64,000 nucleotides of DNA, from contig CAVQFQ010000010.1 of NCBI GenBank assembly GCA_963711835.1, forward strand, positions 167,301 to 231,300, in the 5' to 3' direction. A program made the translations under genes and the position numbers. The stretch comes from an uncultured delta proteobacterium. GTDB taxonomy: Bacteria > Desulfobacterota > RBG-13-43-22. Of the stretch, positions 1-64,000 are shown piece by piece (the stretch's first letter is position 1; each line of letters opens with the position of its first letter). Under the pieces are notes generated by a model. That model was not told the origin of the DNA and did no database searches. It saw only the letters and a list, made by a program, of their open reading frames with translations.

Positions 1-394
1 CTGGGTCATCGCCCATGCCCACATGGGCGTCCTGGGCTTTTCCGGCACCATCGCCCTGGGCGGCATTTATTTTATCCTGCCCCGAATAACCGGCCGGCCC
101 CTGTATAACCCCCGCTGGGCCGACATCCAGTACTGGCTGGTGCTGATCGGCATGGCCGGATTTCTCATGGTCTTGACTGCGGCCGGCCTGATCCAAGGCA
201 ATGCCTGGCTGAGCGGCCAGGCGGTCTATAAGGTGTTGCCTGAGATCCATGTTTACATGGTCCTTCGGGCCGCCATAGGCCTTCTGATCGTCAGTGGGGC
301 CGTCTTAGGTCTTGTTAATATTTTCAAGACTATTCACGGGCCTTCCCGGGTGGAGGGTCCCCCGGCCTCTGGTGGAGAGGGGATGAACCCATGA
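1..394 (+). CDS. ccoN: cbb3-type cytochrome c oxidase subunit I, C-terminal part (starts before window)
   Basis: Frame from base 2 reads WVIAHAHMGVLGF (heme-ligating HxH motif), followed by TM helices; directly upstream of ccoO. Confidence 0.85.
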   Translation, partial: WVIAHAHMGVLGFSGTIALGGIYFILPRITGRPLYNPRWADIQYWLVLIGMAGFLMVLTAAGLIQGNAWLSGQAVYKVLPEIHVYMVLRAAIGLLIVSGAVLGLVNIFKTIHGPSRVEGPPASGGEGMNP

Positions 395-1371
395 AAATGA
401 CCCCGAGCCTGATCATTTTCGGGGGCCTGATCATCTTTGCTTCCGTATTGTTCGTGGCCGTCATTTTGCCTTGGACCACCATAAGCGAACAGCCTTCGGC
501 CATCTTTCGCGCCCGGACCTCCCTGGAGGCCCGGGGACGGGAGGTCTATGTCCGGAACGGCTGTACCTATTGCCACACCCAGTTTGTGCGTGATATCGAT
601 TGGGATCTGGGTGCTGAAAGGATCGCCCTCTCCGGCGACTATGTCCAGGATCAGCCCCACCTGGTGGGGACGGAACGGACGGGTCCCGACCTCTCCCAGG
701 AGGGCGGTGAGCACCCGGATGACTGGCACCTGGCCCATTTTATCAACCCCAGGTTTGTCAGACCGGAATCGATCATGCCTTCCTGGCAGTTTCTGGGGGA
801 GAAAAAGATTAAGGCCCTGATTGCCTATAAACAAAGCCTGGGATATCGGATGGCGGACTTCCGGGTCCAGCGGCAGAAGTATTGGAAAGAGAGGGCCGTT
901 AAGGCCTACGAGTCCGGGCCTGACGAGAATATCAACTGGCTGCACCAAATGATCCCCGAGCCCTGGAGAAAGCTGCCCAACCCCTATCCGACCACCGAAG
1001 CTGGACTGCAACGGGGGCACAAAATTTATCAGAGTTTTTGTATCGGCTGTCACGGCCCGATCGGCGACGGCATGGGGCCGGCCGAGCCCTACCTCTATCC
1101 CCCGCCGCTTAATTTTACCCTTCTGGCGAACAGGGAGATCTCAGGGGGGATCCTCTATTACCAGATCATGAACGGGATTACCGGAACGGCCATGCCTTAT
1201 TTTAAAAAGGAGCTGGAATCAGCCAAGATTTGGGAGGTTGGCGATTATGTGGCGGTTTATTTCATAGGCCGGAGCGACGCCAATAAGGAGCCCAGAGGGA
1301 TCGACGCCTCCTATGAACCGCCCGGGAATGAAACCTTTTCCAAGGCCCCGGTCCGGGAGAAGGGGAAATAG
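391..1371 (+). CDS. ccoO: cbb3-type oxidase subunit II fused to a second c-type cytochrome domain
   Basis: GREVY..GCTYCHTQ, RTGPDL, WHLAHFINPR..PESIMP (CcoO), then a second CIGCH heme motif with GTAMP. Confidence 0.85.
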   Translation: MKMTPSLIIFGGLIIFASVLFVAVILPWTTISEQPSAIFRARTSLEARGREVYVRNGCTYCHTQFVRDIDWDLGAERIALSGDYVQDQPHLVGTERTGPDLSQEGGEHPDDWHLAHFINPRFVRPESIMPSWQFLGEKKIKALIAYKQSLGYRMADFRVQRQKYWKERAVKAYESGPDENINWLHQMIPEPWRKLPNPYPTTEAGLQRGHKIYQSFCIGCHGPIGDGMGPAEPYLYPPPLNFTLLANREISGGILYYQIMNGITGTAMPYFKKELESAKIWEVGDYVAVYFIGRSDANKEPRGIDASYEPPGNETFSKAPVREKGK

Positions 1372-1374
1372 ACC

Positions 1375-1629
1375 ATGTATCTTTTAGGTTGGATTATTCT
1401 GGTCAGCCTAAGCCTCTGGGTCAGCCTGGCGGCTTTTCTCTGGGGGCTGCAGAGCGGCCAGTTTTCAGACCAGGAAAGAGCCCGCTATCTGCCCCTGCGC
1501 GATCAATTTCCCAGGCCGGCGGTTAAGGATCCGGCCAGGTGGACTATCGAGGTTTATGTCCTGCTGTCCATCGGAGTGGTGGTGCTGGGGGGCATGGCGG
1601 TTTCAGTATTTCTGAGTTTCTTCAGGTAA
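1375..1629 (+). CDS. ccoS: cbb3 oxidase maturation protein CcoS/FixS with an extra C-terminal TM helix
   Basis: AFLWGLQSGQFSD signature. Confidence 0.8.
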   Translation: MYLLGWIILVSLSLWVSLAAFLWGLQSGQFSDQERARYLPLRDQFPRPAVKDPARWTIEVYVLLSIGVVVLGGMAVSVFLSFFR

Positions 1630-1646
1630 AAAAGAAAGGCCGGGTT

Positions 1647-1928
1647 ATGCAATTTTTCCCTCTGTTGACCTTTCAGGAAATGGCCCTGGCCTTTTTTCTG
1701 GGTCTGGGTACGGTCCTCCTTATTTATCTGGCCTGGGGGAGTTATCCTAAACGCCGGTTGGAGGATACCTGCCGGGAGGAAAGGGAGGAAGGCCATGAGC
1801 CTGAAAGCGGACCCGAGGCGCCCGATCATCCCGTTCCTCCTTTTCTCATTTTCGTGTATATCGGTGTTGCGGTCTGGATCCTGGCCTACCTGATTTTTAT
1901 CGGTCTGAGGGTCAAGGCTATTGGATGA
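1647..1928 (+). CDS. small membrane protein resembling the N-terminal anchor of CcoP
   Basis: Start chosen at ATG 1647; two TM helices; DHPVPPFLIFVYIGVAVW resembles the CcoP DNPLP..W..Y segment. Confidence 0.55.
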   Translation: MQFFPLLTFQEMALAFFLGLGTVLLIYLAWGSYPKRRLEDTCREEREEGHEPESGPEAPDHPVPPFLIFVYIGVAVWILAYLIFIGLRVKAIG

Positions 1929-1931
1929 TTT

Positions 1932-2246
1932 GTGATCAAGGAGGCGATTCTAAAAGCCGTGAGGATTAAGGAAAGCAAAGAAGAATCGACAGTCCGAAGC
2001 TGGGTCATTGTCCTGTCCATAGCTGTTTCCTTTCTGATTTGGGGACTGGTCATTTTCTATGCAGTCGGGACAAGCTGGCCCCCACCCTGGCGTTACGGGA
2101 CTGTGGCCGATGTGCCGGGCCAATCCATCTATTCGGTTGGTGAGGCGGAAAAGCCGGCCGGGACGGCTCTGAAGGAAAAGGAGAAAATCCGGGAACAGCA
2201 CGTCAGGGGTTCCCGGGAAGGATCCGGAGGATCCCTGGCCAAATGA
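1932..2246 (+). CDS. small single-TM protein of the cbb3 cluster
   Basis: One TM helix; tightly packed in the operon and overlaps the next gene. Confidence 0.6.
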   Translation: MIKEAILKAVRIKESKEESTVRSWVIVLSIAVSFLIWGLVIFYAVGTSWPPPWRYGTVADVPGQSIYSVGEAEKPAGTALKEKEKIREQHVRGSREGSGGSLAK

Positions 2247-2776
2247 AGATCCTCAATTTATTTTGGAGAAAAAAATTTTTATTCCTGGGTATTTTCCTGG
2301 GCCTGTCAGCCGGACTGCTTTTATTACTTTCAATCGTATACAGTTTCCGGTTCTTCCGGATGTGGGATGACGAGGCCCTGAATACCTTCCAGGTTTCCCT
2401 GCCGGTCATGCCCCGGGGCACCATCCCGGTCGGTGGAGGGATAGCCCTTTTGAGAAATGCAGGTCCGAAACAGCTGATCAACCCGTTGCCCATTTCCCCG
2501 GCGGTCATAGAGCGGGGAAGGATAAGTTATAAGTACTATTGCATCCATTGCCATGGGACCGGATTCGACGGCCAGGCCACGGTGGGACAAAGCTTTTATC
2601 CCTTACCGACCTATCTCCTGGGCCCAAAGGTGATGGACCAGAGCGATGGAGAGCTTTTTTATAAAATCAGCCTGGGCTATAAGAGGGAACCGCCTTTGTA
2701 TGACACCGTGGCGGTCCATGACCGCTGGGCCGTCATCAACTATCTGCGGACTCTGGCTAAGAGGAGCAGCCGATGA
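2243..2776 (+). CDS. membrane-anchored monoheme cytochrome c (ActE-like)
   Basis: N-terminal TM helix, P.GTIP, NPLP, YCIHCHG, DGELFYKI, DRWAVINYLRTL. Confidence 0.8.
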   Translation: MKILNLFWRKKFLFLGIFLGLSAGLLLLLSIVYSFRFFRMWDDEALNTFQVSLPVMPRGTIPVGGGIALLRNAGPKQLINPLPISPAVIERGRISYKYYCIHCHGTGFDGQATVGQSFYPLPTYLLGPKVMDQSDGELFYKISLGYKREPPLYDTVAVHDRWAVINYLRTLAKRSSR

Positions 2777-3471
2777 CCTTGGAACTTCTGGCCCCTTTCC
2801 TGATCGGACTTTTCGGAAGCCTCCACTGCCTGGGGATGTGCGGTCCTCTGGTCATAGCCTACTCCCTGCACATCAAAACCCCTGAACCTCGGGCCATAGT
2901 CCTTAATCCGTCTCCCTGGGCCAGGGGATTTTCTCATCACCTGGCCTATCATTTCGGAAGGCTCACGACCTACGGGATTTTGGGCGCTTTGGCCGCTGGT
3001 CTTGTTAATATCGCCGGCTTTAATTTATTTCTGAATTTCCGCGGCGGGGCCATCCTGGTCGGCGGTCTCCTGATCATCCTGATGGGACTGATGTTCCTCA
3101 AGGTGATCCCTTTATCCGGTGCATTGGCCCGGTTCTCCCTGGCCCCTTCATCCCTGTGGGACCGTTGGCTTCCTCCTCTGTTTCAATCCCCCGGTCCCAT
3201 TTCCAAGATAGGCCTGGGACTGGCCGGCGGGCTCCTGCCCTGCTGCCTCTCCGGTTCCATGCTCATCAAAGCGGCGACCACTGAAAATATGGCGCAAGGA
3301 TTTATGACCATGGCGGCCTTCGGCCTGGGCACCGTGCCCGCCCTCCTGGCCGCAGGCATCTCCGCCTCCCTGTTAACCCTGCGGACGAAGATCATCGGAG
3401 AAAGGATAGCCGCCCTTTCGGTGATAGCCATGGGGTTGATGCTGATCTTCCAGGGTGCGAAGCTCCTCTAA
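2773..3471 (+). CDS. DsbD_2 / sulfite-exporter-like membrane protein (oxidase assembly)
   Basis: GSLHCLGMCGP, GRLTTY, GLLPC, FGLGTVP motifs. Confidence 0.85.
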   Translation: MTLELLAPFLIGLFGSLHCLGMCGPLVIAYSLHIKTPEPRAIVLNPSPWARGFSHHLAYHFGRLTTYGILGALAAGLVNIAGFNLFLNFRGGAILVGGLLIILMGLMFLKVIPLSGALARFSLAPSSLWDRWLPPLFQSPGPISKIGLGLAGGLLPCCLSGSMLIKAATTENMAQGFMTMAAFGLGTVPALLAAGISASLLTLRTKIIGERIAALSVIAMGLMLIFQGAKLL

Positions 3472-3530
3472 CAGGTTGAATGGGTGAGGTAGTGCTGAAG
3501 TGCTAAGCTGCTGCCGTGCAGAAGAACTAC

Positions 3531-3574
3531 AGTTTTGAGTTTTCAGCTATGAGCTGTGAGCTACCAGTTATGAG
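3531..3574. repeat. degenerate 7-bp tandem repeat
   Basis: AGTTTTG AGTTTTC AGCTATG AGCTGTG AGCTACC AGTTATG AG. Confidence 0.7.
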
Positions 3575-3583
3575 ACAATTGCT

Positions 3584-6187
3584 ATGAGCTTTTTGGAATG
3601 CAAACTTTGCGGTTTGCCTGTTGGTCGTTCGGGAGTACAGGAAAAGCGAGGGGAAAAAGTTTTCCATTTCTGCTGTTTCGGCTGCCAACAGGTGTTCCGT
3701 ATCCTTTCCAGCCTTCCCGGAGGTCCGCCGTCCGACTTTAAAAACTCGGACCTTTATCGCCTCTGTGCGGCCTCTGAGCTGATCGGCAGGAAGGATGAAG
3801 ACCAGGAAAGAAGCATGGCTCAAGGTAAGGAAGCAGGTCCGACAGCCCTGAAAGCCTCCGGCCTGGAAGAAGCTCTGGCCAAAGAATTGATCCTAAAACT
3901 TGAGGGGATGTGGTGTAGTGCCTGTTCCTGGTTGATTGAAAGTGTATTGAGCCGGACTCGGGGGGTATTGGAGGTAAAGGCTCTGTTCGCCTCCGATCTG
4001 GTCCGGATTAAATACCTTCCTCATCAGGTGACGATAGAGGAAATCCAGGACCGGATTTCCAACCTGGGATATCGGCCTTCCTCCTTTCAGGATCCAGCGG
4101 ATGCTTCAGCGGAAAGAAAAAAAGTACAATTGCGTCTTGGTATTTCCTCTATTCTGACGGTCCAAGTTATGATGATCTCCTTAGCCCTTTACGGCGGCTT
4201 TTTTCAGGATCTGGGGAACGAGGCCATTCTCTATCTCTCCTATCCCCTGTGGATCCTGACTACCCCGGTCCTTATTTATGGAGGATTCCCCATTTTTAAA
4301 AAAGCCCTGGCCGGATTGCGCTATGGAAATCCATCCATGGAAGTCCTTATTTCCATCGGCGCCCTGTCGGCCTATTTTTACAGCCTCATCCAGATGAGTC
4401 GAGGCAGTCTGCACCTTTATTTCGATACGGCCGCTATGCTGATCGTCTTGGTCCTCCTGGGAAAGTATCTGGAGGCCCAGGCCAAGGAAAGGATTTCCCA
4501 AGGTATTATGGAACTCTATCAACTGGCCAATCAAAAAGTGCGAATCTTGACGGAAAGAGGGGAGGAATGGCGAGCGGCCGAGGAGGTGCAACCCGGGGAC
4601 GAATTACAGGTCTTGGCTGGGGAAAGGGTCCCCGTAGACGGCCGGATCCTTTTCGGACGGGCCAATATGGATGAATCCTATTTGACCGGGGAGTCGCGTC
4701 CGATAAAAAAAGGGCCCAAGGACGAGGTCCGAGCAGGCGCTTTGCTTCTCGACAACCAGCTGAATATCCGGGCCACCCGCGTGGGGGCTGAGAGTTCTAT
4801 TGGTCAGATCATTACTTTGATGCAGGAGGGCCTGTCCAGGAAGACCGCTGTCGAACTTTTTGCCGATCGGCTGACCCGCTGGGTCGTACCTTCACTCTTA
4901 GGCTTAGCCACCGGAACCGCGTTGGTTCTGGCCTATCACGGCCATTCGTTGGAGGAGAGTCTGCTGCGGGCCTTAACGATACTGGTCATTTCCTGCCCCT
5001 GTGCCCTGGGGATTGCCACCCCTCTGGCCAAGGTGGCGTCCATCGGCGTCGGTCGAACAAAAGGAATCCTCATCCGGGATCCGGCGGCCCTGGAAAAAAT
5101 AAGAAAGTTGGACGTCTTGATCTTCGATAAGACCGGGACCTTGACCGAAGGCCGTTTTTCCTTACGTGAAATGGTTTGCCTCGAAGGCTCCAGGGAAGAG
5201 GCCTTGCAAAGAATTGCTTCGGTTGAGTCCTTTTCCGATCACTTCCTGGCCCGGGAGATTCAAACCCAGGCCCGAGAGTTTTCCTTGAGCTTAGGGGAAG
5301 TGAAAGACTTCGAGATCCTGACTGGTTTGGGGGTCAACGGAGTAGTTGCAGGCATTGAGGTGGTCGTCGGGAATCGAAACCTGATGCAGTCTCGGGGGCT
5401 GAAACTTCCACTGACTTTTGAGTCTCAGGCAAGGGTCCTATCGAACGGGGGAGCGACTATCGTCTTTTTCGGCTGGGAGGGGCAGGTTCAGGGATTCCTG
5501 GCCTTTGGGGATGCGCTAAAGGAAACGGCCCGTGAGGCCGTTTCGGGCCTTCAAGAAAAAGGTTTTCAGATCTGGATGGTTTCCGGAGACTCCATAGAGA
5601 CTACCGGGGCCATCGCCCGGGAACTGGAAGTGGGACCTTCTATCGGGCAGGCCCTGGCCCAGGACAAGGTCCGCATCATTAAAGATCTCCAGCAGAAAGG
5701 ACATCGGGTGGGCATGATTGGGGACGGGCTTAACGACGCAGCGGCCCTGGCCCAGGCGGATGTGGGCTTTGCTCTGGGGACCAGGGCCGGAATTCTTTCG
5801 GAGGCCTCGGATATCACTCTATTAACCGATGATCCCCTAAAGATCCGGGATGTGCTACACCTTTCCACTCTGAGTTTTACGATTATTCGACAAAACCTCC
5901 TTTTTGCTTTTTTTTATAATATACTTGGAATTCCTCTGGCCATGACCGGTATGTTAAACCCTTTGATTGCGGTTCTGGCCATGTTTGCCAGCAGCCTGAC
6001 CGTGGTCGGGAACACTCTGAGAATTTATAAAGGTTCAGGTGAAAAGATTGGGAAAACCCATTCAATCGACCCGGCAGTTCAACACGTCGGGCAAGAGGGA
6101 CCCAAGATGGCAGCGGTACTGCCAACAGTCCGGCCCGCGGAATGCTTGAATCCGGAGACCGGGATCCAGTCTGGAACGCTCCTGTAG
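3584..6187 (+). CDS. ccoI: P1B-type Cu-translocating ATPase, CcoI/FixI type
   Basis: N-terminal CxxC..FCCxGC, HMA GMWCSAC, TGES, CPC, DKTGT, GDGLND; located in the cbb3 operon. Confidence 0.85.
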   Translation: MSFLECKLCGLPVGRSGVQEKRGEKVFHFCCFGCQQVFRILSSLPGGPPSDFKNSDLYRLCAASELIGRKDEDQERSMAQGKEAGPTALKASGLEEALAKELILKLEGMWCSACSWLIESVLSRTRGVLEVKALFASDLVRIKYLPHQVTIEEIQDRISNLGYRPSSFQDPADASAERKKVQLRLGISSILTVQVMMISLALYGGFFQDLGNEAILYLSYPLWILTTPVLIYGGFPIFKKALAGLRYGNPSMEVLISIGALSAYFYSLIQMSRGSLHLYFDTAAMLIVLVLLGKYLEAQAKERISQGIMELYQLANQKVRILTERGEEWRAAEEVQPGDELQVLAGERVPVDGRILFGRANMDESYLTGESRPIKKGPKDEVRAGALLLDNQLNIRATRVGAESSIGQIITLMQEGLSRKTAVELFADRLTRWVVPSLLGLATGTALVLAYHGHSLEESLLRALTILVISCPCALGIATPLAKVASIGVGRTKGILIRDPAALEKIRKLDVLIFDKTGTLTEGRFSLREMVCLEGSREEALQRIASVESFSDHFLAREIQTQAREFSLSLGEVKDFEILTGLGVNGVVAGIEVVVGNRNLMQSRGLKLPLTFESQARVLSNGGATIVFFGWEGQVQGFLAFGDALKETAREAVSGLQEKGFQIWMVSGDSIETTGAIARELEVGPSIGQALAQDKVRIIKDLQQKGHRVGMIGDGLNDAAALAQADVGFALGTRAGILSEASDITLLTDDPLKIRDVLHLSTLSFTIIRQNLLFAFFYNILGIPLAMTGMLNPLIAVLAMFASSLTVVGNTLRIYKGSGEKIGKTHSIDPAVQHVGQEGPKMAAVLPTVRPAECLNPETGIQSGTLL

Positions 6188-6301
6188 GCGCAACTTGAAA
6201 TCTATTCAATATCCGATGCTGGCCTATTCCTTATCGCTTCCGGCTGGTCCCATTTTTCAAAGATCTTCGATCCGGTCTCCGGAAAACGGTGGTTTAAATT
6301 T

Positions 6302-7153
6302 ATGAAAAGGCAATTTATTCCCTCGGCCGATCCTCCGATTGAACAAAAAGAGCCGGCCTGGTGGTTTATATTTTATAAGCACAAGCTGCTCGTTTCTCCC
6401 GAGGGCCACGAGCCGACCATCCCCTTTATCCATAGCCCGATTGATCTTGGACTCCACTCCCTTGGAGAAACCTATCTGGGAACCCTGGAAGGAAAACATT
6501 GTTATGCCGCGACCCTTTCCGATTCAGCGACGGCTCCGACTGATATGTTTTTCCAGGACCTGCGACAACTTTACGGCCGACTGAACCAGGAATTGATCCT
6601 TCTTTCCTTTCGTGCCCTTCATCTTCTCAACTGGTCTCAAAAGACCCGATTCTGCAAGCAATGCGGGATGGAAATGAAAAACAAGGCCGGTCAGCAGGCC
6701 AGAGAATGTCCAAACTGCGGATACTTGAGCTTTCCCCGGATCTCACCGGCGGTGATCGTTCTGGTTGAACGGGGAGAGAAATGTTTACTGGCCCGCTCCC
6801 TCCGTTTCCAGGATGGGTTTTACAGCGTCCTGGCCGGTTTTGCCGAACCGGGAGAAACGCTGGAAGAGACGGTTGAGCGTGAAGTGAGGGAAGAGACCGG
6901 CATCGCGGTCCAGGATATCCGCTATTTCGGGAGCCAGCCTTGGCCTTTCCCGGACTCTCTGATGATCGCTTTCACCGCCCGGTATGCTGGTGGTGAGATC
7001 CGGGTGGACGGCACGGAGATCCTGGATGCCCAATGGTTTACCTGTGACCAACTGCCCAAAATTCCGGGCAAGATCAGTATAGCCAGAAATTTGATCGACT
7101 GGTTTATAATCAAACAGCAAAGAAAGTGGAACGGCTTTTGTAAGGAGGGATGA
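6302..7153 (+). CDS. nudC: NAD(H) diphosphatase
   Basis: Zn finger CxxC..CxxC, Nudix box GETLEETVEREVREETG, SQPWPFP. Confidence 0.92.
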   Translation: MKRQFIPSADPPIEQKEPAWWFIFYKHKLLVSPEGHEPTIPFIHSPIDLGLHSLGETYLGTLEGKHCYAATLSDSATAPTDMFFQDLRQLYGRLNQELILLSFRALHLLNWSQKTRFCKQCGMEMKNKAGQQARECPNCGYLSFPRISPAVIVLVERGEKCLLARSLRFQDGFYSVLAGFAEPGETLEETVEREVREETGIAVQDIRYFGSQPWPFPDSLMIAFTARYAGGEIRVDGTEILDAQWFTCDQLPKIPGKISIARNLIDWFIIKQQRKWNGFCKEG

Positions 7154-7227
7154 GCGTGCACCGGCCGTACGGAGAAGCCGCGGTCCTGACCTTAAAAATT
7201 ATCGTCAACTAAAAGGAGGGTAACACC

Positions 7228-7479
7228 ATGTATGACAAGAAAGAATTGTGTGATCGGATTAAATCCCTTTATCCTGAAATGGGAGAATGCGGCATCGATG
7301 TCAAGGTAGACTTTGATGAGGCCAAAAAGGTCTGGACAGTGGAGTTAGATAAGGAGGCCCATCATCTTAAAACCTATCTGGAACCGATGGATGCGGAGAC
7401 CTGCATGGAAGGCAAGCAGTGTGTCAGTTTGGGGCTCCAGATTGCCCAGTTAGTAGCCAATATCAAAACCGCTGGGTGA
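7228..7479 (+). CDS. small hypothetical protein
   Basis: Strong SD (AAGGAGG); 83 aa with three Cys. Confidence 0.75.
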   Translation: MYDKKELCDRIKSLYPEMGECGIDVKVDFDEAKKVWTVELDKEAHHLKTYLEPMDAETCMEGKQCVSLGLQIAQLVANIKTAG

Positions 7480-7580
7480 CCGGACCCCTTACCGCCCCGC
7501 CCGAAAGGGATTGGCGGCTGAAGCGTCAGATAGTTGCGGCCATGAGGACCCATCCGCTTCAGAGGAGTAAAACGGATGAG

Positions 7581-7682
7581 ACCCAGGTCAAGGAGTGGTT
7601 AAAAAACCAGATTGTCGAAAACACCACCTAAGCCTACGAGCAAGGCATTGATACCCCTGAATTCACCAACTGGAAATAGCCG
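7581..7682 (+). pseudogene. 3'-terminal remnant of a phosphoketolase (xfp-like) gene
   Basis: Reads TQVKEWLKNQIVENTT*AYEQGIDTPEFTNWK*P, matching the XFP C-terminus with Y->TAA and W->TAG. Confidence 0.65.
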
Positions 7683-7845
7683 GGTGGGGTTAAGGCCGGG
7701 GCTCGGTAACTGTTCGTTCGTTGAAGTCAAGCGGGGCCGCTCCCCCTTATCGGTGATCCAATAACCGGTTGTCTAAAATTTAGAAATCACATTATTTCAC
7801 CAGGAAGGCCACAAGTGAAAGCAATTTTGACGGAGGGGAAGAATT

Positions 7846-9210
7846 ATGAAAAGCTATGACGTTATTGTCATCGGTGCGGGAGATGTCGGTTTAGGAATTG
7901 TTTTTAAAGCCGTCGCCCAAGGCCAAAAAGTGGCTCTGGTCGATAAGGGGCAGGTGGGCGGGACCTGTCTTAATTATGGCTGTGTGCCTTCGAAAACGCT
8001 GATCTATACGGCCGATAGAATTATGGAGATCCGGGGAGCGGCAAAATTTGGGATCCAGTCACCCATCATAGATATCGACTTCAAAGCCATCATGGCTCGG
8101 ATGAGGAAAGCCGTCACCGGCGGCAAAAACGGGATTGGAACGGCCATAGAGGAATCTGAAAATCTTGATTTTCTAAACAGCGAAGGTCATTTTATTGATG
8201 AACGGTTCCTCCAAGTGGGGGATAAAAAAATACGCGGAAAAAAAATATTTATTGCCAGCGGCGCACGCCCCTCGATTCCTTTGATCAAAGGACTGGAATC
8301 GATTCAGTTTCTGACCAATGAAAATGTGCTGGAATTGGAGAAAAGGCCGGAGAGCATGATCTTTATCGGCGGTGGATATGTCGGCCTGGAATACGCCCAT
8401 TTCTTTTCGGTCTTGGGCACCAAGGTCGCCATCCTGCACAGGCATTCGACCTTCCTGCCTTTTGAAGAGCCGGAAATATCCGAATTGCTAAAGAAGGAAA
8501 TGGAAAAATCTATCGAACTGCATTTGGGGGTCGAAACCCAAGAAGTAAGACAGACCGACAAGGGGTATATGGTGCTCGCCAAGGACATCCGTACCGGGGA
8601 AGAAAGGGAAATTTCTGCGGAAGCGCTCTTTGTGTCGGCCGGCAGAAAATCCAACGCCGATCTTTTAAAGGTTGAAAATGCCGGAATCGAGACCGACCCC
8701 CACCATTTTATCAAAGCGGATGACACCCTTCAGACCAACAAGAAACACATCTGGGCCCTGGGGGATGCTATCGGAAGGGCGATGTTTACCCATGCAGGAG
8801 ACAAAGAAGCGGAATTGGCCTGGCACAATGCCACCCACAGGAAAAAGATCAGGATGGATTTCGAAAACGTCCCCCATGCGGTTTTTACCAATCCTCAAAT
8901 TGCTTCTATCGGACTGACAGAGGCGCGGGCTCGAAGAGACCACGAAATCCTCGTGGGCCGGGCCAAATACTCCGATACCGTCATGGGAGAGGCTATGGAG
9001 GAACAGGAAGGATTTGCAAAGGCGATCGTCGAAAAGGGTACGGGAAGGATTCTGGGTTTTCATATCATTGGTCCTCAGGCGGCCATGCTCATCCAGGAAG
9101 TGGTCAATTCGGTGATCAACAAGAAGGACGTAAAATCGATCACCGATTGTATGCACATATTCCCCGCCCTTTCCAACCTGATACCGGAAACATTAACCAA
9201 TCTCGAATAA
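7846..9210 (+). CDS. class I pyridine nucleotide-disulfide oxidoreductase (dihydrolipoamide dehydrogenase family)
   Basis: VIVIGAG, GGTCLNYGCVPSK, FIGGGYVGLE, dimerisation domain. Confidence 0.88.
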   Translation: MKSYDVIVIGAGDVGLGIVFKAVAQGQKVALVDKGQVGGTCLNYGCVPSKTLIYTADRIMEIRGAAKFGIQSPIIDIDFKAIMARMRKAVTGGKNGIGTAIEESENLDFLNSEGHFIDERFLQVGDKKIRGKKIFIASGARPSIPLIKGLESIQFLTNENVLELEKRPESMIFIGGGYVGLEYAHFFSVLGTKVAILHRHSTFLPFEEPEISELLKKEMEKSIELHLGVETQEVRQTDKGYMVLAKDIRTGEEREISAEALFVSAGRKSNADLLKVENAGIETDPHHFIKADDTLQTNKKHIWALGDAIGRAMFTHAGDKEAELAWHNATHRKKIRMDFENVPHAVFTNPQIASIGLTEARARRDHEILVGRAKYSDTVMGEAMEEQEGFAKAIVEKGTGRILGFHIIGPQAAMLIQEVVNSVINKKDVKSITDCMHIFPALSNLIPETLTNLE

Positions 9211-9367
9211 CGCCCCGGAAAGGAAACTTTCCATTTGAACACAACACCGTCCAGGATGGACCCGCAGGCCCCCAGCCGTAGCTCGCGGAACTGTTAAAGG
9301 GAGAGCATGACCAAGCAGGTAGCCGAGCCAGAGGGACCGGATCAAGCAAAGTGGAGGGAGAGAACTC

Positions 9368-11914
9368 ATGGACAAGCCCAAAAGGGTTAGTAGCCCTATT
9401 TATACTTTTTTCCCCACCGAAGTCGAGGGATTCGATTCCCTGGCCGAGCTGGCGCTGGATATGCACTTGTATTGGAATCATTCGGCCGATGAAGTATGGA
9501 GGCAGCTTGATCCTGCTCTGTGGGAGCTCACTTATAACCCCTGGGTCGTCCTGCAAACGATCTCACGGGACGGACTCACTCGTGCCTTAGCTGATCCGGT
9601 TTTCCGTAAGAAGGTAGATGAACTCTTACGAGACAAGCGCCATGAGGAAGAGACTCCCGCCTGGTTTCAACAAAACTATTCGCAGACACCGCTGACCTGT
9701 GTGGCCTATTTCAGTATGGAGTTCATGTTGAGCGAAGCCCTGCCCATCTATTCGGGCGGGCTTGGCAATGTGGCCGGCGATCAGCTCAAAACCGCCAGTG
9801 ATCTGGGGGTGCCGGTGGTCGGCGTGGGGCTGCTTTACCAGCAAGGCTATTTTCGCCAAGTCATAGACAAGGACGGAGCACAGCAGGCCCTCTTTCCGTA
9901 CAACGACCCCGGCCAATTACCGATAACGCCTTTGCGCGAACCGAACGGGGAGTGGCTGCGGCTGGAACTCACGTTGCCCGGTTACTCGGTCTGGCTGCGG
10001 GCCTGGCAGGTCCAGGTCGGCCGGGTGAAGCTGTATTTGCTCGACAGCAACGACCCGGCCAACTTCCCGGCTCGTCGAGGGATTACCAGCGAGCTGTATG
10101 GTGGCGGCCCGGAGTTACGTCTCAATCAAGAGCTGGTACTCGGGATCGGCGGATGGCGCCTACTGGGCGCACTGGGTCTTAAACCCGAAGTCTGCCATCT
10201 GAATGAAGGGCATGCGGCCTTGGCCGTGTTGGAACGGGCGCGAACTTTTATGGAAGAGACCGGACAACCCTTCGAAGTCGCCCTGGCCGTCACAAGAGCG
10301 GGCAACCTCTTTACTACCCATACGCCGGTGGCCGCCGGTTTTGATTGTTTTGCTCCTGTTCTCATCGAACACTATCTCGGTTGGTACGCCCAGAACAAGC
10401 TGGGCATCTCGCTCCACGATCTGCTGGCCCTTGGCCGCCGGAACCCGAACGATTCATTGGAACCCTTCAATATGGCTTACCTGGCCGTACGAGGCAGCAG
10501 GGCGGTCAACGGGGTAAGCCGCTTGCACGGGCAGGTGAGTCGGCGTATCTTTCAGATTCTTTTTCCGGGCTGGCCGGAGGACGAAGTGCCGGTGGGACAT
10601 GTGACCAACGGGGTCCATATGGCAAGCTGGGATTCGGAAGAGACCGACGCCCTGTGGACAGGATCATGCGGAAAGGACCGCTGGATTGGAACCTTGGAGA
10701 CCCTGGAAGAAGACATACGCGGCCTTCCCGACTACCGGCTCTGGGAATGCCGTGCTTCAGCTCGCCAGTCGCTCATTGAATATGTACGGGAACGGCTTTC
10801 CAGACAACTGGAAGCCGCCGGCGCATCACCCGAGGAGGTTGAGGGTGCGAAGCATCTGTTTGACCCCAACGCCTTGACGCTGGGTTTTGCCCGCCGCTTT
10901 ACTACCTATAAGAGACCTAACCTGCTGTTGCACGATCCGGAGAGGCTCCTGCGTATCCTTACCGATCCCCGGCACCCCGTGCAACTCATTATTGCCGGAA
11001 AGGCCCATCCGGCCGACCTTGCCGGGCAGGCCATGATTCAGGAGTGGACGGATTTCATCCGGCGGGACAAGGCCCGTAATCAGGTGATCTTTCTGAGCGA
11101 CTACGACATGCTTTTGACCGGGCAATTGGTGCAGGGGGTGGATGTCTGGATCAACACACCCAGGCGACCCTGGGAGGCCTGCGGGACAAGCGGCATGAAG
11201 GTGCTCGTCAATGGAGGCCTCAATCTTTCCGAGCTGGATGGCTGGTGGGCGGAAGCCTACCGACCGGAAGTGGGGTGGTCGTTGGGGGACGGCAGGGAGC
11301 ATGAAGACGAGCCGGCTTGGGATGCTGCCGAAGCCGAGGCCCTTTACGATCTGCTCGAACAGGAGGTTATCCCCGAATTCTATACCCGCGATGAGAACGG
11401 CATCCCCACGGCCTGGGTGGCACGCGTTCGGGAGAGCATGGCGCAGTTGACGCCGCGATTCTCCGCCAACCGCACGGTGCGCGAATACACCGAGCAACAC
11501 TACCTCCCGGCTGCGGCCGCCTACCGTGAGCGCGCTGCCGATAAAGGCACGGTGGGCAGGCAGGTGGTCGATTGGCAGCAGGCCCTGGAACAGAGATGGG
11601 CCACGCTGCGCTTCGGAGAAGTGAAGGTGGAATCCGACGGGGAACAGCACGTCTTTGAAGTTCAAATATATCTCGATGACCTCGATCCGAAGGCCGTGCA
11701 AGTCGAGCTTTATGCCGAAGACGCCAACGGCGACGGCCCGGTGCGGCAGGAGATGAAGCGCCTTCGCCGGCTGACGGGCGCATCGGGCGGTTATGTTTAC
11801 AGCGCATCGGTACCTGCGGCCCGCCCGGCCAATGATTATACGGCGCGGGTGATACCGCGCTTCCCAAGCGTTCGGGTGCCTCTCGAAGCTGCTCGAATCC
11901 TATGGCAAAAGTGA
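9368..11914 (+). CDS. glgP: alpha-glucan (glycogen) phosphorylase
   Basis: YFSMEF, YSGGLG, HLNEGH, EACGTSGMK (PLP lysine). Confidence 0.95.
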   Translation: MDKPKRVSSPIYTFFPTEVEGFDSLAELALDMHLYWNHSADEVWRQLDPALWELTYNPWVVLQTISRDGLTRALADPVFRKKVDELLRDKRHEEETPAWFQQNYSQTPLTCVAYFSMEFMLSEALPIYSGGLGNVAGDQLKTASDLGVPVVGVGLLYQQGYFRQVIDKDGAQQALFPYNDPGQLPITPLREPNGEWLRLELTLPGYSVWLRAWQVQVGRVKLYLLDSNDPANFPARRGITSELYGGGPELRLNQELVLGIGGWRLLGALGLKPEVCHLNEGHAALAVLERARTFMEETGQPFEVALAVTRAGNLFTTHTPVAAGFDCFAPVLIEHYLGWYAQNKLGISLHDLLALGRRNPNDSLEPFNMAYLAVRGSRAVNGVSRLHGQVSRRIFQILFPGWPEDEVPVGHVTNGVHMASWDSEETDALWTGSCGKDRWIGTLETLEEDIRGLPDYRLWECRASARQSLIEYVRERLSRQLEAAGASPEEVEGAKHLFDPNALTLGFARRFTTYKRPNLLLHDPERLLRILTDPRHPVQLIIAGKAHPADLAGQAMIQEWTDFIRRDKARNQVIFLSDYDMLLTGQLVQGVDVWINTPRRPWEACGTSGMKVLVNGGLNLSELDGWWAEAYRPEVGWSLGDGREHEDEPAWDAAEAEALYDLLEQEVIPEFYTRDENGIPTAWVARVRESMAQLTPRFSANRTVREYTEQHYLPAAAAYRERAADKGTVGRQVVDWQQALEQRWATLRFGEVKVESDGEQHVFEVQIYLDDLDPKAVQVELYAEDANGDGPVRQEMKRLRRLTGASGGYVYSASVPAARPANDYTARVIPRFPSVRVPLEAARILWQK

Positions 11915-12099
11915 TTCGATGGCCATAATTACTTAGAAATACTATATAGGGGCAGGGGCCTCTTCTTGGTGCCTCGAACCCCATTTCCTTTATCACTAGG
12001 TTACCATCAATCGAAGGACGGGAGTTCTTGAAAAGGCCGCTCCCCAAGAATACCCGATATCAGAAGACGGCCTGATACCCCGTTGATCCGTAGAACCCG

Positions 12100-12702
12100 A
12101 TGCCCATAATAACCGGCTTAGAACATTTTCATTATCTGGGGCTTTTCATCCTCCTTCTTTTAGGGGGGATCGGATTACCTTTTCCGGAAGATGCTACACT
12201 AATTCTTTGCGGATTTTTAATCTCTACCCAGGTCGTAAAACCCATTCCGGCTTTGCTGACCGTCTATGTCGGTCTTTTGACAGCCGATATGATTCTCCAT
12301 TTCATAGGAAGAAAATACGGGAGGCAAATCGTTACCCACCCTCGATTTCAAAAACTGCTTTCTCCGGAAAGGCTTTCTTACCTGGAGGAGAAGTTCAATC
12401 AAAGAGGGGTCCTTTTTATCCTTTTGGGAAGGCATCTCGTCGGTCTTCGAGCCCAAATTTTTCTGGTCTCCGGTGTCATGAGGATGCCCGCTTTCAAATT
12501 TTTATTGGCTGACGGGTTTTCCTCTATTTTTTCCATAGCGCTGATGACCGGGGCAGGCTATCTGGGAGGAAACAGCCTCAACGCCTTGAGGAAGGATATA
12601 AGCAGAGTGGAACACCTGGGGATAGTGATCCTGGTATCAGCCCTGGCCGTCTATCTGATATTCAGATATGTTAAGCCCAGGAAAAAAGGAAGCCCGCCAT
12701 GA
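12100..12702 (+). CDS. DedA family membrane protein
   Basis: GLPFPEDATL, GR.YG, LLGRHLVGLR. Confidence 0.9.
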   Translation: MPIITGLEHFHYLGLFILLLLGGIGLPFPEDATLILCGFLISTQVVKPIPALLTVYVGLLTADMILHFIGRKYGRQIVTHPRFQKLLSPERLSYLEEKFNQRGVLFILLGRHLVGLRAQIFLVSGVMRMPAFKFLLADGFSSIFSIALMTGAGYLGGNSLNALRKDISRVEHLGIVILVSALAVYLIFRYVKPRKKGSPP

Positions 12703-15221
12703 TTCAACCGCCAATCGTCTTTTGGAGCCTTCCTGCCGATCAATTACTGCAGCAGCTTGAGACTACCCCGGAGGGCTTAACGGAGGCCGAAGCCCGGCAG
12801 CGGCTGCAGCGCTACGGGCCTAACCTCCTTAAACCGGCAAGAAGATCCGATGCCCTGACCCTTTTCTTCGGTCAATTCAAGAGCCCCATCATCCTGATCC
12901 TGATCTTTGCCGCCGGGTTATCTTTCGTACTTCAGGACCCGGTCGATGCCCTGATTATCCTGGGCATTGTTCTGGTCAGCGGCCTCTTGGGCTATTGGCA
13001 GGAACGGGGGGCAGCCGATGCGATCAAGAAATTATTGGCAGTGGTGCAAATCAAGGCGACGGTCCGGCGCGATGGCGTCCCCAAGGAACTCCCGGTAGAA
13101 GAGATCGTTCCCGGGGATGTCATTCAACTTACTGCCGGGGATGTCATACCCGGCGATGGGTTGCTTCTTAAATCCAAAGATCTCTTTGTGGATGAGGCCA
13201 CCTTGACCGGAGAGACCTATCCGGTTGAAAAAATGGCCGCGGTGCTGGCACTTGAAACCCCACTGGCTCAAAGGACCAACACCCTTTTTATGGGAACCCA
13301 TGTGGTCAGCGGCAGCGCCCAGGCCCTGGTAGTCCAAACCGGAATCGAAACCGAATTCGGACGGGTTTCCGAAAGGCTGAAACTCAGGCCTCCCGAGACC
13401 GAGTTTGAACGCGGAGTCAGGCGCTTCGGCTACCTGCTCATGGAAGTTACCTTGATCCTGGTGATGGCCATCTTTGCCATCAATGTCTATTTGGCCCGGC
13501 CGGTGCTGGAATCGTTTCTTTTTTCCCTGGCTTTGGCTGTTGGATTAACCCCTCAGCTTTTACCCGCGATTATCAGCATCAACCTGGCTCATGGCGCCAA
13601 AAAAATGGCCCAGGAAAAGGTGATTGTTAAGCGCTTATCCTCGATTGAAAATTTCGGCAGCATGAACGTCCTTTGTTCCGACAAGACCGGGACGCTGACC
13701 GAGGGGTTGGTCAAGGTCCACTCGGCCCTGGATTGGGAGGGCCGGGAAAACGAAAAGGTTCTGCGCTACGCCTATCTGAATGCTTATTATGAGACCGGTT
13801 TTACCAACCCCATCGACCAGGCCATCCGGACCTTCCGCACCTTTGACCTGTCCGGCTTCGGGAAGCTCGACGAGGTCCCTTATGATTTTATTCGGAAACG
13901 ATTGAGTATCCTGGTTACCCAAGGAGATAAACATCTTATCATTACCAAGGGTGCTCTGGCCAATGTCCTGGCGGTCTGCTCCCGGGCGGAAACATCCACT
14001 GGGACCCTTTTGGAACTGAGCCAGGTTCGGGAGCAGATCGACCACCACTTTAAAGAGTTTAGCCGGCAAGGCTTCCGCATGCTCGGGGTGGCCTATCGGG
14101 AATGGGAAGCCAACCTGGCCCTGACCAAAGACTCGGAGAGCGGGTTGATATTTTTAGGGTTCCTGGTCCTCTTTGACCCACCCAAGGGCGGTATTGTGGA
14201 GACCATTCGTCACCTCAAGAGTATGGGTGTTTCACTCAAGATCATTACCGGGGATAACCGTCTGGTGGCGGCTACGATCGGCCAAGAGATGGGGCTTTCA
14301 AGTCTAAAAATAATCACCGGCCCCGAACTTCAAAAGACCAGCAACAGGGCCTTGTTACAAAAAGTCAATGAGGTGGATATCTTTGCGGAGGTCGAACCCA
14401 ACCAGAAAGAGCGTGTTATCCTGGCCCTGAGAAAAGCGGGGAATGTCGTCGGCTACATGGGGGATGGGATTAATGATGTCTCGGCCCTCCATGCGGCCGA
14501 TGTGGCCATTTCGGTAGACCAGGCCGTGGATGTGGCCAAAGAGGCGGCTGATATTGTCCTTCTTGAAAAGGATTTAAAGGTTCTGGCCCAGGGTATCGGC
14601 GAAGGACGACGCACCTTTGCCAATACCCTTAAGTATGTCTTCATGGCCACCAGCGCCAATTTCGGGAATATGTTCAGCATGGCCGGGGCCTCACTCTTTT
14701 TGCCCTTTCTGCCTCTGCTCCCCAAACAGATCCTGCTGACCAATTTGCTGACTGATTTTCCTGAGTTGACCATTGCCACCGACCGCATCGACCCGGAAAT
14801 GGTCGAAAAACCGCGCCGCTGGAATATCCGCTTCATACGCAATTTTATGATAACCTTCGGTTTGATCAGTTCGATCTTCGACTATTTAACTTTTGGAGTT
14901 CTCATTTTTCTCCTGAAGGCCCAGCCCGAACAGTTCCGGAGCGGCTGGTTTATTGAATCGGTCATTTCGGCCTCCATGATCGTGCTGGTAATACGCACCC
15001 GACAGCCCTTTTTTAAAAGCAAACCCAGTAAATATCTAACGCTGGCCACCCTGATCGTAACCGGGGTAACCCTGATATTTCCCTTTACCCCCCTGGGGGA
15101 GCTGTTTGGTTTTAAAGCCCTCCCTTTCTATTTTCTTTTCTTATTGACCGTCATTTTGGGGATGTATATTGTTACCGCGGAGGTGGCGAAAAAGATCTTT
15201 TATCAAAAAATGAGGAGGTAA
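12699..15221 (+). CDS. mgtA: Mg2+-translocating P-type ATPase
   Basis: AVGLTPQLLP, DKTGT, PYDFIRKRLS, GDGIND, TSANFGNMFS. Confidence 0.9.
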   Translation: MIQPPIVFWSLPADQLLQQLETTPEGLTEAEARQRLQRYGPNLLKPARRSDALTLFFGQFKSPIILILIFAAGLSFVLQDPVDALIILGIVLVSGLLGYWQERGAADAIKKLLAVVQIKATVRRDGVPKELPVEEIVPGDVIQLTAGDVIPGDGLLLKSKDLFVDEATLTGETYPVEKMAAVLALETPLAQRTNTLFMGTHVVSGSAQALVVQTGIETEFGRVSERLKLRPPETEFERGVRRFGYLLMEVTLILVMAIFAINVYLARPVLESFLFSLALAVGLTPQLLPAIISINLAHGAKKMAQEKVIVKRLSSIENFGSMNVLCSDKTGTLTEGLVKVHSALDWEGRENEKVLRYAYLNAYYETGFTNPIDQAIRTFRTFDLSGFGKLDEVPYDFIRKRLSILVTQGDKHLIITKGALANVLAVCSRAETSTGTLLELSQVREQIDHHFKEFSRQGFRMLGVAYREWEANLALTKDSESGLIFLGFLVLFDPPKGGIVETIRHLKSMGVSLKIITGDNRLVAATIGQEMGLSSLKIITGPELQKTSNRALLQKVNEVDIFAEVEPNQKERVILALRKAGNVVGYMGDGINDVSALHAADVAISVDQAVDVAKEAADIVLLEKDLKVLAQGIGEGRRTFANTLKYVFMATSANFGNMFSMAGASLFLPFLPLLPKQILLTNLLTDFPELTIATDRIDPEMVEKPRRWNIRFIRNFMITFGLISSIFDYLTFGVLIFLLKAQPEQFRSGWFIESVISASMIVLVIRTRQPFFKSKPSKYLTLATLIVTGVTLIFPFTPLGELFGFKALPFYFLFLLTVILGMYIVTAEVAKKIFYQKMRR

Positions 15222-15291
15222 AATGAGGAGGAAGGATTGAGAATTATCATACGCACACAGGATACGGCTTCATTTTTGGAGGATAGTTATC

Positions 15292-15717
15292 ATGGCAAAA
15301 GGATCAGAAAATAAAAAATTAAGCAAGATTGCGAACCGCCGCGTTCATATGGCCAATGAAAGGACATTCCTCGCTTGGATCAGGACCAGCATCGGGATCA
15401 TGGCCTTCGGGTTTGTCGTTGAGAAATTCGCCCTGTTTCTAAAACAAGTCTCTTTTTTTTTAGGGAAAGTGGGCCCTCCCCACCCGGAATCTCTTCCTCC
15501 CCATTTGACCCCTCCCGGGTGGTCCTCCATTTTTGGGATCTTCCTGGTGGGGTTGGGGGCCCTGATGGGGGTCCTGGCCTTCATTCGCTACAAGAAAACA
15601 GAAAAACAGATTGACCAGGATACCTGGCACCCTTCGTTGCTGTTGGATATTCTGTTGACCATGGCGATTGCCGCTATAGGCGTTTTTTTGATCATCTATC
15701 TGGTTCATAGTTTATAA
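15292..15717 (+). CDS. DUF202/YidH family membrane protein
   Basis: HMANERTFLAWIRT signature. Confidence 0.9.
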   Translation: MAKGSENKKLSKIANRRVHMANERTFLAWIRTSIGIMAFGFVVEKFALFLKQVSFFLGKVGPPHPESLPPHLTPPGWSSIFGIFLVGLGALMGVLAFIRYKKTEKQIDQDTWHPSLLLDILLTMAIAAIGVFLIIYLVHSL

Positions 15718-15788
15718 AATCAAAAAGACCCTATCTCCAATCACTGAGAAAATGGTTAAATCAACAAAAATTTCAAAGGGCGTCAGAA

Positions 15789-17015
15789 ATGGATAATAGC
15801 TCGAGAGGGGTCCTGGCGGTAATCGGAAGCTCCCTGGCCATCTTCTGGCCGGGGGCCTTTATCTTCGGGTATCCGGGCGTCATGGGCCCATACTGGCAGA
15901 AAATGTTCGGGGTCGGAAGAGGTCCCATCGGCAACAGCCTCTTTTTTGTCCTGGCGGCCGTAGGCATTTTTATGTTTTTTGTCGGGCGCTGGCAGGAGAA
16001 GTTGGGCACCCGGAAAATGATTTCGATCGGGGCTTTTCTCTGCGGGACAAATACCCTTTTTGCGGCCTATGTTACCAACCTCTTCCTGCTCTATCTCTGG
16101 GCCTTCCTTAATGGGCTGGCCTCCTGCTTCATCTACCTCCCGGCCTTAACCACGGTACAACGCTGGTATCCTCACAAAAAAGGGTTGGTCTCGGGTGTCG
16201 TCAATCTGGCCTTTGGGATTTCAGCGGCCGTTATGGCCCCTCTTTTCGGCTGGCTGTTCCATTGGTTAGGCTATGTCTCCATGAATCAGGTTCTGGCTGT
16301 GGCTGCTCTGGTCATCGGTGTACTGGCTGCTCAATTCACCGAGGTCCCGGAACAAATTATAGGATCCAATGCCGGCGACAAGGCCAGGCCGGCAAGCCTT
16401 GCGGTTCAAGCCGGTACTGCCCTGACGGTAAGGGAAAGTCTCCGAACCAAAAACTTTTGGTTCCTCTGGCTAACCTGGGCCCTGCAGGGGTCCGCCGGTA
16501 TCGCTATGGTGACCCTGTCGGTCAATTTTGGGCTTTCCAAAGGAATGGCCATGACCTCGGCCGTTTTAATTTTAACCGCCTTTAACGTCACTAACGGTCT
16601 GAGCCGTCTGGTGATGGGATACCTTTCGGATCGACTGCCGAGGAATAAGGCCATGGGTCTTACTTTTTTAGCCGCCGGCTGCTCTTTCCTCGTTTTGGGT
16701 TATCTGGATAATTTCATGGTGATCCTATTTCTTTCGGCCGTCATCGGCTTTGCCTTCGGTACCTTATTTGCCGTCTCGGCTCCACTGGTTTCGGATTGTT
16801 TCGGGCTGAAGCATTTCGGGGCCGTATTCGGCCTGGTCTTTACGGCCTATGGTTTTCTGGCCGGACCCTTAGGGCCTTCTTTAAGCGGCTATCTATTGGA
16901 TCTGACCGAGGGCAGCTTCCTGATTGTCTTCACCTATCTGGGCCTCTTTTGCCTGCTTTCAAGCATCCTGATCCGCCGGGTGGTTCCCTTCGGAGCAACT
17001 GATCCTTCTTCTTAA
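15789..17015 (+). CDS. MFS transporter, OFA/monocarboxylate-like
   Basis: 12 TM helices, RWYPHKKGLVSG, GYLSDRL, FGLKHFG. Confidence 0.85.
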   Translation: MDNSSRGVLAVIGSSLAIFWPGAFIFGYPGVMGPYWQKMFGVGRGPIGNSLFFVLAAVGIFMFFVGRWQEKLGTRKMISIGAFLCGTNTLFAAYVTNLFLLYLWAFLNGLASCFIYLPALTTVQRWYPHKKGLVSGVVNLAFGISAAVMAPLFGWLFHWLGYVSMNQVLAVAALVIGVLAAQFTEVPEQIIGSNAGDKARPASLAVQAGTALTVRESLRTKNFWFLWLTWALQGSAGIAMVTLSVNFGLSKGMAMTSAVLILTAFNVTNGLSRLVMGYLSDRLPRNKAMGLTFLAAGCSFLVLGYLDNFMVILFLSAVIGFAFGTLFAVSAPLVSDCFGLKHFGAVFGLVFTAYGFLAGPLGPSLSGYLLDLTEGSFLIVFTYLGLFCLLSSILIRRVVPFGATDPSS

Positions 17016-17059
17016 GTCGCCTATCCTCCCCTTCCCCCGGCACCAGCACCCAACTAAAA

Positions 17060-17100
17060 TACATTAATGTAATTTATTTTAAAATAATTACATAATTGTT
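17060..17100. promoter_or_regulatory. paired putative enhancer (bEBP) sites
   Basis: TACATTAATGTA (17060-71, perfect palindrome) and TACATAATTGTT (17089-100); a similar pair occurs at 20006-20049. Confidence 0.6.
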
Positions 17101-17181
17101 TATTCTCTCCAGGTCTTGTCTCGACTCCAAACAACGCATAACAGTCTAAAATTATTTAGAAAAATAAAAAATTATCTCAAC

Positions 17182-17197
17182 TGGCACGGTTTCTGCT
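17182..17197 (+). promoter_or_regulatory. sigma54 -24/-12 promoter
   Basis: TGGCACGGTTTCTGCT (GG-N10-GC) upstream of porin-amtB-PII. Confidence 0.85.
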
Positions 17198-17285
17198 TCT
17201 TTTGATGGACCATACAGGATCCGGATCTATCATCTCAGAAGCCAGTGCGCTTACTATCAAAGAAGAAACCAGGAGGAAAAGAAAA

Positions 17286-18092
17286 ATGAAACTCAAAAAA
17301 TGTGCGGCCGTAATGACCCTAACCTTACTGTTAACCGGCGCTTCCGCAGCCGTTGTTTCTGCCGAAGAAAAAAAAGAAGACCCCAAGCCGTACTTCAGCG
17401 GTGCTGCGGCCGGATTGAGCCAGTATATCTGGCGCGGCTATGAGCTGAGCAAAGACAGCGTTGTCATTCAGCCTTCCCTGACCGTCGGCTACCGGGGATT
17501 TGAGGCCAATCTCTGGGGTAACCTGGACACCAATGATAAATACACCAGAGTCGATAAGACCAATTGGAACGAAACCGACTTGACCTTTTCCTATACCCAT
17601 GATCTGGGGCCGGTTAAACTAACCGGGGGGTATATTTACTATGCCCTCGAAGGGGCGGATGATTCGCAGGAATTATTTCTAAAGGTGGCGGGGAATATGC
17701 TCTTGTCCCCCACGCTGGCCGTCTACAGGGAAATTGCGAATTATCCCGGCTGGTATTTCAACCTTGGTATTGGTCATTCCATCAACTTGACCAAGGAGAT
17801 CACCCTCGATCTGGGGGCCGCCATCGGCTCTCAGATTTCCGATACCGATAAAATTGTAAAATACAATTCCAACGGGCAGCCGACCAGCGACAAATACAAT
17901 TCGCTGCATTTGCACGATGGCAATTTTTCGGTGGGGCTGACCATTCCCTTCGGCAAGTACTTTTCGGTCAAACCGGTGCTCTACTACTCGATGGCCCTGT
18001 CGGACGACGCCAAGAACCGCATCCGGGGAACCAGCCTGAGCGATAAAAACGACTTTCTATACGGCGGGATCACCCTGACCGCTTCTTTTTAG
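17286..18092 (+). CDS. putative outer-membrane porin (TorF/Gcw_chp-like)
   Basis: SD AGGAGG, signal peptide, SQYIWRG..L, VIQP, ETDLTFSY, C-terminal Phe; first gene of the amtB operon. Confidence 0.7.
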   Translation: MKLKKCAAVMTLTLLLTGASAAVVSAEEKKEDPKPYFSGAAAGLSQYIWRGYELSKDSVVIQPSLTVGYRGFEANLWGNLDTNDKYTRVDKTNWNETDLTFSYTHDLGPVKLTGGYIYYALEGADDSQELFLKVAGNMLLSPTLAVYREIANYPGWYFNLGIGHSINLTKEITLDLGAAIGSQISDTDKIVKYNSNGQPTSDKYNSLHLHDGNFSVGLTIPFGKYFSVKPVLYYSMALSDDAKNRIRGTSLSDKNDFLYGGITLTASF

Positions 18093-18237
18093 CTTAGGTT
18101 AATAGTGTCAGACTAAAAACAACCCGCTTGCACAGGGGTTGCTCTTAGAAGAAGTCAGGTGACGATCCGGATGGGTTGTCAATCCAAAAATTCAAGATCC
18201 AATAATCTTGAGAATAAATATAAGGAGGAAATACATC

Positions 18238-19817
<1,580 letters not shown>

Positions 19818-19823
19818 CCCTGG

Positions 19824-19905
19824 AGCAATCGGCTCTTGGCGGTCAGCGGTCAGTAAAAGCACAAGGCCTTTGGAAGTCCACAAGCTGACTGCTGGTCGCC
19901 GGCCG
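19824..19905. repeat. inverted heptamer-repeat hairpin after glnK
   Basis: GGCGGTCAGCGGTCAGT (19838-54) pairs with GCTGACTGCTGGTCGCC (19884-900) using G-U pairs. Confidence 0.6.
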
Positions 19906-20005
19906 TTTTGGAGCGGAGTTGTTGATTATGTCAAAGACGGCCCGCCAAGTCTTTTCCTGTTACCTGAAGCTTCCGGAAAAGAAATAATTCCAGGAAAAAA
20001 ATTTT

Positions 20006-20049
20006 TACATTTTTGTATAAAATTAATTTAAAATGATTGCATAAATGTA
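20006..20049. promoter_or_regulatory. paired putative enhancer (bEBP) sites
   Basis: TACATTTTTGTA (20006-17) and TGCATAAATGTA (20038-49). Confidence 0.6.
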
Positions 20050-20123
20050 ACTTGCTTTTTATTGGGGAAAGCCATTTTTTATAAACAGACTGATATTATT
20101 GATTAATTGATGTTCAAAATCAA

Positions 20124-20139
20124 TGGCATAACGATTGCA
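20124..20139 (+). promoter_or_regulatory. sigma54 -24/-12 promoter
   Basis: TGGCATAACGATTGCA upstream of glnB-glnD-glnA. Confidence 0.85.
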
Positions 20140-20173
20140 GTTTTAGAAAATGTTCGCCCTCTAACCCTTTTAA

Positions 20174-20575
<402 letters not shown>

Positions 20576-20753
20576 TAAATCCGAGTTACTGGGTGCTGGT
20601 TTCTGGATAGGTGATAAAAGCAAGCACTGATGCTGAAACCGGGATAACCATCACGATGTAATGCTGGTGGCCTAAAAATACGCATCCGTGGTTTCAACAG
20701 GTTTCCTTATCGAGCAGCCAGTATCTAGAAACCGAGATCAGACCAGACCAATA

Positions 20754-23348
20754 ATGCAAGAGCCTCTCCATAAAAAATATCTTCTTGAACAACGCCAGAA
20801 GCTGAGGGAAACGCACGACCAGGGAGAGGCCGGTCTGACGGTCGCGGGCCGGCATGCCGCCTTTCTCGATGTCTTCATTATTTCGATCTTCAACAGTGTT
20901 GAAGTGCGGACCCTGCTGGGTCTCGAAGGAGCGGAACAAGCCTGTGTGGTTTTGGGACTCGGCGGGTATGGACGAAAGGAACTGGCTCCCTTTTCCGATA
21001 TCGACCTGCTCTTTTTATATTCGGAAAAAATTGAATCCCAGGTAGAAGAGGTCATCCGGAAGATCCTCTACCCCCTTTGGGATGTGGGCTATGAACTGGG
21101 TTATACCGTTCAAACACTGGAGCACTGCTTGGAGATGGCCCGTTCCGACCCCTCTTTCCTAACCGCCCTGCTGGATGCCCGGCGGGTTACCGGAAGCACC
21201 GCTCTGGCCCAGTCCCTTAGGGCCCGGATCAATGCCCTGCTCAAGGATGGCCAGGGTCAACTCTGGCAGGCCTGGATCCTGAAAGAAGGGGAAAAGCGCC
21301 ACCGGCGCTATGGGGATTCGGCTTTCTTCCTGGAGCCGCATCTGAAGGAAGGCTTAGGGGGATTGCGGGACATCCATCTCCTGCTCTGGATGGGAAAATC
21401 CCTTTTTGAGGCCCCGGATATGTCCTCCCTGGAAAAGGCGGGCCTTCTTTCCCGGGAAGACCGCAAGGTCCTGGCTCAGTCTCATAATGTGCTCCTCCGT
21501 CTGCGAAACCAGCTTCATTACCTGACGGGCCGGAAAAACGACCGGCTTTCCTTCGAATATCAGGAGGCCATGGCGGACTGGGCGAAAGTTAAAAGCCTGG
21601 GGGATATCCTGCCCGTCGAGGTCTTCATGCGGGATGTCTATCAACATCTGCAGGGGGTCCAAATCATCCGGGAGAACTTTTTTGAACGGTTGGCGGAACT
21701 GAGACAGAAGGGAGAAAAACAGCGGGAGATCCTCGAACCGGGGATCTACCTCGAAGGGGACCGGCTCTACCTGGAATCGGCCCGGGTTCTTTTAGATCAT
21801 CCGGCCCTCCTAATGAAACTCTTTTGGTATGCTTTGAAAAAAGAGGTCCGGCTCAGCCAGGAGACCATCCGATTAATCAAACAATGCCTTTTCCTGGTGG
21901 ATGAACCCTTCCAGCGTTCCCGGGAGGTCAGCCGGATCTTTTTGGAGATCATCAGCGATCTAAAAACCACGCGCCCATTGCTGGAGACCATGCTGCAAAC
22001 CGGGTTGCTGACCCGTTACCTGCCCGAGTTTGAAGCCACGGTTTGCAGAACCCAATTTGATACCTACCATGTCTACACGGTAGATATTCATCTGCTCCTG
22101 ACCCTTTTGGAATTAAAAAAAATCGGCCAGGGAATTTACCTCAAGGAGGAACCCCTGATTTACGGGATCTGGGGCGAGGTCGAGGATTTTACTTCCCTGT
22201 ATCTGGCCGCTTTATTTCATGACTTGGGAAAAGGCCAGGGAAAAAATCATGCCCGGCAAGGAGCCTTGATGATTCCGGCGATAGCCGAAAGGTTGGGGCT
22301 TTCTTCCTCGGAGTCCGAAAAGGTGGCCTTCCTGGTGAAAGATCACCTGCTCCTGGTCGATACGGCCTTGCGCCGTGATCTGAATGACGAGGATCTCATC
22401 GTTCGCAGCGCCCAGATGATTAAAGACGCCGAAACCTTAAAGATGCTCACCCTGTTAAGTTATGCTGATGCTTTGGCCACCGGCAGCCGGGCCTGGAATA
22501 ATTGGAAATCGATGTTGGTCAAGGAATTGTTCTTTAAACTCCTTCATATTCTGGAAAAAGGAGAGGTGGCTTCCGGAATGGCCCTGGAAACCCTGGCTTC
22601 GTTGCAGAGGGAGATTCTGGAGCAGGTGGAAAAGGAAATCCCCCCAAAAGAAGCCCGGATGCTTCTGGAGGGCATGCCGACGGGCTACTTGCTTTCCCTG
22701 CCGGCCGCCTCCATTGCCCGGCACTTGCGATTGCTGCGGCAGTTGGACGGAAAACCTTTTCTCTGGGCCGTTGAAAAAAAGGAGGAGATCTATGAACTGT
22801 TTATCTGCTGCCACGATCGCCCGGGCCTCTTTTCCAGGCTCACGGGAGTCCTGAGCTTAAACCATATCAATATTCTGGGGGCCCAGATTTTTACCCGTTC
22901 GGACCGGATTGCCCTGGATATTTTTCAGGTTCAGCCGCCCTTGGATCCCCTTTTTGAGGAAGAGACCTGGGAGAAGGTCCATGAGCAGCTCTTAAAGGCC
23001 ATTCAGGGCAAACTCTCTCTGGATTATCGCCTGGCTCAGAAAAAACCCGGTTTGCAACTTACCTCGGGGCCGAAAACGCAGGCTGAGAGCCAGGTGGTGA
23101 TTGATAATCAGGGTTCCGATTTTTATACCATCCTGGAGATCTATTCCCAGGACCGATTGGGATTGCTCTACACCATTACCAAGACCCTCTTCGAGATCGA
23201 ATTGAATATTCATTATGCCAAAATATCCACCAAGGTGGACCAGGTGGTGGATGTTTTTTATGTGGCCGACCTGGAAGGTCAAAAAATTTGGGATGAAGAA
23301 CGCATGGAAGAAGTTAAGAAAGCGATTCTATTTGCATTAAAATCATAA
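20754..23348 (+). CDS. glnD: [protein-PII] uridylyltransferase
   Basis: [36 protein letters not shown] domain, two ACT domains; start uncertain (20688 or 20754). Confidence 0.95.
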
Positions 23349-23365
23349 TTAAGGAGGAAAGACCA

Positions 23366-24778
23366 ATGACCCCGAAAGAAGTACTGGCATTTGCCCAGAA
23401 AAACAAGGCCAAGATGGTGGATGTAAAATTCCTGGATTTCCCGGGGATCTGGCAACACTTCAGCGTCCCTCTCCACGAATTGGATGAAGATTCCTTTGAG
23501 AGCGGCTACGGTTTTGACGGTTCCAGCATCCGCGGCTGGCAGCCTATTCATGCCAGTGACATGCTGGTGATCCCCGACCCGGACACGGCCGTTATGGATC
23601 CTTTCATGGCCATTCCGACCCTGAGCCTGATCTGCAATGTGGTGGATCCCATCACCAAAGAGGCCTACAGCCGGGACCCGCGGAATATCGCCCGGAAGTG
23701 CGAAAACTATTTAAAGTTCACCGGTCTGGCGGATACGGCCTATTTTGGACCGGAGGCCGAATTTTTTATCTTCGATGATATCCGCTACGACGGCGGGGCC
23801 CATTTTGCTTTTTACCAGATTGATTCGGTGGAAGGCGTTTGGAACAGCGGCCGGGATGAATCGCCCAACTTGGGCTATAAACCGCGGCATAAGGAAGGCT
23901 ATTTCCCGGTTTCCCCCACCGACAGCCAGCAGGATCTGCGAACCGAAATGGTGCTGGTTATGGAGCAGATCGGGATGGAAATCGAGTGCCAGCACCATGA
24001 GGTGGCCACCGCCGGCCAGGCTGAGATCGACATGAAGTTTCAACCCCTGGTCCGGATGGGGGACCAATTGATGTGGTTTAAATACATCATAAAAAATGTT
24101 GCCAAGAAGCATAATAAGACCGTCACTTTTATGCCCAAGCCCTTATTTGCCGACAACGGTTCGGGCATGCATACCCATGTCAGTCTTTGGAAGGGAGGCA
24201 AGCCCCTCTTTGCCGGCGACAAGTATGCCGGTCTCAGCCAGGAGGCCCTTTATGGCGCCGGCGGGATTTTGAAGCATGCCAAGGCCCTCTGTGCCTTTAC
24301 CAACCCGACCACCAATTCCTATAAGCGGCTGGTCCCCGGGTTCGAGGCCCCGGTAAACCTGGCCTATTCCAGCCGGAATCGGAGTGCCGCCATCCGGATA
24401 CCCATGTATTCGGCTTCTCCCAAGGCCAAGCGCCTGGAGTTCCGGACCCCGGATCCCTCCTGCAACGGCTACCTGGCCTTTTCGGCCATCCTGATGGCCG
24501 TCATTGACGGGATCGAGAACCGGATCGATCCGGGCGAACCTCTGGACAAGGATATTTACGGCCTCAGCCCTGAGGAACTGGCCCATGTCCCCTCGGCTCC
24601 GGGATCTCTGGAAGAAGCCTTAAATGCCCTGAAAGCGGATCACGAATTTCTGCTGCGGGGTGATGTCTTTACCCCGGATGTGCTCGAAAAATGGATTGAA
24701 TACAAAATCGAAGGAGAGGTCAATCCGGTGCGGTTACGACCCCATCCTCATGAATTTATGCTTTATTTTGATATCTAA
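23366..24778 (+). CDS. glnA: glutamine synthetase type I (adenylylatable)
   Basis: [34 protein letters not shown]. Confidence 0.97.
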
Positions 24779-24784
24779 AAAGGT

Positions 24785-24815
24785 TCCATCCGGAAATCTG
24801 TGATTTCCGGATGGA
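24785..24815 (+). other. perfect 14-bp stem-loop between glnA and glnE (mRNA stabiliser or attenuator)
   Basis: TCCATCCGGAAATC-TGT-GATTTCCGGATGGA, with no U-tract. Confidence 0.6.
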
Positions 24816-24884
24816 GCGTTCAGCTGTCAGCGAAAAACGAACAGGCGAACCCTTAAATCCCGGACCCCTCGGATCCTATGGTTT

Positions 24885-27785
24885 ATGTCTCAAGAAGGTC
24901 ACCAACTTCTATCCAGAGTCAAGGCCTTTTCTCCCTACCTTACCCAGGTGATGCGTCGGCATCCCGCCCTCGTCCGGGATCTATTTGACCAGGACGGCTA
25001 CCGGGAGAAAAGGTCTCCTGCCCAGCTTTCTCAAAGATTAAAAGAACGGCTTGCCGGTGTTAGGGATTTCCAGGGCTTCTGTCTTCTGTTGCGCCATTTT
25101 AAACAGGAAGAGATCCTGAGGATCGCTATCCGGGATCTGGGCGGATTGGCTGGTCTCAAAGAAACTACCGGTGAACTTTCAGCCCTGGCCCAGGTCTGTT
25201 TGGCGAATTCGGTTTCCTTTTGTTCCCGGGACCAGGCCGGCTTCAAATCCGGCCCCCTGTTTTCCCGGAGCATAGAAGAAGGGCTGGTCATTCTGGGGCT
25301 GGGAAAGTTGGGCGGAGAAGAGCTGAACTTCAGTTCCGATATTGACCTGATCGTTCTTTTTCATCCGGCCGCCGCCTGGCCGGTCTCAGCCCTTGAACAG
25401 AAAGAGGTTGCCCAAATCCTGACCAAACGGGTTATCCAGGCTATGGGGGCCCAGATCGAAGGAGACCATGTCTTTCGGGTTGACCTTGGACTCCGGCCCG
25501 GCGGTAAGGATTCGGAATTGGTCATTTCCTTAGAGTCGGCCCTGGACTATTATCAGAACGAAGCCAGGACTTGGGAAAGGCTGGCCTTGATTAAAGCCCG
25601 TCCCCTTGCCGGGAACCCGGCTCTGGGGAATCTCTTTTTGAAAGAAGTCCAGCCCATTATTTACCGTAAGTTTGTCGATTATACGGTCCTGGCCGATATC
25701 CGCTCCATGAAACAAAAGATCCTGGCCGAAACGCAATCCCATTTGCTTAGAGGGGACGACATAAAGCTCGGTCCGGGAGGAATTCGGGAGATCGAATTTA
25801 TCATTCAGTCCCTGCAGATGATTTTTGGAGGCCGTCTGCCGGCCCTTCGGGAAAAAAATTCCCTGAAGGCCTTAATTAAATTACAGAAGGCCCAGATCCT
25901 TCCAAAAGAAGAATTCCAGCAGCTCCGAAAGGCGTATACCTTCCTGCGGACCCTGGAACACCGGTTGCAAATGGTGCATCAGCAGCAGACCCATAGCCTT
26001 CCACGGGACCCTCAAGAGTTGGAGTGTATAGCCAAAGAGATGCCCTTGAAGTGGCAACGGGGACTGCTGACGGCCAAAGAAATTACCGGGGAATTGGATC
26101 GGGTCCGAAAAAAGGTCAGGATAGCCTTTGATAATCTTCTCCTGGCTCAGAACAGCGTCTCTATGGAAAAGGTGGCCGCTTTAGTACACTCCCCTTTGGA
26201 ACCGGAAGAGCGGGAAAGGGAGTTGAAGGCCTTAGGTTTTCAAAAGGGTGGCCCTATTCAGGAAATAATCCATTCCTGGCGGGGGCGGCTGGCCTCTTCC
26301 AGCGCCAGGGAAAAAGTCTTTCTGACAAAATTATTTCCCCTTCTTTTAGGCTTTTCTTTACAAACCGTGAATCCGGACCAAAGCCTTCTATTGGCGGATC
26401 GATTTCTTCGCAGCGTCGGGGGCCGAACCGGCATCCTGGCCATGCTCCTGGAAAGGACCGCCCTGGCCAAGGAGATCATGGATCTTTTTGCCCGGAGCGC
26501 CATGTTAGGCCGCCTGTTCGTTCAAAATCCCGACATGATGGATCATCTGGTTCTTAAAAGAACGCTCGCCGGGCCTGCCCTGGAGGAACATCCTGCTTTA
26601 TCAGTAAAAATGAGGGAACGGGGGAAGGACTTGGAAGACCGTCTGTCCTGGTTGAGGCGGTGGAAAAGCGAGCAGTTTCTGGAAATCGCTTTGGAGGAAA
26701 TCTCGGGGAGAATTTCCGCTTCCGAAGCCTCGGAAAGGCTTTCCACCTTAGCCGATCACGTCCTGTCGGAAACAACCAGGTTGGCTGAAGAAACGTTGAA
26801 CCAGGAAGTCATTCACCCTATCTATCCCGATCATTCGGCTTCCCCGCCTCCTTCTCCTTTCTGCGTTTTGGGATTGGGAAAATTAGGAGGGCGGGAATTG
26901 GGGTATACCTCGGATCTCGATTTGATTTTTGTCTATTCCTTAAAAACGCCCTTTCTATCCGAGTCCAGAAAACCCCCTTCACCGGGGAGGGGCCGGGATG
27001 GGAAAAAATGGATTACCTACCATGAATACCTGGTCAAGTTAGCCCAGCGGCTTATTTCCTATCTCTCTTTGCCGTTGAAAGAAGGGGCCGGCTATGCGAT
27101 CGATACCCGGCTCCGGCCTTCGGGGAGTTTCGGACCCCTGATCGTTTCTTTGGATGCCTTTCGAGAGTATTACCGGGGGCAGGCCCAGAACTGGGAAAAA
27201 CAGGCCCTTCTAAAGGCCCGAATCATGGTCGGGTCGCCCAACCTCAGTCGTCAAGTTCAGGAGACCGTGGCCAGGATTCTTTATGAAACGCCGCCGCCCT
27301 CTCAGGTTCGGGAGGAAATGGCCCATGTTCGGTCCCGCATGGAAAAAGAACGTTCCGGGGAGGGGTCGGGCCGTTTCAATCCCAAGTTAGGATTCGGCGG
27401 GTTGACCGATATTGAATTTTTGGTCCAATTTCTTCAGTGGACCCATGGGCCGGCCTTTCCCGATTTGAGAAAAACAAATACCCTGCAGGCCTTAAAGTCC
27501 CTGAGCAACAACGGTCTGCTGTCCGATGAAACCCATTTGCAGTTGCAGGAAGCTTACCAATTTCTGACCACCCTGGATCATGGGCTTCAGCTTTTGTTTG
27601 ACCGGAAGGGAGATGCCCGCACCTACGACCCTGAGGAACTGAAGCAGTTGGTCGATCTGAATGTAATGGGCCTGGGAAATCCGACTCTTTTGTCCTGGGA
27701 TATGGTCTCTCATTATGAAAAAGTGCGCCGCAACGTCCGTTCCATTTTCAAGGCCGTTTTTTCCGGCCAGGCCCAGGCCGTTTAG
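24885..27785 (+). CDS. glnE: glutamine synthetase adenylyltransferase/adenylyl-removing enzyme
   Basis: Two GLGKLGG.EL..SD.DL nucleotidyltransferase domains, WER/WEK, KLG.GG. Confidence 0.95.
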   Translation: MSQEGHQLLSRVKAFSPYLTQVMRRHPALVRDLFDQDGYREKRSPAQLSQRLKERLAGVRDFQGFCLLLRHFKQEEILRIAIRDLGGLAGLKETTGELSALAQVCLANSVSFCSRDQAGFKSGPLFSRSIEEGLVILGLGKLGGEELNFSSDIDLIVLFHPAAAWPVSALEQKEVAQILTKRVIQAMGAQIEGDHVFRVDLGLRPGGKDSELVISLESALDYYQNEARTWERLALIKARPLAGNPALGNLFLKEVQPIIYRKFVDYTVLADIRSMKQKILAETQSHLLRGDDIKLGPGGIREIEFIIQSLQMIFGGRLPALREKNSLKALIKLQKAQILPKEEFQQLRKAYTFLRTLEHRLQMVHQQQTHSLPRDPQELECIAKEMPLKWQRGLLTAKEITGELDRVRKKVRIAFDNLLLAQNSVSMEKVAALVHSPLEPEERERELKALGFQKGGPIQEIIHSWRGRLASSSAREKVFLTKLFPLLLGFSLQTVNPDQSLLLADRFLRSVGGRTGILAMLLERTALAKEIMDLFARSAMLGRLFVQNPDMMDHLVLKRTLAGPALEEHPALSVKMRERGKDLEDRLSWLRRWKSEQFLEIALEEISGRISASEASERLSTLADHVLSETTRLAEETLNQEVIHPIYPDHSASPPPSPFCVLGLGKLGGRELGYTSDLDLIFVYSLKTPFLSESRKPPSPGRGRDGKKWITYHEYLVKLAQRLISYLSLPLKEGAGYAIDTRLRPSGSFGPLIVSLDAFREYYRGQAQNWEKQALLKARIMVGSPNLSRQVQETVARILYETPPPSQVREEMAHVRSRMEKERSGEGSGRFNPKLGFGGLTDIEFLVQFLQWTHGPAFPDLRKTNTLQALKSLSNNGLLSDETHLQLQEAYQFLTTLDHGLQLLFDRKGDARTYDPEELKQLVDLNVMGLGNPTLLSWDMVSHYEKVRRNVRSIFKAVFSGQAQAV

Positions 27786-27998
27786 CCGGGGGAAGGCTAG
27801 CCCCTTGTTCCCCCTGACCTTCGTACTCGGTCGCACTCGATCCTTCCTTCCCCCGCCTGTTTCTTATGGTTAGCCCTACCAGGGGCCTCCGAAAGGGACG
27901 GGCCAAACCCTATTAGTCTGAAAACGGATAGAACATTTGCCCCCGTTCCGAAAATGTGGTAGATAAAGACCTAATCACTTATGATATGAGGAGGGGCT

Positions 27999-29327
27999 AT
28001 GAATTGCCGAACTGCAGAAGATGTGCTTCGTCTGGTTAAAGAAAAAAATATTAGTTTTATCCAGTTTTGGTTTACCGATATTTTGGGATTGTTAAAGAGT
28101 TTTGCAGTCACTCCCTCCGAATTAGAGGAAGGCCTGACCGAGGGGATGGGGTTTGACGGATCTTCGATCGAGGGGTTTGCCAGGATCGAAGAATCCGATA
28201 TGATCGCCAAACCCGACCCGGCGACTTTCCAGTTGATTCCCTGGAGATCAGGGGAAAAACCGGTGGCCCGCCTGTTCTGCGATATCCTTCAGCCGGATGG
28301 GACCCCGTATCCGGGCGACCCCCGCTATGCCTTCAAAAGACTTCTGAGCAAGGCTCGGGAGAAGGGCTATACTTTTCTGGTAGGGCCGGAATTGGAATAT
28401 TTCTATTTTAAGGACCATGCCAACACCGAACCTCTGGATCTGGGGGGATATTTCGACTCCCGGCCCATGGATCTGGGAGGGGACCTGAGACGGGAGACCA
28501 TTTTTGCCCTCCAATCCATGGGAATCAGGGTGGAATACAGCCATCACGAGGTGGCCCCCAGCCAGCACGAGATCGATTTGCGATATGCCGAGGGATTGCA
28601 GATGGCCGATATCACCATGACCTATCGGGTGGTGGTAAAAGAGGTAGCCCGGGGCAAGGGGGCCTACGCCACCTTTATGCCCAAACCGATTTTCGGTCAA
28701 AACGGAAGCGGCATGCATACCCATCAATCCCTCTTCCTCGGGGACAAGAACGCCTTTTTTAATCCCGGGGATCCCTATCATCTGTCCGAAATCGCCAAAT
28801 GCTATATCGCCGGCTTAATGCGCCATGCCCGGGAGATGACGGCCATCAACAACCAATGGGTCAATTCCTATAAACGGCTGGTGCCGGGTTATGAAGCCCC
28901 GGTTTATGTCTCCTGGGCCAGGAGAAACCGATCGACCATGATCCGGGTTCCCATGTACAAACCGGGCAAGGAAAAGGCCACCCGGATTGAATTTCGTTCC
29001 CCCGATCCGGCCTGCAATCCCTATTTATGCTTTGCTGTGCAGTTGGCGGCCGGTCTGGCCGGTGTAGAAGGGAAGTACCCTCTGCCGGACCCTATAGAGG
29101 AAGATATTTTTGAAATGAGCCCCAGGAAACGAGAGCAGCGTGGAATTCAGTCCCTGCCGGGAAACCTTTATGAGGCCCTGGGGGAGGTCAAGAAAAGCAC
29201 CCTGGTCCGGGAGGCCCTGGGCGACCATATTTTCAACCAGTTCGTGGCGAACAAAGAGATTGAGTGGGACCGCTACCGTACCCATGTCAGCCGGTTTGAA
29301 ATTGAAAAATATCTGCCCATTTTATAG
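27999..29327 (+). CDS. second glutamine synthetase family protein (short GSI-alpha-like)
   Basis: FDGSSIEG, HHEVAPSQHE, NGSGMH, PGYEAP; 442 aa. Confidence 0.9.
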   Translation: MNCRTAEDVLRLVKEKNISFIQFWFTDILGLLKSFAVTPSELEEGLTEGMGFDGSSIEGFARIEESDMIAKPDPATFQLIPWRSGEKPVARLFCDILQPDGTPYPGDPRYAFKRLLSKAREKGYTFLVGPELEYFYFKDHANTEPLDLGGYFDSRPMDLGGDLRRETIFALQSMGIRVEYSHHEVAPSQHEIDLRYAEGLQMADITMTYRVVVKEVARGKGAYATFMPKPIFGQNGSGMHTHQSLFLGDKNAFFNPGDPYHLSEIAKCYIAGLMRHAREMTAINNQWVNSYKRLVPGYEAPVYVSWARRNRSTMIRVPMYKPGKEKATRIEFRSPDPACNPYLCFAVQLAAGLAGVEGKYPLPDPIEEDIFEMSPRKREQRGIQSLPGNLYEALGEVKKSTLVREALGDHIFNQFVANKEIEWDRYRTHVSRFEIEKYLPIL

Positions 29328-29397
29328 GCCCTCAAATTTTTATGGTATGGGCCTCTTGGGGCATAAAGTTTGGGTGGGTCCTGAAGTTGCGTGATGC

Positions 29398-29622
29398 TTA
29401 TATCAAAGAGTTGGTCTCGTTGTGTAAAAAGGGGACAGATTTATTTTTTGAATTCCTTGGCCTTCCTTGCCCCCGAAGCTCTACCCGTTTTTCAATTTTC
29501 TGCTCAATCTCATCAATAAACCGTAAACTACCGGTCAACTGTCCCCGCTGGAGCGACTTTCGAATCAATTCCCATTCTCCCTCGGGGACTGTTCCCTTTA
29601 TCCAATCCGCATATCTTTCCAT
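29398..29622 (-). mobile_element. C-terminal fragment of a REP-associated/IS200-like tyrosine transposase
   Basis: IRKSLQRGQLTGS.RF..IE..RGQGRPR followed by NKSVPF (AAATAAATCTGTCCCC), recalled as a typical RAYT-like 3' end; no catalytic HUH part. Confidence 0.6.
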
Positions 29623-29644
29623 TCGCGTATCTATATTAAGGACC

Positions 29645-30568
29645 TCATTTCATCGGTCGTGAGGGAAATCCGGCCTGTTCAATAATTTCGGGGATCTTTT
29701 CCTCGTTGCCGATGGACATGATGTGGACCCCTTTCACGCCCTTTATCTGTCGGAGCGATTTCATCAGTTCAACACAGATACGTATGCCTTCGGACTGCTG
29801 CTTGTCTTCGGGCATTGACTTCAACCTGTCCATAATATTATCCGGGATATTAATTCCTGAAACCCGATCCCTCAGATATTCAGCCATTTTGAGGGACTTC
29901 AAGGCGGCCACACCGGCTAGAATCGGTACCTGATCAATCAATCCGGCTTCTTCCACCCTGGTCATCCATCTCTGGAAGGCTTCAGTATCAAAGACAGGCT
30001 GGGTTTGGATAAAGTCAGCGCCGGCCGCGACTTTATTTTGGAAACGGATAATATGGAGATCAAGATTTTTCATAAAGGGATTGGCAACGCCTCCGATAAA
30101 GAATTTCGGCTGCCCGGTTATTTTTTTTCCGTTTAACAGGACACCTTGATCCCGAATTCGCTTTACGGTTTCAATCCATTGGCTGGAGTCAAGATCAAAG
30201 ACCTTATTGGCCTCGGGATGGTCACCCTTGGAGGGATGATCGCCGGTCAGGCAGAGCACGTTTTGAATTCCCAGGGCAGCGGCCCCCAACAAGTCGCTCT
30301 GGAGGGCCAGGCGGTTTCGATCCCGCATGCTCTGTTCCAGAATTGGCTCCAGGCCGGAATCCAGTAAAAGCTTGGAAAAAACCAGGCTGGACATCCTTAC
30401 GTTTGAATTCGGGTTGTCATTGACATTGACGGCATCGACCTTGCCTTTTAGTCTATCGGCCATCTCTGATATTCGACCGACTTCGACCCCTCGCGGCGGA
30501 GTGAATTCACAGGTAATGGCAAACTGCCCCTGTGACAAGGCCTGTTGTAATCGGGTTTCTGCTATCAT
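29645..30568 (-). CDS. metF: methylenetetrahydrofolate reductase MetF subunit
   Basis: TCEFTPPRG, RDRNRLALQSDLLGA, LCLTGD, GADFIQTQ. Confidence 0.92.
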   Translation of the reverse strand: MIAETRLQQALSQGQFAITCEFTPPRGVEVGRISEMADRLKGKVDAVNVNDNPNSNVRMSSLVFSKLLLDSGLEPILEQSMRDRNRLALQSDLLGAAALGIQNVLCLTGDHPSKGDHPEANKVFDLDSSQWIETVKRIRDQGVLLNGKKITGQPKFFIGGVANPFMKNLDLHIIRFQNKVAAGADFIQTQPVFDTEAFQRWMTRVEEAGLIDQVPILAGVAALKSLKMAEYLRDRVSGINIPDNIMDRLKSMPEDKQQSEGIRICVELMKSLRQIKGVKGVHIMSIGNEEKIPEIIEQAGFPSRPMK

Positions 30569-31239
30569 AATGTCAGGTCCTCCCTGATTATTTTTCGGGG
30601 ACCTCCCGAAAGGCTGGTGGACCAGTCCTTAGCGCTGCGGATCGTTTTAAGAGACTCAATCGTGCCCAAAGTCTTCATCCGGACATAGATCTGTTCCCAA
30701 ATACACGGTCTGTCCTTATTAACCTCGCACATTCCGTCTTCCGATCCACCGCAGGGACCGTTAGAAAGGTTTTTGGCACAACGGGTGACCGGACACAATC
30801 CACCGAAATAATGAATGTTGCAATTTCCGCAGGCAGCGCAATATTCTTCCCAGATACCATGCTGCACGGTTCCACCCATAAAGCTGGTATTCAAACCGGG
30901 ATAGACAGGAAGGTCCTTAAAGGTCTCGGCAATATACTGAGGGCCGATGCTGCAGGCCAGGGATATAACGGCTTCATAATTGTTTTTATTCAGGGATTCC
31001 TCAAGCCAGGTAATAAATTCCGGCTCACATTGGCGATCGAGGGTCATCTCGTCGACCGTGATCGGATTACCCTGTTTCCGCCGGGCCAGCCTGAGGGCGG
31101 CGGACAGGATGGCCACCTCTTTTTTCCCACCGGCATTACAAACCGTAACACATCCTTTGCAGCCGACCATCAGTATCTTGTGATAAGGGGCTACCATGGC
31201 CAGAAGCTCCTGGACCGGTTTGCGTTCAGCAACAATCAT
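30565..31239 (-). CDS. metV: MTHFR Fe-S subunit MetV
   Basis: MIVAERKP, GCKGC..C, CAACGNC, CPVTRCAK.L.NGPCGG, C.W. Confidence 0.9.
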   Translation of the reverse strand: MIVAERKPVQELLAMVAPYHKILMVGCKGCVTVCNAGGKKEVAILSAALRLARRKQGNPITVDEMTLDRQCEPEFITWLEESLNKNNYEAVISLACSIGPQYIAETFKDLPVYPGLNTSFMGGTVQHGIWEEYCAACGNCNIHYFGGLCPVTRCAKNLSNGPCGGSEDGMCEVNKDRPCIWEQIYVRMKTLGTIESLKTIRSAKDWSTSLSGGPRKIIREDLTL

Positions 31240-31687
31240 GGTTCTCTCCTTTATTGGGTGTCTGCCGATTTTCCCTCGGCCGGCCGATACCAGGACCTAA
31301 CTCGCGTATCCTTTCGGTTACCATTCGGGCGACCTGGGCGAACTTGGGAGCATCCGAGGCGGCAATATTAAACATCTGTACCCGGTCCGGCTCGATTCCC
31401 ATCTCCTCCAACAGGCGACGGACATAGGCCGCCCGTTTTTTAGCTTTAAAGTTGCCGGTTTCGAAATGGCAGTCCCCTTCCATACAGCCGGCGATAAAGA
31501 CCCCATCGGCGCCTTTTTCCAGGGCCCGAATCAGATGAAGCGGGTCGACCCTTCCCGAACAGGGAACCAGGATGATCTTTACGTTAGCCGGATAGCTCAT
31601 CCGGATGGATCCAGCCAGGTCGGCCGCCGCATATGAGCAGTAATTGCAGCAAAAAGCTATAATTTGTGGTTCAAAGGGTTCAGTCAT
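31226..31687 (-). CDS. mvhD: MvhD/FlpD [2Fe-2S] subunit
   Basis: AFCCNYCSYAAADLAG, VPCSGRVD, GCMEGDCH. Confidence 0.92.
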   Translation of the reverse strand: MTEPFEPQIIAFCCNYCSYAAADLAGSIRMSYPANVKIILVPCSGRVDPLHLIRALEKGADGVFIAGCMEGDCHFETGNFKAKKRAAYVRRLLEEMGIEPDRVQMFNIAASDAPKFAQVARMVTERIRELGPGIGRPRENRQTPNKGENHDCC

Positions 31688-31719
31688 TTTTTACCATTCC
31701 CAAAAACACCGTTTTCCTC

Positions 31720-34700
31720 TCAGTCGAACAAGCCCTGCACCTTGGCTTCGATCTGTTCATCCAGATGATGATGGACTGAGATAGCCTGGGCCGGGCATTC
31801 CGAAGCGCACATCCCGCATCCCCGGCATCGGGCCGGATCGATCTGAGACACCCCATATTCATTAATATAGGGCACGGAATACGGACAGGTTCTGACGCAG
31901 GTCATGCAGGCCGCGCACAACTCTGGATCCACCTGGGAGGAAGGCCCCACCTGAATCACATCTTTAGACAGGATGCACAGTGCCCGGCCGGCCGCCCCCT
32001 TGGCCTGGACCATCACCTCTTCCGGGAATTTCGGTCCATGCCCGTCCCCGCAAAGAAACATGCCGTCGGTGGTGAAATCCAAGGGACGGAGCTTGACATG
32101 GGCCTCGAGAAAGTACCCCCGGTCATCCCTGGGAAGCTTATAAACATTCGCAATTCGGGTGGACCCGGGATGGGGTTTCATGGCCGCGCTCAGGACAATT
32201 ACGATCCGGCGATAAGACGATCTCGCGCCGGATGGCCGGCTCAATAAAGCGTATGGAAAGCCTATGGTCCTTTTCAAAAACCTCAGGGGGTTGGGCCAAG
32301 TCATAGCGGATGAACAGGACCCCTTGCTGCCTGGCCTTTTTATAATACTGCTCTTTTAATCCGAAGGTCCGAACGTCCCGGTACAGGACAATAATTTCTA
32401 TATTTGGATTGATCTCTTTAAGTCTCAGGGCGTTGGCCACGGCCTGACTGCAACAGACTCGACTGCAATAAGGATTGTCCTGGTTTCGCGAACCGACACA
32501 CTGGATCATGATGACCTGGTTTAATGACTCGATCTTGTCTCTGTCCTCCTTGATCGCCTTTTCCAGTTCGCTTTGAATCATGACCCCCTGATCCTGCCCG
32601 TATAGATACTCCTCCGGTTGATAGGGTTCGGCGCCGGTAGCAATAATGGCTGTCCCATGGCGCAGGGAAACCGTTTCGCCGGTCTGGTTTTTAATGGTCG
32701 AGACAAACCCGCCCACGTGTCCGTCGATCTTTTCGATCTCGCATCCCAGGTGTACAGAAATTTTAGGATGACTTTTTACTTGCTGGATCAGCCCGGGGAT
32801 ATATTCGGCCGGATCGAATCCTTCCAGGGTCGGAAGACTGACCTGATGCCGGCCGCCCAAAGAATCGCTTTGTTCGATAAGATGCGTTTTGAATCCCTGA
32901 TCCGCAATTGTAACCGCGGCAGTCAAACCCGCCAATCCTCCGCCGACAACCAGAGCCACCGGAAGGACCGGAACCTGTTGGGTCATAATGGGTTCCTGAT
33001 TGGTTAACCGCTTAACGGACATACGAACCAGATCTTTGGCCTTTTGGGTGGCTATTTCGGATTGTTCGGAATGGACCCAGGAACATTGGTTCCTGATGTT
33101 AGCCATCTCCAGGAGGTAGGGATTTAGGCCCGCATCCCGCAGGGTGTCCATAAAGAGCGTTTCATGCGTCTTAGGCGAACAGGAGGCTACCACCACCCGG
33201 TTGAGATCATGCTCAAGTATCAACTCCTTCATCCGGACCTTGGAGTCGGTGGAACAGGCAAACAAAAAGACTTCCGAAAAGACCACGTTGGGTAACTTCC
33301 TGGCATACTCGGCCAGACCTTGCACATCCACGACCCCGGCAATATTGGTTCCGCAGCAGCAAACAAAGACGCCGATCTTTGGGCCGATCCCGAAAAGAGA
33401 GCGTTCAGGCGGTAATACCGGTTTGACAATCTCGTAACCCCGGACCCCGGCTATGGGCAAGGTCGCCTCGGCGGTTACGGCGCTGGCCTGGGCCACCGTC
33501 TCGGGAATATCCTTGGGCCCTTCAAATCCCCCGCAAACGTAAACCCCGTCCCGGGAAGTCCGCAAGGGATTTCCGACCGGTGTCTTGACATACCCGTATT
33601 GATCGAGTTCAACGCCCAACCGGCCGGCCAGTTGGACGGCCTCGGCGGAGGGCGATAAACCCACCGCCAGCACGACCAGGTCAAAGACCTCCTCGATCTT
33701 TTCACCTGTTTCCGGATCTTGGTAAGTCAGCTCCAGATCATGGGTAACCGGGTTTTCAACCACCCGGCTGATCATGGACCGGATATAACGGACATGGCTT
33801 TGTGATTCGGCCCGTTCGCAATAGGAATCAAATCCCTTTCCCTGGGCCCTCAGGTCCAGGAAAAATATGGTCGGTTCCATCTCCGGATGATGGCTCTTGG
33901 CGATCACCGCCTCTTTGGTAGCGGCCATGCAACAGACCGAGGAACAGAACTCCCGACCCTCCCGGATGGACTCCCTGGACCCCACACATTGGATCCAGGC
34001 CACTTTCTGGGGGACTTTTTTATCTGAAACCCTCAAGATTTCACCGCCTGATGGTCCGGTGGCCGAAAGGCATCGTTCGAATTCCATGGTCGTAATCACA
34101 TTGGGATATCGGCCGTAGCCGTACTCCGGGGCCAGGGTGGCGTCGAAAAGGTCGAGCCCGGAGGACAATATGACCGACCCGACTTCCAGGGTTATCTCTT
34201 CAGGTTTCTGATTGAAATCGATGGCGTTGTTTTTGCAGAACTTCTCGCAGGCCCGGCACCTTCCCTTCTGAAAATAGATACAGTGATCCCGGTCGATCTC
34301 ATAAACCAGAGGCACCGCCTGAGGATAAAGCAGGAAGGCTGCCTTTCGCTTGTTCAACCCCTGATTGAATTCATCTTCCACCTTGGCCGGGCACTTCTGG
34401 GCGCAGATACCGCAACCCACACATTTTTCCTCATCCACATACCGGGGATGCTTTTTGACAACGGCCTTAAACCGGCCCGGTTCACCTTCCAGATTGATCA
34501 GCTCGGCCTTGGTTATGATTTTTATATTCGGATGACTGGCAACCCCGATCAGCTTGGGGGATATCATGCACATGGAGCAGTCATTGGTGGGAAAGGTCTT
34601 GTCCAGTTGGCTCATCCGCCCACCGATGGAGCCTTTTCTTTCTATCAGATAAACCAGGTAGCCCGATTCGGCCAGATCCAGAGAGGCCTGTATCCCGGCG

Positions 34701-34759
34701 ATTCCGCCTCCGACAATCATCACCGCGCCGATAGGGTTTATAGGTGTTTCAGTAGACAT
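31720..34759 (-). CDS. hdrA: large HdrA-like flavo-Fe-S protein with two FAD-binding modules; one frameshift at ~32201
   Basis: GGGIAG, LDKTFPTNDCSMC, WIQCVGSR..CSSVCC, ANIRNQCSWVH, second GGGLAG; continues in ORF 31720-32304 (EAHVKLRPLDF, ferredoxin). Confidence 0.9.
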
Positions 34760-34790
34760 ATCTTTTAACCAAAAAAATTTAAAATTTTCT

Positions 34791-34857
34791 GTTATTCGTT
34801 ACTGGTTACTCGTTTCTCGTTTTTACAAGCAACCCGCCACAAGTAACGGGCAACGAG
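34791..34857. repeat. inverted degenerate heptamer repeats
   Basis: GTTATTC GTTACTG GTTACTC GTTTCTC ... AAGCAAC CCGCCAC AAGTAAC GGGCAAC. Confidence 0.65.
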
Positions 34858-34871
34858 ATGCTGGTATGAAT

Positions 34872-35696
34872 CTAACCAGCAATCAGTCCTTTCTCTTTCA
34901 GATAGGGGATGGGATTCACCCTATGCCGTTTAAGCCCGCGAGTGATATCCTTTAATTGCAGGGCCAGCCCGATTAATTCGGTAAAATAGAAGATCGGCAG
35001 ACGGTATTCCTTTTCAAAAATTCCGGCAATTTCTTCCTGATACAGATCCAGATTAGCCCTGGCACATCTGGCAGGAGACTATAATACAATCGGCCCCGGC
35101 CTCCAGGGCCCGGTCATAAGAGCTTTTCTCACCAGAGTGTGGATAATTTCAGGCTTGGATATGGAAAAGCTGGCGCCGCAGCAATCGGTCTTAAAAGACC
35201 AGGGTTTTACGTCAATTCCGAGTGTTTCGGCTATTTGATCCATTTCCATGGGATTCTCATAGTTTTTACTCCCGGTGATTTTGGGCGGCCGGTTGGCCAT
35301 ACAGCCGTAGTAACAGACCGCCGATAGGCCGGTCAGTGGAGCCTTTACCGCCGATCTGATTTTTTCGAGCATGTCCGGCCGGGCCATAAAAGAGGCCATA
35401 TCATGGATAGGAACGGCTGATCCCGTCTTCTCTTTGGCCCGTATAAGCCGATTATAACATAAGGGGCAGGGGACCAGCAGGTCATGTCCCATACGTTCTG
35501 CCTCAGGCAAATTGCGGGCGGGAAGATCAATCGCCAGTTTTCCATTCAAACTGTGAGCCGATGTGGCGCCACAGCAGGTCCAGTTCTTGGGCTCCTGCAG
35601 GTGGATGTCCAAAGCCCGGCAGACAGCCTTGATCGATTCATCATAATCCCGGGCCGATGATTCCAGGGAACAACCCGGATAGTAGGTTACTTTCAT
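34872..35696 (-). CDS. hdrB: heterodisulfide reductase subunit B-like (CCG domains); three +1 indels near the 3' end
   Basis: YYPGCS, WTCCG, PCPLC, YYGC, DCCG; after correction the tail reads SCQMCQANLD..LPIFYFTELIGLA. Confidence 0.88.
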
Positions 35697-35856
35697 TGAT
35701 CAACCTTCTTTTTCATAGTAAGGTCTAGTGTAAGCCTGCTTCATACCCAGTCACAATATTCTAGCCCGCCAGAGGAGAGGGGAATCTGTTTTGTCTCTTG
35801 AGCGGACAGACCCCAAGAGGGGACATGAAAGGACCTCACTTGGACCATTCCAAATT

Positions 35857-36440
35857 TCAGATATCCTTAAATAGTCCCCGGACCTCTTTCCTGGTATTCC
35901 AGCGTGGGAAGAGAGAAAGGCGTCCGCGTTTTAACATACTCAGGCCCAGTCCGGCATTTTTAAGAAGGCCTGAAAAATCAATTCGACCTTTTATTAAGTC
36001 GGACCAGGAAGATTTTATCTGGTAAACGCCCATGAGAAGCGTTTCATTGATCCGGCCAAACATTTTAATATTGTCCAGGAAGACCTTATGGAACCTGGCC
36101 ACGGCCTCTTGAGATGGTTTCCTTTCCCTCTTCAGGACCTCCTGTTTGAGATCATCCATCAATTTCGGGATTTCGATTTCATTTGGACACCTGGTAAAGC
36201 AGGTTTCGCAGGAAGAACAGACCCAGATCGTCTTGGATTGAAGGACCTCTTCCGTCAATCCCAGTTGAAGCATCCGGATTAATTGATGGGGCAGAATAAT
36301 CCATGGCAAAGGTCACCGGGCATCCATTGGAGCACTTGCCGCACTGGTAGCAGGCGAACAAATCCACCTTCCAGTCCAGACGCGCCCTGTTGAGCAAACG
36401 TCGTATCGACCTTTAATATCGGATCCAGGTTATTATTCAT
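35857..36440 (-). CDS. hdrC: heterodisulfide reductase subunit C-like; two +1 indels
   Basis: CYQCGKCSNGCP..AMD and IWVCSSCETCFTRCP fall in adjacent frames. Confidence 0.88.
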
Positions 36441-36453
36441 GTTCTTTCTTTCC

Positions 36454-39079
36454 TTATTCCTCCACCGAAGCCTTAGCCAGATCCTTGACTTTTTGAGGAA
36501 TAATTTTCCAATAGACCTCGCTGGGGGTCTTTCGCACCCCGTCTACGGTCAACAGATCTTCCTCCACGGAGATACCGAACAGGTTTTCGTTCTCTCTTAA
36601 AAAGGGAAGGATCAGCCGCCAGTCGTCATTGGTTAAATCATCAAAGGCCCCCCCGTTTAATTGCTCCTCAACGAGCTTCCGCTGCGGGTCCCTGACATAG
36701 ATAGCCCCTCCGGAAGCCAGGGAAAAAAGATTGGATCCGGGATAGGGTGTGGCCTGCGGACGCGGTCGGCCTTCATCGTCAAATTCAAGCCCGTTTAGAA
36801 TGATAAATCCGCCGCCGTTGTGCGGGTTTCCGGCCATGAATGATTCAGCCAAATAATCCAGGGCCGTACCATTGATGACCACCTTGGGACGCCCCACCGC
36901 GTTGATCAAGGGACGGCCGGCGGCATTACCCATGACATAGATCTCTCCGCCTTTGGCGCCGTACAAAAAGGTCTGGCCCACATCTCCGTATATAACCAGT
37001 TTTCCGGATTTCAAAATCTGGCCGAGCTGATCCTGGGCATTTCCATGGACTTCAATGTTCAGGCCATCAATACCCGACCCCAGGTAATCCCCGGAACTTC
37101 CATAGACATCGATCTTGACGTTATTCGTTCCCGGACCCAATCCGCATCCCAGAAAACGTTGGCCTCGATATCCATAGCAGATAAATTTTTTCCAGCCCAG
37201 CTCGTAGGCCCGCCAGACCAATCTCGCGTCGCAGTCATCCCCTTCAGGCGGAAATCCGTTGGCGTTCAGGATCAGGGTGGTCTGTTTTCCCACAGGTTCG
37301 ATTAGTTTATCCCTTGACTCCCAGGTAATCAGGCGATAACGGCTGCCGTTGTTGGAACCCATCGGTTCAGCCTGGCCGAAGATCTCTTTTAAGGTGCTGC
37401 GGGTTATATTCAGGATAGCGTTGCGTTTTAGTTTACCGGTTGAAAAACGCCGGTCATTGATCAGGGTAAGCGCCTGGATAGCCGTTTGCCTATATTCGTC
37501 ATTGTTCCGGGATTCTTCAGCTGATCCGTTGGCATAACCAGCGGAACCCGTCATATCCGGCCTCTTGCATCTGATCTTTTAGTAATTTAAAAAGACCGAA
37601 AGCACTCCCCTGTTCCAGTTGTTCAGTAATGGATAAAGCCAGCGATTCGCTTTTATCCGGCCTGCCGATAGACAGGCGCATATCACCGGCCTCTCTTCCC
37701 TGGGGAGTCTTGACTTCCCGGCCGAATTTGTCCGTGCAGACCAGCCTCTTTTGGCCCGGGCGATCCGGATCGTCGGAGATGGTGAAGATAAAGGCGCCAC
37801 CGTCGGTATGGCTTCCCCCTCTGGCGTTCCAGTATTTATCGGCCACCGGGCAGATTCGTGGATCTTCCGCAGCCAAGCTGGCCAGGGTGGCATCAATGGC
37901 CTGTTTCTCAGAACAGATCAGACCCACCTGGACTTCGCCGTCATGAAAGGCAAAGACCTGAGGCCGGAGCATGGCGGTATCGGTAATACCGATCAGTTGA
38001 AACAGGCGATGATAATAATCGTTTCTGGCGATAATAAAAAACCAGGGTCCGTCAGGGGAACCGTTAATATGTATGGACTGGAGCAGGCCGTATATCTTTT
38101 GTTTTTCCTCGGGAAGCTGATCAAAATCCATTTCAGTGGTCGGGGCCAGGGCCTCGATGATATATTCCAGCGGATATCCATAGACCCGATTCAGGAGGTC
38201 GAACATAAGAACGGCGACTTCCGTATCCGTTAAAAAATGCGGGAAGATATTTTTCTGTTTCAGATACTCGGAAACGGAGTAATAGTTGGCAAAATCACCG
38301 TTATGCACCAGGGCCTCATCCAGTCCCATGAAGGGATGGGCCCCGGCCGGGTGCCAAACCCGGCCCTTGGTGGGATACCGTTGATGGGCGATCCAGATAT
38401 GGGCCCGGAAATCCTCAAGCCGGTAGTACTCCGCCACCTGTTCGGCATAACCCACGATCTTCAGAATCATCATGTTTCTGCCCTGGGAGAGGACAAAGGC
38501 CTTCTTGTCGCCCTGGGCGTCATAAAACTTCCGGTTCAGTTTGATGGTGTTCTGCCAGATATATTCATCTTCTATTTTTCTTGGATCGGTCCCTTTAAAA
38601 CGGTTTTGATCGGCGAATTCGGAAAGGATATCCGGCTTTACCCGGACAAAGTAACGCCAGACATCAGGGGGTTTGATTTCCAGTCCCTCGACTTGACGAT
38701 AATCATCCAGGGTGGGAATAGCGCTGTCCATCCTGGATATCCATGAACGGGTGTAAGACAATGCTTTTCCACATCCCCCCGGGCTTCGGGTTCCAACAGG
38801 GCCACCTGAATCATGTAACAGTCATCCAGCACGGACTGGGAAACACCCAGGTCGGCCGCGACTAATCCCGCGGCCGCGATTCCGCCTCCCTTTCCATTTC
38901 CCCGGTTGTGCATCAGCCGCGAAGGTTCAAAAATGTGCTTGCCCCCCACCGGGACTGAGCAGGCAAATCCGGTGACGCCGCATCCTCCCTCTTCGCATTC
39001 CTTTCGAATATCCGGGAGGGCGTTAGGATAAAGCCTTTTTCTTGATTCAATGAACTTTATCGATAAATGAATTTTTCAT
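36454..39079 (-). CDS. glutamate synthase amidotransferase + GXGXG subunit (GltB1-GltB3 fusion); four +1 indels
   Basis: Propeptide then EEGG-CGV (Ntn Cys), MHNRGNGKGGG, HQRYPT, VHNGD, TDTE; C-terminal GXGXG repeats (GNAQDQLG, GDVGQTF.YGAKGG, GNAAGR). Confidence 0.85.
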
Positions 39080-39083
39080 GATC

Positions 39084-40619
39084 TTATGTGACGGCTTCGA
39101 TAGACCTCAGATAATCTTCATAATCCAGATGTTTGAGGCAGTCGGTTCTGCCTACCAACTCCCGGATATCCGCATATCCAGTCGGTAAAGGATTTCAATC
39201 AACTGGGACCGCCAGGCATGAAAGACATTGATCAGTCTCTGGGTGGCCCAGTCCACCTCTATGGTTTTGTTTAATTCCGGATCAGTAGAGGCTATTCCCC
39301 GGGCGCAACCCCGGCCGCTCTCGCAATTGGAACAGCGGATGCATTCAACGGCCACCATTTCCACGGTCCCGACCACCACCCCGTCTGCGCCCAGGGCTAT
39401 GGCCTTGGCCACATCATAGGCCGTACGAATACCACCGCTGGCAATGACGGTTATTTTGTCGCGAATGCCTTCCTCTTTTAAAAAATTATGGACCTTGACG
39501 ATGGCATACTCGATGGGCATGGCAATATTTTTCTTGGCGATGTCCGGGGCCGCGCCGGTCCCGCCATAGCTGCCGTCCAGATGGATAATATGGGCCCCGG
39601 CATAGTAACTCCCCACAGCCACCATATCCACATCCGTGGGTGTGGAGACCTTTACCGACACCAGCCCTTTGGGATTGACCTCCTTTATCCAGTCGATATG
39701 TTTTTTGTGATCCTCGACCGAATAGACGCTGTGAAACGGAAAAGGAGAAAACAAAGGGTTTCCCGGAACGGCCTCCCGCATCTTGGCCACTTCAGGGGTT
39801 ACCTTATCTCCCAGCAAATGACCGCCCAGACCGGGTTTGGCACCCTGGGCATACTTGAATTCAACCATTCTCACCCGCTTGATGGTCTCTTCCCTCACCC
39901 CGAACAATCCCGTGGCCACCTGGGTAATGACATGATCGTCATAGGGATAGAGTTCCTGGGGATAACCGCCCTCTCCGGTGCAGGTAAAGGAATTCCAGGC
40001 CTGCCAGGCCCTGGCCCGGGCGATAATAACCTTTAAGGGCAATGGACCCGAAGGACATGCCCCCGCCATAGACCGGAAGATCGATCAGGATCTTTTCTCG
40101 ATTATCCCCTGATCGGTTGAGTGGAATGACTGTTGAGAATTCATTCGGGTCAAGTTCCCGGCCGGGCGCCTCCTTCTGGAACTTGAAATCAAGGCGATCA
40201 AATCCGCCATTGGAATCTCCGATTTTGTACTCCATATCACCGGGCGGTATGCGGCCGGTTTCGGCCATATACCAGGTACTGATCAGGAGATCAGGTGTCC
40301 AGCGCCTGTCCCCAATGACCGTTGAGGCGGGATTGATATCCAGGGTCAGGGCCTTTTCCGGGCAGGCCTCGATACACTTGTTGCAGTTAAATCCGACACA
40401 GAGATAGTCTTTGGGCATGGCCATCTTGATCTTTCCCTTCTGGTAGACACCATAGGGACAGATTTCCAGGCATTGACCACAGGCAATACAGGCGCTGCTC
40501 CGGCGAATCCTGAATTTACCGATGGCGTTGCGATAGCGGCTCGGGGTTATCTTAACCTCGGGCATCTCTATTTTATAATCCGGTTGGGCGATCATTTCTG
40601 TTTCTATCGGTTCGGTCAC
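39084..40619 (-). CDS. glutamate synthase FMN-binding subunit with N-terminal 2x[4Fe-4S]; two indels
   Basis: CIACGQCLEICP, GGGMSFGS, TGEGG, QVATGLFGV, KYAQGAKPGLGGHL, VSVK, DGSYGGTGAAP, SGGIRT. Confidence 0.88.
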
Positions 40620-42025
40620 ACTTCATTTTTTCTCCGGCCAAAAAGCCGGCCAAAGGTGTCGGCCTCAAGATCCTCGAAAAACATGGCCCGGCCGACCTCT
40701 CCCCTCAAACGCCTGACCTCTCTGATTCCCATGGCTCCCAGCACCTCTAAAAGCTGGTTTCTCCAGGCGGCCATCAAATTCATGATGCGGGTCTTTCCCC
40801 AGTCCGGGTGGATATTTTCTATCTGAACCGGACAGGACAGTCCTTCTTGGCAGCGGAGACACATACGGCATTCCAATGCCAGAAGTAGAGGAATATCGAT
40901 TGAAACCGCGTCAGCCCCGCAGAGGATGGCCTTGGGAACATGCTCGGCCATGGCAATACCGCCGCCCGCTATGAGGGTTAGGCTGTTGCGGATGCTTTTA
41001 TCGACAAGATGATTATGTACTTTTCGGACGTAATCCGTCACAAAACCGATCACGTTATCCGGTCGGGATTGGCTGTGAACATCACCGTTTCTATCCGCCA
41101 CCAGGTGGATGATATCCGCTCCCTCAGCAGCCAGGAACCCAGCCCGCTCGTGACTGGCCTCATCCAGCCTTGTTTTTATCATGACCAGTGTTTCAGGATA
41201 GTGCTTCTTGATCTCCCTTAACGCAGCCGCTGATTCCGCCGTGTCACGGAATTCAACGATAGGGGCGGATTCGATCCAGGTCCGGGCCGATTCCAAACGA
41301 TCCGGAGACAGCAGGGGAATAATATTCGCCGTATAACTTTTAAAGTGTTGGTCCAGGAGTTCCACAGGGATTTCGATGACCGTGCTTAGGGTCGCGGCCG
41401 CCATGACCATGGCTGTAAAAACTTCGCGGCTGAGACTTCCGAAAGGAAGTTCCCCGAAGATAATCGGAATTGGGAGGTCGATATTCTTGGGCGCATCCAG
41501 GATGGGTTCCCCTGTTTCCGTAAAGGGAAGGGAAAACAGTTTCCGGCCGAGACTCACCAGGGTGTTGATATACTCACGACCATGTATGCCGTCGCGTGTG
41601 GGTCTGACAATCTCCGACATGTCCGTCCACATCTGGTCAAAACCCGGTCCGCAAAAAGGTCCTGAATATCCCGCGCCCGAGACGGGTATGGCCCCGGTTT
41701 CAGCCTGATACCAATTTTTGTATAGAATATCCGCTGTCCAATAGGCGTCACCCATTTTTTCATATTCCGGATTAAGCGTCTTGGTAATAACCCGGCCCGG
41801 ACATTCCTGAACGCAGCGAAGACAGTTCTTACAAATTTTATCGATGGTATCGGTTAATAGGGTTGGATCGAATGTCCGCTGATTATAAGCATCGACCACA
41901 CATTTACGTTTAACGCACTTAAAGCAGCGTAGACATCCGGCTTCCCAATCCAGGACCGTGCTCTTGGCGGTCGGTGTGAATCGAGGGGGCGTCGGTGTTA
42001 TCGCAATATGATATTTTTTAGGCAT
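40616..42025 (-). CDS. glutamate synthase FMN-domain paralog with N-terminal Fe-S domain and a degenerate active site
   Basis: CLRCFKC..C, CKNCLRCVQECP, GFDQMWTD, AGGGIA, CRMCLRC..CP, LGAMG; lacks the TGEGG and QGAKPG motifs. Confidence 0.8.
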   Translation of the reverse strand: MPKKYHIAITPTPPRFTPTAKSTVLDWEAGCLRCFKCVKRKCVVDAYNQRTFDPTLLTDTIDKICKNCLRCVQECPGRVITKTLNPEYEKMGDAYWTADILYKNWYQAETGAIPVSGAGYSGPFCGPGFDQMWTDMSEIVRPTRDGIHGREYINTLVSLGRKLFSLPFTETGEPILDAPKNIDLPIPIIFGELPFGSLSREVFTAMVMAAATLSTVIEIPVELLDQHFKSYTANIIPLLSPDRLESARTWIESAPIVEFRDTAESAAALREIKKHYPETLVMIKTRLDEASHERAGFLAAEGADIIHLVADRNGDVHSQSRPDNVIGFVTDYVRKVHNHLVDKSIRNSLTLIAGGGIAMAEHVPKAILCGADAVSIDIPLLLALECRMCLRCQEGLSCPVQIENIHPDWGKTRIMNLMAAWRNQLLEVLGAMGIREVRRLRGEVGRAMFFEDLEADTFGRLFGRRKNEV

Positions 42026-42030
42026 CTTCT

Positions 42031-42432
42031 TTACGATACCTTACCCAATGTTCGGATAAGTTCAGTCATATAACGGGCCACATGGTTAAAGTCTTTAAAC
42101 TCAGAGGTCCCCAATTGAACCATGGTGAGACGATCCGTTTCGATATTGATCTCCATTAAAAGCTTCTTGGTATGATTTATCGTTCTTTGAGCTCGTAAAT
42201 TTCCATCGAGAAGCCGGCAGGTATTTTCTTTGCATCCCAGGACAAAAATCCCGTCCATACCGGATTCAAAGGCCTTGATGATGCTTAGCGTTTCCACTTT
42301 GCTGCTGCAGGGGACGGATAGAATTTTAATCTCCGGTTCAAAGGCGTGCCATCCCTTTTCTGCCAACACCGGGTCTGATTCGATCGCGTTTTTACAGCAA
42401 AAACCTACGACTCTGATCGGAGCTTCCGTCAT
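42031..42432 (-). CDS. second MvhD/FlpD-like subunit
   Basis: GFCC, VPCSSKV, AFESGMDGIFVLGC..C..GN. Confidence 0.8.
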   Translation of the reverse strand: MTEAPIRVVGFCCKNAIESDPVLAEKGWHAFEPEIKILSVPCSSKVETLSIIKAFESGMDGIFVLGCKENTCRLLDGNLRAQRTINHTKKLLMEINIETDRLTMVQLGTSEFKDFNHVARYMTELIRTLGKVS

Positions 42433-42491
42433 ATTTATCCTGATTTATATTTCAGAATTACTAAATCTAATTTTGTTTTATTAGTAAAAAT

Positions 42492-42586
42492 AAAAAAGGC
42501 GCCTATCGAAATACTCATAGACGCCTTTGTCTTTATTCCTACTTAAAATTTAAGCATTATAGGCTAAAGACACAACCTTGTGTCTT
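42492..42586 (-). promoter_or_regulatory. ANTAR-type twin-hairpin leader overlapping an intrinsic terminator
   Basis: Minus strand: AAGACAC-AAGGTT-GTGTCTT and AGAC-AAAGGC-GTCT (hexaloops with A1/G4); the second overlaps terminator AAAGGCGTCTAT-loop-ATAGGCGCCTTT-TTT. Confidence 0.75.
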
Positions 42587-42624
42587 AAAATAATTTTGAA
42601 AAGAGCTTGGTCTTAAGTAGAAAA

Positions 42625-42653
42625 ATTATACTGAAAGGAAAAGAAACAGTCAA
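42625..42653 (-). promoter_or_regulatory. sigma70 promoter for the mvhD-glt-hdr-met operon
   Basis: TTGACT-17 bp-TATAAT on the minus strand. Confidence 0.8.
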
Positions 42654-42849
42654 GAAAAAACTAGCTGTCATTTCGAATTGAAACGTGCATACCTAAAAAA
42701 AGCCATAACCTGTGGAAAACGGAGGTTTCAGGGGATGGGCCAAATCCATAACTCATTCACCGACGATCAGGGTTAAAGAAACCATGCAACGGTATTTCTA
42801 TGGATAATAAGTCTTCGATTGACCTTTGAAAACGATATCGGGGACCGTA

Positions 42850-43223
42850 GATCCCCACAACGGGGGAGTTTTGTTGTCCTCAACGGCCTGACCGTCGACA
42901 CCCAGGGCAATATCGTTCCCCAGGAAACGCCCTACCCGGGATCCAATCTCTTTTCCCTGGCTTCGGGCGGGGCCATTTTTATCCGGGATCCGCAGCAGCA
43001 GATTGTCCCGGAACAGCTCAACGGCGGGGAGTTGCTGTCTTTTTCCGAGCCGGATTGGGAACTGATCCGCCCTTACCTTGAAGAAAACGAGCGTCTGTTC
43101 GGTATCTCCATCGAGGACCACCTCCTGACCGTGGATGGCCGGAAACATCGGCCGGCTGAGGTGTATCGCACGGTCCGGCCGGCCAAACAAACTATTCTGA
43201 CCGGCCGGGAGGAGTGGGAATAA
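42850..43223 (+). pseudogene. 3' stump of a second glutamate synthase GltB1-3 gene
   Basis: DPHNGG/SFVVLNG..TPYPGSNLFSLASGGAIFIRDP..EQLNGG..ENERLFGISIEDHLLTVDG closely parallels the C-terminus at 36454-36830; similarity begins abruptly. Confidence 0.85.
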
Positions 43224-43231
43224 CCGGCCCT

Positions 43232-44899
43232 TCAGCTTTTCTTAGACTTGGCTTCTTCCTCGGCCCGGAGGATTTTTCGAAGGATCTTGCCGACGGCCGA
43301 TTTGGGCAGGTCCTGCCGGAATTCAATGATCTTCGGCCGCTTGTAGGCGGCCAGTTTCTCCCGGCAGAAGGCAAAGACCTCCTGTTCCGAGAGGTCCTCT
43401 CCCGGTTTAGGGATGATAAAGGCCTTGACGGTTTCTCCCCGATACGGGTCGGGAACCCCGATGGTCACCGCATCCTGGATTTTGGGATGCTGATAAAGGA
43501 CTTCGTCGATTTCTCTGGGATAAATATTGAAGCCGCCGGCAATGATCATGTCTTTTTTTCGGTCCACAATAAAGAAGTAATCGTCCTCGTCCCGCACGGC
43601 AATATCGCCGGTATGCAGCCAGCCCTCCTTAATCTGGCCGGCAGTCTCTCCGGGATTCCCCCAGTAGCCTTTCATAATCAGCGGGCTCTTAATGACGATC
43701 TCACCCGGCTCCCCCCGGGGGACCTCCTCCTGCCCTTCGGCGACATCGACCAGACGCACATCGGTATCAGGCCAGGGCAGCCCGATGCTCCCTGTCTTTC
43801 GGAGGCCCAGGACCGGGTTGCTGATGCCCAGGGAGGTGGTCTCGCTCATTCCCCAGCCTTCATTGTAATTGATTCCCAGTTCCTGTATCTCTTCGATCAG
43901 CTCAAGCGGCATGGGAGCGGCTCCGGAGCTCAGCAGGGCGATTCGTCTGGCCAGGTTCAGTTCAGCGGCCTTGGGATGATGGAGCAGGGCGTTGATCAGG
44001 GTGGGCACGGTCGGAAAAAAGGATATCTCTTTAAAGTTGGCGATAATCCCCATGAATTCATCGAGTTCAAAACGGGGAACCAGGATCTGGGTGGCGCAGT
44101 TAAAGAGGGCCCAGCTCATGGCAACGATGGTGCCGTAAATGTGGAAGTAGGGTAGAACGGCCAAAACCGTTCGCCGTTCCGGCGGGGTAAGCTTCACGGT
44201 GGAGCCGCCCCATAAGGAAAGCTGAAGGGTAGCGGCCACCAGATTGCCGTGGGTCAGGACCGCTCCCTTGGGTATTCCGGTCGTGCCGCCGGTGAACTGG
44301 ATCAGGGCCGGATCCTCAGGGGCGATGGCAACCCTGGGAACCCGCAGATCAGAGGTATTTTCGATCAGGAGCGAGAAATGCTGCCAGCCCTCTTCAAGCT
44401 CAAGCTCGGCCGGGGTGCTGCAGGGAAAGCCGTTAACGTAGTCCGTCATCCGGGTAACAATGATCCGGGTGATTTCCGTTTCCCGGCTGATCGGCCTCAG
44501 GTTCGGAAGCACCAGATCAAAGGTGATCAAGGTGGTGATCCGGGTGGTTTCAATGACCTGCCGGAGTTCTTCCGAAGTGTACATGGGGTTGATATTGACG
44601 ACGACGGCGCCCAGACTCAGGGCCGCATGGTAGGCAATGACATATTGGGGGCTGGTGGGAAGATGAAGGCCGACCCGGTCCCCTTTCAGAACGCCCAGGG
44701 CCCCCAGGGCATTGGCCAGCCTGACGATCTGCCGCCGGAGATCCCAGAAGGTGATTTCGGTGCCGTAGAAGTTCAGAGCCGGTTTGTCCGGATAGGCACT
44801 TACGGCCACATTCATGAGCTGATGGGCGGGAATGCGGGGATACCGCAGGGTCGTTGGAACGTCGAAGTCATAGTGTCGCTGCCAGGGTCTGTTCTGCAC
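43232..44899 (-). CDS. long-chain fatty acid-CoA ligase (FadD-like)
   Basis: QFTGGTTGIPKG, EGWGMSET, GWLHTGD, DRKKD, LPKSAVGK. Confidence 0.92.
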   Translation of the reverse strand: MQNRPWQRHYDFDVPTTLRYPRIPAHQLMNVAVSAYPDKPALNFYGTEITFWDLRRQIVRLANALGALGVLKGDRVGLHLPTSPQYVIAYHAALSLGAVVVNINPMYTSEELRQVIETTRITTLITFDLVLPNLRPISRETEITRIIVTRMTDYVNGFPCSTPAELELEEGWQHFSLLIENTSDLRVPRVAIAPEDPALIQFTGGTTGIPKGAVLTHGNLVAATLQLSLWGGSTVKLTPPERRTVLAVLPYFHIYGTIVAMSWALFNCATQILVPRFELDEFMGIIANFKEISFFPTVPTLINALLHHPKAAELNLARRIALLSSGAAPMPLELIEEIQELGINYNEGWGMSETTSLGISNPVLGLRKTGSIGLPWPDTDVRLVDVAEGQEEVPRGEPGEIVIKSPLIMKGYWGNPGETAGQIKEGWLHTGDIAVRDEDDYFFIVDRKKDMIIAGGFNIYPREIDEVLYQHPKIQDAVTIGVPDPYRGETVKAFIIPKPGEDLSEQEVFAFCREKLAAYKRPKIIEFRQDLPKSAVGKILRKILRAEEEAKSKKS

Positions 44900-45390
44900 T
44901 TTTCACCTCCGAGTTAAAGGAAGAAGGGTCCATCCTGCCTGGGACCATTTTATTCGCGTGTTTCTAAGCGCTGACCGGGAGCCTTCCCTTTTTGTATTAT
45001 CTTATCAAAGCCCAACTCTTAACTCAACTAAAAGTAACCATGGATTAGGCCGCTATTGAACCGGCGGTGAGCAATCCTTGAGAAATCGGATCTGGGGAAG
45101 AGGTGATAAAAAAACTGAAGAGCGGTTTTAATAATTTTGGTATAAGGATGGTACCTTCTTAGAATAGGAAGTGGTAGAATCTACCTAACCGTTGCATAAA
45201 AATTGGGCTGAAAACATGTGTAAGCCAATAACCATAGGGAGGGACCCCCTGAGGAAAAAGGCTTGAACTCAACCCGGATCCGTGAATTGATGATTTCAGG
45301 AAAGCCCTGGGATCACCTGGTTCCAAAGAGCGTTGCCGGGCTGATGAAACAATGGAAAATTAAAGAGCGTTTAAAAGGAATGGTGAAATC

Positions 45391-46620
45391 ATGAAGATTA
45401 CGGCCATCGAGTTGTACCATGTCTCGGTTCCTTTAAAGCAAACCTTCTGGCCGACCTGGATTCCGGGCTATCCCCAGACGCACAACCGTTTTACCTTGAT
45501 AAAGCTGATTACCGACGAGGGGATAGAAGGCTATTCGGCCGGGGCGGCCATGGGGAAGGAACGGGAGGGTTTGGGGGATTTAATCGGCGGCTACCTGATC
45601 GGCTCCGACCCTACGGATATTGAAGGCATCCAGGGCCTCTTAAAGCAGGCCGGCTTTCTGGGCTGGCGGAATTTCTGGATCGAACCGGCCTGCTGGGATA
45701 TCATAGGCAAGAAAGAGGGCAAGCCGGTCTATGAAGTGCTGGGCGGAGAAGCCCGGCCGATAGAGGTTTATTGTTCCACCGGCGAGATGCACGCGCCTGA
45801 AAAAAGGGTCATGGAGATCCTGGCCTTGAAGGAAAGGGGTTTCCGGGCCTTCAAGTTGCGGGTTAAAAACCGGGAATTAAGCGACGACATCCGGTTGATT
45901 GAACAGATCCGGAAAGGGGTGGGCGATGACCTGGTTATGGGGGTTGACGCCAACCAGGGCTGGCTGGTAACCATCGTGGATAAAATCCCGGCCTGGGATT
46001 TAAAACGGGCCGAGGTCTTTGCCCGGGCCTGCTATGACAACAAGATCGCCTGGCTGGAAGAGCCCCTGGATTCAAGGGATTATGACGGCAATGCCGCTTT
46101 AAAGAAGATATCCCCGGTAAAGATCTCCGGGGCGGAAATCAACTACGGCTGGGACGAGATCAAGATTATGTTTGAAAAGGATTGCTTCCACATCTACCAG
46201 CCCGACGCCGTCTTTGCCGGAGGCATCGCCCAGGTAAAAAAGGTCATTGAGGCCTGTCAGGTCCATCAGCGGGAGTTTTCACCCCATACCTGGACCAACG
46301 GCATCGGTTTCTATGTCAACTGGAATATGGTCCTGGCCGACAAAGGCAACTCCCTGCCCTTGGAATATCCCCTGGAGGAACCTTCCTGGATCCCGGAATT
46401 CCGGGAAGGCATCATCGCTCCGGTCATGCCCAATCCCAATGGATTCCTGGAGCCGTTCCGACGGCCGGGACTCGGTTTTGAAGTTGACCAAAGACTGTTG
46501 AGGAAATATGGAAAAAGATATTTCCACCTGACGGAGAGGGGTTTGAAATTCAAAGTGATCCGGGAAAAGGGACTTAAGGCCGCTCTGGATCTAAGGAAAA
46601 GGAAAGAAATGCTTCATTAA
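45391..46620 (+). CDS. mandelate racemase/muconate lactonizing enzyme family protein
   Basis: WDIIGK..GKPVY..LGG, VDANQ, WLEEP, GAE, QPD, PH. Confidence 0.88.
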   Translation: MKITAIELYHVSVPLKQTFWPTWIPGYPQTHNRFTLIKLITDEGIEGYSAGAAMGKEREGLGDLIGGYLIGSDPTDIEGIQGLLKQAGFLGWRNFWIEPACWDIIGKKEGKPVYEVLGGEARPIEVYCSTGEMHAPEKRVMEILALKERGFRAFKLRVKNRELSDDIRLIEQIRKGVGDDLVMGVDANQGWLVTIVDKIPAWDLKRAEVFARACYDNKIAWLEEPLDSRDYDGNAALKKISPVKISGAEINYGWDEIKIMFEKDCFHIYQPDAVFAGGIAQVKKVIEACQVHQREFSPHTWTNGIGFYVNWNMVLADKGNSLPLEYPLEEPSWIPEFREGIIAPVMPNPNGFLEPFRRPGLGFEVDQRLLRKYGKRYFHLTERGLKFKVIREKGLKAALDLRKRKEMLH

Positions 46621-46667
46621 TCCTTGCTGAAGAGCTTTTTTTCTGGTCAAATCCAGATGCTTTTTGT

Positions 46668-47396
46668 ATGAATCCCTGTATGAGGATAAAAAACGGTATC
46701 AGAAAAATTTCTTTTCTAACGGCCTGGATGACCTTCGCCGGCTTCTTGTTTTTTTCTTTATCCGGCTGCCAGGGGGTCCTTTTCCGGATCCAGACCCAGC
46801 AAAAGATCGTTGCCCTGACCTTTGACGACGGCCCGGATCCGGTTTTTACTCCCCAGGTACTGAAGCTACTGGATGAGTACCAGGTTAAAGCCACTTTTTT
46901 CCTGCTGGGCAGACAGGCCGAGGCTTATCCCGATCTGGTTCGCCGGATAAAAGCCCGAGGCCATACCCTGGGGAATCATTCCTTCAGCCACGCCTTTAAC
47001 CTCAGCCTCATGCCCAGGGAGGAGATCCGCCGGGAGATCCTGAAGGCCCAGGAGGTCCTCTTCCGGATCACCGGGGAGTATCCCATACTATTTCGATCCC
47101 CTATGGGTTGGGTTTCAGAGGATTTGATTGCCGTCTGTCAAGAGCTTAATCTGCCGATCATCAACGGGTCGATCAAGGCCGGCGATGTCTCTCTTCCCGG
47201 TACGGAGCATATCATCTCGGCTGTTCTGGACTGGGTCCAGGCCGGAGACATCATTATTCTTCATGATGCCGGAGGATTTGGGTTCTACCGGGATCGGACT
47301 CAAACCCTGCAGGCCCTGCCGGTGATCCTGGAAACTCTCAAAGAGCGCGGCTACCGTTTTGTAACCGTTCCCGAACTCCTTTCGGGTCCTTCCTGA
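46668..47396 (+). CDS. NodB-type polysaccharide deacetylase, probable lipoprotein
   Basis: LSGC lipobox, LTFDDGP, NHSFSH, FRSPMG, IIILHD; start uncertain. Confidence 0.88.
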   Translation: MNPCMRIKNGIRKISFLTAWMTFAGFLFFSLSGCQGVLFRIQTQQKIVALTFDDGPDPVFTPQVLKLLDEYQVKATFFLLGRQAEAYPDLVRRIKARGHTLGNHSFSHAFNLSLMPREEIRREILKAQEVLFRITGEYPILFRSPMGWVSEDLIAVCQELNLPIINGSIKAGDVSLPGTEHIISAVLDWVQAGDIIILHDAGGFGFYRDRTQTLQALPVILETLKERGYRFVTVPELLSGPS

Positions 47397-47445
47397 AATA
47401 AAGGCTTCCCCTGTTTGATCGCCTTCCCTTTTCTGAAAAATAGAG

Positions 47446-47501
47446 TTGACTCTTTCGCTCCCGGACCTTATAATGAAAATGAAAATCATTTTCATTATAA
47501 G
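47446..47501 (+). promoter_or_regulatory. sigma70 promoter overlapped by an extended Fur box
   Basis: TTGACT(47446)-17-TATAAT(47469); perfect 16-3-16 inverted repeat CTTATAATGAAAATGA-AAA-TCATTTTCATTATAAG containing the 7-1-7 box TGAAAAT-C-ATTTTCA. Confidence 0.85.
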
Positions 47502-47510
47502 AAGGCGGGC

Positions 47511-47960
47511 ATGGAGCAGGAGTTTTTCAAACAATTCATCAAAAACCAGGGCTTTCGGCAATCCAGCCGAAGGGATCGCATCGTTCAAACCTTCCTCTCA
47601 GTAAAAGGTCATGCTTCGGCCGAAGAACTTCTGGCCCAGGTCAGGAAATTCGACCCGCGGGTGGGCTTGACGACCGTCTACCGGACCCTAAAGTTATTGA
47701 CCCAAGCCGGTCTGGCCCTGGAACGAAAGTTCGGGGGGCCGGTGAGCACCTTTGAACCGGCCCGGCCGGGGGGGCACCACGATCATTTGATCTGCCGGCA
47801 ATGCGGCCGGATCATTGAGTTTGAAAACCGGGCCATTGAGGAACTGCAGGAGGACGTGGCGCGGCATTATCGTTTTAAAGTCGGGTCCCACATCCTGGAG
47901 CTGTATGGGGTTTGCGCCCGGTGCGCTAAAGGCGGAAAGGAACGGCTGCGTAAAAAATGA
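47511..47960 (+). CDS. fur: Fur family transcriptional regulator
   Basis: TVYRTLKLL, HHDHLIC..CG, LYGVC..C. Confidence 0.9.
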   Translation: MEQEFFKQFIKNQGFRQSSRRDRIVQTFLSVKGHASAEELLAQVRKFDPRVGLTTVYRTLKLLTQAGLALERKFGGPVSTFEPARPGGHHDHLICRQCGRIIEFENRAIEELQEDVARHYRFKVGSHILELYGVCARCAKGGKERLRKK

Positions 47961-49930
47961 ACCCCTCCTCCCCACCTGAAACCGAAAAAAAGGTCCCGTC
48001 CAAGGTTATCCTGGTCGGGAACCCCAATGTCGGCAAAAGCGTCATCTTTAATTATTTAACCGGCAGCTACCGGGTGGTTTCCAACTATCCGGGAACGACG
48101 GTTGAAGTCTCATCCGGAGCGGCCAAATTTAAGGACCGGTCTATTACGGTCCTGGATACTCCGGGGGTGAATAACCTGATTCCCAATTCCGAGGATGAAA
48201 GGGTGACCCGGGATATCTTATTGACGGAGGAGAGCTACCGGGTCATCCATGTCCTGGATGCCAAAAACCTGCGCCGCAGCCTGCTCATCACCCTGCAATT
48301 GATCGAGATGGGCCATCCTGTGGTGATGGTCCTTAACATGATGGATGAGGCCAGCAGCCGTGGGATGGAAATTAATGTCAAGACCCTGCGGGAACTCTTC
48401 AAAATCCCGGTTATCCCAACTGTGGCCACGCAAAAAAAAGGGTTGGAAGATCTTTTCCCGGCTGTTTTGGGGGGCCTGAAATCCACCTTTTCTTTTTCCT
48501 ATTCCCCGGTAATCGAGGAAGCCATCCGGACTTTGATGCCGCTTCTGCCTCCGGCTCCCATCAGCGGCCGGTCCCTGGCCCTGATGCTCCTGGCCGGAGA
48601 TGAGACCCTCTGCCCCTGGCTTGAATCAAGGCTCGGACTGAAGGAAGTCGAGCAGGTTGAAGCCCTCCGCGCCCAATACCGGAAGCAGTTTTCCGAACCC
48701 CTCGGCTACCGGATCAACCTGGAACGTCTGGAAAAAATCGACGCCCTTCTCGGCCGTCTGGTGACCAAGCGGCCGGAAGCAGTCCCGGGTTGGGGGAAAA
48801 CCCTGGGAGAGATCTCAACCCATCGAATCTATGGGATTTTCGTTATGATCCTGGTCCTTTTTCTCTCTTATGAAATTATCGGGGTTTTAGGGGCGGGTAT
48901 CGCCGTTGATTTCATGCAGAAGACCCTTTTCGAAGGCCATATCAATCCCTTTCTGACACGAATAGTCAAAGGCCTCATACCGTTTCCCATGATCCAGGAT
49001 CTCCTGGTCGGCCCCTATGGGATTTTTACTATGGCTCTGACTTATGCCCTGGCCCTGATTCTGCCCATTGTCGGGTTTTTTTTCATTATCTTCGGCTTCA
49101 TGGAAGATTCCGGTTATCTGCCCCGCCTGGCGGTCATGAGCAACCGCATTTTCAAGGTCATGGGCTTGAACGGCAAGGCCATCCTGCCCATGATTCTCGG
49201 CCTGGGGTGCGATACCATGGCCACCATGACCACCCGGATCCTGGAAACCCCTAAGGATAAAATCATCGTGACCCTGCTCTTAGCCCTGGGAGTTCCCTGT
49301 TCGGCCCAACTGGCGGTTATTTTCGGGATGCTGGCCGGATTCACGGTCTGGATCATTCTCCTCTGGATCCTTATTATCATGGGGGTTATCCTCTTGGTCG
49401 GATATCTGGCCGGCAAGGTGATCCCAGGAAACAGCACCGGCTTTCTCCTGGAATTGCCTCCGCTTCGCTGGCCTCAGATGAAAAACATCCTGATTAAAAC
49501 CCTGTCGCGCATCGAATGGTACCTCCAGGAAGCAGTCCCCCTGTTTATCCTGGGAACCCTGATTCTCTTTGTCCTGGACCGAACCGGGGCCATGAAGGCC
49601 CTGGAGCAATCGGCCCGACCGCTGGTGGTCCACTGGTTGGGTCTGCCGCCCGAGTCCACGGCTTCGTTCATTATCGGCTTCTTACGCCGCGATTATGGGG
49701 CGGCCGGTTTTTTTGCTCTGGCCCAGAAGGGACTTTTAAATCCCAATCAAATCCTGGTGGCCCTGGTTACCATCACCCTTTTTGTGCCTTGCATCGCTAA
49801 TTTTTTTGTTATTATCAAAGAGCGGGGCTGGAAAGCGGCCCTTATCATTGTCGGAGTGGTTGTCGCGATCGCCTTGCTGGTAGGGGGGTTAGTCCATTGG
49901 GGACTTCAACTGTTTTCCATTCAACTCTAA
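47957..49930 (+). CDS. feoB: ferrous iron transporter B
   Basis: GNPNVGKS, NYPGTTV, DTPG, EDSGYLPR, PCSA, LELP. Confidence 0.95.
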   Translation: MNPSSPPETEKKVPSKVILVGNPNVGKSVIFNYLTGSYRVVSNYPGTTVEVSSGAAKFKDRSITVLDTPGVNNLIPNSEDERVTRDILLTEESYRVIHVLDAKNLRRSLLITLQLIEMGHPVVMVLNMMDEASSRGMEINVKTLRELFKIPVIPTVATQKKGLEDLFPAVLGGLKSTFSFSYSPVIEEAIRTLMPLLPPAPISGRSLALMLLAGDETLCPWLESRLGLKEVEQVEALRAQYRKQFSEPLGYRINLERLEKIDALLGRLVTKRPEAVPGWGKTLGEISTHRIYGIFVMILVLFLSYEIIGVLGAGIAVDFMQKTLFEGHINPFLTRIVKGLIPFPMIQDLLVGPYGIFTMALTYALALILPIVGFFFIIFGFMEDSGYLPRLAVMSNRIFKVMGLNGKAILPMILGLGCDTMATMTTRILETPKDKIIVTLLLALGVPCSAQLAVIFGMLAGFTVWIILLWILIIMGVILLVGYLAGKVIPGNSTGFLLELPPLRWPQMKNILIKTLSRIEWYLQEAVPLFILGTLILFVLDRTGAMKALEQSARPLVVHWLGLPPESTASFIIGFLRRDYGAAGFFALAQKGLLNPNQILVALVTITLFVPCIANFFVIIKERGWKAALIIVGVVVAIALLVGGLVHWGLQLFSIQL

Positions 49931-49942
49931 AAGGGACCGGTC

Positions 49943-50146
49943 TTGGACGATAAGCTGAACTATCGGTGTCCACTCTGCGGAGGCAACTTTTTCAGAGACG
50001 AAGCCTCCTGTCCCCGGACCTGTCCTTTCGGCGACCACTGCAACGTGGTCTGCTGCCCCCATTGCGGCTATAGTTTTCCTAAGGATTCCCGAACCGTCCA
50101 ATTTTTTAAAAAATTATTCAAAAAGAGAGGAAAAGATGGACTCTAA
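49943..50146 (+). CDS. small Cys-rich protein associated with feoB
   Basis: CPLCG..CPRTCP..C..CCPHCGY; TTG start; overlaps the next gene. Confidence 0.7.
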   Translation: MDDKLNYRCPLCGGNFFRDEASCPRTCPFGDHCNVVCCPHCGYSFPKDSRTVQFFKKLFKKRGKDGL

Positions 50147-50852
50147 TCCCGGGCAGTTACAAAGAAACCAAGGCCATCGCTGGCCTGGAGGGCGGTCATC
50201 TCGGACCCCTGATGACCGTGTGGACGAGCTCCTGGAGCTGATCTGGATCTTGAAAGAAAAAGGCCTTAGCGATATTCAGACCCTGCTGGAAGCGGCTTCC
50301 GATCCGGAGGCCCGCCAGGTGCTCGACCTGATGCTGCAGGAAGGTCTCCTGGAAATGGAGGGTGAGTCCCTTCGGCTGAAGGAAAAAGGGGAGGCCCTGG
50401 CCGAGGGAATCGTTCGGCGGCACCGGTTGACCGAGCGCCTGTTAATGGAACTTTTTGAGGTGTCGGAAGAGGAGGCCGAAGAAGAAGCCTGCAAGCTGGA
50501 ACATATCTTGAGCCCGGCGGTGACCGACAGCGTCTGCGCCTTTCTGGGCCACCCCCCTTTCTGCCCTCACGGGAAACCGATTCCCCAGGGCCCCTGCTGC
50601 CGAAAGTTTACCAGGGAAATCAAACCGTTGATCCAACCTCTCAATGATCTGGCCCTGGGCAAGGAAGGACGGGTTGTTTTTATTTCCACCCGGGTCAAAG
50701 AGCGGCTGGAGCCTTTAAGTTCTTTGGGGATCATCCCGGGCAGCCTTATTCAATTGAAGCAGAAGCATCCGGCCTATATCATCCAAATCGGGGAAACCTC
50801 GGTAGCCCTGGATGAAAGCATCGGCAAGGAGATCTTTGTCAAGGCCGTTTAG
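50136..50852 (+). CDS. DtxR/MntR-family metal-dependent regulator with C-terminal FeoA domain
   Basis: RRHRLTERLL, EACKLEH, CPHGKPIP, SH3-like LGIIPG. Confidence 0.88.
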   Translation: MDSNPGQLQRNQGHRWPGGRSSRTPDDRVDELLELIWILKEKGLSDIQTLLEAASDPEARQVLDLMLQEGLLEMEGESLRLKEKGEALAEGIVRRHRLTERLLMELFEVSEEEAEEEACKLEHILSPAVTDSVCAFLGHPPFCPHGKPIPQGPCCRKFTREIKPLIQPLNDLALGKEGRVVFISTRVKERLEPLSSLGIIPGSLIQLKQKHPAYIIQIGETSVALDESIGKEIFVKAV

Positions 50853-50887
50853 GGAAGTTATTTTTCTCCCTCTATATAATCCCGGAG

Positions 50888-51319
50888 TTAGTTGATCCTT
50901 CCGGTCTTATGCGAAAGAAGCAGCCCGAGCAGCAAACCTCCCAACGTCGCTTCAACCAGGGTCCCCATAAACCAGATAAAGGCCATTTTGTAGGGTATCG
51001 GCAGGACGGCATAAGTGCCGTAGCCCATAGAGATGCCGGCCCCCAGCCCATATAAGAACCCATATCCCAAGCCGCTGCCGATGCCTTTGTTTTTAAAAAA
51101 AAGGGCATAGATCAAGACAAAAATGATCGCGGAAATGAGAACCGTGATATGGATGAGAAACATTTTCATTTCAGCCGTAGGCCGCCAGAGGTTGGAAGTG
51201 GCCTGATAGACACTGCTCAAGAGGACGCCGTGAATCAGGTAGTCTGCCAGGGACCAGAAAACAAAAAGGACCACTATCGCCAGAATGCCTCGTTTCATGA
51301 TTCTCCTCCTTTCGCCCAA
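50888..51319 (-). CDS. hypothetical 4-TM membrane protein
   Basis: Hydrophobic ORF; likely start at MKRG (51298) after SD AGGAGG. Confidence 0.7.
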   Translation of the reverse strand: MGERRRIMKRGILAIVVLFVFWSLADYLIHGVLLSSVYQATSNLWRPTAEMKMFLIHITVLISAIIFVLIYALFFKNKGIGSGLGYGFLYGLGAGISMGYGTYAVLPIPYKMAFIWFMGTLVEATLGGLLLGLLLSHKTGRIN

Positions 51320-51385
51320 CTTCCGCGAATAGTCTGGGTTGTGATTTATTGCCTATTCCCTATTGTCCGATACCCCAAATAGTCT

Positions 51386-51802
51386 TTATAACTTAAATTT
51401 ACCCTTGAAATAGGTGCCCTTAACGCTCTTAGCCTTCTCTTCGGCCCACTTCTCCAGGCCCATTTTTTTAATCAGGCACAAATTAAAGACCTTGGTATTG
51501 TGGGGAAACCGGGAAGCACCATCGGCATAAGGATGCAAGTGATCGCAGGGGAAATCAGCGCATTCATAACAGAAGCGAAGGCCCTTGGCTTCAATGCATT
51601 TAAAGACATTACAGGGTTCCTTCATCCCGTGAAAGGAGATGATGCCGCCTTCTTCCCGGCAGCCCCGGCAGGAAGCCAGTTCCTCGGGAAGGCCGAGGTT
51701 GGCGGCAATCTTCTTTTTAAGGTCCGCATCCTCATTGGCCAACACCATGGGACAATTGAAACAATCCAGACCGCAAGGGGCGGTCATCAAGGCCACATCC
51801 AT
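51386..51802 (-). CDS. DUF3795-like Cys-rich protein
   Basis: APCGLDCFNC, CRGCR, C...C, FCYEC.DFPC. Confidence 0.8.
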   Translation of the reverse strand: MDVALMTAPCGLDCFNCPMVLANEDADLKKKIAANLGLPEELASCRGCREEGGIISFHGMKEPCNVFKCIEAKGLRFCYECADFPCDHLHPYADGASRFPHNTKVFNLCLIKKMGLEKWAEEKAKSVKGTYFKGKFKL

Positions 51803-51924
51803 CTTTCCTCCCTGGTAACGGTAATTTTTTTTATTTTCTGTTTCGTTTAGTGTGCCATTTAATACTGGTTGTATTATAATTGATTTGCAACAAATTGTTA
51901 ATCCATCATTTTCAAGGAGGAACC

Positions 51925-52500
51925 ATGAAAGTAATCGCTTTTAACGGCAGCGCCAGAAAGACAGGCAACACCACCATTCTGCTCAATTTGGTTCTGGATG
52001 AACTCAAGAAAAAAAAGATCGAGACCGAATTGATCCAATTAGCCGGGAAACCTCTTCAAGGGTGCATCGCCTGTTATAAGTGTTTCCAGAATAAGGATAA
52101 ACGATGTGCCGTTAAAAAAGACGCCCTGAATGAATACCTGCAGAAAATGATCGAGGCCGGCGGCATTCTTTTGGGCTCCCCAACCTATTTTGCCGATATT
52201 TCAGCCGGCATGAAGGCCCTGATCGAACGCTGCGGCATGGTCTCACGGGCCAATGGGGATTTATTGAAAAGAAAAGTCGGGGCCGGAGTGGTCGCCGTGC
52301 GCCGGGTCGGGGCCATTCACGCCTTCAGTTCGCTCAATCATTTCTTTCTGATCGGCCAGATGATCGTTCCCGGTTCCAGTTACTGGAATGTGGCCATTGG
52401 GCGGGAGCCCGGCGAGGTGAACCATGACCAGGAAGGGATCCAGACCATGAAGACCCTCGGTGTGAATATGGCCTGGCTGCTGAAAAAATTGTCGAGATAA
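51925..52500 (+). CDS. flavodoxin-like iron-sulfur flavoprotein (Isf family)
   Basis: FNGSAR..GNT, CIACYKC....C, GSPTYF, PGSSYWN; SD AAGGAGG. Confidence 0.88.
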   Translation: MKVIAFNGSARKTGNTTILLNLVLDELKKKKIETELIQLAGKPLQGCIACYKCFQNKDKRCAVKKDALNEYLQKMIEAGGILLGSPTYFADISAGMKALIERCGMVSRANGDLLKRKVGAGVVAVRRVGAIHAFSSLNHFFLIGQMIVPGSSYWNVAIGREPGEVNHDQEGIQTMKTLGVNMAWLLKKLSR

Positions 52501-52635
52501 GAGCTCCCTTTTTAAGACCCTTAGCCCGACCCATTGCCACAACAACTTATTCAAATGGTAACCAAGGCAGCCATAATAAGTTCACTCAGTAGCTACGTAT
52601 CGTCTGACGAATACCTGCCCTCTGAAGGCTACAAG

Positions 52636-54845
52636 TTACTTCAACACCGCCGGCAAAAACACCAACTGGCCTTCCAAGGCCAGCTTCAGGTCTCCGTTGG
52701 TGGAGTCCCGGTAGGCAATGCGCGTTGGCCCGTCGGGCGGTGAAACGGCGATGGAGAGGGAGTCGCCCACCCAGCCGCGGCTGTCGATGACCTTCGTCGT
52801 CCAGGTAGCGCCGCCGGTTTGCTCGGCGAACTTCAGGTCGGCACCGGGCATGGAAAAATAGGCGATATGCGGCACGCCTCTGCTGTCGAAGGCCAGGTCG
52901 ACAAATTCGTCACCGCTGGAGTCGATGGTTTGGGGCACCCAGGCGCAGGGGTTCAGGGCACACGACGTGGCATAAACCACGTTGGCGTAGCTACCGCCGG
53001 GGAACGAGGTATAGACGGCGGCTTTCAGGCCTTGCGGGCTGATCCGAAACGAGTATTCAACCCCGAATGTGCCAGTGGCGATGATATCGTTCGTGTGCCA
53101 GGTCGTGTCTTTGTAAGCGTGGATGAGGTTGGCGCCTTTGCGGTACATCAGGTGCGGAGCCCCACTGGCATCCACTGCCATCGTGATCCCCGCATAGATC
53201 CCGGTATCGACGATGGTCGTGGTCCAGGCGTTGGAGCCCGTTCGTTTCGCGTAGATCAGCGAGCCATTCTTCTCATAGGCCGCATGAACCCCCGTCGTGG
53301 CATGGATCGCCAGCGCCGGGTGGTACATGGGGAGAGTTAAGCCGCTGTCCACGATCTCTGGACTGATAAAAGTGCAAACGGGGGCGCAAAGCAAGGCGGT
53401 ATACCTGACCGACCCATCGGCGCCGAGATACAACACCTTCGGCAGGTTGTTCTCCAGGGCCAGCGAAGAAGAACTGTTAGACCGGGCCTGTATCCACCGT
53501 CAGGGGGTACCAGTTTGCGCCGTCGTAGCGGAGGTAGAGTAACTGCATGGCGGTGGTGTCGGCGTACACGATGTGGCTGCGCCCCAGGGTGTCCACTGCC
53601 AGAGAGGGCTGGTCACCCACCTGGTGGCCGTTGGTGGCCAGGGTGTAGGGCGCCTGCCAGCCGCCGGACGTCTTATATTTGAAGGAAAATTGGCTCGTCG
53701 ACGTATCGTAGTAAGTGGCGTAAGGGTATCCTGCCATACCAGGCGAACGAGGCCCAGCTGCCCACAGCGGCGCCGGTGACGACTGCCTCTTCAGCCGACC
53801 AGTTGTTATCTCCTGTCCGGGACAGCCAGTAGTAACCAACACCCGGGTCCTGGTAGGCAATGTAGGGTATACCTCCAACCAGGCGCAGCGAGATGGCGGT
53901 CGCCGGGGCAGTGTAGGTGGTCGTGGCCGGCTCAGCAGCGTGCCAGCTTGCCCCATCCAAAAACGTATAGCGCACGGCATATAGCCCCGAAGATGGGGAG
54001 TTGGCGCTGGCGGAGATGTGCGGGATGCTGCCATTCAGAGCAATGTCGTTGTAGTCGCCATTCGAATCACCGCCCAAGGCCAGCGCCAGCGGGGTAGACC
54101 AGGTGTTGGGGCCGGTGCGGGTGGTGTAATACAGTGTGCCGTTGGAGGCAGTCACATGTTTGTGGTAGCTTACGTGCGGGGTGGCGAACGGTGGTCCCAC
54201 TGCCAGGGCAAACGCGCCGGGGTAATTCAGCAGCCCGGTGCCGGTGGCCAGCGTCTCAGGTCCCACCCAAGCACCGTATTCGCTGTCAAAGTAACCGTAT
54301 CGCAGGGTGTTATCGTACGAGGAAAAAACAATATGGGGGTCGTTCGCCGAATCGACGGCGATGGCCGCGTTGGATGCACTCAGGCCGTCAGCTATGGCGG
54401 GCGTTTCCAACTGCCAGCTTCCGTAGCGGTTGGTGGCGTATTTCAAGCAGTTGGCGACCGTGTCGATATAAGAAACGTGCAGCTTACCGGTGCTGTCGAT
54501 GGCCAGGGCGGCCAGGCTGCCCACACCCCAGGCTGGGTCCACCGTCTCATAGTACCAGGAGTCGCGGCCCTTCCAGGCGTGGTACAGGTGGTCGCCGCCG
54601 TATACCACATGGACCACCCCGCCCGTTGTAATTCCCAGGCTGTGCGGGGGCATGTTTTTGAATGTTAAAGGCGCATCGGCATGCTGAACCCACCAGCCCG
54701 GCGCCACCCCCGGCTCGATCATCGGAGCCGTCAAAGGCTGGGCTGCCTGGGCATCGGCGATTTCAATGAAATGCAGCCCGGAAGCAGTACCCAGACAGAA
54801 CACCAGGACAACCTTAAACCCCAGCAACCATGGAAAGCGCTTCAT
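52636..54845 (-). CDS. secreted beta-propeller-like repeat protein, split by two frameshifts (~53740, ~53485)
   Basis: Signal peptide; repeated LA.DS.G.PH..Y units across ORFs 53673-54845, 53477-54034 and 52636-53436; ends VFLPAVLK. Confidence 0.75.
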
Positions 54846-55052
54846 GGATATTCTCTCCTTATCCTCCCAGCCTTCGGCTTAGGAGCGGGCAAATCAGATC
54901 CTTTTTTCACTTTTTGCTCAGGACCTCCCGGGGGATGCGTCTAATTGAGACACCCATTTTTTTAGCCTGTTAGAAAAATTAGGTCAACTATTTCCTTGGC
55001 CTTTCCTGGCAGCCAGTCAGCATCCCCGGTCGATGACGGGAGAGAAGGCTGG

Positions 55053-55952
55053 TCAGGATTTTCTTAGGGAAGCCGCCCAATAAATCCAATACGGCACCAT
55101 AATGGATAAAGCCAGCCCTGCCGGCAAAAAAGTCTTGAGTCGAACCAGGCAGGCCGCGGAACAGACCAGGGAAAGAAAAATGGAGACCAAGGCGAATATC
55201 CCATCGGACAAAATAATTTCCCTTTTCTGCTGATCAGGGGCAGGTCTCTCCCAATGGAGATAACTGCCGCAAATAACAAACCCGACCATGAACCACCCAG
55301 CAAAATTCCAAATGGGGGTTCCGAAATAGCCCCCCGGTTCCTTCCAAACCCAGGCCCCGGAGGAGACCCCCAAAGGTTCGATAATAAAATCCATAGCCGT
55401 AATGTAAAAGGCGCCCAAGACGGCCATAGGGAGCCATCGGCTTCTCAACCTAGATCCCTTCCACCGTATCAAGAGGGGACGAAGAAAAACCATAGCCGTA
55501 TTAGCCAGCCAAAACCAGACCAGGGGAATACAAACCGGCACTTGCTCCGTAAGTCGCGGGATCAAGGCCGAATCATAACGATGCAGGCTTCCGAATAACC
55601 CTTTCCAGTGCATCCCGATCCATTCGGCGGAGAAGGAAACAAGAAATGAAATAAAAAACAGCCCCCAGGCATTGGAAATACTACCTCTTAAATAGCCGTG
55701 GCAAATCTGGGCTGCCGTCAGAAAAAAAATAAGTCCCTGGAGAAATGGATTCATTTCCAGTCCGGCAAAGTGGATTCCCTTTATAAAAGGAAGGCAAAAA
55801 ACCACCGTCCCTACCATAAAAGCCAAAAAGAGTAGTTGGGCAATTCGGCGGGATCCCTGAAGGCTGATCCCCGGGCAGGATTCCATGGTGGCCACTTTTT
55901 CCTCGACCCCGTCAGGCATCAGGTAGGACTCCTGTTCAGGGGCCTTACTCAT
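55053..55952 (-). CDS. CruF/DUF422 (carotenoid biosynthesis family) membrane protein
   Basis: E.IG...G.FG, VP..IPL.W, D..IEP, W.W..PG.YFGTP.WNFAGW. Confidence 0.75.
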   Translation of the reverse strand: MSKAPEQESYLMPDGVEEKVATMESCPGISLQGSRRIAQLLFLAFMVGTVVFCLPFIKGIHFAGLEMNPFLQGLIFFLTAAQICHGYLRGSISNAWGLFFISFLVSFSAEWIGMHWKGLFGSLHRYDSALIPRLTEQVPVCIPLVWFWLANTAMVFLRPLLIRWKGSRLRSRWLPMAVLGAFYITAMDFIIEPLGVSSGAWVWKEPGGYFGTPIWNFAGWFMVGFVICGSYLHWERPAPDQQKREIILSDGIFALVSIFLSLVCSAACLVRLKTFLPAGLALSIMVPYWIYWAASLRKS

Positions 55953-57066
55953 TTCGAAGGGCCTCCACGGGGTTCAAATGGGCGGCCCGCCAGGCCGGAT
56001 AGAGGCTGCCCAGCCCTCCCAAAAGCACGACCGAGCCCAGTATCTCCATCAGTAGCCTGCCTGAAATCTCGGTTTCGATAATTCCCCGCAGGACAGGCAA
56101 GCCTGTCAGCCAGGTGAGACCGGCAACCCCTATCCCCAATCCGGCCGCCCCTCCCAGGAAAGCCAACAACAGTCCCTCGAGCACGATGATCCCCACGATC
56201 CTTCTGGTGGGCCAGCCGAGGGCGGAAAGGATGCCGATTTCGTGGGTCCTTTCAATGACCGCCATTAAAAGTGTATTCAGAACCACCACCAGGGCAATGA
56301 CGATGGCAATGAGGGAGATACTCCAGGCGATGGCCCGAAAGAGTTTGACGATCATGTCGTTGTCCGCCACCTGGCTGGTCTCAACGAAAGAAAGGTTTGG
56401 AAAGGCCTTCTGAAGGCGCGTCCGGACAGCGGCCATTTTCCCCGGTTCCTGCGATTGGTCAACTCGAATATGGAACAAGGTCACTTTATCCCTCCGTCCC
56501 ATCATGGCCTGTAGTACGGGAAGAGGCAAAATAGCTAAATTATTCCCGACTACGCCACCGATCCGGAATAGACCGATGATCCGAAAAGCCCTCTCGCGGA
56601 GCCGGATGAAGTCTCCCGGCTTCTTATGCAAGGCCTCGGCGACAGATTGTCCTAAAAGGATCACCTCTTCCTCACCGGCTGAAGGCATCCGCCCTTCGAC
56701 CAGGCGCAGGGTCCTCCAGAGGTAGCTGCCCGGGGTCCAGCCTACCGCGATGGTCAGGTGACTCCCTTCCAGGGTCATCATGTCGGCCAATTCCCCGGCA
56801 ATCTCCCGGACCCCCTCAATCCGGCGGATCCCGTCCCCCAAGTGGGCCTCAAGGGAGGTCGTAAAAAATTCTACCGCCCCTTTCTGCATGGCCAGGAGAT
56901 GGGTCCCCCGGGCCATGAGGCTGTTGATCCAGGCTTTTTCCAATCCCCGGGACAACCCGATCATGGCCACGAAACAACCCACGGCCATGGCGATTCCCCA
57001 CAGGGTCAGCAAAGACCGCAAGGGCCTCCGTCTCAGGTTCCAGATCGCCAGGCTGCCTAAGTGCAC
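55945..57066 (-). CDS. ABC transporter permease, MacB/FtsX family
   Basis: NL.RR.LRS.LT, NTLLMAVIERTHEIGILSALGW, PAWRAA.L.PVEALR. Confidence 0.92.
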   Translation of the reverse strand: MHLGSLAIWNLRRRPLRSLLTLWGIAMAVGCFVAMIGLSRGLEKAWINSLMARGTHLLAMQKGAVEFFTTSLEAHLGDGIRRIEGVREIAGELADMMTLEGSHLTIAVGWTPGSYLWRTLRLVEGRMPSAGEEEVILLGQSVAEALHKKPGDFIRLRERAFRIIGLFRIGGVVGNNLAILPLPVLQAMMGRRDKVTLFHIRVDQSQEPGKMAAVRTRLQKAFPNLSFVETSQVADNDMIVKLFRAIAWSISLIAIVIALVVVLNTLLMAVIERTHEIGILSALGWPTRRIVGIIVLEGLLLAFLGGAAGLGIGVAGLTWLTGLPVLRGIIETEISGRLLMEILGSVVLLGGLGSLYPAWRAAHLNPVEALRNE

Positions 57067-57812
57067 GACAGGCTTCCCTCTTCGTTTGGGGCCGGAACAA
57101 GGCGGCCGTCCTTGATCATGACCACCCGCCCCACCCGGCGGGCTATTTCTTTATCATGGGTGACGATGACCAGGGTGGTTCCCTCCCGGGAATGGATATC
57201 TTCCAGGAGTTCGAGTATCTCTGAGGAGGACCGGGAATCAAGATTCCCGGTCGGTTCGTCGGCCAGGATCAAATCCGGAGAATTGGCCAGGCTGCGGGCA
57301 ATGGCCAGCCTTTGTTTTTCTCCCCCCGAAAGTTCACCGGGAAGATGCTTGAGGCGTCCCGCCAAACCCACGCGGGATAAAAGCTCTTTGGCCCTTTGCC
57401 GGCGTTTCCCGGCGCTTCGGGTGACCCCGATCATGGCCACCTCGATGTTCTGCCCGGCATCCAGGGTGGGCAGGAGGTTGAAGGCCTGGAAGACAAAACC
57501 GATCCGCCGGGCCCGGAGAAGGGCCCATTCCCAGGGTTTCAGGTGTTCCCGGCCTTCAAATAAAACCCGGCCTGAGGTCGGAAGGTCAAGACCGGAAATA
57601 AGATGGAGCAATGTAGATTTTCCACTGCCGCTCGGTCCCATGACGGCCAGGTATTCATGGCGTTCTATCGTCAAGGAAAGATCACAGAGGGCTGAACACC
57701 GCCCTTTGGAATAAACCCGGCTCACCCCTTCCAGGGCGACCAAGGGAGGTGACTTCAAGGAGAAAGAGGGAGGGGTAACCATGGAACTCCTTTCCGCCGC
57801 AGCCCGAGTCAC
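57057..57812 (-). CDS. ABC transporter ATP-binding protein (LolD/MacB-type)
   Basis: GPSGSGKST, LSGGEKQR, ADEPTGNLD, VTHD. Confidence 0.95.
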   Translation of the reverse strand: MTRAAAERSSMVTPPSFSLKSPPLVALEGVSRVYSKGRCSALCDLSLTIERHEYLAVMGPSGSGKSTLLHLISGLDLPTSGRVLFEGREHLKPWEWALLRARRIGFVFQAFNLLPTLDAGQNIEVAMIGVTRSAGKRRQRAKELLSRVGLAGRLKHLPGELSGGEKQRLAIARSLANSPDLILADEPTGNLDSRSSSEILELLEDIHSREGTTLVIVTHDKEIARRVGRVVMIKDGRLVPAPNEEGSLSCT

Positions 57813-59575
57813 TCTATATCCTTGAATTCGGCGGCCTTGAGGGTGGCGCCGAGGTCTATGATCTTCCGGCTGAACTCTTCCAGGATTGCATTCAGCCTCA
57901 ACTGCTGGTCTTCGCGGTAAAAGAGAAAAAGGCTCATCATCTTGCGCGGGTCTTTAGGACTAGGTTCAGGGACGATACTCAAGCGCTCGGAAACTTGCCT
58001 TAGATCGGCCAGCATCTCCTCTACCCGTTGATACCTGGCTAAGGGATCTTTCCAGGTGGCCTTAAAAATAATATGGATCAGGTCTTCAGGCAGATCGGGG
58101 ACGACTTGACGGGGATCGGGCAACTCCCGGTTTACGTGGCAATCCATCAGCTTGGTTATATCATCCTCCAGGAAAGGCCGCAAACCGGTTACCAATTCGT
58201 AGGCCGTGATCCCCAGGGAATAGATGTCGGAGCGGGCATCGACGGCGCTCCCCTCCACCTGTTCCGGCGACATATAGTGGGGGGTTCCCTGGCCGCATAA
58301 ATCTTCTGTTCCCGGAGGTTGCGCCAACCCAAAATCCAGAATCTTGACTCGTTCGTTGGATCGGACAAAAATATTGGCCGGCTTGATATCCAGGTGGACC
58401 AGCCCCTGTTTATGGGCGTAGGCAAGCCCCTTGCAGATCTGGATTAGAATAGGTAAGGTTTTTACTACGGGCAGCCTGACCATTTTTTCCAACAGGGAAT
58501 CCAAGGGGCTCCCTTCCAGGAATTCGGTAATGATAAATAGAGTCCGGTACCGTTCTTCAATATCATAGACCTTTATGATGTTTTCGTGGTTTAGAGCGGC
58601 AATCATTTTGGCCTCGTTTCGAAAGGACCTAAGAAAATCGGGATCCATGGCCAGGTCGTGTTTCATCATTTTGATGGCCACAGGCATATTCAAGTCCCGA
58701 TGAAGCCCTTTATAGACAATCCCATAACCCCCTTTTCCAAGGATATCGGTAATCCGGTATTTACCGATGGCCCTGTCGGCCGTCAGGTTCGACGATTCGA
58801 AACGATAGGCCACCAGTTCCGTCAGAAAGTTTCTCAGGTCGGGATGGTCGGCGGCAATCGCTTCGAATTGTTCTTCAGTCAGCAACCAGACTTCCATATC
58901 CGTTTCGGCATCGGCATGGGCAGTTCTGGGTTCCCCGGTTAAAACGGCCATTTCCCCCACCACATCTCCTTCTTTCAGGCGGGCTATCGGATGGATCTCT
59001 CCCCCTTTTTCCAGAGTAATCAGGCAGGAGCCTTTTTGAATAATATAAAATGTATCCCCTTTTTCTCCCTGGGTGATAAAACGCTCTCCCGCCCGTACGG
59101 ATTTGAAACCAATGCTGTTAAGCACCGAGCAGACCGCCTCGCGGGGAATGGCCCTTAACAATTTAGTGCGGATGAAAAATTCGTAGTCCGATGAAAGGGG
59201 CCTTCTCTGGGGGGTGTCCTCCCTATGAATAGTGATGGGCAACCCCTGCTCCAGGGCCGTCAATTCCAAGCCGATGCGATACCAGGAAGTTGTCTTGGGA
59301 TCAGGGGAAATCCAGATTACTTTTCCTTTAAAGGAGTACCATCTCTTTTCCTTAGGGGCATAGCTCTCCCAATAGACAAGGTCCCTGGGTTCTAATCTTT
59401 CGGTCGTCTTAATTAGGACGCCGCTGGCGCCTTTGTTCAGAACATCGGCAAACTGGGTAAACCACTGGGTCTTGGGGGAGGGCTGTTCAATCCTTTTTAG
59501 ATAATAAAGGATGCCTAATTCAGGCGGCTGAGGAACTTCCCGTTTTGATTTGCGACGTTCCGTAAGCGTTTCCAT
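57809..59575 (-). CDS. PilZ-like + cNMP-binding + Ser/Thr protein kinase
   Basis: N-terminal RRKSKR and LNKGASG; GEMAVL..EPRTA; LGKGGYG, VAIK, HLDIKPAN, DFG, GTPHYMSPEQ. Confidence 0.88.
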   Translation of the reverse strand: METLTERRKSKREVPQPPELGILYYLKRIEQPSPKTQWFTQFADVLNKGASGVLIKTTERLEPRDLVYWESYAPKEKRWYSFKGKVIWISPDPKTTSWYRIGLELTALEQGLPITIHREDTPQRRPLSSDYEFFIRTKLLRAIPREAVCSVLNSIGFKSVRAGERFITQGEKGDTFYIIQKGSCLITLEKGGEIHPIARLKEGDVVGEMAVLTGEPRTAHADAETDMEVWLLTEEQFEAIAADHPDLRNFLTELVAYRFESSNLTADRAIGKYRITDILGKGGYGIVYKGLHRDLNMPVAIKMMKHDLAMDPDFLRSFRNEAKMIAALNHENIIKVYDIEERYRTLFIITEFLEGSPLDSLLEKMVRLPVVKTLPILIQICKGLAYAHKQGLVHLDIKPANIFVRSNERVKILDFGLAQPPGTEDLCGQGTPHYMSPEQVEGSAVDARSDIYSLGITAYELVTGLRPFLEDDITKLMDCHVNRELPDPRQVVPDLPEDLIHIIFKATWKDPLARYQRVEEMLADLRQVSERLSIVPEPSPKDPRKMMSLFLFYREDQQLRLNAILEEFSRKIIDLGATLKAAEFKDIE

Positions 59576-59817
59576 ATCGGCCCCTCCTCATTGTTATTGA
59601 AGAACCCAGGGCTGAAAGGGAAATGCCCCTCGGGTCTAATCGTAAGCCCTACTGTTTTAAAATGTTTTGCTGTGGTCTTAGCCAGTTGGGTCAGGTGCGG
59701 GAACTGGCGTTTTTGATGCCCGTGTCAGGATGATACAGATAGGGGTGCCTTTTGGTTGCAATTATTGATTAGATAGGATAACTTGTCAATTATTATATAG
59801 AATTAGGAGGGAAGCCG

Positions 59818-60624
59818 GTGGACATCAGAGAAAAAAACTTTAACAGCTTTATTTTCCAGGAAGTGGAACCCCGGGTAGGCTTGGTGACTTTAAACCGTCC
59901 CGAACGGTTGAACGCCATCCATCTGGAGATGCTTGAGGAGTTTGAGGAGTTGTGTCAATTTCTTTCAAAGGACGAATCGATCCGGGTCCTGATCATCACC
60001 GGCAAGGGGCGGGGATTCTGTTCAGGTGCGGATCTGATGGAGGTCGTGACCCAGAGGGACCATCAGGCATTTTCCGATCCTGAAATATTTTTACGAATGG
60101 TTCAGGAAAAATATACCAATCTTATTCTTCGCCTGAGGGCCATTCCCCAGCCGGTCATTGCCGCCGTCAACGGCCCGGCTGCCGGAGGCGGGATGGCCCT
60201 GGCCTTGGCCGCCGACATCCGGGTGGCTTCCCCCGAGGCCTGTTTCATAGCCTCCTTTATCAATATAGGTCTATCAGCCGGCGAGATGGGGACCTCCTAT
60301 CTGCTGCCCCGGCTCATCGGTCTCTCCCGGGCTTCCGAGATCCTCTATACCGGCAGAAAAGTGTTTGGGGAAGAGGCGGAGAAGATCGGGCTGGTTTCGA
60401 AGGTGGCCTCTTCGGAAAACCTGATAGAAGCCGCTTTAGCCTATGCCCGGATGATGCTGGAAAAAAATCCTGGGGGTCTCAAGCAGACCAAAAAGGTTCT
60501 GGAGCAAAACAGCACCGCCGCTTCCCTCGAGGCGGCCATCAATTTGGAGAATAGAAACCAGGTGATCCTGATTTTTTCAGGAGAATTTTATTCCCGCATC
60601 CAGTCTTTTTTCGGGGGCAAATAA
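59818..60624 (+). CDS. enoyl-CoA hydratase/isomerase family protein
   Basis: TLNRPERLNA, FCSGADL, PVIAAVNGPAAGGG. Confidence 0.92.
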   Translation: MDIREKNFNSFIFQEVEPRVGLVTLNRPERLNAIHLEMLEEFEELCQFLSKDESIRVLIITGKGRGFCSGADLMEVVTQRDHQAFSDPEIFLRMVQEKYTNLILRLRAIPQPVIAAVNGPAAGGGMALALAADIRVASPEACFIASFINIGLSAGEMGTSYLLPRLIGLSRASEILYTGRKVFGEEAEKIGLVSKVASSENLIEAALAYARMMLEKNPGGLKQTKKVLEQNSTAASLEAAINLENRNQVILIFSGEFYSRIQSFFGGK

Positions 60625-61012
60625 GCGGGGCAAGGGAGAACCTTTCTACGAAGTTCCCCCCCATCCCTTGAAACTCCCGGCCCCTTAAGAAACTCAAAAA
60701 ATCGGGCCTTGCTTTTTCTGACGCAACCAGGGCGAGGGAACGTTCCTTCCTGTACTCTTCAAATTTCCCTTTTTGAAAAAAGACAAGATTTCAAGTGGTA
60801 ATCGTTAATAACGCCTGTGAGGTATGATTTTCCAACTTCTAATCTAAGAAGCTACCCACGGTTATTATCCTCATAATTCTATTGACATTTTTCCTTAATA
60901 ATGCTTTAAATCTTGTTTATAATAAAATATCGAGTTAATATCCCAACTTAACCCCAACCTATTTGGACAGGGAAATGAAGTGGGAGACTCAAAATCAAAA
61001 AGTTCCGACAGG

Positions 61013-61058
61013 AAGCCTCCGAAGGGGATCAAACCCTTCTGGAGGCTTTTTATTTTTT
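61013..61058 (+). terminator. intrinsic terminator upstream of the PAS gene
   Basis: AAGCCTCCGAAGGG-GATCAAA-CCCTTC(T)GGAGGCTT followed by TTTATTTTTT. Confidence 0.75.
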
Positions 61059-61197
61059 GGTCTTCGATAAATCTATAAAAACGTAAAGGATGGTGTGAAC
61101 CAACGTGAAGAAAACCTTCTTGGCTTAGAGCCTTTCATCTCTGCCATTTTTGAATTGTTCTTTCTTATAAATCTAACGCGTAAGGAGGGCTTAAGAA

Positions 61198-61966
61198 TTG
61201 AAAGATAAAAAGCGGATGGAGGGGCCAAGCACTGAAGTGCTCTTAGAGTATGCCAGTAGTATCATTGCTACGTTAAGGGAGCCATTTTTAGTTTTGGATA
61301 AGAAATTACAAATCATTTCTATCAGCCAGGCTTTCTATACCACCTTTGAGGTTGCAGAAAAAGATACCATGGGCCGATTGCTTCCTGATTTAGGTGATAG
61401 GCAATGGAATATTCCTAAGCTGCTTCTGCTATTAAACGAAATTATACCGGAAAAAAAAGTTGTGAAAGATTATGAAGTCGAGCATAAATTTGAGCGAATT
61501 GGGCACCGAGTCATGCTCCTGAATGCTTGTCAGTTGCGCGTTCCTAAGCATATAGCAGCAATAATAGCGGCAGGGGAAGAAGAAGATGAAGAAGAAGAAG
61601 AGAAAAAGAACTAATCCTACTGGCTATTGAAGACATCACTGAGCGTAAGCGTTTACAAGTAGAATTGAATGAGTCTGAGGAGCGTTATCGCCGGGCCTTC
61701 GAAACATCCCGGGATGGATTATTGCTTGTTCATAAAACCGTAGGTGACATTCTTAATTCTAACGAAGCTGCTGAAAAATTGCTGGGTTATTCCCCAGAGG
61801 AGTTTTTGAAAAAGAAACTCTGGGAAATCGGCATGATTAAAAATGACAAGGACTTTCAAGAGATGATGTCAAGATTGGAAAGAGACGGTATGCTTTATTA
61901 CGAAGACACACCGGTAAAAACCAAAAAAGGTCTGAGTATAAGTTCAGAGGTTATTTTAGTTGACAA
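61198..61966 (+). CDS. tandem-PAS sensor protein, frameshifted at ~61605 and truncated at 61966
   Basis: II.TLREPFLVLD..QWNIP.L (PAS1), poly-Glu, then in another frame LILLAIEDITERKR..SEERYR..FETSRDGLL (PAS2). Confidence 0.75.
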
Positions 61967-62929
61967 CCCGGGCGTTCCAACGCGCTGCTGATCGCCCAGC
62001 GCCTCGGTCTGCCTCAGCCGATCATCGAATCTGCCAGGGCAGAGATCAACCCCGAGGACCTGCGCGCCGATAAACTGCTCGACGACATCCGCAAGGAACG
62101 CAATCGCACTTCACGTGAACGTCAGAAGCTGGAGAAAGCCCGCGATCGGCTCGAAGCGCAAACGCAGGAACTCGAGAAGCGCCTGGAAAAGATCGAAGAC
62201 GAGCGTCGGGAGATCCTGGCGAAAGCCCGCGCCGAGGGTGAACTCGAAGTTGCTGTATTGAAAAGGAATATCGATTCGCTTAAGTCGCAGCTCAAGAAGG
62301 CGAAGCAGCCTTTGCAAGCCTTGAAAGAGCTCGAAGAAAAAGTGGAAGCGATCGAAGAGAAGGTGGAAGCACCGGTGGAAAGACGGCAGACCGTCGACCA
62401 CGGACCATTATCCATGGTCAATCGTCCATTGTCACTTGGCGAACGCGTCTTCGTCGGTACGCTGAACGCGGAGGGAGTGATCACCGCCCTGGGCGAGTCG
62501 GACGCGGAAGTCCAGATCGGGAGTTTGCGCGTGCGGGCGCGTCTGGCGGATTTGGTGAGAAAAGTCCAGGAGGCAGAGGTCTCGCAGGAACAGAAGAACC
62601 CTTCGACCAGGCTCAGGGCAGGCGAAGACAGAAAGCCGGAAGCAGAAGGCAGCGGCCGGGTAGCAGTCAGCGGCACGAAATCTCCGGGGATCGAGCTGAA
62701 TCTGCGCGGCAAGCTGGTGGAAGATGGACTCGAAGAACTGGAACGCTATTTGGAAAAGGCATATTCCTCAGGTCTGTTGTTCGTGCGGATCATTCACGGC
62801 AAAGGAACAGGAAAAATGCGTGAAGCCGTACGCAACGCCTTGAAGTCGAGCTCCTACGTCGCCTCGTTCGAAGAGCCGAAGGATAGTGAAGGCGGCGCAG
62901 GCGTCACAGTCGCCAAAATGGCGAAGTGA
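61967..62929 (+). CDS. mutS2: MutS2 endonuclease, C-terminal part only (coiled coil, KOW, Smr)
   Basis: Open frame from 61967: PGRSNALLIAQRLGLP..; Smr ELNLRG..RIIHGKGTG..EGGAGVT. Confidence 0.88.
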   Translation, partial: PGRSNALLIAQRLGLPQPIIESARAEINPEDLRADKLLDDIRKERNRTSRERQKLEKARDRLEAQTQELEKRLEKIEDERREILAKARAEGELEVAVLKRNIDSLKSQLKKAKQPLQALKELEEKVEAIEEKVEAPVERRQTVDHGPLSMVNRPLSLGERVFVGTLNAEGVITALGESDAEVQIGSLRVRARLADLVRKVQEAEVSQEQKNPSTRLRAGEDRKPEAEGSGRVAVSGTKSPGIELNLRGKLVEDGLEELERYLEKAYSSGLLFVRIIHGKGTGKMREAVRNALKSSSYVASFEEPKDSEGGAGVTVAKMAK

Positions 62930-62975
62930 TCGCAAGAACGTAAATGGACTTGGTATAATTTGGCAGGAGCAATGT

Positions 62976-63218
62976 ATGACTCTTGATGATGCGATCAAAG
63001 AAATGACCCATATCATCAAATCCGCGAGCGGGAACGCGGAGATCAAGATGACCAAGATGTCCGAGGAAGAGGCGCGGCTGAATGTCTACGCGCCTGTCGG
63101 AGACATGGAGAGGATCAAGGTTGCAACCTTTCAACCTGCCATTAACCTGTTAAATAGCGACGGGCTGGACGTCCAGGTATTCGTGTACGATAAGGATGCA
63201 CCGCCGTTGAAGGGCTGA
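62976..63218 (+). CDS. small hypothetical protein
   Basis: ATG 62976 after AGGAG; TATAAT just upstream. Confidence 0.6.
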   Translation: MTLDDAIKEMTHIIKSASGNAEIKMTKMSEEEARLNVYAPVGDMERIKVATFQPAINLLNSDGLDVQVFVYDKDAPPLKG

Positions 63219-63238
63219 AGACAGAATCAGGAAGGATG

Positions 63239-63271
63239 AACGTAGGGACGGGCATGCTTCGTCCCTACGTT
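63239..63271. repeat. GTAG-type REP-like palindrome / bidirectional terminator
   Basis: AACGTAGGGACG-GGCATGCTT-CGTCCCTACGTT between convergent genes, followed by a T-run. Confidence 0.65.
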
Positions 63272-64000
63272 TTTTGTTTCCCTGTCACCGCGCGCCAGAC
63301 CACATTCAGCGCTTCCAAGCCCGTCAGGCGATGGCGGACCGCCGCATCCTCGTTGAGGTAGACGGGACCCTGCCCTTCCCGCCCCTTCATGATGTACAGT
63401 CCACGATCGGGGAGGTCAGCGAGCGCCGCCCAAAAATTCCAGAGCGGCAGATCATATTCGACAGCAAGCATCGCCATGTCACGATTGATGCGCTCATCCT
63501 TTTCGCGGTTATCGGCTTTCGTCGCCAGGATCGGCACAACGCCCGCGTCCATCAATTGCAGGATGACCTTGCGCAGGTATTCCGTATTACGCGACTCGAA
63601 GTGTGTGCCGATCTGAATGATGACAAAGGCTGGACGGTGGATACGCAGTTCACATTCCACCGGCGTCTCGGCAAACGTACAGCCAAATTTACCGCGATGC
63701 CACTGGTTCCACAGCAGCGATCCGGAAGTCGTGCCATCCTGGGCAGTGGGACTTTCACGGTTGAATGAATCCTGAAAGTAAGTGACCAACTCCTGTAACT
63801 CCGGTGAGAGGCTGTTCACCAATTCAGTGTCAGTTTCAAATGCGCCAAAGAATTCACCTGGTCGCGCCTGGCAATCGCCAAAGAGCGAAAAGGCGTGCGG
63901 GTCATTTCCAAGCTCCAGCCCTCTTTCATAAATCTTCTGCAGGCTGGGGTCGATCAGCTCAGGGATCACCGGCCAGGATTTCCACTGTGCCGGATCGCGG
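63265..64000 (-). CDS. SGNH-like hypothetical protein (starts beyond the window)
   Basis: FSLFGDCQ, CELRIHRP.F.II.IGT, G.VPILATKAD..E, YDLPLWNFW. Confidence 0.65.
   Translation of the reverse strand, partial: RDPAQWKSWPVIPELIDPSLQKIYERGLELGNDPHAFSLFGDCQARPGEFFGAFETDTELVNSLSPELQELVTYFQDSFNRESPTAQDGTTSGSLLWNQWHRGKFGCTFAETPVECELRIHRPAFVIIQIGTHFESRNTEYLRKVILQLMDAGVVPILATKADNREKDERINRDMAMLAVEYDLPLWNFWAALADLPDRGLYIMKGREGQGPVYLNEDAAVRHRLTGLEALNVVWRAVTGKQKT

Follow-up and report, generated by a model that had tools for sequence, protein, structure and literature searches.

How does a glutamate synthase that has no GltD subunit obtain its electrons? The question is raised by ten genes in the window, the 64,000-nucleotide stretch of DNA analysed here from an uncultured delta proteobacterium, which run in the order mvhD2-gltB2'-gltB2-gltB1/3-hdrC-hdrB-hdrA-mvhD-metV-metF (Table 1). 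A literature search for glutamate synthase or GOGAT together with MvhD, MetV, MetF, HdrA or GltB2 found no paper on this arrangement in the part of the literature accessible to it. We favor, with somewhat better than even confidence, a model in which a GltD-less split synthase is fed via MvhD2 on GltB2', with MetV(F) and HdrA-MvhD upstream. This model offers a concrete candidate electron wire for GltD-less glutamate synthases.

Organization of the Gene Cluster

The order of the ten genes and their placement on a single strand, as given by the original prediction, were borne out for every gene, all being called on the minus strand. Its description of the junctions as mostly overlaps or small gaps also holds, as seven of nine overlap or have gaps of no more than 32 bp, while the longer ones separate hdrC from hdrB (160 bp) and hdrB from hdrA (about 111 bp). 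Neither gltD nor a free ferredoxin gene was found within the cluster, in agreement with that prediction, and none of the 12 GltD-like matches in the genome (assembly 89% complete) reached the TIGR01317 cut-off. The adjacency to glnA, glnE, and amtB was likewise confirmed, but these genes lie on the opposite strand, where the neighbors are amtB, glnD, glnA, glnE, and a second glnA. Searches gave no match for the short ORF at 29398-29622 and no plasmid match. Other HdrA-MvhD-MetVF sets are present in the same genome, separate from the cluster.

We infer that the ten genes are co-transcribed. The sigma70-like site is the best of 15 sites in the region, where 13.1 were expected by shuffling, and similar promoter hexamers occur at the same position in the aligned relatives. 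A sigma54-type pattern had nine matches in the 64-kb window, none of them upstream of the cluster.

Table 1. Coordinates of the cluster genes and associated features within the window.
Feature	Position	Strand	Characteristics
MvhD2	42031..42432	-	[2Fe-2S] adaptor; four Cys retained, HdrA-type signature lost
GltB2'	40616..42025	-	GltB2 paralog; N-terminal 2x[4Fe-4S] and C-terminal CxxCxxC motifs
GltB2	39084..40619	-	ferredoxin domain and FMN synthase barrel, catalytic motifs; 2 indels
GltB1/3	36454..39079	-	Ntn amidotransferase (GGCGV, HQRYPT, HNGD) fused to GXGXG domain; 4 indels
HdrC	35857..36440	-	2 indels
HdrB	about 34871..35696	-	CCG domains; 3 indels
HdrA	31720..34759	-	two thioredoxin-reductase-like modules, about 1010 aa; 1 net indel
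MvhD	31226..31687	-	HdrA-associated type
MetV	30565..31239	-	13 conserved Cys
MetF	29645..30568	-	folate-site Glu, Asp, and Gln retained
Sigma70-like promoter (TTGACT-17-TATAAT)	42625..42653	-	11/12 match
Leader, candidate ANTAR-like attenuator	42487..42584	-	two AxxG-hexaloop hairpins, terminator
3' relic of native gltB1/3	42819..43223	+	identity to native copies
Type I glutamine synthetase	27999..29327	+	context gene

Twelve single-base indels relative to close relatives interrupt gltB2, gltB1/3, hdrC, hdrB, and hdrA; in those relatives gltB1/3 is one 873-aa ORF. The indels are likely assembly errors. Their concentration in the cluster, with the long flanking genes open, would fit a decaying pseudo-operon, which we consider very unlikely given the codon differences. 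Synonymous and non-synonymous differences in the broken genes stand at 47:10, 66:37, 77:32, and 139:42, ratios as high as those of the intact genes (113:51 and 70:54). Furthermore, alternative single-base readings yield an identical peptide at seven of 11 insertions tested, as would result from merging two strain alleles, and short-read contigs from relatives lack the extra base at nine sites.

A Glutamate Synthase Without GltD

Judged by its motifs, the core of the cluster is a glutamine-dependent glutamate synthase without GltD. The glutaminase motifs of GltB1/3 (Cys, HQRY/Arg, and HNG) are intact, as in Ntn amidotransferases, and HQRYPT and HNG were found in all 141 GltB1/3 rows scored. GltB2 contains the QGAKPGxGG, DGxxGGTGA, and GGxR motifs and the Cys cluster of an FMN-barrel synthase, the first two being present in 167 of 167 rows scored. 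The cluster has no GltD beta subunit and no single large GltB, so that it does not encode an NADPH-GltBD.

GltB2' lacks QGAKPGxGG, DGxxGGTGA, and the arginine of GGxR, and the catalytic motifs are missing from all 16 GltB2' sequences aligned. Its three Cys cluster motifs persist (N-terminal 2x[4Fe-4S] and C-terminal CxxCxxC). The C-terminal motif is found in 143 of 146 non-oxidase rows versus one of 29 FAD-oxidase rows, the latter forming one clade and hence representing one event, and the rows including repeat genomes. The best solved matches to the GltB2' profile by sequence are glutamate synthases (E about 1e-11), and Foldseek placed GltB2' among FMN barrels such as glycolate and lactate oxidases (TM about 0.4), with nothing specific. 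GltB2' is likely a pseudo-enzyme subunit that acts as a socket.

MgsABC are GltB-domain homologs. This homology and the adjacent folate genes are consistent with the N-methylglutamate synthase (MgsABC-like) route for methylamine that had been put forward as an alternative; we regard it as extremely unlikely. The glutaminase motifs are intact, the neighboring glutamine synthetases score above the type I but not the type III cut-off, and the 89% complete assembly yielded no type III glutamine synthetase (GmaS) over the cut-off and no SoxB-like match indicating an Mgd/Sox-like dehydrogenase.

MvhD2 as the Probable Adaptor

Complex modeling predicts that GltB2' is the docking partner of MvhD2. The modeled complex scored 0.72, compared to 0.00 for the best of three controls, with at least 96% of contacts shared between runs and a partner pLDDT of at least 84. 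Among solved complexes 116 of 157 attained the mark for this score, and among mismatched pairs two of 215, a calibration that is only roughly valid for alignments built in this analysis. The predicted contacts on GltB2' include residues 389-397, which constitute the C-terminal cluster motif; the score may stem from likeness to the solved contact between MvhD and the HdrA ferredoxin domain.

The Cys ligands are retained in all 146 glt-adjacent MvhDs (one row is gapped at the first Cys), none of which has the Tyr19/Pro33 signature of HdrA-linked MvhD. Among 80 GTDB loci, mvhD lies upstream of gltB2' in 50 and an FAD oxidase in 21, both in none, and nine are cut short. Both this placement of mvhD and the predicted docking make it likely that the second MvhD is an adaptor, as originally suggested. 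MvhD here would be a plug outside Hdr complexes.

Input Modules in Relatives

A survey of 104 relatives of the same phylum revealed 105 GltB2' loci, whose input modules included MvhD-MetVF (47), MvhD alone (25), Hdr with two MvhDs (15), FAD oxidase (8), and MvhD-MetV (7). At 87 of the 105, the module is a different one, and the stretch examined holds no Hdr gene on the same strand. HdrABC is not the conserved partner. The glt and hdr-met halves occur together elsewhere, at 15 of 105 loci, and Hdr is kept in 35 of 37 evaluable loci of a sister clade, which argues that the glt-hdr link is conserved and not a matter of chance. The same gene order is found in relatives G016 and G017, and its gltB2-to-hdrA part in G015; Hdr-linked versions in other families have different gene orders. 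Hdr-linked loci occur in four gene orders and have two MvhDs in every case with a sufficiently long contig, and the Hdr-linked state needs six changes on the GltB2' tree.

Several gene orders occur among relatives in which metF and metV are intermixed with mvhD2 and the glt genes, and MetV or MetF is missing beside 32 of 105 loci. MetV was found elsewhere in all 30 such genomes checked, but also in all eight FAD-oxidase genomes checked, so the count of MetV in trans (38/38) is non-discriminating. In the FastTree trees of MvhD, MetF, and MetV the deep branches are weak and long-branch warnings were raised, and we therefore claim no order of events. GltB2' is carried by 105 of 401 genomes sampled from the phylum, about a quarter, and is also found in members of Chloroflexota, Nitrospirota, Fibrobacterota, and others, the Hdr-form counts covering the same phylum only. 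The overall finding suggests that nitrogen assimilation is the actual role of many metV, metF, and hdr genes that are taken in genome bins as Wood-Ljungdahl or bifurcating markers. That electron-transfer genes stand in the place of GltD, as the original prediction held, is supported by the swapped input modules and the predicted MvhD2-GltB2' docking.

Proposed Electron Route

In the proposed route, electrons would enter at HdrA-MvhD, from reduced ferredoxin, a dithiol at HdrBC, or NAD(P)H, or alternatively from methyl-THF oxidized at MetF. From either source they would pass via MetV to MvhD2, then through the clusters of GltB2' and of GltB2 to the FMN, which would reduce 2-iminoglutarate with ammonia coming from glutamine. 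Glutamate synthesis would be the downhill, high-potential sink, with an overall reaction calculated at about -60 to -90 mV.

According to PMC8097209, the FMN of characterized glutamate synthases has a potential of -240 mV (-270 mV with 2-oxoglutarate) and the [3Fe-4S] cluster -280 mV (-190 mV with 2-oxoglutarate); further potentials underlying our explanation are from PMC8760232. Since the FMN and [3Fe-4S] potentials lie above NADH, the glutamate synthase is a high-potential sink and not a low-potential branch. The original prediction had HdrA bifurcate to methylene-THF at high potential and to the glutamate synthase clusters at low potential. HdrA does have one bifurcation signature, MetF is intact, and the extra [4Fe-4S] clusters could have low potential; with both proposed acceptors downhill, however, there is no uphill step to drive, and we judge this version highly improbable. 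The idea that methyl-THF feeds glutamate synthesis stood in part, being thermodynamically allowed but uphill at the cofactor level, from methyl-THF (-200 mV) to FMN (-240/-270 mV).

The bifurcation signature, E356/K409 equivalents at the flavin, is confined to HdrA module 1, which also contains an inserted ferredoxin domain and aligns to the methanogen MvhAGD-HdrABC (PDB 5odc) with an E of 1e-130; module 2 lacks the Lys. With these features HdrA might bifurcate NAD(P)H electrons, one branch running downhill through MvhD-MetV(F)-MvhD2 into glutamate synthesis, the other uphill to ferredoxin. Such a reaction was calculated to yield -9 to -25 kJ per turnover, and the sister-clade HdrA is Moorella-like, about 1490 aa with a GltD-like insert, both Lys being present in 20 of 22 long HdrAs of that clade. 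Cluster HdrA, however, lacks the GltD-type NAD(P)H insert and has just two GxGxxG motifs, the same core runs without Hdr in most relatives, and no ferredoxin or NAD(P)+ co-reduction was seen with the Sporomusa ovata complex (PMC9430772). We consider this reaction quite unlikely for the cluster. It is rather unlikely, too, that glutamate synthesis is the exergonic branch by which HdrA makes reduced ferredoxin while Hdr-less relatives run the wire on methyl-THF. If this were true, ammonium assimilation would recover energy, and the methyl-THF wire of the Hdr-less relatives would represent a fourth type of donor to glutamate synthases.

The cluster MetF retains the folate-site Glu and Asp, which we take to be E28 and D120 in E. 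coli numbering, and also the Gln. Both are kept in 73 of 74 Hdr-less operons, five of 13 Hdr-linked ones, and none of 73 in the sister clade, as would be expected if folate turnover were needed only without Hdr; the argument from Asp loss concerns relatives, the cluster's own MetF being intact. Although all 73 sister-clade MetFs are without the folate Asp, the protein is retained beside gltB2'. Cluster MetV matches the genome's other HdrA-linked MetV at 59%, versus about 49% for Hdr-less glt-linked MetVs. Two Hdr-linked genomes (99-100% complete) have a second MetF and no acetyl-CoA synthase. Acetyl-CoA synthase was found in 64 of 76 genomes (76 of the 98 listed were submitted), which does not discriminate between the models.

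Operon Replacement and Leader

The relic shares 73-78% identity with native gltB1/3 copies and 60% with the cluster's own, and in relatives the native glt operon follows the type I glutamine synthetase gene. From these sequence comparisons, the relic is taken to mark the spot where the cluster replaced, in place, the Hdr-less mvhD-metV-metF-glt operon native to the family; the cluster would do the same job.

Of the two hairpins of the leader (z -4.87), the second overlaps an intrinsic terminator. The A1/G4 hexaloops, this overlap, and the presence in the genome of one GAF-like/ANTAR protein (C16:114191-114883) agree with an ANTAR target. The linker is about 37 nt, compared to 5-12 nt in eut; the ANTAR target criteria are those of PMC3369931. 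ANTAR-like motifs were found upstream of 21 of 165 loci, versus about 4.6 in shuffles, and Rfam gave no gathering-level match for the leader. The leader and the neighboring nitrogen genes make it likely that the cluster responds to nitrogen control, with induction through ANTAR antitermination. The ANTAR-like leader and the in-place replacement of the native operon are new here.

Comparison with Known Systems

The amidotransferase, FMN barrel, and GXGXG domain and their motifs are shared with GltBD of Azospirillum (PDB 1ea0, 2vdc, and 6s6s) and ferredoxin-GltS of Synechocystis (1llw). In contrast to both, the enzyme here is split into three proteins without GltD, GltB2' with its own clusters and the MvhD adaptor are added, and the FMN domain has a four-Cys cluster motif. 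Archaeal-type split glutamate synthases consist of GltB1, GltB2, and GltB3. Those at loci L044-L048 resemble the cluster in their ferredoxin-fused GltB2, separate glutaminase part, and lack of GltD, and their partners vary (NADH oxidoreductase and ferredoxin, or HdrB/HdrC-like); F420-linked versions are mentioned in PMC9012536. In the cluster, however, GltB1 and GltB3 form a fusion, with GltB2' as an extra subunit and MvhD with MetVF/Hdr as the partner.

With the methanogen MvhAGD-HdrABC (5odc), the cluster shares E356/K409 of HdrA and MvhD as a docking adaptor; the cluster contains no hydrogenase, and CoM/CoB are not expected in this bacterium. The order hdrC-hdrB-hdrA-mvhD-metV-metF is identical to that of the six genes for type IV methylene-THF reductase in Moorella thermoacetica and S. 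ovata (PMC9430772 and PMC8760232). As in the cluster, S. ovata HdrA has two modules, one Glu/Lys flavin, and no GltD insert, whereas the Moorella form carries the GltD-type NAD(P)H domain. The inserted ferredoxin domain is kept in cluster HdrA and is reported missing from the C-terminal module of acetogen HdrAs (PMC9430772). Unlike in the acetogens, the six genes are joined here to glutamate synthase genes, a second MvhD, and an ANTAR-like leader.

Gene content and the GltB2' core

The ten genes on the minus strand lie in the order that the original prediction gave, and its remark that GltD is absent is borne out, as no GltD scored above its cut-off in this 89% complete genome. Queries with GltB2', GltB2 and GltB1 matched this locus only. 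Compared with the relatives G015, G016 and G017, 12 single-base indels break five reading frames of the cluster. Because purifying selection acts on the broken genes as it does on the intact ones, alternative readings at the site give the same peptide for 7 of 11 tested insertions, and short-read contigs of relatives lack the extra base at nine indel sites, the indels are read as presumptive assembly errors.

GltB2 and GltB1/3 retain all catalytic motifs. In GltB2', the paralog of GltB2 (27-29% identity), the motifs for substrate and flavin are missing and three Cys cluster motifs remain, two at the N-terminus and one at the C-terminus; residues 129-153 are an invariant segment, and a barrel fold is confidently predicted (pLDDT 88.5). 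GltB2' is carried by 105 of 401 phylum genomes, this one included, and by several other phyla, with 7,439 of 8,000 scored proteins at E <=1e-60. Fusion with GltB2 is frequent, and in G031 a single 2,531-aa protein combines a diverged GltB2' copy with an FAD oxidase and the rest of the glt parts.

MvhD2 as the predicted partner of GltB2'

The [2Fe-2S] ligands are kept in 146 glt-adjacent MvhDs, from which the signature of HdrA-linked MvhD is absent. Of 29 FAD-oxidase rows, 28 have lost the C-terminal cluster motif of GltB2', a loss that represents one evolutionary event; 143 of 146 other rows keep it. The structure prediction of MvhD2 with GltB2' that had been proposed yielded a modelled contact (0.72 versus 0.00 for the best control; 116 of 157 solved complexes attain the mark, as do 2 of 215 mismatched pairs). 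Separate runs agreed on at least 96% of contacts (partner pLDDT at least 84) and place MvhD2 on the N-terminal ferredoxin domain and residues 389-397 of GltB2'; the score may owe something to similarity with the solved MvhD-HdrA contact.

Among 105 loci in 104 other genomes, the input module was MvhD-MetV-MetF in 47, MvhD alone in 25, Hdr-linked in 15, an FAD oxidase in 8 and MvhD-MetV in 7; two loci were truncated and one had no module. MvhD and FAD oxidase never occurred together (0/80 GTDB loci). Hdr-linked forms (10 of 61 loci with room on both sides) show four gene orders, require 6 changes on the GltB2' tree and, on every contig of sufficient length, include a second MvhD. When metagenomes were scanned with a GltB2' of the sister clade as query, the 80 loci were usually ordered mvhD2-metF-gltB2'-gltB2-gltB1/3-hdrC-hdrB-hdrA-mvhD, with Hdr in 35 of the 37 evaluable. 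The expected adjacency of the glt and hdr-met halves recurs in the sister clade and in 15 of the 105 phylum loci; some lineages thus conserve the link to Hdr, but Hdr is not a universal partner. The universal partner is MvhD.

In addition, a FAD protein replaces MvhD at some loci (Table), with YGxGxWN at the position of the EHG motif of 2-hydroxyacid dehydrogenases; its domain names are automatic only. Split glutamate synthases of the simple archaeal type, which lack GltB2', adjoin HdrB-like and HdrC-like genes (L047, L048, L050), and others of this type adjoin NADH oxidoreductase and ferredoxin genes (L044, L045).

Probable replacement of the native operon

The usual arrangement in the family is glnA and, behind it in the same orientation, mvhD-metV-metF-gltB2'-gltB2-gltB1/3. 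In the window, glnA is followed by the inverted Hdr-form operon and then by a 3' relic, which shares 73-78% identity with native GltB1/3 and 60% with the resident one. Given this relic and glnA context and the presence of both operons in G016, the Hdr form, whose GltB2' groups with family f20, likely took the native operon's place at this site; this speaks for an equivalent function of the two operons.

Table. Positions of neighbouring and related features
Feature	Position	Remark
74-aa ORF	window 29398-29622	after metF, at edge of replaced region; no family match; resembles end of tyrosine transposase
Nitrogen island	window 17202-29327	amtB, 113-aa ORF (likely P-II), glnD, glnA, glnE, second glnA
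Sigma54-like matches	window 17182, 18128, 20124	listed with the nitrogen island; 9 matches in the whole window vs 3.3 expected
GAF-like/ANTAR gene, then 530-aa protein	G000:C16:114191-116729	
Other HdrA-containing clusters (at least 7)	G000:C21:45354-50838, 62963-69616, 107338-116986, 297625-304979; C17; C4	
FAD_binding_4/FAD-oxidase/4Fe-4S protein (~615 aa)	L036:2115-3965; L039:2106-9701	in MvhD's place before gltB2'; 29 similar loci

Electron donor

The original prediction made glutamate synthase the low-potential branch of a bifurcation, or had methyl-THF feed it. For the glutamate synthases that have been characterised, the potentials are -240/-270 mV (FMN) and -280/-190 mV ([3Fe-4S]) (PMC8097209), and methylene-THF lies at -200 mV (PMC8760232). 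With assumed free energies, the overall glutamate synthase reaction was calculated at -61 to -92 mV; thus methyl-THF can drive glutamate synthesis (-21 to -27 kJ), and it is also energetically permissible for NADH to be bifurcated to ferredoxin if glutamate synthesis forms the downhill branch (-9 to -25 kJ). Given these cofactor potentials and energies, the low-potential role is not needed.

Methyl-THF cannot be the general donor, since in G058 and G094 acetyl-CoA synthase is missing, the operon's MetF is degenerate and another MetF is present. Both MetF folate residues, whose numbering and roles we assume, are kept in 73 of 74 Hdr-less, 5 of 13 Hdr-linked (the window copy included) and 0 of 73 sister-clade operons, a pattern that would fit a donor role of methyl-THF in operons lacking Hdr, and a relay or scaffold role of MetF in those that have it. 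All 73 scored sister-clade MetFs (L218-L297) have LSGYHQ in place of LxGDHQ and are possibly non-folate or relay proteins. MetV has four more copies in this genome.

ANTAR-like leader

The leader holds two hairpins with A1/G4 hexaloops, the second overlapping a terminator; they are conserved in G003, G016 and G017, and the linker is atypically long for an ANTAR target. This genome has one ANTAR protein, and ANTAR regulons consist mostly of nitrogen genes (PMC3369931).

The 530-aa protein beside the ANTAR gene, identified by our own reading of its sequence and not by a family scan, appears to be distantly FMN glutamate-synthase-like, without ferredoxin domains. Similar ~550-aa genes lie near glnA in several loci.

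Comparison with known systems

In the literature searched, no description of glutamate synthase arranged with MvhD/MetVF/Hdr was found. The window HdrA, with a ferredoxin domain inserted in module 1, resembles S. ovata HdrA in having a single Glu/Lys flavin and in lacking the GltD insert. The long HdrA with a GltD-like insert is the sister-clade form, and C21 of this genome holds a further long HdrA-MvhD-MetVF set. The cluster has the sequence features of a glutamate synthase and should work like one; it falls outside GltBD, and the genes of its second half correspond to those of type IV MTHFR. The GltB2'-glutamate synthase with Hdr/MvhD/MetVF would be a variant on known glutamate synthase and type IV MTHFR gene sets.
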